Counted from the first letter of the whole stretch, positions 1-59,149 are shown. The stretch: DNA of 59,149 bases, filler included, from 8 parts of 8 records of this genome joined end to end with filler, not necessarily neighbours in it; one strand, 5' to 3'. Numbers and translations: made by a program. The notes: generated by a model not told the origin, from the letters alone.

Positions 1-753
1 AAAAACGCGCTGGCGAATCTGGGGCTACCGGATACCGCAACGTTTTACTTATTGCGGCCCGGAGAGCTGGGCGCTGATACGCCGCCGGCGCCGCCCAACG
101 AGCCGCAAGCCGACCCGGCTGCCGACAATCAGGCAGCGGATAGTGACAATCAAGCCGTCGCCCCGGCTGACGATAACAGCGGCGCTGTTTCACCCGCCGC
201 CGAACAAAACGCCGCATCCACGGCCCCTGATAACAAGCCGGCTGCACACGCCCCCGTCCGGCAGGTTCGCCGCCCGCCCGATGTCCAGCGGATGCCGCCG
301 TTTATGATGCCGTCTTCCAATCAACGATCACCGGCACAGTCGCAGCCAAACAACATGCAGGCTCAACCCAATACGACGTCACAGCCGCAGGCTCAAGCTC
401 AGGCGGATGTATCTGGGCCCAACGCCAACGCCGGAGCCCCGGCGGCCGAACAGACGGCAACTGGGGAAAACGCCTCGGGGGAGGCGGATGAGGCAAAACC
501 CAATGATTTGGAGGGCTGGTCCCCTGCCGACAATCCGGGCGCTTTATTTAGCGACCCAGATTTTGCGGGAATCTGCCGCGGCGTAAAGGACGCGCTGACA
601 AAACCATCGGGCGACTTAACGCTTCTCGCCGTTCCATCCTCAAAAGATGAACCATTTCCCATGATGCCCGTTTTCTGTTTCGGTGATTCGGGACGTATCG
701 CCGGCCGGGAGTACATCATTTTTAAAATAAAAAATGGTAAATTAGCACTTTAA
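1..753 (+). CDS. Hypothetical protein, 5'-truncated; long Ala/Pro/Gln/Asn low-complexity region and a compact C-terminal domain
   Basis: Frame is open from base 1 to TAA at 751-753; no recognisable family. Confidence 0.6.
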   Translation, partial: KNALANLGLPDTATFYLLRPGELGADTPPAPPNEPQADPAADNQAADSDNQAVAPADDNSGAVSPAAEQNAASTAPDNKPAAHAPVRQVRRPPDVQRMPPFMMPSSNQRSPAQSQPNNMQAQPNTTSQPQAQAQADVSGPNANAGAPAAEQTATGENASGEADEAKPNDLEGWSPADNPGALFSDPDFAGICRGVKDALTKPSGDLTLLAVPSSKDEPFPMMPVFCFGDSGRIAGREYIIFKIKNGKLAL

Positions 754-758
754 AAACA

Positions 759-788
759 GAATAGTTTGAAGGCTATCGAGTCATAATA
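759..788 (+). promoter_or_regulatory. SigmaG-type forespore promoter
   Basis: GAATA-N18-CATAATA matches the sigmaG consensus GHATA-N18-CATANTA; lies upstream of coat-like genes. Confidence 0.65.
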
Positions 789-890
789 AGCACCGGAGTT
801 TGTCGTCTATGCTGTCGACGGACTCCGGTATAAATTTTAGTTTATACGATCCGAAAAACCGGCGACGCCGGTAAAACAGGAGGTATTATT

Positions 891-1076
891 TTGGCAAATC
901 TCACATCAAAAGAGCTGTCCGCCATTGAGGATCAGGCCGGCCAGGAGCAGTCCCTTGTAAAAAAGTACCAGGCCATGGCAAGCATGTGCACCGATACAAA
1001 GATCCAGCAGTGCCTGAATGACTATGCCAACAAGCACCAGCAGCATTTTAATTCTCTGGTAACATTTTTACAGTAG
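891..1076 (+). CDS. Small spore coat-associated protein (Coat F/ferritin-like, 61 aa)
   Basis: AGGAGG RBS and TTG start; LTSKEL...IEDQ...E...VKKY...HQQHF pattern typical of clostridial partners of Coat F genes. Confidence 0.7.
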   Translation: MANLTSKELSAIEDQAGQEQSLVKKYQAMASMCTDTKIQQCLNDYANKHQQHFNSLVTFLQ

Positions 1077-1090
1077 CGGGAGGAAACATT

Positions 1091-1360
1091 ATGAATATGA
1101 CAACCAATCAGGGACTGACGGAAAAAGAAATCCTGCAGGATTCGCTCATCTGCGAAAAACAAATGACGTCGAGCTATAATACGTTTGCCGGCGAATGCGT
1201 TAACCCGCAGCTGCGCAGCACGATGCTGAACATTTTGAACGATGTGCACACCATCCAGGCGGATATTTTCTCGACGATGCAGCAAAACGGCTGGTATCAG
1301 GTCGAGGCAGCCGAGCAGCAGAAAATCCAGAACGCACGTCAGAAGCTCCAATCCTGCTGA
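1091..1360 (+). CDS. Spore coat protein, Coat F domain
   Basis: LTEKEILQDSLICEK...YNTFAGECVNPQLR...MQQNGWY motif; GGGAGG RBS. Confidence 0.85.
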   Translation: MNMTTNQGLTEKEILQDSLICEKQMTSSYNTFAGECVNPQLRSTMLNILNDVHTIQADIFSTMQQNGWYQVEAAEQQKIQNARQKLQSC

Positions 1361-1419
1361 CCGGAAACCATTAAATCCTGATGCTTCAGGATGCCTATTA
1401 TAAGAAACCTCTTTAAAAT

Positions 1420-1454
1420 AAAAGCTGCGTCGTAAAAATTGACGCAGCTTTTTT
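1420..1454. terminator. Bidirectional intrinsic terminator
   Basis: AAAAGCTGCGTC...GACGCAGCTTTTTT between convergent genes. Confidence 0.8.
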
Positions 1455-1492
1455 CTTTAGCATATCGGCCGACCGGTCGAATCTGTTTGCTC

Positions 1493-1666
1493 TCAGCTCC
1501 ACATATTAGTGATATTGTCAATCATTTCTCCGGCGGCCTTAAGAGCCTTGCCTGCCATACTTTTATTATTTTTACTTTTTGGTGAGAACATCATTCCCAC
1601 AGCAGCGCCCGTCATCACACCAACAGCCATACCCTTAACAAATCCGGTTCTTGACATTTGCATCAT
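1493..1666 (-). CDS. Small membrane-anchored protein, YtxH-like N-terminus
   Basis: FVKGMAVGVMTGAAVGMMFSPK glycine-zipper helix followed by a basic tail. Confidence 0.7.
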   Translation of the reverse strand: MMQMSRTGFVKGMAVGVMTGAAVGMMFSPKSKNNKSMAGKALKAAGEMIDNITNMWS

Positions 1667-1843
1667 TCTTACCCCATTCCGCCGCTGCACACGGCTTATA
1701 ATTTTGTGATTAAGACACCCTTATCGGCGCAGCAGCAATGATAAGGGCTTTATCTGTCACCGGCCTGCGCCTGTAGCCGGATGGCCGCCAGGCACGAAAA
1801 AAACGGTGAAGTTTATTGCAAAACAAGCGTTTCGCGTCGGTTG

Positions 1844-1873
1844 TAGTATGCGCTTGCTAAAAAAATATTATTC
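1844..1873 (-). promoter_or_regulatory. SigmaG-type promoter driving the YtxH-like gene
   Basis: Minus strand reads GAATA-N18-CATACTA. Confidence 0.6.
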
Positions 1874-1963
1874 CTATATAATGCAAACAAACCAGCTTGT
1901 TGACTGAGTCAGTCGTTCTCAAACATTTAACCCGCCGAGGACGCTCATTGCGGAGGTTTCTTT

Positions 1964-3253
1964 ATGCTGCTAATAAAAAACGGACTTGTCGCTGACGCCG
2001 GATCGCTCGAACCGGTAAAAAACGACATTTTTATAAAAGACGGTAAAATCACGCCTTTAAAAGACAGGCCCTCGGATTTGAGCGGCGTATCCGTGATTGA
2101 CGCCGAGGGACTCATTGTCGCACCCGGGCTTGTGGATATGCATGTGCACTTCCGCGATCCCGGCTTTCTTTATAAAGAGGATATTTTTACCGGCGCGCGC
2201 GCGGCCGCGGCCGGCGGCGTGACAACGGCTGTTTGTATGCCGAACACATCCCCGGTTTTGGACAAGCCTGAAACGATTACGGACCTGACGGCGCGCGCCA
2301 AAGGGGCCGATATCAACGTCCTGCCGTATGGCGCGGTGACGGCCGGACAAAAAGGCGAATATCTGACGGACGCGGCCGCGCTCAAAGCCGCGGGCGCCGT
2401 CGGCCTGTCGGATGACGGACTGCCGGTTATGAGCGCAGCAGTCCTGCTGGCGGCTTTAAAAAAAGCCAAAGAGGCCGGCCTTGTAATCATCAGCCACTGC
2501 GAGGACGCCGGACTTGTGCGTGATTACGCCGTTAATGACGGCATCGTGTCCCGCAAGCTCGGCCTCCCCGGACGTCCCGCCGTTGCGGAGGACCTCATGG
2601 TCGCGCGGGACGCGATGCTGGCTAAAGAGGCCGGCGCGCGTATTCATATCGCACACGTCAGCACGGCAGGCGCTGTTGATATTATCCGGAAAGCAAAGGC
2701 CGTCGGCGTGCCCGTCACGGCTGAGACGTGCCCGCATTATTTTACACTGACGGAGGACGAGGTCCTCTTGCGTGGCGCGATGGCCCGCGTCAATCCCCCG
2801 TTGCGCACACCAAAGGACGTCAAGGCCGTAATGGACGGCTTAATGGACGGGACCCTCGACGCCATCGCCACAGACCATGCCCCGCACAGCGCCGCGGAAA
2901 AAGGGCAGCCGCTTGAAAAAGCGCCCAGCGGCATCTCGGGGCTCGAAACGTCGCTGGGCGTCACACTGACGGCGCTGTATCATACGGGCAAGCTCCCGCT
3001 GGGCCGCATCATTGAACTCATGTCCACCCGCCCGGCCGATATACTCGGCCTTAAAAAGGGCCGAATCGGCATTGGAGACGACGCTGACCTTGTCATCTTC
3101 GACCCTAACAGGGAATGGACAGCCGACCCGGACGCATTCCGCTCAAAGGGCCATAACACGCCTTTTGCCGGCCGGACGCTCAAGGGCAAGGTTCAATACA
3201 CAATCTGCGCAGGTAAAATCGTTTATTCGGAGGAACATACGCATGTCATTTGA
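1964..3253 (+). CDS. pyrC: Dihydroorotase
   Basis: DMHVHFRDPG, MPNT, HIAHVS, NPPLR and ATDHAPH motifs; upstream of pyrF. Confidence 0.95.
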   Translation: MLLIKNGLVADAGSLEPVKNDIFIKDGKITPLKDRPSDLSGVSVIDAEGLIVAPGLVDMHVHFRDPGFLYKEDIFTGARAAAAGGVTTAVCMPNTSPVLDKPETITDLTARAKGADINVLPYGAVTAGQKGEYLTDAAALKAAGAVGLSDDGLPVMSAAVLLAALKKAKEAGLVIISHCEDAGLVRDYAVNDGIVSRKLGLPGRPAVAEDLMVARDAMLAKEAGARIHIAHVSTAGAVDIIRKAKAVGVPVTAETCPHYFTLTEDEVLLRGAMARVNPPLRTPKDVKAVMDGLMDGTLDAIATDHAPHSAAEKGQPLEKAPSGISGLETSLGVTLTALYHTGKLPLGRIIELMSTRPADILGLKKGRIGIGDDADLVIFDPNREWTADPDAFRSKGHNTPFAGRTLKGKVQYTICAGKIVYSEEHTHVI

Positions 3254-4166
3254 TCGTTTGCAGGCAAAAATCCTGCAGCTTAAAAATCCGACCGTCGTCG
3301 GACTGGACCCGAAGCCGGACTATATTCCAAAGCACATCCTGGACCGTCACCTGGCTGAAAAGGGTGAAACCCTCGAAGCGATGGCGGACGCCTTTCTGGA
3401 ATTCAATCAGACTCTGATGGACGCGCTGTGCGATATCATTCCCGCCGTCAAGCCGCAATCAGCCTTTTACGAGCTTTTAGGCCCGGCAGGCGTCGACGCG
3501 CTGAAAAAGACCGTGGATTACGCGCAGTCCAAAGGCCTTTATGTTATCGGCGACATCAAGCGCGGCGATATCGGCTCAACGGCCGAGGCTTACAGCGAGG
3601 CCTATCTCGGCAGCGTGAAAATTGGCGGCAGCGAGCTCGTCCCTTTCGGGTTTGACGCCGTTACGGTCAACGCCTATCTCGGCTCGGACGGCGTGCGTCC
3701 GTTTCTTGACACAGCCGCGCGTAACGATGGGGCGATTTTCGTGCTTGTCAAGACCTCCAACCCCTCCAGCGCTGAGCTTCAGGATCTTGAAACGGGCGGG
3801 CAGAAGCTTTATACCGTCATGGGCGACCTGATGGAAAAGCTGTCGTCGGACTCGCGCGGGCAGTATGGCTATTCCCGCGCCGGGGCTGTGGTCGGCGCGA
3901 CATATCCGGAGGAACTTAAATTCCTGCGCGACCGGCTTAAACAGACGTTTTTTCTGGTTCCCGGTTACGGGGCGCAGGGCGGAGGCGCATCCGACGTGGC
4001 CGGCGCATTCGCCAATGGCGGGCGCGGCGCGATCATCAATTCCTCCAGAGGTATTATCTGCGCGTGGAAAAAGACCGGCAGGGACGGCGCGGACTATGCC
4101 GAGGCGGCGCGCGCCGAGGCGCTGCGGATGCGCACGGACCTATGCTCTGTCATTAATTTTAATTAA
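3243..4166 (+). CDS. pyrF: Orotidine-5'-phosphate decarboxylase
   Basis: VGLDP, KPQSAFYE, DIKRGDIGST, VGAT and PGYGAQGG motifs; likely start is the ATG at 3243 overlapping the pyrC end. Confidence 0.95.
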   Translation: MSFDRLQAKILQLKNPTVVGLDPKPDYIPKHILDRHLAEKGETLEAMADAFLEFNQTLMDALCDIIPAVKPQSAFYELLGPAGVDALKKTVDYAQSKGLYVIGDIKRGDIGSTAEAYSEAYLGSVKIGGSELVPFGFDAVTVNAYLGSDGVRPFLDTAARNDGAIFVLVKTSNPSSAELQDLETGGQKLYTVMGDLMEKLSSDSRGQYGYSRAGAVVGATYPEELKFLRDRLKQTFFLVPGYGAQGGGASDVAGAFANGGRGAIINSSRGIICAWKKTGRDGADYAEAARAEALRMRTDLCSVINFN

Positions 4167-4181
4167 ACCAGGAGGACCGCC

Positions 4182-4853
4182 ATGTACAGGGTGCTCATCG
4201 TCGAGGACGACGACGCCATTTCGCGCGCCTTGGAAAAATATCTGGAGTCCTGGGGGCTTGAGGCTGCCTGCGTCACTGATTTCAGCGATGTTATGGCCGA
4301 GTTTGCCGCTTACGACCCGCAGCTGGTGCTCTTGGATATCAAGCTGCCGTTTTTTAACGGGTATCATTGGTGCCGCCAGATCCGCGCCGTATCGAAGGTG
4401 CCGGTGATTTTTATCTCGTCGGCCTCGGAAAACATGAATATTGTCATGGCGATGAACATGGGCGGCGACGACTTTATCGCTAAGCCCTTTGATCTGGACG
4501 TGCTCATCGCCAAGGTACAGGCGCTTTTGCGCCGGGCGTACGATTACGCCGGCACGTCACGCCTGATCGAGTGCCGGGGCGCCGTTTTAAATACGGCCGA
4601 CGCCACGCTCACCTATAATGGCGAAAAGCTCGACCTGACAAAAAACGAATACCGGGTCCTCGAGCTTCTCATGTCCCAGCGGGGCAAAACAGTTAGCCGG
4701 GACGCTATCATGGCTCGTTTGTGGGAAAACGACAGTTTTGTGGACGAAAACGCGCTGACGGTGAGTGTGACACGTCTGCGCCGCAAGCTTGAGTCCAGCG
4801 GACTCGTGGGATTTATCGTGACTAAAAAAGGGCTGGGTTATCAGGTTGGCTGA
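4182..4853 (+). CDS. OmpR-family response regulator (BceR/GraR-like)
   Basis: Receiver domain LLDIKLPFFNGYHWC, MAMNMGGDDF; winged-helix LTVSVTRLRRKL. Confidence 0.9.
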   Translation: MYRVLIVEDDDAISRALEKYLESWGLEAACVTDFSDVMAEFAAYDPQLVLLDIKLPFFNGYHWCRQIRAVSKVPVIFISSASENMNIVMAMNMGGDDFIAKPFDLDVLIAKVQALLRRAYDYAGTSRLIECRGAVLNTADATLTYNGEKLDLTKNEYRVLELLMSQRGKTVSRDAIMARLWENDSFVDENALTVSVTRLRRKLESSGLVGFIVTKKGLGYQVG

Positions 4854-4881
4854 GTCCATCAGGCCTTGAAGGAGTGTTTTT

Positions 4882-5862
4882 ATGCTCGTAGGCTATTTGC
4901 GCCGTCATATTAAGATCATTATTCTTCTTGCACTGTTCGTTCTCATCTTCACGGTTGTCTTTAACCTGTACGAGCTGCCGACAGAAGCCGTCTTGTACGC
5001 GGCGGCCTTATGCCTTCTGGTCGGGCTGTTATTATTTTTCATCGGCTTTATCCGATATATTTCTCAGCATAAAACCCTTGCCGAAATGTCGCGACGGATT
5101 ACGGTCAGTTATGACGGGCTGCCCGCGCCGCGCGGACAGCTGGAGGACGATTATCAGGAGCTGGTCAAAGCGCTCTATCGCGAATCGGCGCGCGCGCGCT
5201 CCGAGGCCGACAGCGCCAAGAGCGAGCTGCTTGATTATTTCACACTCTGGGTCCATCAAATCAAAACGCCGATTGCCGCTATGCGCCTGCTTTTAATGAC
5301 CGAGCAGGGCGAGCAGAATATGGCGCTGTCTGCCGAGCTGGTTAAAATCGAGCAGTACGTAGACATGGCGCTGCAATATCTCCGCCTTGACAGCGACACA
5401 ACCGATTTGGTTATACGTGAATGTGACCTGGATGAGCTCATCCGTCAATCCTTACGGAAATACGCCAATCTGTTTATTCTCAAGAAAATCCAGCTTGATT
5501 TCCAGGAGACGAAGCTCAAAGTGCTGACCGACGAGAAATGGCTGTCCTTTATTCTGGAGCAGCTTTTAGGCAATGCGCTCAAGTACACCAAAAAGGGCGC
5601 CGTAACGATCCGCGTCGAGGGCCTCGCGCTTATCGTGGAGGACACTGGCGTCGGCATCCGGCCGGAGGACCTGCCGCGTATATTTGAAAAAGGCTTTACG
5701 GGCCTTAACGGCCGGGAGGACAGGAAATCAACCGGCCTCGGCCTGTATCTGACGAAGCGCGCTGCCGACCTTTTGGGCCACACCATCACGGCCGAATCAA
5801 CGGTTGGCACCGGTACGCGCATTAAAATCGACCTCGTGACTGTGCGCACCATTCTCGATTAG
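4882..5862 (+). CDS. Intramembrane-sensing histidine kinase (BceS/GraS-like)
   Basis: Two closely spaced TM helices; WVHQIKTP H-box, NALKY, DTGVGI, GFTG, GLGLYL. Confidence 0.9.
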   Translation: MLVGYLRRHIKIIILLALFVLIFTVVFNLYELPTEAVLYAAALCLLVGLLLFFIGFIRYISQHKTLAEMSRRITVSYDGLPAPRGQLEDDYQELVKALYRESARARSEADSAKSELLDYFTLWVHQIKTPIAAMRLLLMTEQGEQNMALSAELVKIEQYVDMALQYLRLDSDTTDLVIRECDLDELIRQSLRKYANLFILKKIQLDFQETKLKVLTDEKWLSFILEQLLGNALKYTKKGAVTIRVEGLALIVEDTGVGIRPEDLPRIFEKGFTGLNGREDRKSTGLGLYLTKRAADLLGHTITAESTVGTGTRIKIDLVTVRTILD

Positions 5863-5895
5863 CAGTAAAAAACGTATCCTTTTCGGCTTCCATTA

Positions 5896-5938
5896 GCAAA
5901 TTGTCCGGGCCCCGCATATAACGTAACGGGGGTGATAT
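5896..5938 (+). promoter_or_regulatory. Sporulation-type promoter plus RBS, copy 1
   Basis: GCAAA-N14-CATATAACGTAACGGGGGTGATAT; the 25-mer at 5914-5938 is 23/25 identical to 6246-6270. Confidence 0.6.
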
Positions 5939-5941
5939 ATT

Positions 5942-6121
5942 TTGTACTGCGGACTTGGCAGATGCGGCTACCCCTTCGGCTGGCGTAACTATGGGTATGG
6001 CTATGGGTACTATCCAGGTTACGGCCGCTGGCGCAGCTTCGGTTATCCCGGTTATTACGGCAGATTCGGTTACCCGTACCGCGGATACGGCTGGGGCGGT
6101 TACAACCGCTTATTCTGGTAA
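5942..6121 (+). CDS. Gly/Tyr-rich small protein, 59 aa (MYCGLGRCGYPFGWRNYGYGYGYYPGYGRWRSFGYPGYYGRFGYPYRGYGWGGYNRLFW), probable spore coat component
   Basis: Translated by hand; GGGGTGA RBS, TTG start, TAA stop, downstream hairpin; below the ORF-track size cutoff. Confidence 0.8.
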   Translation: MYCGLGRCGYPFGWRNYGYGYGYYPGYGRWRSFGYPGYYGRFGYPYRGYGWGGYNRLFW

Positions 6122-6227
6122 ATTAACGGCCTGCCCGCAAAAAGGCGGGCCGTACATACAGTTTTTTTCATAGCGTTTAAAGCGGGCCGAGCCCCGTCTT
6201 TTTTATTATGGCGGGCATGACATTATC

Positions 6228-6270
6228 GCAAAATAAGGACGCTGGGCATATAACGTAGCAGGGGTGATAT
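6228..6270 (+). promoter_or_regulatory. Sporulation-type promoter plus RBS, copy 2
   Basis: GCAAA-N14-CATATAACGTAGCAGGGGTGATAT. Confidence 0.6.
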
Positions 6271-6273
6271 TAT

Positions 6274-6423
6274 ATGTTCAACGGATATAACCGATGCCGC
6301 TACATCGAACGTGGATACGTATGCTGCCGCAGCTGTTGTTCCGGTCCGTCACGCTGCCGCAGAGGCTGCAGCACCTGCTGCCAAAGCTATTACCGGCAAT
6401 ACTGCCGCCGCGGGGTCTGCTAG
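6274..6423 (+). CDS. Cys/Arg-rich small protein, 49 aa (MFNGYNRCRYIERGYVCCRSCCSGPSRCRRGCSTCCQSYYRQYCRRGVC)
   Basis: Translated by hand; GGGGTGA RBS, ATG 6274, TAG 6421-6423, hairpin GCCCGT...ACGGGC downstream; 11 Cys. Confidence 0.75.
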   Translation: MFNGYNRCRYIERGYVCCRSCCSGPSRCRRGCSTCCQSYYRQYCRRGVC

Positions 6424-6516
6424 ACCAACAGGCCCGTATATAATAACGGGCTAAAGCTTGCCGAGAAAGTCTTTTATCCTTCGTCTATGCGTCCAATCGC
6501 CGTGCGATTGAATTTT

Positions 6517-6616
6517 NNNNNNNNNNNNNNNNNNNNNNNNNNNNNNNNNNNNNNNNNNNNTTAATTAATTAANNNNNNNNNNNNNNNNNNNNNNNNNNNN
6601 NNNNNNNNNNNNNNNN
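6517..6616. other. Artificial contig linker; further copies at 12775-12874, 18323-18422, 24320-24419, 31963-32062, 48030-48129 and 53685-53784
   Basis: N44-TTAATTAATTAA-N44, with stops in all six frames; composition and gene content change at each linker. Confidence 0.98.
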
Positions 6617-7966
6617 AGTTTGGGGAATCGGACCCAACTGTCTCGGGATTCCCTGTCCCAGAAAGATAATTTCATTCAGCTCATCTCTATCCATCGCAAG
6701 GGACATCGCCTGACGAAAGCGCACATCCGACATAGCATCAGTCAGGATGGGATCCTTAGGATAGGTAGTATTAAATCCGAATACAATGTAGGAACCCTTT
6801 ACTCCCGTACCGAGAAATGCTCGATAATCACCTTTTTCCTCATTATCCTTAAACATCGGGAAATCATTGAGAGAGAGGTCCTTGGAGGCAATGCTGTAAT
6901 CACCGTTCATGGCTCCGATTGTTTTTGAGTCGGTATTCTGAACTACGATTCGATGCATTTCATCAAGATACGGCAGCTGATTGCCTGCTACATCAACTTT
7001 CCAGTAGTAGGGATTTCGTTCAAAGAAGCGGTTTCCTGAAGTATCCGTACCAACCCAAACCCATGGATTCAGAACCGGCAGATCCATATCGACCTGTTTC
7101 TGTCCGCCATCCTGTCTGGTGTAGTGATCCTGAAATGCTTCAACCCAGCTCTCATATCCATTCTGTTTAGCCGACTTGTCAGCATCTGCATTATATTTTA
7201 TATGATACTGCTTCAGATAATGAGCCGGTGCGAAAGGATCGATCTGGGTATAATTCTTGGATATTTTTGCTGCTATTGTCGGGTTTGGAAGCTTGAAGTT
7301 AAACTGGATAGTGTAATCGTCAATTTTCTCCATAACCACCGGTTCGCCGCCGACTACCCAGAAGGCATTCGGTACGGGAGTAAGTTCTTCATTTGTAAAG
7401 ATATCTTCATACCAGAACATGAAATCTTCTGCGGTAAAGTACTCACCGTCACTCCAGCGCATACCTTCACGAAGACTTATAACCATGCTTTTATTGTCAT
7501 TAATAAATTCCACCGATTTGGCTATGTTGGGATATACCGTCGATAAATCGGGAAGGTATGAAAAAAGTTTCTGTTCACGTATAGTGGCCAAATCCCAGCC
7601 TTCATTTGTCGGAGTTGTAGCCGCACCTCTGAAAATACCGCCATAGGTACCGATTGCATCACTCGGCTGGACAACCATAGGAGCATCACTGATCCTCATT
7701 TCAACCGGATCAAGCTCATTATTTTTCACCATCTCAGCAAGCTCAGGTGCTTCACTGAAGGATTCAATTGATAACCCTGTTTTTTCAGTAAAATCCTGAG
7801 GTGAATTATAGATTATAATTTCTCCATTAAATTCAATTTGAGAATCCACCTCATCGGCAACCGCTGCAGCAGTTTCAGTTTCTTCCTGGCCTCCTGCGGC
7901 AGCAGTCATTACGATTGCAAGGAACAGTACCATTGCAACTAGAAAAATTCTTGAGAATTTTTTCAT
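6617..7966 (-). CDS. ABC transporter substrate-binding protein, family 5 (3'-truncated)
   Basis: Signal peptide ending AAAGGQEE (spirochaete style); EAPEL, IGTYGG, LREGMRWSDG, RNPYYWKVD.GNQLPYLD, FRQAMSLAMDR. Confidence 0.9.
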
Positions 7967-8284
7967 ACATAATCTCCTTCATAAATTTAGATATAACTAT
8001 TCTCAATCAGGCTGATGCTGTCCACAACCAACAATTATACTCAATTAGTGGATTATAATTATCAAAAAACAAAATTTCATATATTTTTTGATCATAAACC
8101 CATCTTTATTTAATTAATTATTATCCACCCTTTCATCATTATTATCAGTTTTAAACTACCTGAAAAAACCTTTATTATGTATGAAAATCAGTATGGATTC
8201 CTCCAATGTAATGCTGATAAAATAGTAATATTCTGAAGCGGCTGCCGGTAGTTTCTTTTGCTTCAGAATTTATTTTGTGAAGTT

Positions 8285-10468
8285 ATGAAAAACAGACGAA
8301 AAAAACTGCTCTATCAACACGCTATGAATGATGCAGACAGACGCTATCATCCGGAAATCGGACTTGTTTCCTCCGGTTCTATGGGTGAAGCTGAAGGCAC
8401 ATGCTTTAGACCGGCCGGCTCTCTCGGTTATGCTCTGGCTCTGCTGGCCGAAGGATATCCGGAATCGGTTGAGAGAGCCCGCACCATCATTTCCGCGGTA
8501 TTGGATTCCCAGGAACTGAACCCAGACAGACCCCACTATGGCAATTTTGTCTGGCTGGCAGGAGATTCAGAAGTCGGCGACCTGAACGCCGTGCAGTTCG
8601 TTATGAGGGGGCTCCTGCCGATTCTCATTCGGCATGAGCAAAAACTGCCGAATACTCTCATAGATCGCTGTAAAAAAGCACTTAAACTTGCGCTTAATGA
8701 AGAAGTCCTGCTGGATGTCTCCTATCAATATACCAACATTCATCTTATGTCTCTTTTTGCCCTGCTGACAGGAGGACAGTGGCTGGATGACGAACATTTC
8801 CGAAAGATCGGCAGGGAACGCTGGGAACGGTTTATACAGTTAACGGCAGCAGGCGGTGCTCCGTATGAATACAACAGCTTCAATTACTGTTCGGTGGACT
8901 TGTCAGTACTGGCCGCACTCATCAGCCTGACCGATGAAGATGATATAAGACTGCAGGCAAAACTGCTCTATGAACGCTTCTGGCTGCACGTCGGACTGCA
9001 TATACACTACCCGACTCACCAGCTGGCGGGACCGCACTGCCGTGCATACTGGAAACCGATGAATAGCGGGTATGGTTTGCTGGGTGATCTTATATGGAGT
9101 TTGACATGCTGGGATGAATTTATACACACAACGGATGACGGCACTGCTGAAATGGAGAGCCTCTACGCTCTTGAACTGCTGCAGACCGAACACAACCCGC
9201 CGGATTACCTATTCCCTTGGATACGGAACCAGAAAGCGTATATGCCTTATGAAGTTGTCGAATCGGTACATTCTCAGCGGGACGATGATATCATAACCTA
9301 CGTATCTCCATCATTTTCACTTGGAACGGCCGCACGCACCTACGGCATCGGGACGGATTGTTTTTATATTGAACATCAGGCTAACTATATGGCTTTGCAC
9401 TATACGAAACCCGATAACACCTGGAATATGGTTTATTCCCGTTTCGTCATAAACGACAGACACTGGAATACTATCTCCGCGGCTTCCGATCGCCCGACGA
9501 ATGCCAATTTCTATGAACAGGGCAATTACGGCGGTGTACAGGCTGCCGGAAAATCCATCAATCTTTATTCCCTTCTGCCTCAGCAGGAAGAGGTTTTCTC
9601 AATTAAAACGGCAATTGTCTTCCCGGCCGGTCAGGATATTACCAGAATACTGGTGAATGATAATGATGTCGACTGGAACGATTTGCCCCGAAGTATAGAG
9701 CCCGATGAATGGATTGTTGTTGAGGACGGCAATACTTATATCGGAATCTATCCGCTTGACTATTCCCATTTGGGACCCGGAACCGGAATTCAGTTGGAAC
9801 AGGGACCGTGCAGCGAATTATGGCTTACCGTTTCCAACTACCGGGGAACACCCAAACGATTCTGGGAATACGCATCGCTAAAAGGAGTATTCTGGAAGGG
9901 CAATATAAAAGCCGGGTATATTCTTGATGCTGCTGAGACTGCTGATTACCCGTGTGCGGAAGATTTTTCCAAAGCCCTGAGGCAGGCTGTCATTGAAGAC
10001 ACCATGAGTGAACGGCATGTGCGTTCAGTTCGTTATTATCGTGATGGAACGGACATCAGTCTGGATTACGACTTGATGGACAGCGATGTCCTGGAACGAC
10101 GTCGGAACGGTGAGAAAATTTCCCCGGCCGGGCTTTTGTCACCGTTAGCCGTGCATGGTTCATCCGGGTATCTGGAACTTGACGGCGCTGCCGTATCGGC
10201 AAATAAGCAGCCGATCATCCTCATTTCCCATACAGGGATTGCGGATTTTGAGTCGCGGATAGGTATTAATCTGACTGATGCCCCGACTCCTTTACGGTTC
10301 AGTACCCCGCAAGGTGTACTAACCGCAGAGAATTGGGGGATGGGCCGCATCGAATGGAAAACGTTTACATCCGGTAAACAGACAATAGAAATTCAGGGAT
10401 TGACAGAACCGGAAAATATATCGGCACCCGATGATGTCCGGGTCACATTTCAAAAAAGAAGCAGGTAA
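8285..10468 (+). CDS. Large hypothetical protein, possibly heparinase II/III or polysaccharide-lyase-like
   Basis: About 727-aa ORF, helical N-half and beta-rich C-half; EYNSxxY and GPHCRAY motifs; 2 nt from the sulfatase start; exact start uncertain. Confidence 0.6.
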   Translation: MKNRRKKLLYQHAMNDADRRYHPEIGLVSSGSMGEAEGTCFRPAGSLGYALALLAEGYPESVERARTIISAVLDSQELNPDRPHYGNFVWLAGDSEVGDLNAVQFVMRGLLPILIRHEQKLPNTLIDRCKKALKLALNEEVLLDVSYQYTNIHLMSLFALLTGGQWLDDEHFRKIGRERWERFIQLTAAGGAPYEYNSFNYCSVDLSVLAALISLTDEDDIRLQAKLLYERFWLHVGLHIHYPTHQLAGPHCRAYWKPMNSGYGLLGDLIWSLTCWDEFIHTTDDGTAEMESLYALELLQTEHNPPDYLFPWIRNQKAYMPYEVVESVHSQRDDDIITYVSPSFSLGTAARTYGIGTDCFYIEHQANYMALHYTKPDNTWNMVYSRFVINDRHWNTISAASDRPTNANFYEQGNYGGVQAAGKSINLYSLLPQQEEVFSIKTAIVFPAGQDITRILVNDNDVDWNDLPRSIEPDEWIVVEDGNTYIGIYPLDYSHLGPGTGIQLEQGPCSELWLTVSNYRGTPKRFWEYASLKGVFWKGNIKAGYILDAAETADYPCAEDFSKALRQAVIEDTMSERHVRSVRYYRDGTDISLDYDLMDSDVLERRRNGEKISPAGLLSPLAVHGSSGYLELDGAAVSANKQPIILISHTGIADFESRIGINLTDAPTPLRFSTPQGVLTAENWGMGRIEWKTFTSGKQTIEIQGLTEPENISAPDDVRVTFQKRSR

Positions 10469-10470
10469 TT

Positions 10471-11931
10471 ATGGCTGAAAATTATACAGAACACAAACAG
10501 AAACCGAACATCGTTTTTATCTTCACCGACGATCAGCGATTCGACACGATTTCCGCCCTCGGCAACCGGGAAATCGATACGCCGAATATGGACCGGCTGG
10601 TACGCTCGGGAACCACCTTCACTCATGCTCATATCATGGGTGCAACAGCTCAGGCAGTCTGCATGCCCAGCCGGGCTATGATGATGACCGGAAGAACTAT
10701 TTTTTCAATTGAGAACGAGGGACAGAGCATACCTGAAGCGCACACGACTATGTTTGAGTGGTTCCGCTCTCACGGCTATACCACCTGCCATGTCGGGAAA
10801 TGGCACCAAGACAGGGCATCGCACCATCGTTCATTCGATACCGGCTCCCGCATCTTCGGTTTTGAGAAACCGGGTACATGGTTTGCATCCAATGCCCACT
10901 GGCATACACCTGTTCACAATTTCGATCCGACAGGCAGCTACGATCCCGATGATACCTATATGAACCCGCCCTTGGAACCGTTCACACAGCCGTTTGAAAC
11001 AACCAAAGAGCACGGCAAACATTCAGCCGAATTCTTCACCGACGGTGCGGTAGAATTTCTGGAAGATCATGTGATTTCGGAAAACGGAAAACCGTTTTTT
11101 CTTTACCTAGCTCATCTGGCACCTCATGATCCCCGGCAATACCCCCGGCGTCTGGTCGAACGCTACCGGGAAAGCAATGTATCACTTCCAGACAATTTTG
11201 CAATTAAACACCCGTTCGACAACGGCGATTATTATGTGCGGGACGAACTGCTGGAAGCGCATCCCAGACGCCCCGAACGCATAAAACAGCACCTCGCCGA
11301 TTATTACGCAATCATCACACATCTTGATGAGCAGCTGGGCCGCTTGCTGGATCGGCTGGAAGCACTCGGTGAGGCTAAAAATACCATCATTGTATTTGCC
11401 GGGGATAATGGCCTGGCAGTTGGTCAGCATGGCCTCATGGGAAAACAGAACCTTTATGATCACAGTATCAGAGTGCCCCTTATCATTTCCGGACCCAACG
11501 TTCCTGCCGATCAGCGTACATCTGCATTCTGCTATCTGCTCGATATCTTCCCGACACTTTGCGATCTTACCGGTCTCGAGACCCCGGAAAGCGTTGAAGG
11601 TAAAAGCCTTCAGCCGGTAATGGAAAAACCTGCTGCATCAGTTAGGGATAAGCTGCACTTTGCCTACCGCGGAGTTCAGCGGGCCGTAAAATGGGGATCG
11701 TGGAAGTTGATTGAGTATGTTGTGAACGGAAGCAGAAAAACACAGCTTTTCAATCTGGCAGCCGATCCGTGTGAAATGCATAATCTGGCGGGAAGTCCGG
11801 AGTATACGGAATTTTTAAAAGAAATGCGTTCGGAACTGGAAAAACTGCCGCAGGAACTGGGAGATACTCGAGACCTGCATGGGAAACCGTTCTGGGAAGG
11901 GTACCACGCATTGACACCGGAAATACCCTAG
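10471..11931 (+). CDS. Formylglycine-dependent (Cys-type) sulfatase
   Basis: PNIVFIFTDDQ, TPNMDRL, CMPSR..MMTG, GKWH, PHDP, GDNG, GKQNLY. Confidence 0.93.
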   Translation: MAENYTEHKQKPNIVFIFTDDQRFDTISALGNREIDTPNMDRLVRSGTTFTHAHIMGATAQAVCMPSRAMMMTGRTIFSIENEGQSIPEAHTTMFEWFRSHGYTTCHVGKWHQDRASHHRSFDTGSRIFGFEKPGTWFASNAHWHTPVHNFDPTGSYDPDDTYMNPPLEPFTQPFETTKEHGKHSAEFFTDGAVEFLEDHVISENGKPFFLYLAHLAPHDPRQYPRRLVERYRESNVSLPDNFAIKHPFDNGDYYVRDELLEAHPRRPERIKQHLADYYAIITHLDEQLGRLLDRLEALGEAKNTIIVFAGDNGLAVGQHGLMGKQNLYDHSIRVPLIISGPNVPADQRTSAFCYLLDIFPTLCDLTGLETPESVEGKSLQPVMEKPAASVRDKLHFAYRGVQRAVKWGSWKLIEYVVNGSRKTQLFNLAADPCEMHNLAGSPEYTEFLKEMRSELEKLPQELGDTRDLHGKPFWEGYHALTPEIP

Positions 11932-11992
11932 ATAGTCAGACGGTGGGCAGAATATGCCCGACACCGGCCAGTATTTCGAAAGCAGCAGTCTG

Positions 11993-12774
11993 CTATTCTA
12001 TCGCATGCAGATAGCCGCCGGAACTGAGCATAAACAGTGTATTGTCATACCAGGCTCCACAGGATTCCTCAACACGATTTCCCATCCTGAATGTCCAGTA
12101 ACATGTGGTTGTTCCGTCGCCGTTTCCACGTTCATCAACACAGTAAATATAGGGTGATGCAAGCGATCCGAAATAGATTCTTCCGCCGGCAGCAATCGGT
12201 GCGGTATGACCGGCCCCGGGATGCGTCCAGACGATTTCCCTCGTATCAAGATCGATACAATAGACATTGCAGCCGACAGCGATACCGCCAAGACATCTTC
12301 CGATCATTGCCGAGGCAAACACCTTGTTGTCATGAAACGCGGGGGTAACGTTGAAATTCGATTTATCGATATGGATATTCCATTCAACCTCGCCCGTTGC
12401 ACTGTTCAGACACCTGAACTGACTTCCCGGACAGGGAAAATAGAGTTTTCCGTTATGCGCAATCTGAGAACCCGAATCGGATCCCTTGTTGAAATAGCGG
12501 CTCCATTTCACCTTCCCCGCTTCCGTATCTAATGCGTACATAAACTGGTCCCAACCGCCGAAAAACACCGTTTCACCATCCACGGTCGGTTCCGTGCATA
12601 CCGACTTATTCGTTCTGTACCGCCAAATTATTGCTCCGGTTTTCTCATCAAGACAGGCGGCATAGCCGTCAATACACGGAACGAATACTTTTCCTTGAGC
12701 AATGGTGCATGAACCCCAGACCCATCCGATCGACTGCTGCCAGATTTTTCGGCCTGTTTGGGCATCAATACAGT
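11993..12774 (-). CDS. PQQ-like beta-propeller repeat protein (5'-truncated)
   Basis: Repeated YALDxxxGxVxW and CLNxxTGEVxW blades. Confidence 0.8.
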
Positions 12775-12946
12775 NNNNNNNNNNNNNNNNNNNNNNNNNN
12801 NNNNNNNNNNNNNNNNNNTTAATTAATTAANNNNNNNNNNNNNNNNNNNNNNNNNNNNNNNNNNNNNNNNNNNNAAAATAGAGTTAAACCACTGATTTTT
12901 CTTCGAACAAACGCATAACGTTCGACAGCCATTGCAGGGAAATCGT

Positions 12947-14260
12947 ATGAATCTCAACAATCACGTCCGCAACGAATTTGGCAAAACCGACACACCCGAA
13001 AACACAATCGGCAATATCGCCACCGGCTTTGACCAATTGGGATACAATATCCACTATATGCCCTTTCAGGTGTCAGACCATATCCACTGGTCCCACATTT
13101 CGATAGATGCCATTCACTTGCAGTGCCAGGGTAAAGGCATGACACCGCAACTGGCCGAAGCGAGCGCACACGCCGAACTGGCCGAACGGTTCAGCGGCGG
13201 GTTGTTCTACCAGGCCTTTGAAGAGCAGGTACGCTTCAACATGCCCGCCCTTTACGGCCGCCAGGTCAACCGCTTCCTCAATTATGAGTGGCTGGACGGC
13301 TATGTGAACAGCCATCAGGACGACTTGAACGTCGGGCATCTCGCCATCGAATCGCTGCTGCGCAACCAGCCCCACCTCTATTCGGCGGATATCGAAAAGA
13401 TCAAGAACAGCCAAATGGCCGGGCACTGGGTGGATGGCTATTCGCTACTGCAGGCAAAAACAATCAAAGTCCCCATCAACTTTATTGCCTACATCAACGC
13501 CTCCAACGGCATGGCGGCCGGCAACACCCTGGAAGAGGCACTCATTCAGGCTGCCTGCGAAGTGTTCGAACGGTTTACGCAGATACAGATCATCGAACCT
13601 GAAACGCAGATTCCCACCATCGATAAAAACACCCTTAAGAGCGATAGCCTCCGGTCCATGATCGCCTTTTACGAAAAAGAAAACGTGGAGATCGTTTTGA
13701 AAGATTTTTCCATGGGCGGGCGATTTCCGGCCATCGGGGTGCTTTACATCAATCACAACCTGAAACCGGGGAGGTGGGAACACAAGATTCTGGTCCCCGG
13801 CGTCTCCTTCAACATGGACGAGGCGCTCAGCCGCTGCCTGACCGAAGTGATGCAGGGCCGCAACACCCTGAAGGCGCCCCGCCCGGACATGGACAAGCCG
13901 GTCATGCACCGCTCGCGCGTACAGAACCTCTACCTGCTGTTCAAATGCTGCATCTCGCCGAAGGACATCAGCTTCCTGGAAGATGGGGAGACCATCACGT
14001 ACAATAACAGCCGTAGCAAAGACATCCTCTCGGAAATCGATGCGATCAAGCGGATATGCCGCGCCCTTGATACAGACTGCATCGTATTGAACCTCACCCA
14101 TCCGGTGCTGCAATTCCCTGTAGTACGGGTCGTCATTCCGGGCCTCTCGGACTTTCTACCCTTCGTACCCAAAGATATATTAAAGTCCGTGGATACCAAC
14201 CCGGATTCGACTTGGCGGGGAGAAAAATTTAAGAACGTAATGGATTCTTTTTTCCCCTGA
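12947..14260 (+). CDS. YcaO-family protein
   Basis: GKGMT...ASAHAELAER and SNGMAAGNTLEEALIQAACEVFER ATP-binding motifs; PVVRVVIPG; C-terminal Pro. Confidence 0.9.
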   Translation: MNLNNHVRNEFGKTDTPENTIGNIATGFDQLGYNIHYMPFQVSDHIHWSHISIDAIHLQCQGKGMTPQLAEASAHAELAERFSGGLFYQAFEEQVRFNMPALYGRQVNRFLNYEWLDGYVNSHQDDLNVGHLAIESLLRNQPHLYSADIEKIKNSQMAGHWVDGYSLLQAKTIKVPINFIAYINASNGMAAGNTLEEALIQAACEVFERFTQIQIIEPETQIPTIDKNTLKSDSLRSMIAFYEKENVEIVLKDFSMGGRFPAIGVLYINHNLKPGRWEHKILVPGVSFNMDEALSRCLTEVMQGRNTLKAPRPDMDKPVMHRSRVQNLYLLFKCCISPKDISFLEDGETITYNNSRSKDILSEIDAIKRICRALDTDCIVLNLTHPVLQFPVVRVVIPGLSDFLPFVPKDILKSVDTNPDSTWRGEKFKNVMDSFFP

Positions 14261-14419
14261 TAAAAAAGTGGTGGGATTTGACGGCATAAGTGGCTGGGAA
14301 GATAGTTTTATTCGTCAAAACTTGGAGGCGGAAGTACTTCTCCAACTGTGACGTCCGATCTTTCTCCGGTTTTCTTATCTGATCCTTTTTCAATATCACC
14401 TTATCCCCGACAGATCATT

Positions 14420-15354
14420 TCAGGAAATTCCAGGGATCCCTTTGGCATAGCATTTAAGGGGAAAATCGTTAAAAACAGCCGCAAAGCATCTGTTGCATGA
14501 GATGCACGAAGCCTCCCTTTTCTTTCCTTCTCTAAATTTTTTTACGAGAAAAGGCTCCATGTTGAGGGCACGGCTCATGGAGATGAGGCCTGTCCAATTC
14601 TTCTCGACCAGCTCTTCAAATTGGCCAAGTCTCTTTAGTCCACCCACAAGCATCATCGCCTTTTTCCCAATATCGGATTGATCAATCTGGCGGCCTGAAG
14701 GTTATACGCCTCCTCGAATTTGACAACTCTTTTTTGATGTTCAAAATGATTTCTCTCACCAAACGAAACCGCTTTTCGTCACTGCCTCCCCAGCCATCTT
14801 GGCGATCGTTGAAGAATGGAGACAAAAATTCGCTGAGCAAATACCCATGGGCGCAATGCAGTTGAACGGCATCAACACCAGCTTCCACAGCCCTCCTGGC
14901 AGCTTCGACAAACGCGAAGGTGACATCTTCGATCTGTGATTCATCCATCTTTTTGGCCTTGTTCAAGCTAACCGGATCTCTTCCTTTGCCCGACGGAGCT
15001 AATGGACGCAAACCAATGAGTTTCCTGGGGACTTGCCGCCCCCCCATGTGCCAATTGGAAAGCAATTTTTCCTGAATTCGAGTGGACCTCGTCAACGAGC
15101 CGCTTCAATCCGGGGATCATTTTATCACTATGTATGCCGGCCTGATACTTCATCGCACGACCTCTCGGGTGGACAAACATATGTCCGGGAATGATCAGGC
15201 CGACATCGCCTTTGGCCGGATTTCGGCACCTCTCTATCAACCTGTCGGTCACCTCGCCTGTTTCCAGTGCCATTGCTTCGTAAGTTGCGGAGTGGACGAA
15301 ACGGTTCTTAATCTCCACATTGCCTATGTTGTGGGGCGTAAATAGATGAGACAT
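14420..15354 (-). pseudogene. Old yellow enzyme (NADH:flavin oxidoreductase) remnant
   Basis: Three pieces: KNRFVHSATYE...QLAHGG; a frameshift at the C7 run near 15040 into HCAHGYLLSEFLSP; then a gap and a C-terminal SCISCNRC piece. Confidence 0.8.
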
Positions 15355-15463
15355 AGTGACACTTTCAAAGTTCGGCGTCTGAATGTCAGCCATATTTGCA
15401 CTATAATTTTCGTCTCCGACTTGACAACTGACCACTTACGCCTTAAACATTGCGCTTACATAA

Positions 15464-15554
15464 TCATGTTGAGAGGCGCGAGGGAACTGGCCTGACGACC
15501 GCCCGGCAACCTATCCATTAAGGTGCTAAATCCAGCCCGAACAGGGGAACATGA
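15464..15554 (+). ncRNA. SAM-I (S-box) riboswitch aptamer
   Basis: TCATG..GAGAGGCGCGAGGGAACTGGCCTGACGACCGCCCGGCAACC...AAGGTGCTAAATCC...CATGA upstream of met genes. Confidence 0.92.
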
Positions 15555-15581
15555 GGTCTGAGCGACAACATGGCACAGCGT

Positions 15582-16945
<1,364 letters not shown>

Positions 16946-17086
16946 GTTTGTTGCGTTTGTTGGGTTTGTTGCATTATTTGGGTTATCTTGTTGGACGACG
17001 GAAACCCGACAACCAACCGCAACCCAACAAACCCATCAACCCAATGAACTCAATAAACACAATTAACCCTATAAACCCAATAAACT
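16946..17086. repeat. Degenerate 9-bp tandem repeats in inverted arms
   Basis: GTTTGTTGS units on the left; AACYCAAYA-like units on the right. Confidence 0.75.
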
Positions 17087-17094
17087 GAAGACAT

Positions 17095-18234
17095 ATGGAT
17101 CGCAACTCCGTAGGACAGATAACCCCTCAGACATTCACCTTCGGCAGCTCGGACGACCCGCTGGTGCTTGAATCGGGCTATACGTTGGGTCCGGTGGATA
17201 TTGTCTACGAAACCTACGGCGAACCCAATGAGGATCGCTCGAATGCCATTCTGATCTGTCACGCCCTCTCAGGGGACCACCATGTGGCAGGATATAACGA
17301 CCCCCACGACCGCCGCACCGGCTGGTGGGACAGCATGATCGGCCCGGGCAAGCCGTTCGACACCCGGCGCTTTTGGGTCATCTGCTCCAATATCATCGGT
17401 GGGTGCAAAGGCTCAACCGGGCCGACAAGCGTCGATCCGCAAACCGGCGAACCCTATGGCCTCAACTTCCCCGTGGTAACCATCGGCGACATGGTCGACG
17501 CCCAGAAACGCCTCATGGACCACCTGAAGATAGAACGCCTATACGGAATGGCCGGCGGCTCCATGGGCGGGTTTCAGGTGCTTGAGTGGATTCTGCGCTA
17601 TCCCGAAATGGTGCGCTCGGCCATCTGCATCGCATCGGCCTCTCGCCTTTCGACCCAGGCCATCGCCTTCAACAGTATCGGCCGCAGCGCCATCACACGC
17701 GATCCGGGATGGCAGGAGGGACGCTACAACGACAAGGGACCGGAGCAGGGATTGGCCACCGCCCGCATGATCGGCCATATCACCTACCTGTCGGAAATGC
17801 TGCTCGACGCCAAGTTCGGCCGACGGCTGCAATCAGCCGACCGGCTCAGCTACAACTTTTCCAGCGAGTTTGCCATCGAGAGCTACCTCAGCCACAAAGG
17901 CAGCGCGTTTACCGAACGGTTCGACGCCAACAGCTACCTCTATATCACCAAAGCGATGGACTACTTCGACATCAGCCGCTCCTACGGCCCTTTGAAGGAA
18001 GCGTTCGCCAGGGTTCAGGCCCGCTGCCTCTTTGTCTCCTACAGCACCGACTGGCTCTTTCCCACCAGTCAAACCAAGGAGATGGTGCGCGCCATGCTCT
18101 CCAGCGGTAAACCGGTCTCTTTCATTGACATCGACTCTCCTTACGGCCACGATGCCTTCCTGGTGGAAGAAGAGAGGCTGACAAGAATCATTTCCGGATT
18201 TTTGACCGGTGTGGAAAAGGAGGTGGGTGCATGA
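17095..18234 (+). CDS. metX: Homoserine O-acetyltransferase
   Basis: CHALSGD, GWWD, GGSMGG nucleophile elbow, RFDANSY, GHDAFL. Confidence 0.95.
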   Translation: MDRNSVGQITPQTFTFGSSDDPLVLESGYTLGPVDIVYETYGEPNEDRSNAILICHALSGDHHVAGYNDPHDRRTGWWDSMIGPGKPFDTRRFWVICSNIIGGCKGSTGPTSVDPQTGEPYGLNFPVVTIGDMVDAQKRLMDHLKIERLYGMAGGSMGGFQVLEWILRYPEMVRSAICIASASRLSTQAIAFNSIGRSAITRDPGWQEGRYNDKGPEQGLATARMIGHITYLSEMLLDAKFGRRLQSADRLSYNFSSEFAIESYLSHKGSAFTERFDANSYLYITKAMDYFDISRSYGPLKEAFARVQARCLFVSYSTDWLFPTSQTKEMVRAMLSSGKPVSFIDIDSPYGHDAFLVEEERLTRIISGFLTGVEKEVGA

Positions 18235-18322
18235 ATGCTCAATATGTGGATCGCCTCAGCCGAACCGACCGGGATGTGATCCTGACCCTGGTGCCCGAAG
18301 GCGTTTCGGTGCTCGATCTGGG
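18231..18322 (+). CDS. metW: Methionine biosynthesis protein MetW (N-terminal fragment)
   Basis: ATGA overlap with metX; RTDRDVILTLVPEGVSVLDLG. Confidence 0.75.
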
Positions 18323-18422
18323 NNNNNNNNNNNNNNNNNNNNNNNNNNNNNNNNNNNNNNNNNNNNTTAATTAATTAANNNNNNNNNNNNNNNNNNNNNN
18401 NNNNNNNNNNNNNNNNNNNNNN

Positions 18423-19221
18423 TGGGGTTGGAGGTTACGCCAGTGGCCCGCTATTAAGAGCCGCTGCAAAAAAAAGAGTGCCTTCGCTTATTCAGGAACA
18501 AAATTCGTATGCCGGCATTACAAATAAGTTGCTAAGCAAAAAAGCAAAAAGAATTTGTGTTGCTTACGATAAAATGGAGCAGTTTTTTCCTGCCGATAAG
18601 ATAATTCTAACGGGTAATCCGGTACGCGAAAATTTAATTGAAAAACAAGACAGAAAAGAAGCACTTGAATATTTTCAACTAAAAGAAGAGGATAAAGTAC
18701 TTCTAATAGTAGGCGGAAGCTTGGGTGCGCGTTCAATTAATCATTCGGTATTGAAGAATGTGAAATTGATAGCCGAGTCGGGTGTAAAAGTAGTTTGGCA
18801 AACCGGAGCAATTTATTTCGATCGGATGCTGGAAGAGCTAAAAGAATCGATTCCGGAAAATTTGCAGGTTCATAAGTTTATAAGCCGAATGGATTTGGCA
18901 TACGAAGTGGCCGACCTTATAATTTCGAGAGCCGGAGCAGGAACGATTTCTGAATTGTGTTTGGTGGGAAAAGCATCCGTTTTGGTGCCGTCGCCAAATG
19001 TTTCCGAAGACCATCAGACAAAAAATGCCCTGGCCCTGGTTGAAAAAGATGCCGCGATAATGGTGAAAGACACCGAGATTAACGAGGAACTTTTCCCCTT
19101 GGCTTTTGAAGTGGTAAAAGATGAAAAGCGGTGCAAAATACTTTCAGAAAAAGTAAAGTTACTTGCAAAGCCAAAAGCAACGAAAACCATTGTTGACGAA
19201 GTAGAGAAATTATTGAAATGA
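18423..19221 (+). CDS. murG: MurG glycosyltransferase (5'-truncated)
   Basis: GGYASGP, QEQNSYAG, TGNPVR, GGSLGA, SRAGA, DHQTKNA. Confidence 0.95.
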
Positions 19222-20594
19222 ACAGTATAAAAAATATAAAGAACGTTTATTTTCTGGGAATTGGAGGAATTGGAATGAGTGCCCTGGCGCGCTACTTTAA
19301 ATTCTCCGGGCGCAATGTGGCCGGTTACGACCGCACACAAACTGCACTTACCGATGCTTTACAAAGCGAAGGAATTGACGTTCATTTTGAAGACGATATC
19401 AAAAATATTCCGACAAATTGGAATCCGGCAGAAACCATTGCTGTTTATACGCCGGCTTTACCCGACGAACATAAGGAGTTGAACTGGTTTAAAAGTCAGC
19501 CCATTGGTTTGTTTAAGCGGGCAAAAGTTTTGGGTTTAATTACCAACGAAAAAAGTGGTATTGGAGTAGCCGGAACACACGGAAAAACCACAACCAGTAC
19601 CATGGTGGCCAACATTCTTGATAAAACAAAACTGGGATGTGGCGCATTTTTAGGAGGCATTTCGAAAAACTTTGGAAGTAACTTATTGTTGCCCAAAGAC
19701 GATTCTCCATGGATTGTTGCCGAAGCCGACGAGTTCGACCGTTCTTTCCTTCATTTAAATCCACAGTTGGCTCTTATTACTTCGGTTGATGCCGACCATT
19801 TGGATATTTATGGTGAAAAGGAACAGATTGTAGCATCGTTTGAAAAATATATTTCACAAATAAAAAGTGATGGTAAACTGGTGGTTAAAAAAGGTGTTGA
19901 GCTGGATTTAACAAAAACAAAGGCCACGGTTTATACTTACTCGTTGAAGGAGGATGCCGATTTTGCCGCTAAAAATTTGAGCCTGAATTCGGAAACCGGC
20001 TTCTATCAGTTCGACCTTAAAACTCCGGAAGGAATTATTGCCAACTGCCAAATGAATTACCCCGGACTTGTAAATGTTGAAAATACAATAGGAGCTTCAG
20101 CACTGGCATATTTAGCAGGAGCTTCGGCCAACGAAATTATAGAAGGAATTGCAGATTACGAAGGTGTGGCGCGTCGTTTTGATGTGCGATATAAAAGTGA
20201 AAATAAAATATACATCGACGATTACGCACATCATCCTGAAGAGTTAAAAGCATTTATTTCGTCGGTTAAAGCATTGTATCCGGGCAAGAAAATAACTGGA
20301 ATATTCCAGCCTCATTTATATTCGCGAACCAAAGATTTTGCGGATGAATTTGCTGCCAGTCTCGATCTGCTGGATAAGGCAATTTTGATTCCATTGTATC
20401 CGGCGCGCGAAGAACCGGTTCCGGGTGTTTCTTCTGAAATAATTTTTAATCCGATGAAACTGGGTGCAAAATTTTTAATGGAAAAAGAAGATGCACTGGA
20501 AGCCGTGAAGACAGATGAAAACGAAATAATTGTTACCATGGGAGCCGGCGATATCTACCGGATGGTAAATGAAATTGTAGATATTTTAAAATAA
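19218..20594 (+). CDS. murC: UDP-N-acetylmuramate--L-alanine ligase
   Basis: GIGGIGMS, AGTHGKTTT, EADEFDRSF, DDYAHHP, FQPHLYSRT. Confidence 0.96.
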   Translation: MNSIKNIKNVYFLGIGGIGMSALARYFKFSGRNVAGYDRTQTALTDALQSEGIDVHFEDDIKNIPTNWNPAETIAVYTPALPDEHKELNWFKSQPIGLFKRAKVLGLITNEKSGIGVAGTHGKTTTSTMVANILDKTKLGCGAFLGGISKNFGSNLLLPKDDSPWIVAEADEFDRSFLHLNPQLALITSVDADHLDIYGEKEQIVASFEKYISQIKSDGKLVVKKGVELDLTKTKATVYTYSLKEDADFAAKNLSLNSETGFYQFDLKTPEGIIANCQMNYPGLVNVENTIGASALAYLAGASANEIIEGIADYEGVARRFDVRYKSENKIYIDDYAHHPEELKAFISSVKALYPGKKITGIFQPHLYSRTKDFADEFAASLDLLDKAILIPLYPAREEPVPGVSSEIIFNPMKLGAKFLMEKEDALEAVKTDENEIIVTMGAGDIYRMVNEIVDILK

Positions 20595-20600
20595 TAGCAG

Positions 20601-21350
20601 GTGTTTAAACGGATTTTAAAAATAGGAGGAGTTATAATAGTGGTACTGCTGGTAGTAGTAACACTGGCTTTTTCGTTTGTAAAATATAACAATGCCATTT
20701 GCCGTGCAGTTAAAGTTACCTATCCCGACAAAGAAATAATAGAGATTGATAAGAATGAAATTGTTAAGCTTGTAAAAGCTGCCGACGAAAATATTCTTGG
20801 GAAAAAGTTGAACGATATTGATGCAACTGTAATCGAGAAGGCAGTAGAAAAGCACAAGGCTGTTTTAAGTGCCGAAGCTTTTAAAGTTGTAGCCCTCGAC
20901 AGTTCATCTTTTAAAGGTGTGGTTACAATAAAAGTAAAACATCGCAAACCTGTTCTGCGAATAATCTCGGGCGACGAAAATTATTATCTCGACAACATTG
21001 GAGGCAAAATACCGGTATCGCAAAGTTATTCGGCCAATGTGTTAACGGCAACAGGTATCATTTCTGAAAAGTATGCACAGGAGAAGTTGCTGCCGTTCAT
21101 TTTATTTATTGAGAACGACGATTTTTGGAATGCTCAGGTTGAGCAGGTGCACATTGAGAAAAGCGGAAATGTTTTGCTGGTGCCGCTTGTGGGCGAGCAT
21201 CGCATTGAGCTTGGCGACATAACGAATTTTACAGAGAAGCTTCGGAATATGAAAGCTTTTTATTCCCAGGTACTTGCGAAAAATAATTGGAATAAATACA
21301 AATCAATAAGCGTAAAATATAAAAATCAGGTAATCGCAAAAAGACGATAA
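20601..21350 (+). CDS. ftsQ: Cell division protein FtsQ (Bacteroidota type)
   Basis: Single N-terminal TM helix; FWNAQVEQ and WNKYKSISVKYKNQV; sits between murC and ftsA. Confidence 0.85.
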   Translation: MFKRILKIGGVIIVVLLVVVTLAFSFVKYNNAICRAVKVTYPDKEIIEIDKNEIVKLVKAADENILGKKLNDIDATVIEKAVEKHKAVLSAEAFKVVALDSSSFKGVVTIKVKHRKPVLRIISGDENYYLDNIGGKIPVSQSYSANVLTATGIISEKYAQEKLLPFILFIENDDFWNAQVEQVHIEKSGNVLLVPLVGEHRIELGDITNFTEKLRNMKAFYSQVLAKNNWNKYKSISVKYKNQVIAKRR

Positions 21351-21352
21351 TT

Positions 21353-22633
21353 ATGGCTTCTACAAATAATCTTTCGGTTGTTATCGACTTAGGTACATCA
21401 AAAATAGTGGCTTTGGCCGGATGCCTTAACGAAAACGGAGCAATGGAAATCCTGGGAATGGAAATAGTACCATCGAAAGGGATTAAACGTGGTGTGGTTT
21501 TTAATGTAGATGAGGCGGCTGATGCTGTTAATTCTGTTCTTGAAAAATTGGAAGAACAGTTTGAAGAGGAAGTGGAGTGTGTTCATGTTGCCTTTGCCGG
21601 ACAGAACATGCAAACACTGGATTATAAAACCTCGACAACCACTACCGGAGAAGGTGTTGTGGCTCAGCAAGATGTAGAACGACTGCTCGATAACGCACGA
21701 AATGTTGAACTTAGCGATGGGTACAAAGTAATTCGGGTTATTCCAACCTCGTATGTTATTGACGACGACGTGGAAGTTGAAAAACCTGTAGGGACAACCG
21801 GAGTAAAGATTGAAGCCAACTTTAAACTTTCGGTTATCAGTGCCTCGTATTTAAATAGTCTGAAACTCGTATTCGACAGACTTGGAATTGAATTGGGTGA
21901 AATTATTGATTCGTCGTTGGCAATTACCGAGGCGGTTACAACTTCAGAAGAAAAAGAATTAGGAGTTGCTGTTCTCGATTTTGGAGCCGGTACAACAAAT
22001 GTTGCCGTGTATCAGAATAACGTTTTACTGCACACTGCAGTGGTTCCTTTTGGAGGGCAAGTGGTAACCAACGATATTAAAGAAGGGTGTTCAATCTCGC
22101 TAAAAAAAGCCGAGTTGATGAAGACCAAATACGGTGAAGCAATGGGCGATTTTGCCGACGAAAGCAAAGTGGTAACCATTGCCGGAGAAAATGGATGGGA
22201 ACCTCGCCAGGTTTCATTTAAAAGTTTGGCTTATATTATTCAGGCTCGTTTAGAAGAAATAATTGAATGTGTTTATGCGCAGATTGAAAAGTCTGGAGTT
22301 GATGCCGGATTAAGTACGGGAATTATTATAACCGGAGGAGCATCTGCATTGCGGAATATGGTTTCTCTTGTGAAGTTTAAAACTTGCATGGATGCGCGCA
22401 GAGCCAAAACAGTTATTTATCCGGTGAACCATAAAGAGGAGCTAAAAAAATCGGAATATTTGACCGCACTTGGCGCAATGAAACTTGTTTTAGCAGTGCC
22501 CGATAAAACTGAAAAACGCGCCGGAAGTCGGACTCCAAAAAATAAAGCACGCTTTGCTCCGCTTTTTAAAGGCGTTGTGCAGGGTGCCTTAAATTTATTC
22601 GATGTTGATAATAATGATTTAGAATTGAATTAA
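21353..22633 (+). CDS. ftsA: Cell division protein FtsA
   Basis: DLGTSK, GIKRGVV, DFGAGTT, AELMKTKYG, ITGGAS. Confidence 0.95.
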   Translation: MASTNNLSVVIDLGTSKIVALAGCLNENGAMEILGMEIVPSKGIKRGVVFNVDEAADAVNSVLEKLEEQFEEEVECVHVAFAGQNMQTLDYKTSTTTTGEGVVAQQDVERLLDNARNVELSDGYKVIRVIPTSYVIDDDVEVEKPVGTTGVKIEANFKLSVISASYLNSLKLVFDRLGIELGEIIDSSLAITEAVTTSEEKELGVAVLDFGAGTTNVAVYQNNVLLHTAVVPFGGQVVTNDIKEGCSISLKKAELMKTKYGEAMGDFADESKVVTIAGENGWEPRQVSFKSLAYIIQARLEEIIECVYAQIEKSGVDAGLSTGIIITGGASALRNMVSLVKFKTCMDARRAKTVIYPVNHKEELKKSEYLTALGAMKLVLAVPDKTEKRAGSRTPKNKARFAPLFKGVVQGALNLFDVDNNDLELN

Positions 22634-22645
22634 AAGATAAAGGAC

Positions 22646-23953
22646 ATGGCCGAAGAATTCGTAAATTTTCAATTTCCTGAAACCTCATCTTCAATTATTA
22701 AAGTAATTGGCGCCGGTGGTGGAGGTTGTAATGCGGTTAACCACATGTACGAAGAGGGGATAACAGGTGTCGATTATATTATTTGTAATACCGATGCCCA
22801 GGCTCTTGAGAGCAGTCCGGTGCCCATTAAAATTCAGTTGGGCGTAACCTTAACCGAAGGACGTGGAGCCGGAAATAAACCCGAAATGGGAGAGCAGGCA
22901 GCCCGCGAGAATTATGAAGACTTAAAGAAAGTTTTAGGTGACAATACAAAGATGCTGTTTATTACTGCCGGAATGGGCGGTGGAACCGGAACCGGAGCAG
23001 CTCCTGTAATTGCAAGCCTTGCCCGCGAGTTGGATATTCTAACCATTGCTGTAGTAACAATTCCTGCACCTGCTGAAGGACGCAAACGTTACGAACAGGC
23101 ACAGGCCGGAATTGATAAATTGAAAGAAAATGTAGACAGTATGTTGGTAATTAGCAACGACCGTCTGCATAATATATATGGCGATTTGCCCGCCAGCCAG
23201 GCTTTTAAAATGGCCGACAATGTTGTGTCTACCGCCGTTAAAGGCGTGGCCGAAATTATTACCGTTCACGGAAATGTAAATATTGATTACACCGATGTGC
23301 ATACTGTTATGCACAAAAGCGAGGTGTTTATAATGGGAACCGGTTTTGCCACCGGCGAAGGCCGGGCAATGGACGCAGTACACGAAGCTCTGGAGTCGCC
23401 ACTATTGGATAGCAACGATATTTACGGTACTAAAAATATTCTGTTGAATATTATATCGGGGAGCGAAGAAATTAGAATTGGAGAGATTGGTGAAATAATA
23501 GAAACCTTGCAGGAAAAAGCAGGACAGGAAGCCGACATTATTTGGGGTAACGGCTACGACGAACGTTTAGGCGACAGAATTAGTGTTACCATTTTGGCTA
23601 CCGGTTTCGAAACCAATCCGAACCGCGTATTGCAGCCAACTCAGGAGCCCGAAAAGTTCGATTTAAAAGAAGAGGTGCAGCCTGAAGAAGAATCTGTTAA
23701 AACGAATAACGAATATTATATTGAAGATGATGCACCGGAAGAGCCGCAACTCGATCCGGAGCCAAAAGTTCAGGATACTATAATTGTGAAACCGCCAAAA
23801 GAAAAGGTTTCGCATCGGAAAGAAAACAAGAAGAAACATAAGACTAAAAGTAAAAAGGATGAACCTGTTACAGAATCGAATGTAGATAACTGGTTCTTTA
23901 AAAACTTTGGACTGGGAAAATTCTTTGAAGAAGACGACCAGGATTTGGATTAG
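22646..23953 (+). CDS. ftsZ: FtsZ paralog 1
   Basis: IKVIGAGGGGCNA, NTDAQAL, GMGGGTGTG tubulin signature, T7 loop NIDYTD. Confidence 0.95.
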   Translation: MAEEFVNFQFPETSSSIIKVIGAGGGGCNAVNHMYEEGITGVDYIICNTDAQALESSPVPIKIQLGVTLTEGRGAGNKPEMGEQAARENYEDLKKVLGDNTKMLFITAGMGGGTGTGAAPVIASLARELDILTIAVVTIPAPAEGRKRYEQAQAGIDKLKENVDSMLVISNDRLHNIYGDLPASQAFKMADNVVSTAVKGVAEIITVHGNVNIDYTDVHTVMHKSEVFIMGTGFATGEGRAMDAVHEALESPLLDSNDIYGTKNILLNIISGSEEIRIGEIGEIIETLQEKAGQEADIIWGNGYDERLGDRISVTILATGFETNPNRVLQPTQEPEKFDLKEEVQPEEESVKTNNEYYIEDDAPEEPQLDPEPKVQDTIIVKPPKEKVSHRKENKKKHKTKSKKDEPVTESNVDNWFFKNFGLGKFFEEDDQDLD

Positions 23954-23984
23954 GACATTTGCATAATGTAAAACAAATTAGATA

Positions 23985-24319
23985 ATGGAGAATTTGGCAG
24001 GCTTTACTTTTGAGCAAACGCCCGGGAAGGAGATAAAAGTTGTTGGTGTTGGTGGTGGCGGAGGAAATGCTGTAAATCACATGTACGAGCATGGTATACG
24101 CGATGTAGATTTTATTATTTGCAATACCGATGCGCAAGCCATGGAAAACAGTAATGTGCCAACAAAAGTACAACTGGGTGAGATTTTAACCGAAGGCCGT
24201 GGTGCCGGCAATAAACCCGAAGTTGGTAAAGAAGCAGCAATTGAGAATATAGAGGACGTTAAAAAGACCATTGGCGAGAATACAAAAATGGTTTTTATTA
24301 CTGCCGGAATGGGTGGTGG
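23985..24319 (+). CDS. ftsZ: FtsZ paralog 2 (3'-truncated)
   Basis: IKVVGVGGGGGNAVN, NTDAQA, GRGAG, TAGMGG. Confidence 0.92.
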
Positions 24320-24419
24320 NNNNNNNNNNNNNNNNNNNNNNNNNNNNNNNNNNNNNNNNNNNNTTAATTAATTAANNNNNNNNNNNNNNNNNNNNNNNNN
24401 NNNNNNNNNNNNNNNNNNN

Positions 24420-25289
24420 CATGGGGAGGACAACCCAGCGGATCTGGCGAAAGATGATGGCCAGCATCGTAACCAGAAAGCAGAGCACTCCCACGCCGAA
24501 TGCCGCCAGATCGTGGCGGATAAAATCGATCATGTCCGTTACGATCATGGACACGCCGCCGAGGTGAAGATTAGCACGGTCCCTGTATTCGTCTAAAATT
24601 CTGCGGACGGCTGCAATGTCTTCGCTCTCCCTTTCCATCATTTCGGCGCTGAAGTCCTTGAACTGGAGACTGACGGAATTCAGTTCATCTTCTTCCTGCG
24701 CTGAAAACGTTTCGGTGAGCTGTTTTTCACGCAGGGCATTGCGGCGCTTGAGAAGCGAAAAGTAGGTTTCATCGTGGCGGAAAACAACCTGCAGGGCTGT
24801 TGTTTTTCCGTCCGGGCTGAGAATCATATTTTGATACAGGGGGCTGGTCAGGAACTCCGAGCGTGCCAGTTCGGGGTCGGTTTCCGGTTGGTCGAGAGTA
24901 CGCACATGTTTCTGCAGTTCGGCCAGAGAGACTCTGGGACTGTCGATCAAGGGAACGTCGAGGATGCTGACGATTTTTTCGACCCTTTCGATCTCTTGGA
25001 TGTCGGCCCGCAAGCTGCGCAGGTCGGAAAGAGATTTCCGTGAGAACAGATCGGAGCGGGGGGAATAGGTAATGATCAGGAAGTTGTCAGAGCCGTAGCG
25101 CGCCCTGATTAAACGGTAGTAGCGGAGAGCCTGGTCATTTTCCAGCACCAGCGAGTCGGCCGATGCATCGAGTTTGAAGTCCCGGGCGAAAAATCCGAAA
25201 AAAGCGATCACCAGGGAGACCAGAAGAAGTGTGGCGATGGGTCTCTCAAGAACAATTTTTTCGTAAATTGCCGGCAATTGCCTGCGCAT
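24420..25289 (-). CDS. MMPL/RND-superfamily exporter (3'-truncated)
   Basis: N-terminal TM, FKLDASADSL, large periplasmic loop, GGVSMIVTDM then TM helices. Confidence 0.85.
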
Positions 25290-25463
25290 GGGAATTCCCG
25301 TTTTTGGATTAAAAATTTGAAGGTTTATACTTTAAATTTAAAGGGAGGGGGATAATTTCAAGGTTGAGGCCACTGCTTCCTGAAGTAGTTGCATAAAATC
25401 GAGCCACGGCCTTCTCCGAACTGTAGCGTCCGGGAATATTAATGGAGGGAAATCTGATTAGAT

Positions 25464-25504
25464 AAAAAAAGGCCGGAGGATAATTATCTTTTCCTCCGGC
25501 CTTT
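25464..25504 (-). terminator. Intrinsic terminator downstream of the DUF3617-like gene
   Basis: A7-GGCCGGAGGA...TCCTCCGGCC-TTT. Confidence 0.8.
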
Positions 25505-25532
25505 GGGGTCATTTGAAAAAAAAGTAGCGTGG

Positions 25533-25967
25533 TTATTTCGGGCAGTCGCCGATCCGCTTTCCCGACATGTTGTATGTCATTTCCATGTTTCCGGGCTGGA
25601 TGGTAGCTGACATGCTACCCTTCATTTTGTCGCCATCGTAGGTGATGGAACTGTGGCCTTTCATTTTTCCGCCCTCATTGGAAGAAACGATGTCGTAGCT
25701 GACCGTGTTGCCGTCAATCTTCAAATTGGATATCTCGAATTTCTGTTCCGCCTGGCCTGCCTGGCCTGGTTGAGGAATCATGTCGTCCTTTGTGATGCAC
25801 TGGGTGTGCGTCACTGGCGGCATCTGGGCAGGTATTCCCTTCATCTTGACATCCGTGGTTATTTTCCACTGGCCTTCCTTGATGTTGACTTTCGGTTCGG
25901 ACTGACAGCTGGCGGTGAACAAAGTGAGGATTAACAATGCGAACATTACAGTGAATTTTTTGGTCAT
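25533..25967 (-). CDS. DUF3617-like lipoprotein
   Basis: Lipobox TASC; GQWKIT, QCIT, C-terminal GKRIGDC. Confidence 0.8.
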   Translation of the reverse strand: MTKKFTVMFALLILTLFTASCQSEPKVNIKEGQWKITTDVKMKGIPAQMPPVTHTQCITKDDMIPQPGQAGQAEQKFEISNLKIDGNTVSYDIVSSNEGGKMKGHSSITYDGDKMKGSMSATIQPGNMEMTYNMSGKRIGDCPK

Positions 25968-26282
25968 TTTCTCTTTCTCCTTTAAGGTAAAATGAATTCT
26001 CCACGAGTTCGAAGTGCTACCTTAATTAAAAAAGTTTTTAAATCAATATTGAAGATGAGGTTTATTTCTACCCATGGATAACCTCGGGAGATATGCTGAT
26101 GGAAGTACAGTAAATAAAAATGAACGAAAAACCAGGTACTTCCCTTAATAATCGAGCTATTTTAAAAAATCAACAAACAGTACAAATGGTGTTATTTAAT
26201 TGGAAAACCTTTGCATTCAGGGGTCTTAACAGGGGATTATACATTTTCCTCTCTGTAAATTAATATTTTCAGGAGCTGAAAT

Positions 26283-26600
26283 TTGGAACCTAAATCTCCG
26301 GCTGTGCCAAGCGAAAGAAAGGAAACTCTTCGGCGCCAGGTAATGACTCTATTACGCGAGGGACAACTGTCAGCTAAGGATATCTCAATAGATATCGGTA
26401 TTCGTGAGAAAGATGTCTATCAACATCTCGAGCATATTCAACAGACGCTGCGGCAGGAGAAGTGCCAACTCGTTATCGAACCTGCTATCTGCAAACTGTG
26501 CGGATTTGTTTTTAAAAAACGCACGCGGTTGACCAAACCGGGTAAGTGTCCTCTGTGCAAGGGAAGTTCTATCGAGGAACCGAGATTTTCCCTGTTCTGA
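26283..26600 (+). CDS. HTH plus Zn-ribbon predicted transcriptional regulator
   Basis: EKDVYQHLEHI, PAICKLCGFVF, PGKCPLCK. Confidence 0.85.
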   Translation: MEPKSPAVPSERKETLRRQVMTLLREGQLSAKDISIDIGIREKDVYQHLEHIQQTLRQEKCQLVIEPAICKLCGFVFKKRTRLTKPGKCPLCKGSSIEEPRFSLF

Positions 26601-26685
26601 ACCGGTATTTATTTTGCGGAAAGTTGCCGCGAAAGGCTCTTGCCAGCACGATTAAAAAACTTTAAAAATCATTAGTTTTAATTGC

Positions 26686-26714
26686 TTGACAGCAACAGAT
26701 CCTTTAACTACTAT
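26686..26714 (+). promoter_or_regulatory. Sigma70 promoter upstream of the KamA pair
   Basis: TTGACA-N17-TACTAT. Confidence 0.75.
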
Positions 26715-26740
26715 GCCCCGTTTTTTATAGCTCTTAATGT

Positions 26741-26777
26741 ATGCATCGTGCTAGTTTGAATAGCATGCATTTTTTTG
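26741..26777 (+). terminator. Terminator-like hairpin in the leader of the KamA pair
   Basis: ATGCATcGTGCTA-loop-TAGCATGCAT followed by a T run. Confidence 0.5.
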
Positions 26778-26897
26778 TGCTGTTTGGACATTACAATGAT
26801 TTTGCACCAGGAGCCGTTTACATTCAGCCCGATGGGTATTTTCTTAATCCCTCATTGAAAATCGGTGCCCAATAACCCGGAAAGAAACCTTGAAATC

Positions 26898-27968
26898 ATG
26901 ACTTGGCAAGAGCAACTTAAACAATTTGTCAACAGTATTGAAAAGCTTGAAAACTTCATCAATCTGACGAACGATGAACGTAACGTGCTTGAAAACAATC
27001 GGACCACCTGGGGAACCACGCCCTATTTTGCATCGTTAATGGACCGCGACGATCCGAACTGCCCGATCAGGAAACAGGTCATACCCTCAGCCCTTGAAAA
27101 GGAAAACAAATACGGCATGGAGGATTATCTGGTCTGGAAAGAGAACCGGGCCACGGATGAGATACGACCGGACAGCATTGCCCGCCAGTACCGGGACCGG
27201 GTTGCCTTCACAGTCACTCAGGTTTGCGGCATCTACTGTCGCCACTGTTTTCGCAAGGAACTTGTGGTTGACGGCGATCTGAAGCTTGATTTCAACGTCG
27301 ATGAAGGTTTGCAGTGGCTGGCCGAACACCCCGAGGTGCGTGACGTGCTGGTCACCGGCGGTGACCCCTTCCTTCTCGCTGATGATCAGCTGGAATATCT
27401 GATCCGAAAGCTTCGCGAACTGCCGCATATTGAAATGATCCGTTTCGGTACCAGGACACCGATCGTACTACCGCAAAGGATCGATGCCAAACTCAAAAAA
27501 GTGCTCGGCGGCTATCACAAGGTTCCGATCTGGATCAATACTCAGTGCAACCACCCCAAGGAAATTACCGAAGAAACGGCCCGGTGCGTATTCGATCTGC
27601 TCAGTTGCGGCATCAATGTCGGCAACCAGGCGGTGCTGCTGAAAGGAATCAACGACAATGTTGAAACCTTCCGCAGTTTGCACCAGAAGCTGCTAACAGT
27701 CCGGATCAAGCCCTATTACGTCTTTTATTGCGAAGCCGCACCGGGGATCGACCATTTTCGCACCCCGGTTGAGAAAGGGGCTGAATTGATTCGTGACGCT
27801 CTGCGTGGACACACGACAGGTCTTGCCCAGCCGATGTATGTGGTTGCCACCAACATCGGCAAGGTTCCGCTTATGCCGGACTATTACATCATCGATAAAA
27901 ATGAATCTGAGTACACCCTGCGCAACCACAAGGGGGAACATACAACCATCCCGAACGTGCCTGATTAA
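26898..27968 (+). CDS. KamA-family radical SAM/PLP aminomutase, copy 1
   Basis: CPIRKQVIP, CGIYCRHCFR, TGGDP, RFGTR, NHPKE, NQAVLLKGIND, IGKVP. Confidence 0.92.
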   Translation: MTWQEQLKQFVNSIEKLENFINLTNDERNVLENNRTTWGTTPYFASLMDRDDPNCPIRKQVIPSALEKENKYGMEDYLVWKENRATDEIRPDSIARQYRDRVAFTVTQVCGIYCRHCFRKELVVDGDLKLDFNVDEGLQWLAEHPEVRDVLVTGGDPFLLADDQLEYLIRKLRELPHIEMIRFGTRTPIVLPQRIDAKLKKVLGGYHKVPIWINTQCNHPKEITEETARCVFDLLSCGINVGNQAVLLKGINDNVETFRSLHQKLLTVRIKPYYVFYCEAAPGIDHFRTPVEKGAELIRDALRGHTTGLAQPMYVVATNIGKVPLMPDYYIIDKNESEYTLRNHKGEHTTIPNVPD

Positions 27969-28042
27969 CAACATTTGGTGATTGGCTGTGTTACAGCAAG
28001 CCGGGCATCGGCTCGGTAACTACCCGAAACCGAAAGAAAGCA

Positions 28043-29239
28043 ATGGTTGAAAAATCTGAAGTAATCGCTAACAGGAAAAGCGACCTTGACGCTGTCGAGT
28101 GGGCCGACCTCGACTGGCAGCAGGAATTAAAAAACAATATCACCAGTATCGACCAGCTAGCCGAGACCTTGCAACTGCCCCCTGAAGATTTTGCAGACTT
28201 GCGTCAGGTCGTCGATTTGCACCCGATGAACATCCCTCGCTATTATTTAAGCCTTATCGACCGGGATGATCCGCGGGACCCTATTCGTAAACTCTGCATA
28301 CCGCAAAGCGAAGAGTTGATTGTTGCCGGAGCTATGGGTGATACGACCAAAGACCCTTACGGCGACGACAAGCATGACAAGGGCAATGGGGTGCTGCACA
28401 AGTATTCCTACACCGCGCTGGTGGTTGCCACCGAATATTGTGCGATGTACTGTCGGCATTGTTTCCGCAAACGGATGGTTGGCCTGCCGAATGAGCAGAC
28501 GGTCAAGAATTTTCAGGGTGCAGCCGCCTATATTGCCGACAATCCGCAGATCACTAATGTCGTGATCTCCGGTGGTGATCCCTTTATGCTGCCGACCGAT
28601 ACCTTGCGCCGGATGTTGGCCGCCCTTAAGGATATTCCGCATCTCGATTACGTACGCATTGGCTCACGAGCTCCGGTAGTCTACCCGATCCGTTTTTTTG
28701 ATAATGAATTGATTGAGATGCTGACTGAGTTCAATCAGCAGACGGCTTTGTTTGTTCCGACCCATTTCAATCATCCTAAAGAGATCACGCCGCTAGCACG
28801 CGATGCTGTGCTGCGCCTGCGGCAGGCAGGAATCACCGTCAACAATCAGGCGGTTTTCCTGCGCGGAGTTAATGATGATGTTGAAACCCTGGTTGAACTG
28901 ATGAGTGGCCTGCTCGAGATCGGTGTTAACCCTTACTATCTCTACCAGTGTATGCCGGTGGAGAGGGTTCGGCATCATTTTCAGGTGCCGCTCAAGGAAG
29001 GGGTCGAGATTGTTGACGCGGCCCGGCAGCTGATGGACGGATACGCTAAGCGGTTTAAATTCATCATTGGCCACGATATCGGCAAGCTTGAGATCTGCGG
29101 TCAGTTTGACGGCAAGCTGATTCTCAAACAGTTACACGCCCGGCCTGGGCACGAAGAGGAATCCTCTCGCATTCTGGTTAGACAACTTACTGACGATGGC
29201 GGCTGGCTCGATGATCTGCCTGAGGCTCCTCTGTACTGA
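28043..29239 (+). CDS. KamA-family radical SAM/PLP aminomutase, copy 2 (GKLEI type)
   Basis: DPIRK, CAMYCRHCFRKR, SGGDP, THFNHPKE, NQAVFLRGVND, IGKLEI. Confidence 0.92.
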   Translation: MVEKSEVIANRKSDLDAVEWADLDWQQELKNNITSIDQLAETLQLPPEDFADLRQVVDLHPMNIPRYYLSLIDRDDPRDPIRKLCIPQSEELIVAGAMGDTTKDPYGDDKHDKGNGVLHKYSYTALVVATEYCAMYCRHCFRKRMVGLPNEQTVKNFQGAAAYIADNPQITNVVISGGDPFMLPTDTLRRMLAALKDIPHLDYVRIGSRAPVVYPIRFFDNELIEMLTEFNQQTALFVPTHFNHPKEITPLARDAVLRLRQAGITVNNQAVFLRGVNDDVETLVELMSGLLEIGVNPYYLYQCMPVERVRHHFQVPLKEGVEIVDAARQLMDGYAKRFKFIIGHDIGKLEICGQFDGKLILKQLHARPGHEEESSRILVRQLTDDGGWLDDLPEAPLY

Positions 29240-29443
29240 TTTTCATTCAGCCGAAGCTGTGAATAACGGTTAACCTTGATAGAATGAAGTAACAACTGCA
29301 AACATTCAGATGAGAACTTCTGAGGGTTTGCTATTCCTCCGGGCTCCAATGGCGACTTCGGGTGGAAGAAATCCGGTTCCCTTCGCGACATTGAGATTTT
29401 CTTTCAATTGTGTGCAAACTAAACTCAAAGAGGAGGAGACATT

Positions 29444-30181
29444 ATGAAAAAACTGGCGGTATTGGTTCTTGCAAGCATCATGGTTTTTGCGTCTGGAGCA
29501 GCATTTGCCGAAAAGTTGTATGTCGGTGTTGACACGGCTTTTGTCCCCTTTGAATACAAAGGCAAGGATGGAAAATACACCGGATTCGATATTGATCTCT
29601 GGGCAGAAATTGCCAAACGCATCGGTGTTGACTATGAACTCAAACCGATGGACTTCAATGGCTTGATTCCGGGGTTGACAACGGGAAATCTGGATGTTGC
29701 TCTGGCGGCCATTTTCATCAAGTCTTCCAGGGAAAAGAAAATCGATTTTTCCCACCCTTACTTCAGAGCAGGCCTGAAGGTCATGGTTCGGGCTGATAAT
29801 AAGGACATCCAGTCACCGGCAGACCTGAAAGGGAAAGTGGTTGCTGTTAAACTCGGGACCGCAACGGTTGAATACGTTGAAACCCTCGGTGCAAAGAAAG
29901 TTGTCAAGTTCCCGAATATTGACCAGGCTTATCTTGAGGTTGCAACAGGCGGGGCAGACGCCGCAATGCATGATACTCCGAACGTGCTCTACTATATCAA
30001 GACCGCGGGCAACGGCAAGGTCAAGGTAGTAGGGCCCGATGTCAAAGCGGCCCAATACGGGATTGCTTTTCCATCGGGAAGTAAATTACGTGACAAGACC
30101 AACGTAGCTCTTCTAGAGATGATGGAAGATGGTGCTTACGCCGATCTCTATCGTAAATGGTTTGATGCAGACCCTGAATAA
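29444..30181 (+). CDS. glnH: Glutamine-type ABC transporter binding protein
   Basis: DTAFVPFE, GFDIDLW, PMDFNGLIP, FPNIDQAYLE, HDTPNVLY match GlnH. Confidence 0.85.
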   Translation: MKKLAVLVLASIMVFASGAAFAEKLYVGVDTAFVPFEYKGKDGKYTGFDIDLWAEIAKRIGVDYELKPMDFNGLIPGLTTGNLDVALAAIFIKSSREKKIDFSHPYFRAGLKVMVRADNKDIQSPADLKGKVVAVKLGTATVEYVETLGAKKVVKFPNIDQAYLEVATGGADAAMHDTPNVLYYIKTAGNGKVKVVGPDVKAAQYGIAFPSGSKLRDKTNVALLEMMEDGAYADLYRKWFDADPE

Positions 30182-30209
30182 TCCTGAATGAAACACCTCT
30201 TTTAATTGC

Positions 30210-30262
30210 GGAAACAGAGGGCTTTTCTGAAATAATTTACCCAGAAGAGACCCTCTGTTTCC
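30210..30262. other. Intercistronic stem-loop after the binding-protein gene
   Basis: GGAAACAGAGGG...CCCTCTGTTTCC. Confidence 0.7.
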
Positions 30263-30294
30263 TTGAAATATCTCCTAACAAACGAGATAAATTA

Positions 30295-31018
30295 ATGGGT
30301 TTTGAATTTTCAGTTATTCTCGAGTCTATTCCGGCTCTTCTTGTTGGCGCCAAATTGACCTGGGTGATTACTATCCTGGGGATTATCGGTGGCATGATCT
30401 TCGGTATTTTAGCTGGCCTGGGGCGCTTGGCCGGGACTCCTTCCCTCGGTGAAGCACCGCACGGGATTTACCGAATGATCACTGTCCTGATCCGTTATGT
30501 CTCCGGTGGTTATGTCGAGACAATTCGTGGTACCCCGATTATAGTTCAGGCGATGTTTATCTATTTTGCCTTTCCAATGCTCGTCAAAGTGGTCACTGAT
30601 ATTGAACGTTTTCGCATAGAAGCTCTCACTGCCGCTGTCATCACGATTATCATCAACGCGGGAGCTTATATTGCTGAAATTGTTCGTGGCTCGGTCATTT
30701 CTGTGGACAAGGGGCTTCTGGAAGCCGGAATGTCCTTGGGAATCAGTCGTACCCAACTGATCTTGCACGTTATTGGCCCGATAGCCTTCAGAAGAATGAT
30801 TCCTCCTCTCGGTAATCAGTTTATTATCAGCCTTAAAGACACGTCCCTGTTCATTGTCATAGGGGTTGGCGAGCCTAACCCGGCAGGGTCAGGAAATCAT
30901 GGCCAGTAACTTCAGGGCACTTGAAATCTGGCTGACTGTGGCAATCATGTATATGATTATGACAACGGTACTCGCTATGACGTTAAGGCATCTCGAAAGA
31001 AAGATGAAGATATTTTAA
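30295..31018 (+). CDS. glnP: Glutamine-type ABC permease, with a 1-nt insertion near 30874
   Basis: [25 protein letters not shown]; continues in another frame as [20 protein letters not shown]...LERKMKIF. Confidence 0.85.
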
Positions 31019-31122
31019 GAACATGTCGGCCTTTAAACTCTGGTGGGTCAACGCTGAACAAAGGTTTTTCATTCTTTATTTTTCGAAAACCTTAGGATGC
31101 TGATTTTCAAAGAAAGTCGAAA

Positions 31123-31866
31123 ATGATATCGAGCATTATTGAACTGAAAAATGTATGCAAATCATTTGGTGATACGGAAGTTTTACACAATATCAATTTT
31201 TCTGTAGATGAGGGAGAGGTGGTCGTTGTCATCGGTCCCTCCGGGTCCGGGAAGTCAACTCTTATCCGTTGTATTAATTGTCTGGAGATGATCACCAGTG
31301 GAGAGTTGGTTGTTGACAGCATCAAGATTCCTGCCGAAAGACGCCGAGTTCGTCAGATTCGCCTGGAAGTAGGTATGGTCTTTCAACAATTCAATCTGTT
31401 TCCGCACATGACGGCACTCGAAAATGTCGCCTTTGGTCCTCGCAAATCGCGCAGCATGGCTAAGGCCGATGCTGAAAAAGTTGCCAGGGATCTTCTGGGC
31501 AAGGTCGGGCTGGCGGAATTCGAACACAAGTTCCCTGGAAATCTTTCCGGAGGCCAGCAGCAGCGGGTTGCTATTGCCAGGGCTCTGGCGGTCAGTCCCA
31601 AAGTCATGTTGTTTGATGAGCCGACGTCGGCCTTGGACCCTGAAATGATCGGTGAAGTTCTTGACGTCATGAAAAGCATCGCTAGGGATAGCGGCATGAC
31701 CATGATTGTTGTCACCCATGAAATGGGGTTTGCATCCCAGGTCGGAAGCCGGTTGATTTTCATGGACGAAGGCCGAATCGTAGAGGAGGGCAAGCCTGAA
31801 GTTGTGATGAAAAACCCGAAGTCCGAACGTCTGAAGGACTTTTTAGCTCATGTGAAACATCACTAG
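31123..31866 (+). CDS. glnQ: Polar amino acid ABC ATPase
   Basis: [33 protein letters not shown]. Confidence 0.92.
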
Positions 31867-32062
31867 GGTTTGTCTGGCTCTGGGCATCGTAACGAAAGCC
31901 CTCCTATTTTTCTGGGACACGGTTTTACTAGTATTGAGAGTTTTTGAGAAAAAACAGCCAAANNNNNNNNNNNNNNNNNNNNNNNNNNNNNNNNNNNNNN
32001 NNNNNNTTAATTAATTAANNNNNNNNNNNNNNNNNNNNNNNNNNNNNNNNNNNNNNNNNNNN

Positions 32063-33129
32063 TTTTCCTTGAACAGCGGTTTGAAAAAGGACGCGAATGT
32101 CCGGGAATAGGCCCGCTTGGTGAATCCCGGCTGAACAAAGGCGAGAATCTCCCTGTGGGTCAACTCTTCAAGGACGTTGACCGCCTGACATTCGATATCG
32201 ATTCCCCGCTGCGCCGAGTCGATCTGGTTGCCGGTCAACACGCCGCCGTTGACTGCACGACGCTCGGTCTGGTCATTGACCTCCAACAGTGTGGACAGCG
32301 GATAACCAAGCGGCAGGTGATGATGACAGGGATCCCCTGCCAGTGGACCTGCCACCGCAACGAGCCTCCTTGTGTAGGGGCGGTGCTGCTCGAGAGCCTG
32401 TTGCACGCCGAGGACTGCCTGGATGTCCAGGGTCCAAGCCCGTTCACGGTTTAATTCGAGCATCTGCGCGGCGAGTGCTGGATGATCGAAGGGGTAGTCC
32501 GGTGGAACCTCGAACAACGTGAGCCAGTCCTTGTCGCCGGCTGCCTGTTGCAACTGCTTTTTCAATCCTGATTCGGATTCGGGGACAACCAGGTATACGG
32601 AGGTATTCCCGAGGACTTTGCGCAGGAGTGAAAGCCCCGACATGAAATCGTCGAATCGATCCGCAAGAACTGCGTCGGGCGACGGCAGAAACGGTTCGAA
32701 CCGGTAAATGGAAACAACCAGAGCCTTCGGGCTGCGCTCCGGGTCGGGTATCCGGTTGTTGTCCAGCCGTGCCAGACTGGACCAGATCCCGAGGCGGAAC
32801 AGCTTCTGGCGATCATCGTCAATGTCGTCGGTAGTGCCAGATTCTGCGTCCTCTGTCGCAACCAGGTTCTCGATAGAGATGTGTTTCTCGGCACTCTCGA
32901 GATTGACCGTGCCGGCCATTGGCGCGAGGAGCGGAACGGAGAAGTTTACCGGGTCTTTGGCCAGTACCTGACCTTTGCTCACTGACTCCCCGTCCTCAAC
33001 CTGGAGTAAGGAAAAGTCAAGTCGCTTCGAATACAGTGGCAGATGAAGTACATCCGGCTTCCGGTAGGGTGCAACTCCGGTGGAGGGCTCACCCTCGAGC
33101 ATTACATTGTAGCCGCCGTTAAACGTCAT
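32063..33129 (-). CDS. NqrA-like subunit (3'-truncated)
   Basis: GGYNVMLEGEP...VEDGESVSKGQVL...APMAGTV...YPFDHP...GGVLTG follows the NqrA layout. Confidence 0.65.
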
Positions 33130-33906
33130 AATAGTTCTCACGAAATGTTGCGGATTCGGTTCCCTGCCGACAATCCCGCAAACGCGGAAGGTGGAGTCGG
33201 CAGAATGTTTATATTGTGGGGCCGCATGGTCGTCATCGTCTTGATATACCGATGATCCGGTGCGGTTCGGTACATATTGTGGGAGAAAATAGAGAGGTGC
33301 GGATGGGCGGATGCACCGGCGGACCGGGTTGGTGCAGAGTGGGAACGAAGTTTCACCCTGAAGGATGGGACCCGCCACTGGTTTACGGCTGTATGAATCA
33401 CTATCACGTACCCTGTTTTCAACCGCTGGGGATTGCCTTGAACACGTATATAAAACGATACATCTATACAGCATTTCGAACAGTGTATGTATCTATAAAA
33501 TCGCCTGCCCAAAGTCAATACCTAAAAAATAAAATCTGGCCGCGAATTGAAGAATGGTGCGGTTTTCGACGGTTCCGCGCGGTTATGGCAGTTGTTTTGG
33601 GCGGATATTTATTTAAGGCCCGAAATGGAGATTATGCGCGTTGTGCAAAATGGTCATTCAATGCCGCTATTTGAGAGCCTGCCTTGGCTGACGAACTGCT
33701 ATTTGTGGTATCGACACATGTGGTACCAGGAATTTGTTATAAAACTCTGAAGGTCGGTTAGGTTAGTGCTGCAATGTGGTGAGTCGGTGAGGCGGAGGCT
33801 GGAGGTTTTTGTTCTGATTGTCCTTGTATTTCTTGCTTTTACAGTGAAAATCTGGCAGGTTTGCCGGAACTTGAAATCCTGATTATTCAACCAACCAGGA
33901 GTAAGT

Positions 33907-34518
33907 ATGGCCGATCGACCGAACTTGTATGAAGGAAATGAGGGTATCGGAAATGTCGATTCCTCTGAAAGACCGACCAATAAGAGTGTCAGCCGACGAA
34001 CTGTCATCCGGAAAATGGCGGCGGGTACGGCTGTGCTGGCTGGGGTCAGCGCCTTGCCCGACACGTGGGTCTCCCCGCTGGTCGAATTCGGATCCCTGCC
34101 CGCCCATGCGACGACCAGTGGTGCGGTCGAAGCGCTGATCGAGGAACTCCAGCAGGGGATTGCCGAATCCGAGGATTCCGCAGCCGCAGATACGACTTCC
34201 ACGGATGATCTACGCGGCTACTCGAATCAGGTCACTGTCAATAACACCGGTGCATGGGTGTCGATTGACAAGATTCTGCGCGACAAGTTCGTGTTTCCCA
34301 AGCTCGGGCCGCAGTATGGCTCGAAACTTCTCATTGTCTGGTCGGACGGTCGTGAGCTCTATGTTCCCGACTCGACACAGATGGTCATGTACGGCGGGGA
34401 CGACGAGCGTAAGTATCAGCCGGGTGGCCAGTACAGCGGTAATAATCCGGATATCCCGACGATGGAGGTGTATGCGGCGATCGGGACGCATCCGGACAGC
34501 GTTACCGTCTATTATTAG
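33907..34518 (+). CDS. Exported protein with a twin-arginine-like leader and a WxxPxV...LPAHAxTS motif
   Basis: SRRTVIRK, hydrophobic stretch, LPDTWVSPLVEFGSLPAHATTS; AGGAG RBS. Confidence 0.75.
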   Translation: MADRPNLYEGNEGIGNVDSSERPTNKSVSRRTVIRKMAAGTAVLAGVSALPDTWVSPLVEFGSLPAHATTSGAVEALIEELQQGIAESEDSAAADTTSTDDLRGYSNQVTVNNTGAWVSIDKILRDKFVFPKLGPQYGSKLLIVWSDGRELYVPDSTQMVMYGGDDERKYQPGGQYSGNNPDIPTMEVYAAIGTHPDSVTVYY

Positions 34519-34629
34519 AGCGGGCCGCGGGAGTACCGTGCTGTCGCTATGATCGCTCGGGCCGGTTGTGGTTGCCGGAGTGTTTTGATTGTATCGAGTC
34601 CCGGCTCCGCGCAGCTGTCGGGGCTCGTG

Positions 34630-35415
34630 TCAGAAACCGGTGAACGTCGGCTTCCGCTTTGCTGCAAAGCTCTCCCTGCCCTCGCGCCCGTCTTCAGTCT
34701 GGGCTGCCAGGCCGCTCGAGATTGACTCCAGGGCCGTCGCCGGACTTCCTGAGGCGAGGCTGTTGATCACCTGTTTTGCCAGGCTCGCGGCCACCGGTGA
34801 CGTCTCGCAAATCTGAGCTGCGAGTTCCCTGGCGTATTGCAGTCCCTGTCCAGCCGGGGTTTCATGATCGATGAGTCCGATCTCAAGTGCCTCCCGGACT
34901 GCGATTGGGTGACCGGTAAAAATCATCTTTTTGAGCCTGCTAGGACCGATCAGTTCCAGAGCCTTCCGGGTGCCGAGCCAGCCCGGGATAGTGCCGACCC
35001 GTGCCTCTGGAAATCCCAGCTGCGTTCCCGTTTCCGCGATACGAAGGTCTGCGGCAAGTGCCAGCTCAAGCGATCCGCCGAACGTGAGCCCGTTGACTAC
35101 CGCGATGACCGGGTGGATCAGTTCTTCAAGGTTTCTGAGGATGCGATGACCGTGTCGCGTCCATTGTCGCCACATCTCGACAGGCTCAAGTGTCCCCCAG
35201 TCGCCGATGTCCGCTCCCACACCAAAGGCCCGTGGGAAGTCCGAGTGCAGGATGACAGCGCGAATCTCCCGGTTCCGGTCTAATTCCTCGAAACAGGCAT
35301 CCAGCTGTTGCATCATCTCCCAGGACAGAGCGTTGAGCTTCTCGCCGCGGCTGATGCAGATGATGCCGGTTTGGTCCTCAGTCCTCATGGTGATATGGTG
35401 GTTTCGCGTATCCAT
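34630..35415 (-). CDS. Enoyl-CoA hydratase/isomerase
   Basis: KLNAL, FGVGADI, GGSLELALAADLR, FPEARVGTIPG. Confidence 0.92.
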   Translation of the reverse strand: MDTRNHHITMRTEDQTGIICISRGEKLNALSWEMMQQLDACFEELDRNREIRAVILHSDFPRAFGVGADIGDWGTLEPVEMWRQWTRHGHRILRNLEELIHPVIAVVNGLTFGGSLELALAADLRIAETGTQLGFPEARVGTIPGWLGTRKALELIGPSRLKKMIFTGHPIAVREALEIGLIDHETPAGQGLQYARELAAQICETSPVAASLAKQVINSLASGSPATALESISSGLAAQTEDGREGRESFAAKRKPTFTGF

Positions 35416-35467
35416 GATTGTTTGCCTTGTCTGTTTTTGTTGTACCTGGCGGACCGGGGTGTCTATG

Positions 35468-36139
35468 TCAGTAAGTTGACTGTATATGATCGCGCACAGA
35501 TACGAGGTGGTCGCGCATTGTGTGTTCGGCCAGTCTCGCGTCTCTGGCCCGCACCGCTTGAACGATTGCGGCATGCTGCCTCTTGAAGGATTCCCAGTTC
35601 TCCGGAGTGATCCATTCCTGTTTCCTCAGGCACCATTCGTCGTATAAACGCATTGTGCTGATGGTTCCATAGAGTGCGATCAACAAAGAGTTGCCGGTCG
35701 CGATGGCAAGAGTCTCGTGAAACAGGACGTCCCATTTCTCGTTGGTAGTGAGATCGTTGGCCTCGTGGTTTCTTTTCGCACACAATGCGAGCCGCTCGAT
35801 TTCCTGAAAGGATGCTCGCTGTGCGGCGGCCCCGGCAATCTGGGGTTCGAGCATCAGGCGTGCTTCCATTATTTCCAGCGGGTTGGTGTGGTTCGTTACG
35901 ATGTGAAACGACTCTGCACCAAGTGCCGGGCGTGGGCCGGCAAAGGTCCCTTTACCCACGTGTCTCCACACGAGATCCTCCGCTTCGAGGTGGGAGAGGA
36001 TTTTGCGAAGTCCGCTCCTGGATATCCCGAGTTCCGCGCACAGGGCGCGCTCCGAAGGTAGTCGTTCTCCCAGGTGGTAATGGCCGCTGTTGAGTCGGTC
36101 ACGGAGTGTTTCGAAGACCTGTATGGTTTTGTTCTGCAT
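35468..36139 (-). CDS. GntR/FadR-family regulator
   Basis: RLPSERAL...ISRSGLR...GKGTF winged HTH; FCD domain EARLMLEP, FHETLA...GN. Confidence 0.92.
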   Translation of the reverse strand: MQNKTIQVFETLRDRLNSGHYHLGERLPSERALCAELGISRSGLRKILSHLEAEDLVWRHVGKGTFAGPRPALGAESFHIVTNHTNPLEIMEARLMLEPQIAGAAAQRASFQEIERLALCAKRNHEANDLTTNEKWDVLFHETLAIATGNSLLIALYGTISTMRLYDEWCLRKQEWITPENWESFKRQHAAIVQAVRARDARLAEHTMRDHLVSVRDHIQSTY

Positions 36140-36354
36140 GGATTGCCCGCTCTGCTAAGAATGCTTGATAGCGTATCATACCAATATGTGTATTGGTTTG
36201 TAAGGAAAAAAATACTATTTGTCAGTATATCAATAGATTAGCTTCTAAAATGGATTAAGGTTAGACACCAATGACGTTTTGGTGTACTATTTTCGACGTA
36301 TGCCACGAATGCTGTCGAGCGTCCAAGAGCCCGATTTTTGACGACAGGAGATCC

Positions 36355-37917
36355 ATGTATTCACGTATTACATCCCAACAGGCGGCGGAGCTTGTAAATG
36401 ACGGCGATACGCTGGCGATAGGTGGTGCCGGGGCAGGCCACGCGGTACCCGATCGTCTGATGCAGGCGCTGGGAGAGCGTCACGCGGACAGTGCGCAGCC
36501 GCGCGGAATAACGGTAATCCATCCGTGCGGCATTGGCGACGAAGGTTCGCGGGGGATGAATCACCTGGCCCATGAGGGACTGATCGATACGGTTATCGGG
36601 GGGTTTTGGGGCAACGCACCGAAAATGGTCAGTCTGGTCGTGGCCAATAAAATCAGGGCGTACAATTTTCCCCAGGGGGTCCTCGGCCACCTGATGCGGG
36701 CAACCGCCTCGTCCAAACCGGGAATCATTACGTCGGTCGGTTTGCATACCTACGTGGATCCGAGACTGGAAGGCGGCCGGTTAAACGACATAACCACCGA
36801 AGATCTGGTCGAGGTCATGGAAATCGATGGGCGTGAGTACCTGTTCTACAAGACGCGTCCGGTCGACATTGCCTTTATTCGCGGAACCACAGCAGACTGC
36901 GAGGGGAACCTGACGATGGAGGAAGAGGTGGGGTCGTTCTCCATGCTCTCCATTGCCCACGCAGCCAAGGTCAATAACGGTATTGTCATCGCTCAGGTGA
37001 AACGGGTCTCGGATTCGCATTGCGATCCGGGACACGTCAAGGTTCCCGGCGTGTTTATTGATCATGTGGTTCTCGAACCTGATCAGGGGATGACGTTTCT
37101 GACCCCTTTCGACCCGGCACTCGTAAAAAGGGATGTAGCGTACGAGGCAGAAGAGTTGGAACTCGAAGGCATGAAGCGAGTCGTAAGCCGCAGGGCGGCG
37201 CTTGAGCTTCGGCCCGGTATCTATGTGAATCTTGGCTACGGCATGTCCGACGGGGTGCCGATCGTCGCCCAGCAGGAAGAGATCACCGACCAGCTGGTGT
37301 TCATGATCGAGCAGGGGGCCATTGCCGGTATCCCGACGACCGGTTTGAATTTCGGCGCGATGTTCAACCCAACCGCCATCGTAGACGACCCCTACCAGTT
37401 TGATTTTTTCCACGGCGGGGGCCTCGACATGGCCTTTCTCGGTTTCGCACAGGTCGACCGGTTCGGAAACATAAATTCCACGCGGTTTGGTCCGTACATA
37501 ACCGGGAGCGGCGGGTCGGTCGATATCTCGTCGTCAGCCAAAAAGATCGTCTACTGCGGCAGTTTTGCGGTAAAGTCGAATCAGGAGATTGGCCCGGACG
37601 GCATCAGGGTGACCGAGAGGGGAAAGGCGAAAAAATTTGTCGCGCAGGTTGAGCAGGTCTCCTTTTCGGGGAAGGGCGCCCTGGCACGAAACCAAGTCGT
37701 CTACTACGTGACCGAGCGGGCGGTTTTCACGTTGACCGAAGAGGGCGTCACCCTCATCGAGATCGCGCCCGGTCTCGATCTGCAGTCCGACATCCTTGAC
37801 ATGATGGAGTTTGCACCCGTTGTTAGTGCCGACCTGAAGACCATTGACCCGGTCGTTTATCATGACGAAAAGCTGGGTTTGAATGAGCGTTTCTCACGGT
37901 ACCGGCAGGAGGCGTAA
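36355..37917 (+). CDS. Family I fused acyl-CoA:acetate/3-ketoacid CoA transferase (YdiF/Pct-like)
   Basis: AYNFPQG, VGLHTYVDPR, RGTTAD, NLGYG, IEQG catalytic Glu, YVTERAVF. Confidence 0.9.
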   Translation: MYSRITSQQAAELVNDGDTLAIGGAGAGHAVPDRLMQALGERHADSAQPRGITVIHPCGIGDEGSRGMNHLAHEGLIDTVIGGFWGNAPKMVSLVVANKIRAYNFPQGVLGHLMRATASSKPGIITSVGLHTYVDPRLEGGRLNDITTEDLVEVMEIDGREYLFYKTRPVDIAFIRGTTADCEGNLTMEEEVGSFSMLSIAHAAKVNNGIVIAQVKRVSDSHCDPGHVKVPGVFIDHVVLEPDQGMTFLTPFDPALVKRDVAYEAEELELEGMKRVVSRRAALELRPGIYVNLGYGMSDGVPIVAQQEEITDQLVFMIEQGAIAGIPTTGLNFGAMFNPTAIVDDPYQFDFFHGGGLDMAFLGFAQVDRFGNINSTRFGPYITGSGGSVDISSSAKKIVYCGSFAVKSNQEIGPDGIRVTERGKAKKFVAQVEQVSFSGKGALARNQVVYYVTERAVFTLTEEGVTLIEIAPGLDLQSDILDMMEFAPVVSADLKTIDPVVYHDEKLGLNERFSRYRQEA

Positions 37918-37940
37918 ATTACATGGAAAGGGGAGGTGCG

Positions 37941-39089
37941 ATGCTGGTTGATATCCCCGTGCATTCGCTCGACGTCTACGAGCAGATCAGGGACATGGTC
38001 GAGAGTTTTGCCCGGGAGCAGGTTCTGCCGCGTGCTGAAGCGATCGATTGCGACGCAACGTTTCCCGCGGATATTTTCGAACAGATGGCCCGGCTCGGAT
38101 TGTTCGGGGTTACCATTCCAGAAAAATACGGGGGCGGCGGTACAGATTGTTACGCGTATGCGATCGTCATGGAGGAACTGGCGCGGGGCTACTCGGCTGT
38201 GGCTGATCAGTGCGGTCTGGTCGAACTGGTTGCGACCCTGATCTTCAGGTATGGCAATGATGAGCAGAGACAGCGATGGCTGCGCAGTATAACCGGTTTC
38301 GATCTCAAGGTCGCCTATTGCCTGACCGAAGCTGAGGCCGGATCCGACCTGGCGGCAATCAAGACAACGGCGGTGAAACAGCGGTCAGGGTGGATGTTGA
38401 ACGGTTCGAAACTGTGGATCAACAATGCGCCGGTGGCCGATATCGGTATCGTGCTCGCACGGACCGATCCGGACAGAGGGCACCGGGGGATGTCCGTGTT
38501 TATCGTCGATCTCCATTCAGCCGGCGTGAGCCGGGGAACCAAAGAACAGAAGATGGGCCAGCGCGGTTCCCAGGTCGGCTCACTGTTCTTCGACAACGTC
38601 AAGTTGAGCGACAGCGCTCTCCTGGGGGAACGTGACCGGGGATTTTACATGATCATGTCCGTTTTGGAAAAGGGGCGTGTCGGGATCGGGGCGCTGGCGA
38701 CCGGGATTGCCCGGGCCGGACTCGAAGCGGCCCGTGACTATACCCGGGAGAGGAAACAGTTTGGCAGCCGCATCGCGGATTTTCAGGGAATCCAGTGGAT
38801 GATTGCCCAGATGGCGATGGAGGTCGAGGCGGCCCGGGGGCTTGTGCATCGCGCGGCGCTTCTCATAGACAACGAAAAGCCTGCCGCCGCGGTGAGTTCG
38901 ATGGCCAAATGCTTTGCGTCGGACATGGCAGTCAGGCAGACCGCGGAGGCCGTGCAGATATTCGGCGGCAGCGGCTATATCAGGGGGTACGAGGTGGAGC
39001 GCCTCTACCGCGATGCGAAGATCACCCAGATCTACGAGGGAACCAACCAGATTCAACGAACAATTATCGCTCGGCAGGTGCTGAGCTGA
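37941..39089 (+). CDS. Acyl-CoA dehydrogenase
   Basis: LTEAEAGSD, GSKLWINN, RKQFG, FGGSGY, YRDAKITQIYEGT. Confidence 0.95.
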   Translation: MLVDIPVHSLDVYEQIRDMVESFAREQVLPRAEAIDCDATFPADIFEQMARLGLFGVTIPEKYGGGGTDCYAYAIVMEELARGYSAVADQCGLVELVATLIFRYGNDEQRQRWLRSITGFDLKVAYCLTEAEAGSDLAAIKTTAVKQRSGWMLNGSKLWINNAPVADIGIVLARTDPDRGHRGMSVFIVDLHSAGVSRGTKEQKMGQRGSQVGSLFFDNVKLSDSALLGERDRGFYMIMSVLEKGRVGIGALATGIARAGLEAARDYTRERKQFGSRIADFQGIQWMIAQMAMEVEAARGLVHRAALLIDNEKPAAAVSSMAKCFASDMAVRQTAEAVQIFGGSGYIRGYEVERLYRDAKITQIYEGTNQIQRTIIARQVLS

Positions 39090-39102
39090 CGGGAAGACAA
39101 CC

Positions 39103-40495
39103 ATGCTGACTATTGACTACGCCATTATACCGGACACGCTCAATGACCGGCTGGATACCATGTTCGAGCTTGCCGGCACAAAAATCACCTCGATTGCCGA
39201 CAGCTGGGACCCGGCTCGCGGGACACCGGTTTTCACGGTCGAGGGCGAGTACACATCCCGGGGGTGGACCGAGTGGACCCAGGGTTTCAGTTCGGCTGTG
39301 CAATACTTCTCTATGATGCGACCGGGGATGAGGAGTTCCTCGATATAGGACGCGACAGCACCATTCGCCTCATGGCCCCGCATATCAGTCATATCGGGGT
39401 GCACGATCACGCGTTCAACAACGTCAGTACGTACGGTAATCTGCTGCGGCTCATGAACGAAGGGGGGATCGAGGAGAATCGTCGTGAGCGGGAACTGTAC
39501 GAGCTGGCCCTCAAGATGAGCGGAGCCGTGCAGGCCGCGCGGTGGACCGCCATCGAAGACGGCCTCGGCTTTATCTCTTCGTTCAACGGCCCTCACTCGC
39601 TCTTTGCCGATGCGATCAGGACGCTCAGAGCGCTCACGCTGAGCCACCAGCTCGGCCATGTGCTGATGGGTGAACAGGATGAGAAAATCTGCCTGTTTAC
39701 CCGGGCATTGCAGCACGCGGAGGCAACCGCCCGATACAATGTCTTCTTCGGAGAGGGGCGCGATTCCTACGACATCAGGGGACGGGTCGCCCACGAGACG
39801 ATATTCAATGCGACCAACGGCACCTACCGGTGCACCAGTGTCCAGCAGGGGTATTCCCCGTTCACCACGTGGACGCGCGGGCTCGCGTGGATTCTCTGCG
39901 GATTCCGGAACTGCTCGAGTATATGGCAACCGTCGATGAGAGGCAGTTTAACGCGGTGCTGCCGGGCATATATTCCGACAAACAGGCGGTGCTCGACCGT
40001 TTCGTCGAGGTCAGCGAAGCAGTTGCGGACTTTTACATCGAACACTGTACTCCCGACGGGATCGTTTTCTGGGATACCGGTGCGCCCGGGCTCGTCCATC
40101 TGGGCGACTGTCTCAATCGTCCGTCTGACCCGTTCAACGCGTTTGAACCAGTTGACTCGTCTTCGGCGGCGATTTCCGCCCAGGGGATGATGCGGCTGGG
40201 CACCTATCTGAAAAACAGGGGGCAAGAGGAACGGGGAGCACGCTATTTTCAGGCAGGATTGTCCCTGGCAGCGACGCTGCTCGAGGAACCATACCTGTCC
40301 ATGGATCCTGAGCACCAGGGGCTTCTTCTCCATTCGGTCTATCACCGGCCGAACGGGTGGGATAATATCCCGACAGGGCAGAAGGTGCCGTGTGGTGAAT
40401 CGTGCATGTGGGGTGATTACCATCTCATGGAACTGGGCGTGTATATCCGGAGACTGTCGGATACAAAGCCCTATCATAAATTTTATGTGGGTTAA
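39103..40495 (+). CDS. GH88-like unsaturated glucuronyl hydrolase, split by two frameshifts (near 39288 and 39905)
   Basis: Three consecutive frames give WTEWTQGF/QFG, HDHAF, QGYS...WTRGLAW, VDSSSAAI and WGDYH motifs. Confidence 0.75.
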
Positions 40496-40534
40496 CGGAC
40501 TCACTCCATTGATCGGCGGAGGTGAGACGCAGAA

Positions 40535-41527
40535 ATGAGAGATACAATGGGAAACACGATACGGTGGGGAATCCTCGGAGCCGGCGATGTATGCGAAGTG
40601 AAAAGCGGGCCGGCATTCCAGAAGGCGGAGAATTCGGAGCTGGTTGCGGTGATGCGCAGAGATGCGGAAAAGGCAGCCGATTTCGCACGGCGGCACGGGG
40701 TTGAAAGATCCTACGATACGGTTGACGCGCTGCTGGTGGATCCCGATCTGGATGCAATTTATATCGCAACGCCGCCCCGTTTTCACCTGGAGCATTGTCT
40801 GGCCGCTCTCGCCGCGGGCAAGCATGTTTACCTGGAAAAGCCGATGGCGATGAACAGCGAAGAATGCAGGGCGATTATCGAGGCCGAAAAACAGAGTTCC
40901 GGCACGGTAGTAGTGGCCCATTATCGCCGTGCGCTGCCTGCCTTCAAGAAACTCGGTGAGTTGATCGGCGACGGGACGCTTGGAGACGTGCGCATGGCCG
41001 AAGTCAATTTCTTGCTGCCGGAGGATTCAAACATGATCGCCGATACCGGCGACAACTGGCGGTTGAACCCCGACGTGTCGGGTGGCGGCCTCTTTCACGA
41101 TCTCGCCCCCCACCTGATCGACCTGCTGCTGGTCTATTTCGGCAGGCCGCTTCGCTACGAAGGGTTTTCCGCGCGGCAGAACCCGCAGGCTCCGGCCGAT
41201 GATTTAGTGCAGGGGATGATCATTTTTGAAAACAATATCGTCTTCCGCGGCACCTGGTGTTTCAGCGTGGCCCCCTGCGCCACGTCGGAGCGTCTTGTCA
41301 TCACCGGTAATCGGGGGTATGCATCGGTTCCGTTTTTCGGTGATGAAGTGCAGGTCTGTACCGATCAGGGTGAGGTCGTTACCGGGATCGACAATCCGAA
41401 AAATATCCAGCTGCCGATGGTTGAAGAAGTCACACGCTATTTCCTGGGGCGGGGAGACAACCCCTGTCCTCCGGAGGCCGGCCTGCAGGTGATGGAGATC
41501 ATCGACCGTTTTACCGGCCGCAACTGA
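40535..41527 (+). CDS. Gfo/Idh/MocA oxidoreductase
   Basis: WGILGAG, YIATPP, EKPMA, GGGLFHDLAPH. Confidence 0.92.
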   Translation: MRDTMGNTIRWGILGAGDVCEVKSGPAFQKAENSELVAVMRRDAEKAADFARRHGVERSYDTVDALLVDPDLDAIYIATPPRFHLEHCLAALAAGKHVYLEKPMAMNSEECRAIIEAEKQSSGTVVVAHYRRALPAFKKLGELIGDGTLGDVRMAEVNFLLPEDSNMIADTGDNWRLNPDVSGGGLFHDLAPHLIDLLLVYFGRPLRYEGFSARQNPQAPADDLVQGMIIFENNIVFRGTWCFSVAPCATSERLVITGNRGYASVPFFGDEVQVCTDQGEVVTGIDNPKNIQLPMVEEVTRYFLGRGDNPCPPEAGLQVMEIIDRFTGRN

Positions 41528-41540
41528 TAGAGGTGTCGCC

Positions 41541-42485
41541 ATGAAAAAGATCTCCCATGCACTGGTAGCGGGCAGCGGCCAGATGGGGCCGGGGATTGCG
41601 TTCACCCTCGCCTCCGTCGGCTGTGAAACAAGAATCTTCGCGCGAACACCGGAGAGCGTCGAGAAGGGGATGAGCGCCTTTTTTACACTGCTCGATGTAC
41701 TGGTTACGGAGGACTGTATCTCACCGCAGGATTCCACGCATATTCGATCCCTGGTATCAGGGACGGCCGATCTCGATATGGCGGCGGAAGCCGACCTGGT
41801 TGTCGAGTCGATCCCTGAGAGTCTCCAACTCAAACAGGATTTTTTTGCCACGGTGGAAAAACTGGCTCGGCCGGATGCGATCCTGACATCGAACACGTCG
41901 GGGTTGCCGGCAACCGCCATTGCGGAGAAGTTGGAGCACCCGGAACGCTTCGCGGTAACACACTTCTGGAATCCGCCGCATCTGATGCCGTTGGTCGAGG
42001 TGGTGAAGGGGGAGCGGACCTCAGTGGCGACGGTGGAGACCCTTGCCGATCTCTACGCCAGGGCCGGCAAAAAACCGGTGAAGGTGTGGAAGGACACGCC
42101 GGGTCAGCTGGGCAATCGGCTGTTCCAGGCCCTGCTCCGGGAGGCGGTGCATATCGTCGAGGAGGGGATCGCATCCGTGGAGGACGTCGATACCGCAGTG
42201 AAGAACGGACTCGGGCGCCGATTCCCGGTATATGGTCCGCTTGAGCACAACGATGTGGTCGGGCTCGACACGCTCCATGCAATCCAGAGTTACATCTGTA
42301 CGTCGTTGTGCAATGAACGAGAGCCGGCAAAACTCCTCGCGGATAAATTCGCAAACGGTGATCTTGGGGTGAAGTCGGGGCACGGATTCTACGACTGGAG
42401 CGAGCGTCGGAGCGATGAGGTTATCGAAAGGAGGGACCGCTTCCTCCTGGACTTGATGAAGATGGAGCGATCCACGGGAGCGTGA
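41541..42485 (+). CDS. 3-hydroxyacyl-CoA dehydrogenase family protein
   Basis: GSGQMG, VESIPE, SNTS, HFWNPP, GVKSGHGFY. Confidence 0.92.
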   Translation: MKKISHALVAGSGQMGPGIAFTLASVGCETRIFARTPESVEKGMSAFFTLLDVLVTEDCISPQDSTHIRSLVSGTADLDMAAEADLVVESIPESLQLKQDFFATVEKLARPDAILTSNTSGLPATAIAEKLEHPERFAVTHFWNPPHLMPLVEVVKGERTSVATVETLADLYARAGKKPVKVWKDTPGQLGNRLFQALLREAVHIVEEGIASVEDVDTAVKNGLGRRFPVYGPLEHNDVVGLDTLHAIQSYICTSLCNEREPAKLLADKFANGDLGVKSGHGFYDWSERRSDEVIERRDRFLLDLMKMERSTGA

Positions 42486-42567
42486 GTCGGTGAGTGACGC
42501 TGCGGACGTGGAGGATTACATTACAACTCAACAGGCTGGATATGCAGCCGGGTGAAAGGAGAGCATA

Positions 42568-43332
42568 ATGAAAATCGATTTGAAAGGCAGAACGGCGTTC
42601 GTAACGGGCGGCAACCTGGGAATCGGCCGCGGGGTTGCGCTGGCACTGGCAGAGTGTGGGGCGGATGTAGCGATCACCTACTATTCGCATAAGCAGGAGG
42701 GTGAGGAGACGGTCGGCATGATCGAGGAACTCGGCCAGAAGGCGTATGCGTTCCAGCTGGACGCTACCGACAGCGCGCAGGTGAATCGGGTGGTCGACCA
42801 GGTCGCCGACGCGCTCGGCGGGCATATCGATATCCTGATGAACAACGCCGGCTATATGGTCGGCCGCTGCAAGATCGCCGACATGAGCGACGAGCACTGG
42901 CACCGAGTTATGGACGTCAACGTGTCCAGTACCTTTTATGTAACCCGTGCGGTGATTCCCTTTATGAACAGCGGCTGGGGCCGCATCGTCAATATGGCGT
43001 CGCTGGCGGCGCGCAACGGCGGTGGACCGGGAGCGGCGGCGTATGCAGCCTCCAAGTCGGCGATTATCGCACTGACCATGGGGCTGGCCAAAGAACTCGC
43101 CGATCAGGGTATAACCGTCAACGGCGTAGCTCCCGGATTGATCCTGGAGACGCCGTTCCATGACAATTTCAATACCGATGCCGGAATCCAGGGGATGATC
43201 GATGCCACGCCTCTGAAACGCGGCGGCACGCCCGCAGACGTAGCCGGAGCGGTGATTTATTTTGTCTCCGAGCTGGGCTCTTTTGTGACGGGTGAAGTTA
43301 CCGAGATAAACGGCGGCCTCTATTTCGGTTAA
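42568..43332 (+). CDS. SDR oxidoreductase, resembling DEH (keto-deoxy-uronate) reductases
   Basis: TGGNLGIG, NNAG, SLAARNGGGPGAAAYAASK, TPFH. Confidence 0.85.
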   Translation: MKIDLKGRTAFVTGGNLGIGRGVALALAECGADVAITYYSHKQEGEETVGMIEELGQKAYAFQLDATDSAQVNRVVDQVADALGGHIDILMNNAGYMVGRCKIADMSDEHWHRVMDVNVSSTFYVTRAVIPFMNSGWGRIVNMASLAARNGGGPGAAAYAASKSAIIALTMGLAKELADQGITVNGVAPGLILETPFHDNFNTDAGIQGMIDATPLKRGGTPADVAGAVIYFVSELGSFVTGEVTEINGGLYFG

Positions 43333-43383
43333 TCCGGGGACAGTGGATCTGGATATGGGCAGACAGCGGGCAGAGGTGTACTG

Positions 43384-44214
43384 GTGAGCGTTTCGTTACC
43401 GGTCCTGTGCGGTTCGATGGCGGCCACCCCTTACCGGTTGGCGGTGGAGGTGCACAACGCCGCCTACCGTGAACTGGGGCTGGACTACACCTTCGTCTAT
43501 TTCGGCATAGACGACGCCGAGAAAGGGGTTGCGGCTGTCAGGGCGCTGGGGATCAGGGGGATGAATGTCTCCATGCCCTTTAAATCCGCAGTTATTCCCC
43601 ATCTTGACCAGCTTGACCCCGCTGCCGAGGCAATCGGTGCGGTCAATACCATTGACAACCACGATGGTATTCTAACCGGGTACAATACCGACTGGATCGG
43701 CGCGACCCGGTCGCTGTGTGAACAGGTCGAGCTGCAGGGCAAGCGGGTGGCCCTGCTCGGGGCCGGCGGAGCCGCCCGTGCCGTTGCCTATGGCTTGGCT
43801 AAGGAGGGGGCGCATACGACAGTCTTCAACCGATCAGCCGATAAAGCGGGAGCGCTCGCGGACGTGTTTGGTCTCGAGAGCGGCGGAGGGCTCAAGCAGT
43901 TTAACGGACGTGCCGGTTTCGATATCCTTGTCAACGCCACCGCTGTCGGTTTCCAGTCCGCACATGATACCCCGGTTGCCGCGCATACACTGCATGGGAA
44001 TATGCTGGTGATGGACGTGGTGTTCCTGCCTCCGCTAACCGCCCTGCTGAGGGATGCCGGAGCGATGGGGTGCCGGATAGTGCGAGGGGAGCGAATGCTG
44101 CTTCACCAGGCATGCGGGCAGGTCGAGCTGTATACCGGATGTCAGGCTCCGCTGGCGGTTATGGAACAGGTGCTCGAGAAGGAGATCCGCAAGATGGACA
44201 GGGGGAAAGGATAG
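43384..44214 (+). CDS. Shikimate dehydrogenase-family protein, non-canonical
   Basis: HNAAY, NVSMPFK, GAVNT, NTD, GAGGAARA, FNRS. Confidence 0.85.
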   Translation: MSVSLPVLCGSMAATPYRLAVEVHNAAYRELGLDYTFVYFGIDDAEKGVAAVRALGIRGMNVSMPFKSAVIPHLDQLDPAAEAIGAVNTIDNHDGILTGYNTDWIGATRSLCEQVELQGKRVALLGAGGAARAVAYGLAKEGAHTTVFNRSADKAGALADVFGLESGGGLKQFNGRAGFDILVNATAVGFQSAHDTPVAAHTLHGNMLVMDVVFLPPLTALLRDAGAMGCRIVRGERMLLHQACGQVELYTGCQAPLAVMEQVLEKEIRKMDRGKG

Positions 44215-44237
44215 GTGCTGGGGAGCGGCTCCTCGTC

Positions 44238-44675
44238 TCAGTCGTTCTCCACCCATTTGAGAATATGTTTGGCGACCGTGACTAACGTACCGTGCTGATT
44301 GGTAATTTCGACATTGGACTGGGACCGGTTTCTGTCCCGGTCAACCGATTCGATTTCATAGTGTACGGTAATGGTATCGTTGATGAAGACCGGCTTGAGG
44401 AAACGGATGCGGTCGTAGCCGAGCGACACCGGCGTCAGGTTCCGGTCTTCGGCCGGATATTTCTGCAGGATCATCGTCGATGCCGTCGACATGTAGCCGA
44501 TCAACAGGGAACCGTGGGCGATGCGCCGACCGTACGCCGTTTGTTTCATGAATTCGCGGTCGACATGATTGGGGGACAGATCGCCGGTGATGCCGGCAAA
44601 CAGGTAGATGTCGCTTTCGCCGACTGTTTTGGAAAAAGTGACGGTGCAGCCGATAGCAAGGGGTTGAGGTTTCAT
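44238..44675 (-). CDS. MaoC-like (R)-hydratase/dehydratase
   Basis: FAGITGDLSPNH, IAHG, RFLKPVF. Confidence 0.9.
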   Translation of the reverse strand: MKPQPLAIGCTVTFSKTVGESDIYLFAGITGDLSPNHVDREFMKQTAYGRRIAHGSLLIGYMSTASTMILQKYPAEDRNLTPVSLGYDRIRFLKPVFINDTITVHYEIESVDRDRNRSQSNVEITNQHGTLVTVAKHILKWVEND

Positions 44676-44895
44676 CGCGTATCCGTGTTGTTGAGGGCGT
44701 GGTCTTCAGAAGTCCTGACTTCCGGATCAGATTCCTGATCTCGGGTGCGTTGTATGGGGTACATGAAACCAGTGTAGTGAAATACGTGCTTGCTGGCAAT
44801 TATTTTCCACGCAGGCGCAGCAGCGCCTGTCAAGCGCGAATGTAAACAGGGCGTTCGATTCGAAAAGATAACCATACGGGAGGGTGCGAAGAAAG

Positions 44896-44953
44896 GGGGT
44901 ATAACCCTTGACAAAGAACGCGGGATCTCGGTAGGGTTTCCTGGTAATACCTG
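44896..44953 (+). promoter_or_regulatory. TRAP operon promoter with FadR-type boxes
   Basis: TTGACA-N18-TAGGGT flanked by GGGTATAACCC and CTGGTAATACCTG. Confidence 0.45.
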
Positions 44954-45059
44954 CTGTTTTTATTGAGACTATGAGGGATTTAATGAGTCGGTATCCTCCG
45001 CTTTATCGTGAAGCGGAGTGGTAGAAGTCAAGCTGGAAAATTAAAAGAGGAGAGACGTT

Positions 45060-46061
45060 ATGAAAACGAAGTTATTGCGTGCAGTCGTTGTAGCCTTTTT
45101 TGCCAGTTTTATGATGCTTTCGTCAGCACAGGCCGCGGATTTCACCTTCCACGGCGCGAGCCAGTTCGATGAAGAACACGCGTTCACCAGGTTGATGCGG
45201 AAATTCGAAGAGCTGGTGAAGCTCTACTACACCGGTGACAAATCCATTGAATTTGTCATGCACCTCAACAGCGAACTTGGACTCGAGAAAGATTATGTTG
45301 CCTATATGAACCAGGGGATTTCGGTTGATTACGCGATTGCTTCACCATCTCACATGTCCACGTTCTCCAAGATGGCATCGTTGATGGATCCACCGATGCT
45401 TTATCAGAATCACATCCATTGGTCCAAGGTCCTGGGCGGTGATGCCCTGCAACCGATTGTTGATGATATCCTGAAAAGGGCCGATATCCGTATTATCGGT
45501 TACGGCGGTGGCGGTACCCGTATGCTGATCGTCAATAAGCCGGTTGAAACCATGGCAGATGTGAAGGACTTGCCGATCCGTGTCATGGGCGCTCCGATTC
45601 AGACCAAAATGTTCAACGCGTTCGGCATGGCTCCAACGGTCATCGCTTATGCAGAGGTTTACAATGCAATTCAGACCGGCGTTATCGATGCGGCTGAAAA
45701 CGAAGCGGCTGGAATCCAGCAGATGAAATTCTACGAGGTCGGCCCGAACATCGCACTGACGGCTCATGCCATTACCGTCAGGCCGCTCTGTTTCTCGAAC
45801 AAAACCTTTGAGAAACTTCCCGCCGATCTGCAATCGGCAATTCTCCAGGCTGGTAAGGATGCCGGCGCCTATGGTCGTATCCTTGAGTCGTCAGAAGACC
45901 AGATGAAGATGGCGCAGATGGAGGAAGAGGGCAAGCTGAAAACGGTATATTTCAAGGATCGTGCAAAGCTGGTTGAAGCCGCCGGTCCGGTCCTCCAGGA
46001 ATACTTCAAGGATCAGGGTGTGCCCGAGTTGTATCAGCAGATTCAGGACGTTGCTAAATAA
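45060..46061 (+). CDS. dctP: TRAP substrate-binding protein
   Basis: Signal peptide; PIRV conserved Arg; EVYNAIQTGVIDAAEN; KFYEV. Confidence 0.92.
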   Translation: MKTKLLRAVVVAFFASFMMLSSAQAADFTFHGASQFDEEHAFTRLMRKFEELVKLYYTGDKSIEFVMHLNSELGLEKDYVAYMNQGISVDYAIASPSHMSTFSKMASLMDPPMLYQNHIHWSKVLGGDALQPIVDDILKRADIRIIGYGGGGTRMLIVNKPVETMADVKDLPIRVMGAPIQTKMFNAFGMAPTVIAYAEVYNAIQTGVIDAAENEAAGIQQMKFYEVGPNIALTAHAITVRPLCFSNKTFEKLPADLQSAILQAGKDAGAYGRILESSEDQMKMAQMEEEGKLKTVYFKDRAKLVEAAGPVLQEYFKDQGVPELYQQIQDVAK

Positions 46062-46111
46062 CCGATTGAAAGTGTTTATAAAGAAGTACTGAACTGCTCG
46101 CTGGAGATACT

Positions 46112-46144
46112 CGAAAGCCGGGATTTGTTGGTTCCCGGCTTTCG
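46112..46144. other. Intercistronic stem-loop
   Basis: CGAAAGCCGGGA...TCCCGGCTTTCG. Confidence 0.7.
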
Positions 46145-46201
46145 TTTATCGGGCAGAGGTTCTTGAATGTTTTGATGCATACGCATCCGGGTTGAGATGA
46201 C

Positions 46202-46681
46202 ATGAGAAAAATATTGAATGGGTACTACCGGTTTCTTCAGGTTGCACTGGCAGTGCTGATGGGACTGCTCCTCATACCGGTGACGCTGCAGATCGTTGCA
46301 CGTTACATCGGGATTATTCCCCGTTACATCTGGACCGAGGAGATGGCACGCTTCTGTTTTATCTGGATCATTCTGGTGGGATCGATGATAGCGGTAAAGG
46401 ATTCGACACATTTTACCGTTGATCTGCTCCCGAAGCCGTTGACGAACAAGGGAAAGGCAATAGGAAGAATGTTTGCCGATTTCTGGATATTGGTAATGGC
46501 CCTTGTTTTCATCATATGGGGCTGGCCCCTGGTGAAATTCGGCCTGCTCCAGACCTCTGAAATGGCTGAGTTACCGATGGTTCTGATCTATGGTGCCTGG
46601 CCTCTGGCCGGGTTTACCTGGATTCTGTTCCTGATCGAGAAGTTTGTCGATAACATCCAATTGTGGCGGAGTGATAACTGA
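46202..46681 (+). CDS. dctQ: TRAP small permease
   Basis: WTEEMARF, HFTVD, four TM helices. Confidence 0.9.
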   Translation: MRKILNGYYRFLQVALAVLMGLLLIPVTLQIVARYIGIIPRYIWTEEMARFCFIWIILVGSMIAVKDSTHFTVDLLPKPLTNKGKAIGRMFADFWILVMALVFIIWGWPLVKFGLLQTSEMAELPMVLIYGAWPLAGFTWILFLIEKFVDNIQLWRSDN

Positions 46682-47981
46682 TGGCACCGGGTCAAGTAGC
46701 AGCAATCCTTTTTTTCGTTTTCGGAGTTCTCGTGATTCTGCGTGTACCGGTGGCCTTTGCCCTGGGACTTGCATGCGTGCCTGTTTTCCTGATGGATGAC
46801 CGGCTGACTCCGTTTCTTCTGATGAACGAGATGTTCAAATCCTACAATGCTTTTGTTCTGCTGGCGGTTCCGTTTTTCCTGATGGCCGCCAATATCATGA
46901 ACTCTGCGGGCATAACAGACCGTCTGGTAAAGCTGGCACGGGCTCTGGTCGGTCACCTGCCTGGAGGACTGGGGCACATCAATGTCGTAGTGAGTATGCT
47001 TTTTGCCGGAATATCCGGATCTTCCACGGCCGATGCGGCCGGGATCGGGTCGCTTTTGATTCCCCAGATGAAAAAGCAGGGTTTTTCCCCACCTTTTCTG
47101 TGGCGGTAACAGCCTGCTCGTCGGTTATGGGGGTGATTATTCCACCGAGTATCCTGATGGTCGTCTGGGGCGGGCTGATGACGGTATCAATCGGCGGACT
47201 GTTCCTCGCCGGAGTTATTCCCGGCATGCTGGTCGCTCTGTCCCAGATGCTTACGGTCTATGTCTATGCCAAGATTTACAATTATCCGATATATGCGCGG
47301 TCCACTCTGAAAGAGGCGGTCATCGCAATTCTCCAGGCTACCCTGCCGATGATGACCCCGGCGATCATCGTCGGAGGAATCGTGGCCGGATTTTTCACCC
47401 CGACCGAGGCATCGGTCGTGGCAGTGATTTACTCATTTTTCCTTGGCCTGGTTATCTATCACACGATCAGGATAAGGGAAATTCCGAAAATTCTCTACGA
47501 ATCGGCCCGCTTTGCGGCAATATCACTTTTTTGCGTCGGTACTGCATCGGCTTTCGGGTGGTTGCTGGCTTATTACAAGATCCCGCTTGCCCTGGTCGAG
47601 TTTCTCAAACAGTTTGGCGCGGGACCGATCAGCACCGGTATGTTGGTAGCCTGTGCGTTTCTGTTCATTGGCATGTTCATTGATGCAATTCCGGCTATTA
47701 TCATTCTCGGAACCGTTCTGTGGCCGATGGCAGAATTTGCCGGTCTGCACCCGATCCATTTCGCTATCATCGGCGTCATCTCGCTCGCGTTCGGTCTGGT
47801 AACGCCACCGTACGGCCTCTGTCTGCTGATAAGCTGTGCGATCGGGGAGGTCGACCTGAAAAGTGCGCTCAGGGATGTCGGCATTATTTTACTACCGATG
47901 CTTGGGGTGCTGATGATTGTCATCTTATTCCCCGATCTGATCATGGCACTGCCGCGCTGGCTGATGCCGAAATTTGTATAA
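46681..47981 (+). CDS. dctM: TRAP large permease, with a 1-nt deletion near 47088
   Basis: LLAVPFF, GISGSSTAD; after the shift IIPPSI, TPTEA, TPPYG. Confidence 0.9.
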
Positions 47982-48129
47982 ATTCAAAACGGGATGAAGG
48001 TGCGTGTGTCCCTGCCCGCATAGTGGACGNNNNNNNNNNNNNNNNNNNNNNNNNNNNNNNNNNNNNNNNNNNNTTAATTAATTAANNNNNNNNNNNNNNN
48101 NNNNNNNNNNNNNNNNNNNNNNNNNNNNN

Positions 48130-48403
48130 CCTCAAAAGAGTCACCGTTATGTTCTGAGCACTGAGGACAGAGCCATTCAGTTTCTGAATGCTCGCGTTTT
48201 GCCAGGGCATCCACTATGGACTCAGCCCTCGCTAGCTGAGCCTCATCCACCCACAGCTCAGGCCAGGCATCAAATGCCGAAAGCTCCCCCACGGCCCCTT
48301 GGGCAAATTCATTTTTCAGGAAAGTCTCTATGCCCTCGGCCTGCAGCAAGTTCTGCACATTGTGCACCACAAAGCGGTTCTCATGGCTGAAGATCTTTTT
48401 CAT
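48130..48403 (-). CDS. DUF2007-like protein with C-terminal Zn finger (3'-truncated)
   Basis: NLLQAEGI...GEL...WPELWV and WLCPQCSEHNGDSFE. Confidence 0.75.
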
Positions 48404-48996
48404 TTGGAAGCCCCTCTTTTTCGCCATACCAATAGAAAGTTATTGGCTGGCATGGCAATGCGCTCGATTAAGTCTAGCCCTTCGCCCCAGCTTTGTAGCT
48501 CGGCCAGATCACGCAAGCCACCAAATCCTCGCTGCTTTAAAGAGGCATCAAAATCCGCGTTGCTTTGGGTGGTACATTGGCCATGGACCCTAAACGGCCC
48601 ATACTGACAAAAAAGCCCTAAAGGCGGCAGGTGCTCGGCCACCAGCCTCATCATCTTCTGAGCCATTTCAGGTGCCATGATGTGGGTGGTGTTGGCCGTG
48701 AAGACGGCATCCACCTCAGTGAGCGGCCAATCATGGACACCTACCTCAAATTCAATCGGCAGCTTTAGATTGTCGCATTGAGCCTGATGAATCCAATACT
48801 CGATACAGTCGTGGTTCACCGCCAGATCACTGGTCTGCCAAATTAAGTGAGGCAAAGCCGGAACAAAATGAGCACCATGCTGGCCGGTGCCAGAGCCTAT
48901 TTCAAAGACAAGGGCGCTCTGCCCAAGCAGACGACTCAGCTGCTCTAAGATAGGCCCTTTATTATTTTCACACGCTCGGCTAACGGCTTTTTTCAT
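48400..48996 (-). CDS. DUF938 SAM-dependent methyltransferase-like protein
   Basis: ACENNKGPI, EIGSGTGQH, WQTSD, YGPF, SNADFD, MPANN. Confidence 0.9.
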   Translation of the reverse strand: MKKAVSRACENNKGPILEQLSRLLGQSALVFEIGSGTGQHGAHFVPALPHLIWQTSDLAVNHDCIEYWIHQAQCDNLKLPIEFEVGVHDWPLTEVDAVFTANTTHIMAPEMAQKMMRLVAEHLPPLGLFCQYGPFRVHGQCTTQSNADFDASLKQRGFGGLRDLAELQSWGEGLDLIERIAMPANNFLLVWRKRGASK

Positions 48997-49011
48997 AAGC
49001 AATAAGGAACA

Positions 49012-49485
49012 TTAAGGCTTAGCGCCTAACTGGAAACTGCCATTGGAGAAAAACTGCACCACCTGTTTGCGCTTTTTGCCAATGAGCAGAGCGCCATCAT
49101 CCATAAACAAAAAATTCTTCCAGCAGCGTTTAAACACAGCCCAGGTGGTTTCAATCACGCTCTGTTGGTCATTGCAGTAATAAACCACGGTTTGATCATC
49201 CCACTCCAGGTGCTCAAGAATGAGCTCCGGCAGAAGTTCGGCTTCACTTTCCCAAACCGACTCCCACTCACCTTGCTCTTGCCAGGTTGAGATGGCAAAG
49301 GGCCAATCGCCTTTGCGGAAGAAATCGGGGTGATCCACTTGGGAGCTAATGGCCGACTTCCAAAGCGTAATCGCTCTTTGCTCTGTCATGGGTTTAATTA
49401 AAGCCGCATCGGCTTCTGAGATGGGCAAGTCCTGACGCCTGAAGATCCAGGCCTTTTTAAACTCCGCCAAAGGGATGTAGTTCAT
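49012..49485 (-). CDS. DUF2947-like protein
   Basis: WIF...IKPM...IETTWAVFKRCWKNFLFMDDG. Confidence 0.75.
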   Translation of the reverse strand: MNYIPLAEFKKAWIFRRQDLPISEADAALIKPMTEQRAITLWKSAISSQVDHPDFFRKGDWPFAISTWQEQGEWESVWESEAELLPELILEHLEWDDQTVVYYCNDQQSVIETTWAVFKRCWKNFLFMDDGALLIGKKRKQVVQFFSNGSFQLGAKP

Positions 49486-49555
49486 TGTGATTCCGGTTAA
49501 CAAAAGCGCCCGGCTAGTATATCCGCTATTTATGGGAAGATCTTTGATTCGCTCA

Positions 49556-49825
49556 GAAACAACAAAGCCCCAACAGGGAGTCGGGGCTTTTGACAAACTC
49601 TGCACATCCTTGTGCGCTCTTGCCTTCCTCTGCACTTTTGCTGGCGCACTCCTTGCGCCACTTTCAACATCCCTATTTGCAAAGCATCCTTTCCTGTCGC
49701 TCAGTCCCTTTGGGGCCTCCTGCCCGCCGGCTCCGTTTCAGGTGCCCACCTGGCACAATAACGTCTCCTTTGGCTTCCCTTCAGACCTTCCTGGCCTTAA
49801 TCCCTTATCAGCTCCCTGCTGACAT
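49556..49825 (-). ncRNA. CsrB/RsmB-type CsrA-sequestering sRNA
   Basis: 14 GGA motifs, many in hairpin loops; terminal hairpin AAAGCCCC...GGGGCTTT; upstream TTGTCT-N16-TAAACT. Confidence 0.85.
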
Positions 49826-49927
49826 CATTTAGTTTATGCCGAATGGCTAAGGAGACAATTGGTTAGGAGCGACTAAAAGGCTGACTTGGACCTGAACAAA
49901 GTAGAGGTTTAGAAATAAAAAAATATA

Positions 49928-49990
49928 AATCAGTCCGTTATAAACAGACCTTAAGATTTTTCTACCTTTACCTAGTCGCTATTTCCTACA
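49928..49990 (-). promoter_or_regulatory. IHF-like site and two UvrY/GacA-like boxes
   Basis: AATCAGTCCGTTA; minus strand TGTAGGAAATAGCGACTA and GGTAGAAAAATCTTAAG. Confidence 0.5.
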
Positions 49991-50007
49991 GGTTTATGGG
50001 CGTTCGC

Positions 50008-50553
50008 TTACAAAGCGTCGGGCTCATTATCCGCATAGCCACTGCCGATGGCACTAAAGGGCAGCTTTAAACCTAGTGCCGGCACTTGCAGTGCTAACCA
50101 AGCAGGAAAAGTATTGCTATTGGGGCCGGGAAAGAGTGTGTACTCATTCGCCCAGGGATAGCGTTTGACTGCACTTTGAATTTGTTCAATCAAGTTGTTC
50201 GCCTCGGGGCCTTGAATGGACAGCAACTTCTCAGGCTTGGCGCCATACCAGTAGCGATCAGGAGTCGCCGTTTGGTACTCAGTGAGTGCAGGTAAACCGC
50301 GTTTTAAGCGCCACCCCACCACTTCATAGACAGTGTATTGATCAGCTTGCTCAGGCTTTATCGCCACCCAGGTATGGACAGCAAACCAGCCTCGCCAGCT
50401 AAAAGCATCTGCCGCATATACTTCAATAACGGCCTGAGGATAGAGCTCGGGCTGCGGGGCAATGCCAGCAGGCTCCCGACTGGCCGTGCGCCAATCGCTG
50501 TGGCTACAGCCCGCCAGAAAAAGAGTAAGCAGTAACAGTAGGCGTTGCATCAA
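50008..50553 (-). CDS. DUF3750 lipoprotein
   Basis: LAGC lipobox; WRGWFAVHTW, YEVVGW, PGPNSNTF. Confidence 0.85.
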   Translation of the reverse strand: MMQRLLLLLTLFLAGCSHSDWRTASREPAGIAPQPELYPQAVIEVYAADAFSWRGWFAVHTWVAIKPEQADQYTVYEVVGWRLKRGLPALTEYQTATPDRYWYGAKPEKLLSIQGPEANNLIEQIQSAVKRYPWANEYTLFPGPNSNTFPAWLALQVPALGLKLPFSAIGSGYADNEPDAL

Positions 50554-50672
50554 ATCCCCCCAACAACTTTATTCTCTCTATTGTATGCATAGCTTAGCGT
50601 TAAGATCACCCGCTCGAAGAATCGCGCAAAGGCGTCTAACCTAAAGAGGTCGATTTTCTGCGGGAGAGCTAT

Positions 50673-50903
50673 ATGGAATCCCCCACACACACCTTAAATA
50701 CCTTGTTTGACCAACTAGGGCTGGAGAGTTCAGATCAAGCGATTTTTGAGTTTCAGGCCAAGCACCGTCCACTGGCGAGAGAGCTTGAGTTGCATCAAGC
50801 ACATTTCTGGAGCCCTGCCCAATCCGCGTTGCTGATAGAGATGAAAGAGAGTGATGCAGACTGGGCAGAGCTGGTGGATCAGCTCGATGCTAGTTTGCGA
50901 TAA
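50673..50903 (+). CDS. DUF2789 protein
   Basis: LFDQLGL...FWSPAQ...DADWAELVDQL. Confidence 0.85.
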   Translation: MESPTHTLNTLFDQLGLESSDQAIFEFQAKHRPLARELELHQAHFWSPAQSALLIEMKESDADWAELVDQLDASLR

Positions 50904-50920
50904 CTGCCGGAGCACTCTCT

Positions 50921-51688
50921 ATGGCCGTTCCAAGCTCAATAAACTCGACTCCAGGATGCCAGCACTGCTCAGGCCTTCCAGCTTTGGATTTCGAGTTTTC
51001 CATGGCATTTCAGCCCTTAGTGGATGTCTCCAGTCAAACTATTTTTGGCTACGAGGCCTTGGTACGTGGCCCTAAAGGTGAATCGGCTTATTCGATCCTT
51101 TCTCAAGTTGAAGAGCGTAATCGCTACGCCTTTGACCAAGCCTGCCGGGTCAAAGCCATTAAACTCGCATCGAAGCTACAGCTCAACTCAGTCCTGAGTA
51201 TTAACTTCTTGCCCAATGCTGTCTATAAACCGGAGCGCTGTATTCGAACCACGCTGGAAGCCGCTCAAAAGTATGGCTTTCCAACTCAAAACATTCTGTT
51301 CGAATTCACCGAAAATGAGCAGTTAATCGATCATGAACATTTAAAGCGCCTGATTGAGTATTACCACAAACTAGGCTTTCGGACTGCGATTGATGACTTT
51401 GGTGCAGGCTATTCTGGCCTGAGGTTGTTGGCCGACTTCCAAACCGATGTCGTTAAAATAGACATGGAGCTGATCCGGGGGATTGAACAAGACAAGGCTC
51501 GTCAGATCATCCTTAGAAACTGCTTAACCATGTTTGGGCAATTGGGCGTCACGCCACTGGCAGAAGGTGTTGAAACGAAAGAGGAGTACCTTTGGCTAAA
51601 ACAGGCGGGAATCGAAATCATGCAAGGCTATCTGTTCGCCAAGCCCGCCTTTGAGGCATTACCGCAGGCAAGCTTTCCGTCGGATTAA
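50921..51688 (+). CDS. Stand-alone EAL-domain phosphodiesterase
   Basis: FQP, EALVR, INF, EFTE, DDFGAGYS, KID, EGVE, QGY. Confidence 0.93.
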   Translation: MAVPSSINSTPGCQHCSGLPALDFEFSMAFQPLVDVSSQTIFGYEALVRGPKGESAYSILSQVEERNRYAFDQACRVKAIKLASKLQLNSVLSINFLPNAVYKPERCIRTTLEAAQKYGFPTQNILFEFTENEQLIDHEHLKRLIEYYHKLGFRTAIDDFGAGYSGLRLLADFQTDVVKIDMELIRGIEQDKARQIILRNCLTMFGQLGVTPLAEGVETKEEYLWLKQAGIEIMQGYLFAKPAFEALPQASFPSD

Positions 51689-51772
51689 GAAAACAGTGAA
51701 ACTTGGATTTTGTCCCAACATGACGATTCACGGTTAATGTCTTTAGATTCAAGACTGCTTGTTTATTGTTCC

Positions 51773-53684
51773 TTACTCCAACTGATTCTTCTTTAAACTT
51801 TGCGCCTCTTGCTCGGCATATTGCTTAAATCGAGGCAAGAATTTGTCCCAATCGATCTGATGGGAATCAAGCTCTGGGCCATCAATACAGGCGTGTTTGC
51901 GAATGAGTTTGCCCTCTTCCATCACGGGCACCATGCAGGCGCCGCACATGCCAGTAGCATCCACCATAATGGAGTTGAGGCTGGCCACACAGGGCACCGA
52001 ATAGGATTGAGTCAGATCGCTTACGGCCCGCATCATTAAAGGTGGGCCAATGGTAATGACCTCAGCCAACACCTGCTCACCTTGCTGGTGCGCTTTCAAC
52101 AAGCGATCCAAAGGTCCAGTGACAAATCCCTGCTCACCGAAACTGCCGTCATTACTGGTGTACATCACCTCTAACTGCTTAGGATAATTCTGCTTCAACG
52201 CCGCAATTCGTTCATCCTCCCTCACCCAAAAGGTGTGCTGCGAGGAGCGAAAGCCTGCGATCAGCACGGCCTGATTGCCAGCTTGCAGATGTGCCCGAAG
52301 GATGGGGTAAACAGCCGGCAGGCCAACACCTCCTGCGGTAAAGACCACTTTTTCGCCTTCTGGATAGGGGTATCCTGCTGGCTCGGCCCAAAGGCCCGGC
52401 AATGGCCGCAAAAACATCTCCCTTCTCAAGGCGATTCATCAACACTGAGCTGGCCCCCAGCCCTTGGATCACTAACTCTATGGTGCCTTGTTCGGCACTC
52501 CAATCGGCCAGCGTGAGGGGGAGCAGCTCGCCTTTTTCATCCATTAACACTCGAACAAACTGACCCGCCTGAGCACTTTGAGCAATCAGCGGTGCATGGA
52601 TGGTAAAAGCGACAATCTCTGCGGCCAGCTGCTGTTTGGCTTGAATGGTATAGGCCTGCTGGCCTAAACTCGTGTAGGCATCGGCTTGACTAACCAGAAG
52701 CTTGATCTCCCGAGGTTGAAGTTTCAAACTCGCCATGATCTCTTTCGCAGCCGCCTGACCATCACCTGCCGCTTTAATAGCAGTCGAACCACCTCGGGTC
52801 GCATCACCGCCACTGTAGACCGCTTCCATGGAGGTTTGCTGTGTATTCTGTTCGAGAAGCAAGGTGCCCCATTTGCTGGTATTCAGTTGGTGCTCAGCAT
52901 CTTTAACGATGGGGTTGGAGCTATTGCCTAATGCCATGATCACTAGCTCAGCCTTGATCACTTCCTGTTGACCGCTAGCAACCGGACGCCTGCGGCCACT
53001 GGCATCGGGCTCTCCTAAGGTCATCACGTCCAGCACTGCCTGAGTCACTCTATGGTGACTGTCACCTTGAAACTCTGTGGGCGAGCAAAGCTCTTTCAAG
53101 GCAATGTCCTCTTCCAGAGCATGGTGCAGCTCTTCCACCCGTGCTGGCATTTCGGTCTGAGTCCGGCGATAGACAATAGTGACCTTGCCTCCTAGCCTGC
53201 GTGCGGTACGAGCAGCATCCATGGCCGTGTTACCACCACCTATGATCAACACCTGCTTGCCCTTGACCTCAGGCAGGGGCGTTTCATAGTCACTCATGTG
53301 GGCTTGCATTAAATTGACCCGAGTTAAAAACTCATTGGCCGAGAGGATATTGAGCAGGTGCTCACCGGGAACCTGCAGAAATCGAGGCAAACCAGCCCCT
53401 GTGCCCACAAACACACGGGCAAAACCAGCTCGTTTAATGTCATCCAACGTGGCGGTTTTACCCACGATGTAGTTGGTGACAAAGCGCCCTCCAAGGCGGC
53501 GAATTTTCTCCACCACATCATCAATAAGCACATTGGGCAGGCGAAATTCGGGAATGCCGTAACGCAATACGCCACCTAAGGCATGAAAGGCTTCAAACAC
53601 AGTGACAGGGTAGCCCGCTTTGGCCAGCAAGTAAGCGTTAATGAGTCCGGACGGACCCGAACCCACCACAGCAATGGGAGGTTT
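51773..53684 (-). CDS. Fused Nfn/Sud-like oxidoreductase: GltD/SudA-like domain followed by SudB/PyrK-like domain; frameshift near 52370; 5'-truncated
   Basis: GSGPSG, YGIPEFRLP, GGGNTAMD, YRR; then GQFV, PLTLAD, GPLG, AGGVG, MVDATGMCGAC...CIDGPE. Confidence 0.85.
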
Positions 53685-53784
53685 NNNNNNNNNNNNNNNN
53701 NNNNNNNNNNNNNNNNNNNNNNNNNNNNTTAATTAATTAANNNNNNNNNNNNNNNNNNNNNNNNNNNNNNNNNNNNNNNNNNNN

Positions 53785-53991
53785 GGCAATAATCTTCAGC
53801 TGATGAGCATGATCCAGCAGAGCCTTGTCGACCAGTGTACCGCTACGGGTAATAATCGCTTCGTAATCACCGATAGCCTGGTGCAACTCAGGAATCGACA
53901 ATCCGAGTTTTTTATCAATAGAGATGCGCGGGTCATCCAGGAGTGGTAACAGACCGCTGTCCGAGATCTCGTCGGTAATAAGAACTTTCAT
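53785..53991 (-). CDS. serA: D-3-phosphoglycerate dehydrogenase (N-terminal fragment)
   Basis: MKVLITDEIS...AIITRSGT...LKIIA; serC is nearby. Confidence 0.75.
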
Positions 53992-54118
53992 GGTCAATCT
54001 ATCCTTGTGGAATTATGAAGAAGCCTGACTCAGGAGGTGGGATTTTAAGACCAACGTTGACCCATGTCAATCACGTAAGGCCCTTAATCGCAACAGAATA
54101 TTCAAAAAAGGGAAAACA

Positions 54119-55044
54119 TCAGGGCAGAAGTTGAACATCATCCAGATAAATTATTCTGGGTCGCTCCAACTTTCCAACGAACAGGCCCAGTCCGGCGACA
54201 TTCTGGAGGTTCAGCTCACGCGTTTTTGGAGCTGTTTTGACACGATTCAGGTCGATCACCAGACGGTTCCATCCTTGATGCAACGCAAAGCTGGTATTGA
54301 AACGGTCACCGTAAGAATTATTGTGTTCCTGATCATGGATACGGGCATATAAATCAAACGACTCGTCCTCCGGATTGTAAACTTTTATACTGACAGAACC
54401 ATATCCCTTCCAATCACGGGAAAGTCTTTCAACCCAATCCCGGAATAACGTTGAGTCGAGAGACTGACTCGCAGGGATTGGCCTCCAGAGAAAGCAACTT
54501 CATTACTGACCTGACGACGCGCGCTGCCTTTCCAACGTGTCTTCTCCAAAGGAGTTTCAAATCCGGACAGAAGAGGAAACTGGTGCCGCGCCCATAGATC
54601 GTCAACAAACACCTGAGCGGTTGGGAACAGGTTCCAAAGGAGCAGAAGAAGAATGGGAAGCTGCAAACCCTTCAACAGCAATCGCGGCAGGAGCATCCGC
54701 TGCGCAGAGAAAAAAAACAGGCCGAACAGGCTGCCGACAACATCATTTCCCAAGTCGAGCCAGGTGCCTTCACGCCCTATCTGCTGCTGCAATAATTCCG
54801 TCGCACCACCCAATACAACAGCCAGAACAACAACCTCAAGCGACAATCGCCAGAACGAAACCTGGCTGCGCCACCAGGAATAGAGACAGGTCCACAATGC
54901 AAAGCAGAACAGATGACCGGTTCCCCACGCGTAACGATAGCTGCGCAACGAATCGTGATGTGGGCCGCCCGTAAATAGCAGAGCCGCACAAATGAGGGCC
55001 AAGGGAAGCAAGAATATTAATAGTCGTCTATTGTGTGACATCAT
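54119..55044 (-). CDS. VanZ-like membrane protein with a C-terminal carbohydrate-binding-like domain; frameshift near 54419
   Basis: GH..F, ELLQ..GR...D...D VanZ motif; the shifted frame continues RDWKGY...RIHD...YGDRFN...GWN...IYLDDVQL. Confidence 0.8.
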
Positions 55045-55327
55045 ACATCAATAAAAGTGTTAAAATATCCGACACTAGCAAGATCGATGTGGTTATTTTA
55101 ACTCTTTCTCCGGCTGACCACCACCATCATCTTAACCGACAGCTTTGGCGTTTCAGGAATTTCTTTCTATTTCATAACAACTTAAAGAAGATAGACACAT
55201 CAGATTAAAACGTGAAAGCCAAAATTAGCGTACCCGAGGAATGCTATTTGCATTTAAAAAAAGCCTATGAGAAAATGACTTATTGATTGAAATATCGGAG
55301 GGGAGCGACGCTTCAAAGGAGCTATAA

Positions 55328-55708
55328 ATGGAAAGTCGTGCACAACAATACAGCCCGGTCAGGCAATTTCAACGCTTCAAAGCCATGAACCGCGCTCTGG
55401 TTCTGGTTGACCAGGGGCCGGAAACCCTACCGTATCACATTATGGATATCAGTGAAGGTGGACTCTCATTCCGCTACCTGGGCAAGAAGCTGAAACGGTC
55501 TGACATTAAAAAGATCAGCCTTTACCACGATCATGAACTGGTTGTGGACGACCTTCCGATCGAATCGATCTCCGACTTCCGTCTGCGCGACAACTTGGTC
55601 CCCGTTCGTCGCTGCAGTGTCCGCTTCGCCGCACTTGACGAAAACAAGCTGAGCAGACTCGAACGCTTTATTCAGACCTTCTCCGAAGGCCCTCTGCCCA
55701 TCAAATAA
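55328..55708 (+). CDS. PilZ-domain protein
   Basis: RQFQR and DISEGG c-di-GMP motifs. Confidence 0.85.
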   Translation: MESRAQQYSPVRQFQRFKAMNRALVLVDQGPETLPYHIMDISEGGLSFRYLGKKLKRSDIKKISLYHDHELVVDDLPIESISDFRLRDNLVPVRRCSVRFAALDENKLSRLERFIQTFSEGPLPIK

Positions 55709-55733
55709 GTTTTTCACCAACAATTTCAAACAC

Positions 55734-55767
55734 AGAAAGGCCACCTGATTTCTCAGATGGCCTTTCT
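55734..55767. terminator. Bidirectional terminator
   Basis: AGAAAGGCCA...TGGCCTTTCT between convergent genes. Confidence 0.75.
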
Positions 55768-55789
55768 ATTGATAATTTCTTATTTCAGA

Positions 55790-56443
55790 TTACTTTTTCA
55801 TCCGCCGGCGATAGAACGCCAAACCAGCAAGACCGGAACCGAGCAGAACAAGTGTTGCCGGTTCAGGGACAGGAGCAGAGCCTGCAATGAGTTGGGACTG
55901 AGCAGCTGATCCATTCCCAGACCACAGATTCATAACTTTAACATTCATTGCGCCTGTATCAATCGCTGTCAAAGAAGTTGCTAAAGAGTAGAATTCATTA
56001 TTACTCACATCCACACTATATCCCTGTAGTTTCCATATTGCATTCTGAAGAGCCGCTACGTCACCTGAGTTACCCTCATACCCTTGCAATGTTCCCAGCG
56101 AAAAATTCCAAAAAAGATACTTGGTTGCATCTACCAACAGACCCGGCCCTGGGTAATTGGTATCGCTACTCAGATATCCACGAATATCACTATCAATTGT
56201 TGCTTTATAATAAGAACCAGGTCTGAATGTGGTCTCCATCTGCAAACAAAACGTGCTAAAAGAAGACGTACTATCACCTACCTTGTAGACGTCATAATTT
56301 CCATTAGCTAACGAAGGGACACTCTTATCAGACACCCTCAAATAAACACTGTCTTCATCTGCTATGGGATACGCAAAAGCAGTTCCCACACCGACACAAA
56401 CAAACAAAGCGACAAGAATCAATTGAGTTATCTTTTTCATCAT
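55790..56443 (-). CDS. PEP-CTERM exosortase-target surface protein
   Basis: Signal peptide; TFC and ALQNAIW motifs; C-terminal PVPEPATLVLLGSGLAGLAFYRRR. Confidence 0.93.
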   Translation of the reverse strand: MMKKITQLILVALFVCVGVGTAFAYPIADEDSVYLRVSDKSVPSLANGNYDVYKVGDSTSSFSTFCLQMETTFRPGSYYKATIDSDIRGYLSSDTNYPGPGLLVDATKYLFWNFSLGTLQGYEGNSGDVAALQNAIWKLQGYSVDVSNNEFYSLATSLTAIDTGAMNVKVMNLWSGNGSAAQSQLIAGSAPVPEPATLVLLGSGLAGLAFYRRRMKK

Positions 56444-56479
56444 ATTTCCCCTTGAATAAAGTCTTATGAAGCTCAATAG

Positions 56480-56496
56480 AGCAATTTCAGGGCCAA
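56480..56496 (-). promoter_or_regulatory. Sigma54 promoter of the PEP-CTERM gene
   Basis: TTGGCCCTGAAATTGCT with -24 GG and -12 GC spacing. Confidence 0.75.
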
Positions 56497-56655
56497 AAGT
56501 AAATGCGTCTCCAGAGGTCCACACCTAACTCATCAGGCAATAGACATTTCTGCATATAAATCAGGAGGTTTTCGATTCAACATTAATAACTTTTCTTGTC
56601 GTATTTGTTTTCAGAGCACAGCACAACCCTGCTTTCAACCACCAAAACAAAAACC

Positions 56656-56724
56656 TGTCGAACAATTTAACAAAAAAGGCCCATACAGAATGAACTGCAC
56701 GGGCCAATGTAAGTTTTTTCGACA
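56656..56724. promoter_or_regulatory. Two TGT-N11-ACA enhancer sites
   Basis: TGTCGAACAATTTAACA (56656-56672) and TGTAAGTTTTTTCGACA (56708-56724). Confidence 0.65.
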
Positions 56725-56726
56725 GC

Positions 56727-57821
56727 CTAGCGGTTTTTCTTCTCAAAATCCCGCATAAACATCACCAACTTCTCAACCCCGGCGAACGGCATCGGGTTAT
56801 AAATCGATGCGCGAACCCCTCCGACATTCCGGTGTCCTTTCAGCGCATAGAGGCCCACGACCTCGGCTTCTTGGAGAAACGCCTCCTCCAGTTCTTCTGT
56901 CGGCAACCTGAAAGAGACGTTCATGGTCGACCGGAATTCCTTCTGTGCAACACCCCGATAAAAGGATCCATCATCAATGGCCTGGTAAATACGCGCAGCC
57001 TTGTGTTCATTGAGACTTTGGATCGAATCGATCCCGCCCTGCTCTTTCAACCACTCCAGCACCAGCTTGATCACATAGACGGCAAACGTGTTGGTTGTGT
57101 TCGTCAGAGAGTTGTCTTTGTCGCACTGTGTGTAGTCAAGCAGCGTCGGAACGGTATCGTCAGCAGAACCGAGCAGATCATCGCGAACAATAACCATCGC
57201 CATTCCGGACGGCCCCAGGTTTTTCTGTAGCCCGGCATAAATAACGCCGAACTGATTGTAATCGATTTTTCGCGACAATAGCTCCGATGTCATATCGGCA
57301 ATCAGCGGCACATCACCCGTCTGGGGAAACTCGTTCCAGCGTGTTCCGTAGATGGTATTGTTACCGGTAATATGCAGGTAAGCAGCGTCCTGATCAATCA
57401 TATCGGGAGTGACATCAGGAATAACGCTGTAGTCGGAATCCGCGCTGCTGGCAATCGTCTTGACGTTGCAGATTTTAGCCGCCTCCTTGGCGGCGAGTTT
57501 GGCAAAGTTCCCTGTCTCAACGTAGAGACATTTCCGCTCGGGCGAACGTCCGGCAAAATTCATCGGCAGCGCCGAAAACTGCATACGGGCACCCCCATGA
57601 ACAAAAAGAACGCGGTAATTCTCCGGCAATCCCGTTAATTCACGGAACAGATCCTGCGCCTCGTTCAGGATAGCAACAAACTCCTTGGCGCGATGGCTTA
57701 TCTCGATAACGGAGACACCCATCCCCTGGAAATTGAGCCACTCCTCCTGAATTTTTTTCATCACCGGAACGGGGAGCATCGCTGGACCCGCTCCAAAATT
57801 GTAAACACGTTCTTTCGACAT
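56727..57821 (-). CDS. serC: Phosphoserine aminotransferase
   Basis: NFGAGPAMLP, EISHR, NNTIYG, QKNLGP, GHRNVGGVRASIYN. Confidence 0.96.
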   Translation of the reverse strand: MSKERVYNFGAGPAMLPVPVMKKIQEEWLNFQGMGVSVIEISHRAKEFVAILNEAQDLFRELTGLPENYRVLFVHGGARMQFSALPMNFAGRSPERKCLYVETGNFAKLAAKEAAKICNVKTIASSADSDYSVIPDVTPDMIDQDAAYLHITGNNTIYGTRWNEFPQTGDVPLIADMTSELLSRKIDYNQFGVIYAGLQKNLGPSGMAMVIVRDDLLGSADDTVPTLLDYTQCDKDNSLTNTTNTFAVYVIKLVLEWLKEQGGIDSIQSLNEHKAARIYQAIDDGSFYRGVAQKEFRSTMNVSFRLPTEELEEAFLQEAEVVGLYALKGHRNVGGVRASIYNPMPFAGVEKLVMFMRDFEKKNR

Positions 57822-57853
57822 GATTTATCCTGACTGTTACAGAAAAACGAACA

Positions 57854-58120
57854 CTACTTCACAACTCGCAGGCCACCATTTCCACCACCTGACGGAGGCG
57901 TTGGATCCTCTTCCGGAGGCTCATGACTGGAAGACGCCGCAATTTCCGGCAACGCACCATCTGTCAACATCTGCTCAACCGAGTTGGCAATCACCAGACA
58001 CTGCTTCATACAGACTTTGTAAGCGGGGCACTGGGTGCAATCGACCTCACCCGCAGCAGCCTTCAGGCTGTGAATCAGCAGTTCAACACTCTCAAGTTGG
58101 GACAACGGAACAAAATACAT
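57854..58120 (-). CDS. Small Cys-containing hypothetical protein
   Basis: Fills the aroF-serC gap on the same strand; CTQCPAYKVCMKQC; ends GLRVVK. Confidence 0.65.
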   Translation of the reverse strand: MYFVPLSQLESVELLIHSLKAAAGEVDCTQCPAYKVCMKQCLVIANSVEQMLTDGALPEIAASSSHEPPEEDPTPPSGGGNGGLRVVK

Positions 58121-58139
58121 AACACACCAGAGCAGTCAA

Positions 58140-59149
58140 TTATCCGACCATTGTACGATCGGCAACTTCAGCAAATTTACGCAATTTTTTCATCATCAAT
58201 TCAAAATCTTCCGGACGCAAGGACTGCGGTCCATCACTGGCGGCTTTCTCCGGGCAAGGATGAACCTCAACAATCAGTCCGTCCGCCCCTGCTGCAGCCG
58301 CAGCATAAGACATCGGCGCAATCAGAGAAGCATGACCCGTCCCATGGGAAGGATCCACCATAACCGGCAAATGCGTCTGTTGTTTTAAAACCGGAACGGC
58401 CGAAAGATCAAGCGTATTCCGCGTTGCCGTTTCAAAAGTCCGGATTCCACGCTCACAAAGGATAACACGTCTATTTCCTTCAGAAAGGACATATTCTGCG
58501 CTCATCAGGAACTCCTGAATGGTGGTCGACATGCCACGTTTCAAAAGAATCGGCTTATCCAACTGCCCCAACATCTTCAGCAAAGCAAAATTCTGCGTAT
58601 TGCGAGCGCCAACCTGCATCACATCAGCATATTTGGCAACCAGTTCGACATCACGCGGATTGACAACTTCCGTCACAATCGGCAAACCAGTCTGCTCCCT
58701 CGCTTCAGCCAGCAGCTTGAGGCCATCCTCCTCCATCCCCTGGAAGGAATAAGGGCTGGTTCTCGGCTTATAAGCGCCGCCACGCAAAGCTCGGGCACCT
58801 GCAGCCTTGACCGCAGCAGCTGTGTCACAAATCTGCTCACGACTCTCAACCGCACACGGACCCGCAACGACAACGAATTCCTTGCCCCCAACGGCAAGAC
58901 CCGGAACAATCTCAACCGCACTCGGCTCCGGTTGAACTTCCAGGCTGGCAAGTTTATACGGCTTGAGGATCGGCACGACATTTTCAACACCCGACATCGA
59001 CTGCAGGATCTGAAGCTTCTCCTTGCCTCTCTCCTCTCCGACCGCTCCGATGACATTCCGCGTTTCACCGTAGATGATATGAGGCTGGTAGCCAAGTTCG
59101 ACAATCTTCTTCTCCACAGCCTTTAGATCTGCGTCCACTGCTCCTTTTT
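58140..59149 (-). CDS. aroF: DAHP synthase, type I-beta with N-terminal regulatory domain (start truncated)
   Basis: [45 protein letters not shown]. Confidence 0.95.

Follow-up and report, generated by a model that had tools for sequence, protein, structure and literature searches.

The substrates on record for KamA-family aminomutases, in the NCBIfam models that we searched, are lysine, arginine, and glutamate only. In lysine 2,3-aminomutase (LAM), Asp293 and Asp330 are the residues that bind the epsilon-ammonium of lysine. Glutamate 2,3-aminomutase (Eam) is regarded as making an osmolyte, beta-glutamate (PMC9337991). Both beta-glutamate and beta-glutamine are known as solutes, and their biosynthesis was described as unsettled in a 2005 review (PMC1224877). 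Here we analyze two KamA-family genes of a marine-sediment bacterium, kam1 and kam2, which, judging from their sequences and surroundings, probably make unrecognized beta-amino-acid solutes such as beta-glutamine.

The window, a stretch of 59,149 nucleotides, consists of several contigs joined by runs of N, and the contig that carries the two genes spans only positions 24420 to 31962. Both genes lie on its plus strand and were identified from the ORF list, Pfam, NCBIfam, and alignments: kam1 (26898..27968) encodes an intact radical-SAM/PLP aminomutase of 356 aa, and kam2 (28043..29239) an intact KamA-family aminomutase of 398 aa. The kam1 ORF could start at 26865 or 26898, and homologue lengths of 356–358 aa favor the ATG at 26898. 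A spacing of 74 nt separates the genes, whose products share 33% identity over 332 residues, and glnH (29444..30181), glnP (30295..31018), and glnQ (31123..31866; 392.8 bits to NF007027, cut-off 379) follow, all on the plus strand. The ORF list and NCBIfam searches confirmed the layout given in a preliminary description, namely two complete, dissimilar radical-SAM genes followed by glnHPQ on the same strand. That description also pointed to the lack of efp, epmA, and ablB on the contig. None of them is there, but the contig is only about 7.5 kb long, so their absence carries little weight; in the closest public genome (G001), which stands in for the source and is 96–97% identical at the kam locus, EpmA is encoded on a different contig.

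Upstream of kam1, a small regulator with a PF0610-like winged helix and a zinc ribbon is encoded at 26283..26600 on the plus strand (Pfam PF21476, 57.8 bits; PF23470, 40.1 bits). It is conserved at this position in the closest relative only (L001, 1 of 39 kam1 loci), the place being taken by MarR or GntR in other kam1 loci. The 297-nt gap 5' of kam1 contains a sigma-70-like promoter match, TTGACA-17-TACTAT (26686..26714, plus strand; 10 of 12 positions matching). We treat it as a candidate only, because promoter-like sites in the region were no more numerous than in shuffled sequence (8 found vs 8.2 expected). The promoter and terminator scan found no terminator-like sites in the kam1–kam2 or kam2–glnH gaps, and the contig had no Rfam match at E values up to 1, so the 297-nt leader lacks a known riboswitch.

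Family models place both proteins within the KamA family without assigning a specificity to either. Both proteins match Radical_SAM in Pfam, and kam1 alone matches LAM_C. The KamA subfamily model TIGR00238 is the only KamA-family model in NCBIfam that either protein passes (278.3 bits for kam1 and 277.6 for kam2; cut-off 199.2), and every equivalog cut-off is missed. For kam1 and kam2, respectively, the scores were 340.2 and 273.5 bits against a cut-off of 525.4 for AblA (TIGR03820), 335.9 and 254.6 against 650 for glutamate 2,3-aminomutase (TIGR04368), and 195.2 and 238 against 369.3 for EpmB (TIGR03821). For arginine 2,3-aminomutase (TIGR04468), the comparison is by score (349.1 and 264.2 against 600). 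The best solved match of both proteins is LAM (2A5H), with which kam1 aligns over residues 13–362 (2A5H residues 19–365; E = 9.5e-92, sequence alignment) and kam2 with E = 3e-70; the AF2 model of kam2 (pLDDT 83.7) matched 2A5H in Foldseek over 390 columns with a TM of 0.76.

The catalytic motifs are retained in both proteins. The CxxxCxxC motif, the Arg after it, and the C-terminal PLP lysine are invariant across both clades and read CGIYCRHCFRK and NIGK in kam1, and CAMYCRHCFRK and DIGK in kam2, in our alignments. The substrate pocket has been rebuilt. At the position equivalent to LAM Asp293, kam1 has Glu and kam2 has Met, and at the equivalent of Asp330 they have Ala and Gly; within each clade, every aligned sequence carries these replacements, and Asp/Asp is kept in all 6 AblA and 3 lysine-type rows of the alignment. 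The Met/Gly of kam2 is followed by His-Asp, and kam2 also has an RVRHH loop insertion. The Glu in the kam1 pocket fits a basic side chain, such as ornithine or diaminobutyrate, as well as it fits an amide. Both proteins are without the GGGG loop and the C-terminal Cys cluster. The computed alignments upheld the cluster motif, the PLP lysine, the pocket residues, and these two absences as given in the preliminary description. The Lys/Asn pair that it named for glutamate 2,3-aminomutase was borne out as well: in 10 TIGR04368-clade sequences, 5 of them above the cut-off, Asn was present in 10 and Lys in 9. Neither residue occurs at those positions in kam1 or kam2.

In the tree, the Eam clade was the moderately supported (86/88) partner of the kam1 clade (support 100/100), from which a long stem branch of 1.85 separates it, and the kam2 clade (100/99) grouped with an archaeal/Firmicute clade. 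By scores, pocket alignment, and tree, neither protein falls in a characterized aminomutase group, be it for lysine, glutamate, arginine, or EF-P, in support of the preliminary description. By sequence, kam1 and kam2 are members of two separate, conserved, uncharacterized KamA clades. This bears on the names given to the homologues in their source records, where they appear as "lysine 2,3-aminomutase." Were those annotations right, the two proteins would be lysine 2,3-aminomutase isozymes of the usual kind whose pockets have drifted, and ablA-ablB is indeed often adjacent to both genes. We regard this as very improbable: the replacements of the Asp pair are fixed in each clade, the scores fall well under the AblA and EpmB cut-offs, and a bona fide lysine enzyme coexists with the kam genes in the same genomes. 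The relative with locus L092 has a genuine AblA (777.6 bits vs 525.4), and the closest genome has a separate lysine-type KamA with both Asp residues. Neither kam1 nor kam2 would therefore be expected to act on lysine in the known way.

The two genes are distributed differently. Across 151 related genomes of the class, kam1 was present in 39 and kam2 in 16, with both in 9. The kam1 homologues are 73–97% identical, the next paralogue being at most 46% identical, and kam2 homologues are also found in many other phyla. Because each gene often occurs without the other (kam2 is missing from 30 of the 39 kam1 genomes and kam1 from 7 of the 16 kam2 genomes), we consider them independent modules, and the earlier suggestion of a fixed pair or heteromer did not hold. 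There is some tendency to co-occur, since 9 of 16 kam2 genomes carrying kam1 is above chance (Fisher p = 0.006, uncorrected for shared ancestry), and kam1 adjoins kam2 in 8 of 49 kam2 loci. Even so, we give next to no credence to one obligate heteromeric enzyme, given the genomes with a single gene and the full catalytic motif set that each protein retains. Of the proposed conservation of the pair together with glnHPQ, the transporter link recurs in other genomes, and the kam1–kam2 pairing is not obligate.

In relatives, both genes have osmoadaptation genes around them. Within 39 kam1 loci, ablA-ablB lies within 6 kb in 9, a glutamine synthetase (GS) paralogue (GS2 and/or GS3) is found in 11, GntR in 10, glnHPQ in 4, kam2 in 4, and proV in 3, and 24 loci have at least one of these neighbors besides GntR. 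Around kam2 (49 distinct loci), kam1 was found in 8, ablA-ablB in 5, proVWX in 2, and glnQ, with or without glnH and glnP, in 6. All listed neighbors are missing at 15 of 39 kam1 and 33 of 49 kam2 loci, some of them on short contigs. Locus L092 brings many of these genes together, in the order proVWX-kam1-peptidase-kam2-ablA-ablB. GS2 is a separate paralogue that shares approximately 36% identity with the housekeeping GS its host genomes also encode and falls under the GlnA cut-off (375.3 and 346.5 vs 429.15 bits). The GS2–kam1 pair was found again in two more genomes (G307 and G308), and GS2 is missing from the lineage of the window itself. Outside Desulfobacterota, the sampled kam2 neighbors are heterogeneous, and ORF clustering found nothing common to more than 5 loci except ABC ATPases. 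Three kam2 homologues are in NRPS/PKS-like clusters, not salt-stress ones. We propose a role in making beta-amino-acid solutes because relatives of both genes lie among salt-protection genes. The idea of osmoprotection, raised in the preliminary description, has gained backing from ablA-ablB, proVWX, and a dedicated GS paralogue near the relatives' genes. Glutamine is now better supported as a candidate substrate, chiefly for kam1.

The same neighbors could be read in other ways. The GS paralogue that adjoins kam1 in 11 of 39 loci and the position of kam1 beside the Eam clade would both suit a second type of glutamate 2,3-aminomutase, whose beta-glutamate the GS would amidate to beta-glutamine, as proposed for Methanohalophilus; the Methanohalophilus GS reportedly accepts beta-glutamate (PMC1224877). 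We consider this improbable, since kam1 has Glu in place of the Eam Lys, an acid opposite a carboxylate being unfavorable, and since the window's lineage has kam1 without GS2. Comparably improbable is a basic substrate for kam1 (ornithine, 2,4-diaminobutyrate, or arginine), with a product that is acetylated by AblB or otherwise used. A single Glu in place of Asp293 and the location of kam1 immediately 3' of ablB at 9 of 39 loci point that way, and arginine 2,3-aminomutase is the best equivalog match of kam1 by a small margin. However, its 349.1 bits are far under the cut-off of 600, and a basic substrate leaves the GS paralogue, GntR, and GlnHPQ neighbors and the grouping with Eam unexplained.

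The linked transporter is of the glutamine type, with one unusual feature. GlnH (plus strand, as above) passes the glutamine equivalog NF007029 (332.8 bits over 303) and scores 274 bits against E. coli GlnBP structures. GlnP scores 214.7, under its cut-off of 303, because the ORF is broken by a probable assembly frameshift: the glnP ORF ends at 30909, the conserved C-terminus is encoded in the next frame (30875–31018), and the gene is split over two frames by an extra base near 30874, which Logan contigs of run X1, a possible source of the DNA, and of run X2 do not contain. The frameshift is probably an assembly error. Ten of 13 checked GlnBP ligand contacts are kept in GlnH. The kam-linked proteins retain the glutamine side-chain contacts Asp10 and Ala67 as well as the further contacts Lys115 and His156. 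The three replacements are Thr70 to Phe, Gly68 to Ala, and Gly119 to Ala. Phe at Thr70 was found in all 9 kam-linked GlnH vs 2 of 44 other representatives; in E. coli GlnBP, Thr70 contacts the alpha group of the ligand (PMC7400645). The two Gly-to-Ala changes were dropped as meaningful candidates, both positions being variable across 44 relatives. Of the 151 genomes, 8 encode a GlnH orthologue with at least 80% identity, and kam1 is present in every one of them (Fisher p = 1.1e-5, uncorrected for relatedness). The linkage of glnHPQ to kam genes that the preliminary description had noted was found again in other genomes.

An importer whose binding protein is altered at the alpha-group contact could also serve uptake and use, with beta-amino acids from sediment pore water imported by the GlnHPQ variant and isomerized back to alpha-amino acids. 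Aminomutase reactions are reversible, and near-identical DNA is present in a marine-sediment metagenome run; the runs listed as carrying the DNA include none from RNA. We nevertheless find this reading unlikely, as the neighbors (ablA-ablB, proVWX, GS) serve biosynthesis or protection rather than catabolism; a glutaminase or dehydrogenase was never recurrent, and an amidase was seen once (L035). Plain glutamine import may be all that GlnH does, given that it passes the glutamine equivalog cut-off.

The reading that we favor, at somewhat better than even confidence, is that kam1 and kam2 are two independent non-lysine 2,3-aminomutases of an osmoadaptation set, with kam1 converting glutamine to beta-glutamine and GlnHPQ importing glutamine or recapturing the solute. 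Equipped with a [4Fe-4S]/SAM site, a lysine for PLP, and an Arg that holds the alpha-carboxylate, each enzyme would, as expected from the family, shift the alpha-amino group of a free amino acid onto C3 and yield a beta-amino acid that is metabolically inert. The reaction of kam1 would most likely be L-glutamine to beta-glutamine, an assignment based on gene neighbors and two pocket positions. Glutamine may be supplied by the dedicated GS paralogue where it is present and, in the window's lineage, by the housekeeping GS or by import. For kam2, a neutral or amide substrate is probable, and glutamate is possible. The GlnHPQ variant could bring in glutamine or recover leaked beta-solute, and kam1 and kam2 would work separately rather than as a heteromer, as part of a set of osmoadaptation genes that is shuffled and loosely linked in marine anaerobes. 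A more specific version, in which kam1 is a glutamine 2,3-aminomutase, kam2 has a further new specificity, and the GlnHPQ with Phe at Thr70 is dedicated to beta-amino-acid recapture, is one that we put forward tentatively and think rather doubtful.

If this more specific version is true, kam1 would have a specificity not described for any enzyme and would provide a direct means of making beta-glutamine, a compatible solute, in marine anaerobic bacteria. A literature search, which did not reach most subscription journals, turned up neither an account of these clades nor a glutamine 2,3-aminomutase, and prior work may exist. Two conserved clades with rebuilt pockets, located among salt-protection genes in widespread marine-sediment anaerobes, provide concrete candidate genes. 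Cultured carriers exist (Malonomonas rubra has kam1 and kam2, and Desulfuromonas acetoxidans has kam1), and the function is therefore directly testable.

Compared with the known systems, kam1 is closest to Eam in the tree and shares with it the fold family and the cluster, PLP-lysine, and carboxylate-Arg motifs, but it has Glu/Ala instead of Lys/Asn and is approximately 60 residues shorter. LAM of C. subterminale presumably shares the reaction type with both proteins, whereas they have neither its epsilon-amine Asp pair nor its GGGG loop and C-terminal Cys cluster. Relatives of kam1 and kam2 adjoin ablA-ablB. EpmB (YjeK), which acts in EF-P beta-lysylation, is likewise a short member of the KamA family and has no C-terminal Cys cluster either; unlike EpmB, kam1 and kam2 score under its cut-off and have no efp or epmA nearby on the contig. 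Finally, the kam-linked transporter resembles E. coli GlnHPQ in that the GlnH and GlnQ equivalog cut-offs are passed and the side-chain contacts are kept, and it differs in the Phe that replaces Thr70 in GlnH, a residue that is rare among relatives.

The contig carrying the two KamA-family radical-SAM/PLP genes (24420-31962, 7.5 kb) carries six genes on its + strand. A small PF0610-like regulator, assigned at the Pfam level (26283-26600), is followed by kam1 (26898-27968, 356 aa, with the ATG start favoured by homologues), kam2 (28043-29239, 398 aa), and the glutamine-type importer genes glnH (29444-30181), glnP (30295-31018), and glnQ (31123-31866). Gaps of 74 nt and 204 nt separate kam1 from kam2 and kam2 from glnH. 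In the window record, glnP lies in two frames, with one extra base near 30874; its ORF stops early at 30909, and the conserved C-terminus is encoded by the next frame (30875-31018). Because this base is missing from the Logan contigs of two runs, one the possible source of this DNA and the other an independent marine-sediment metagenome, the frameshift is probably an assembly error and the gene intact. The joints of the contig chain are seven pairs of 44-base N runs (6517-53784); the eight contigs vary in GC, with values of about 40% to 60%, and so may stem from more than one organism.

Of the KamA-family models in NCBIfam, both proteins clear the general one alone, scoring below the specific cut-offs for AblA, arginine 2,3-aminomutase, glutamate 2,3-aminomutase, and EpmB. 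The two share 33% identity, and each aligns with 2A5H, a lysine 2,3-aminomutase (LAM) structure (residues 13-362, E = 9.5e-92 for kam1; residues 14-336, E = 3e-70 for kam2). A Pfam scan found no LAM_C match in kam2. Its C-terminal domain is nevertheless predicted to have the LAM fold, since the AlphaFold model (pLDDT 83.7) aligns structurally with 2A5H (TM 0.76, 390 columns). We then compared the pockets in an alignment of 60 family members, read at LAM Asp293 and Asp330, which we take to hold the lysine side-chain amine. AblA and other lysine-type enzymes have Asp at both positions, while the glutamate-enzyme clade (TIGR04368) has Lys (9/10 rows) and Asn. The kam1 clade has Glu and Ala, the kam2 clade Met and Gly, and an archaeal/Firmicute sister clade of kam2 Arg and Ser (Ala in 2/12 rows). 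In kam2, His-Asp directly follows the pocket Gly, and RVRHH is inserted in a loop. All members of the alignment retain the cluster motif with its following Arg, as well as the PLP lysine. The by-eye alignment of the preliminary description proved correct.

A maximum-likelihood tree of 59 rows was built after removal of six duplicates and one very distant KamA-like row. Here, kam1 forms its own clade on a long stem (support 100/100), grouped with the glutamate-enzyme clade at 86/88. The kam2 clade (100/99) joins the Arg-bearing clade (100/99), far from the group of lysine, glutamate, and kam1 enzymes. Both genes thus fall outside all characterised clades, so the placement that the preliminary description had set as its refuting outcome did not arise. 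Judged from sequence, they encode intact aminomutases, each from a new clade of its own, and by score, pocket, or tree neither is a lysine, glutamate, or EF-P enzyme. The Arg-bearing clade (loci L039-L080; e.g., L042 6630-7823) includes Methanothrix, ANME, Bathyarchaeia, Thorarchaeota, and many Clostridia; this clade appears to be uncharacterised too, and its substrate might be acidic, glutamate for example. The genome closest to the locus (G001, 96-97% identical there) has four KamA-family genes. One is lysine-type, with both Asp residues, and EpmA is encoded on a different contig, so lysine chemistry is already covered in this genome. The fourth, very divergent KamA-like gene (L084 1408-2796; 462 aa, with 138 bits short of the family cut-off) adjoins a CmoB-like methyltransferase gene.

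Among 151 genomes of the same class, kam1 orthologues occur in 39 (68-97% identical; next paralogue at most 46%), kam2 orthologues in 16, and both together in nine. Of 49 distinct kam2 loci, eight have kam1 no more than 6 kb away. The two genes are independent modules that occasionally meet, and this distribution speaks against an obligate heteromer. Of the pair plus glnHPQ, put forward earlier as one system, the fixed pairing does not hold, with both genes in only nine of the 39 kam1 and 16 kam2 genomes, but the transporter link recurs: orthologous glnHPQ is found at 4/39 kam1 loci, and glnQ, whether or not accompanied by glnH and glnP, at 6/49 kam2 loci.

The kam1 neighbourhoods (6-kb range) comprise 39 loci from 38 of the 39 positive genomes, one giving two loci; many of the kam1 and kam2 loci compared lie on short contigs. 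Here, kam1 directly follows ablA-ablB at nine loci, a glutamine synthetase (GS) paralogue, GS2 and/or GS3, is beside it at 11, kam2 at four, and proV-type betaine transporter genes at three; at least one of these or glnHPQ is present at 24. A GntR/FCD regulator gene is immediately upstream at 10. Around kam2, ablA-ablB occurs at five loci and proVWX at two, with at least one listed neighbour, kam1 and glnQ included, at 16. One locus (L092) reads proVWX-kam1-small peptidase-kam2-ablA-ablB, and cation/proton antiporter genes adjoin other kam2 homologues. NCBIfam scores of the neighbours exceed the cut-offs for AblA (777.6 against 525.4), AblB (320.1 against 205.1), ProV (523.7 against 444), and ProX (447.5 against 215). 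GS2, which scores below the GlnA cut-off and shares about 36% identity with the housekeeping GS encoded in the same genomes, is a paralogue in its own right; it is missing from the window's lineage. The GS2-kam1 pair was found again in two genomes (G307 and G308), both with a separate glnHPQ-kam2 operon. Some kam1 operons carry GS3 then GS2 in tandem (L116 5380-9331, L132 1208-5230; about 30% identical mutually). At three of the 39 loci, kam1 is followed by a small retropepsin-like or "ATP-dependent zinc protease" gene (PF05618; L092 7636-8115, L107 9401-10000, L100 897-1388), a type that usually accompanies RimK-type glutamate ligases.

Other kam2 homologues have different surroundings. A single spirochaete homologue (L035) has an amidase-signature enzyme directly upstream (3-1298; PF01425, 278.9 bits), which would fit an amide as substrate or product. 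Three homologues with 61-64% identity (L028, L033, L041; about 1-9700 and 11200-12800) are arranged head-to-head with the gene of a roughly 3,200-residue protein; in L028, a type-II thioesterase and a phosphopantetheinyl transferase come next. These loci look like NRPS/PKS clusters in which the beta-amino acid would be a building block.

GlnH shares about 60% identity with E. coli GlnH (GlnBP) and scores above the NCBIfam GlnH cut-off. Its orthologues (at least 80% identity) occur in eight of the 151 genomes, with kam1 in all eight and kam2 in two (GlnH-kam1 Fisher p = 1.1e-5, phylogeny ignored). All nine kam-linked GlnH sequences conserve 10 of the 13 GlnBP positions examined, including Asp10, Ala67, Arg75, and Asp157. 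Lys115 and His156 of GlnBP presumably have ligand-contact roles. Thr70 is Phe in all nine; among 44 single-domain relatives out of the best 150 representatives, this position is Thr or Ser in 37 and Phe in two. In a simulation paper, Asp10 and Ala67 contact the ligand's side chain and Thr70 its alpha group (PMC7400645). The Phe at this position gives a modest hint that the head group of the ligand may differ, as in a beta-amino acid.

Both genes are thus repeatedly accompanied by osmolyte genes, a GS paralogue, and a specific GlnHPQ variant. We infer that each enzyme makes or interconverts beta-amino-acid solutes. For kam1, conversion of glutamine to beta-glutamine fits best, as the enzyme is nearest to the glutamate enzymes, the Lys-to-Glu swap suits a change from carboxylate to carboxamide, and a dedicated GS adjoins it in some relatives. 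Alternatively, kam1 might act on glutamate, with amidation next, or take a short basic amino acid. Under the glutamine reading, the dedicated GS paralogue would supply glutamine to kam1. Bacterial ablA and eam have already been discussed as osmoprotectant genes (PMC9337991). The solute trio reported for Methanohalophilus (PMC1224877) is paralleled, at the level of genes, by abl genes, betaine transport, and kam1 in the relatives.
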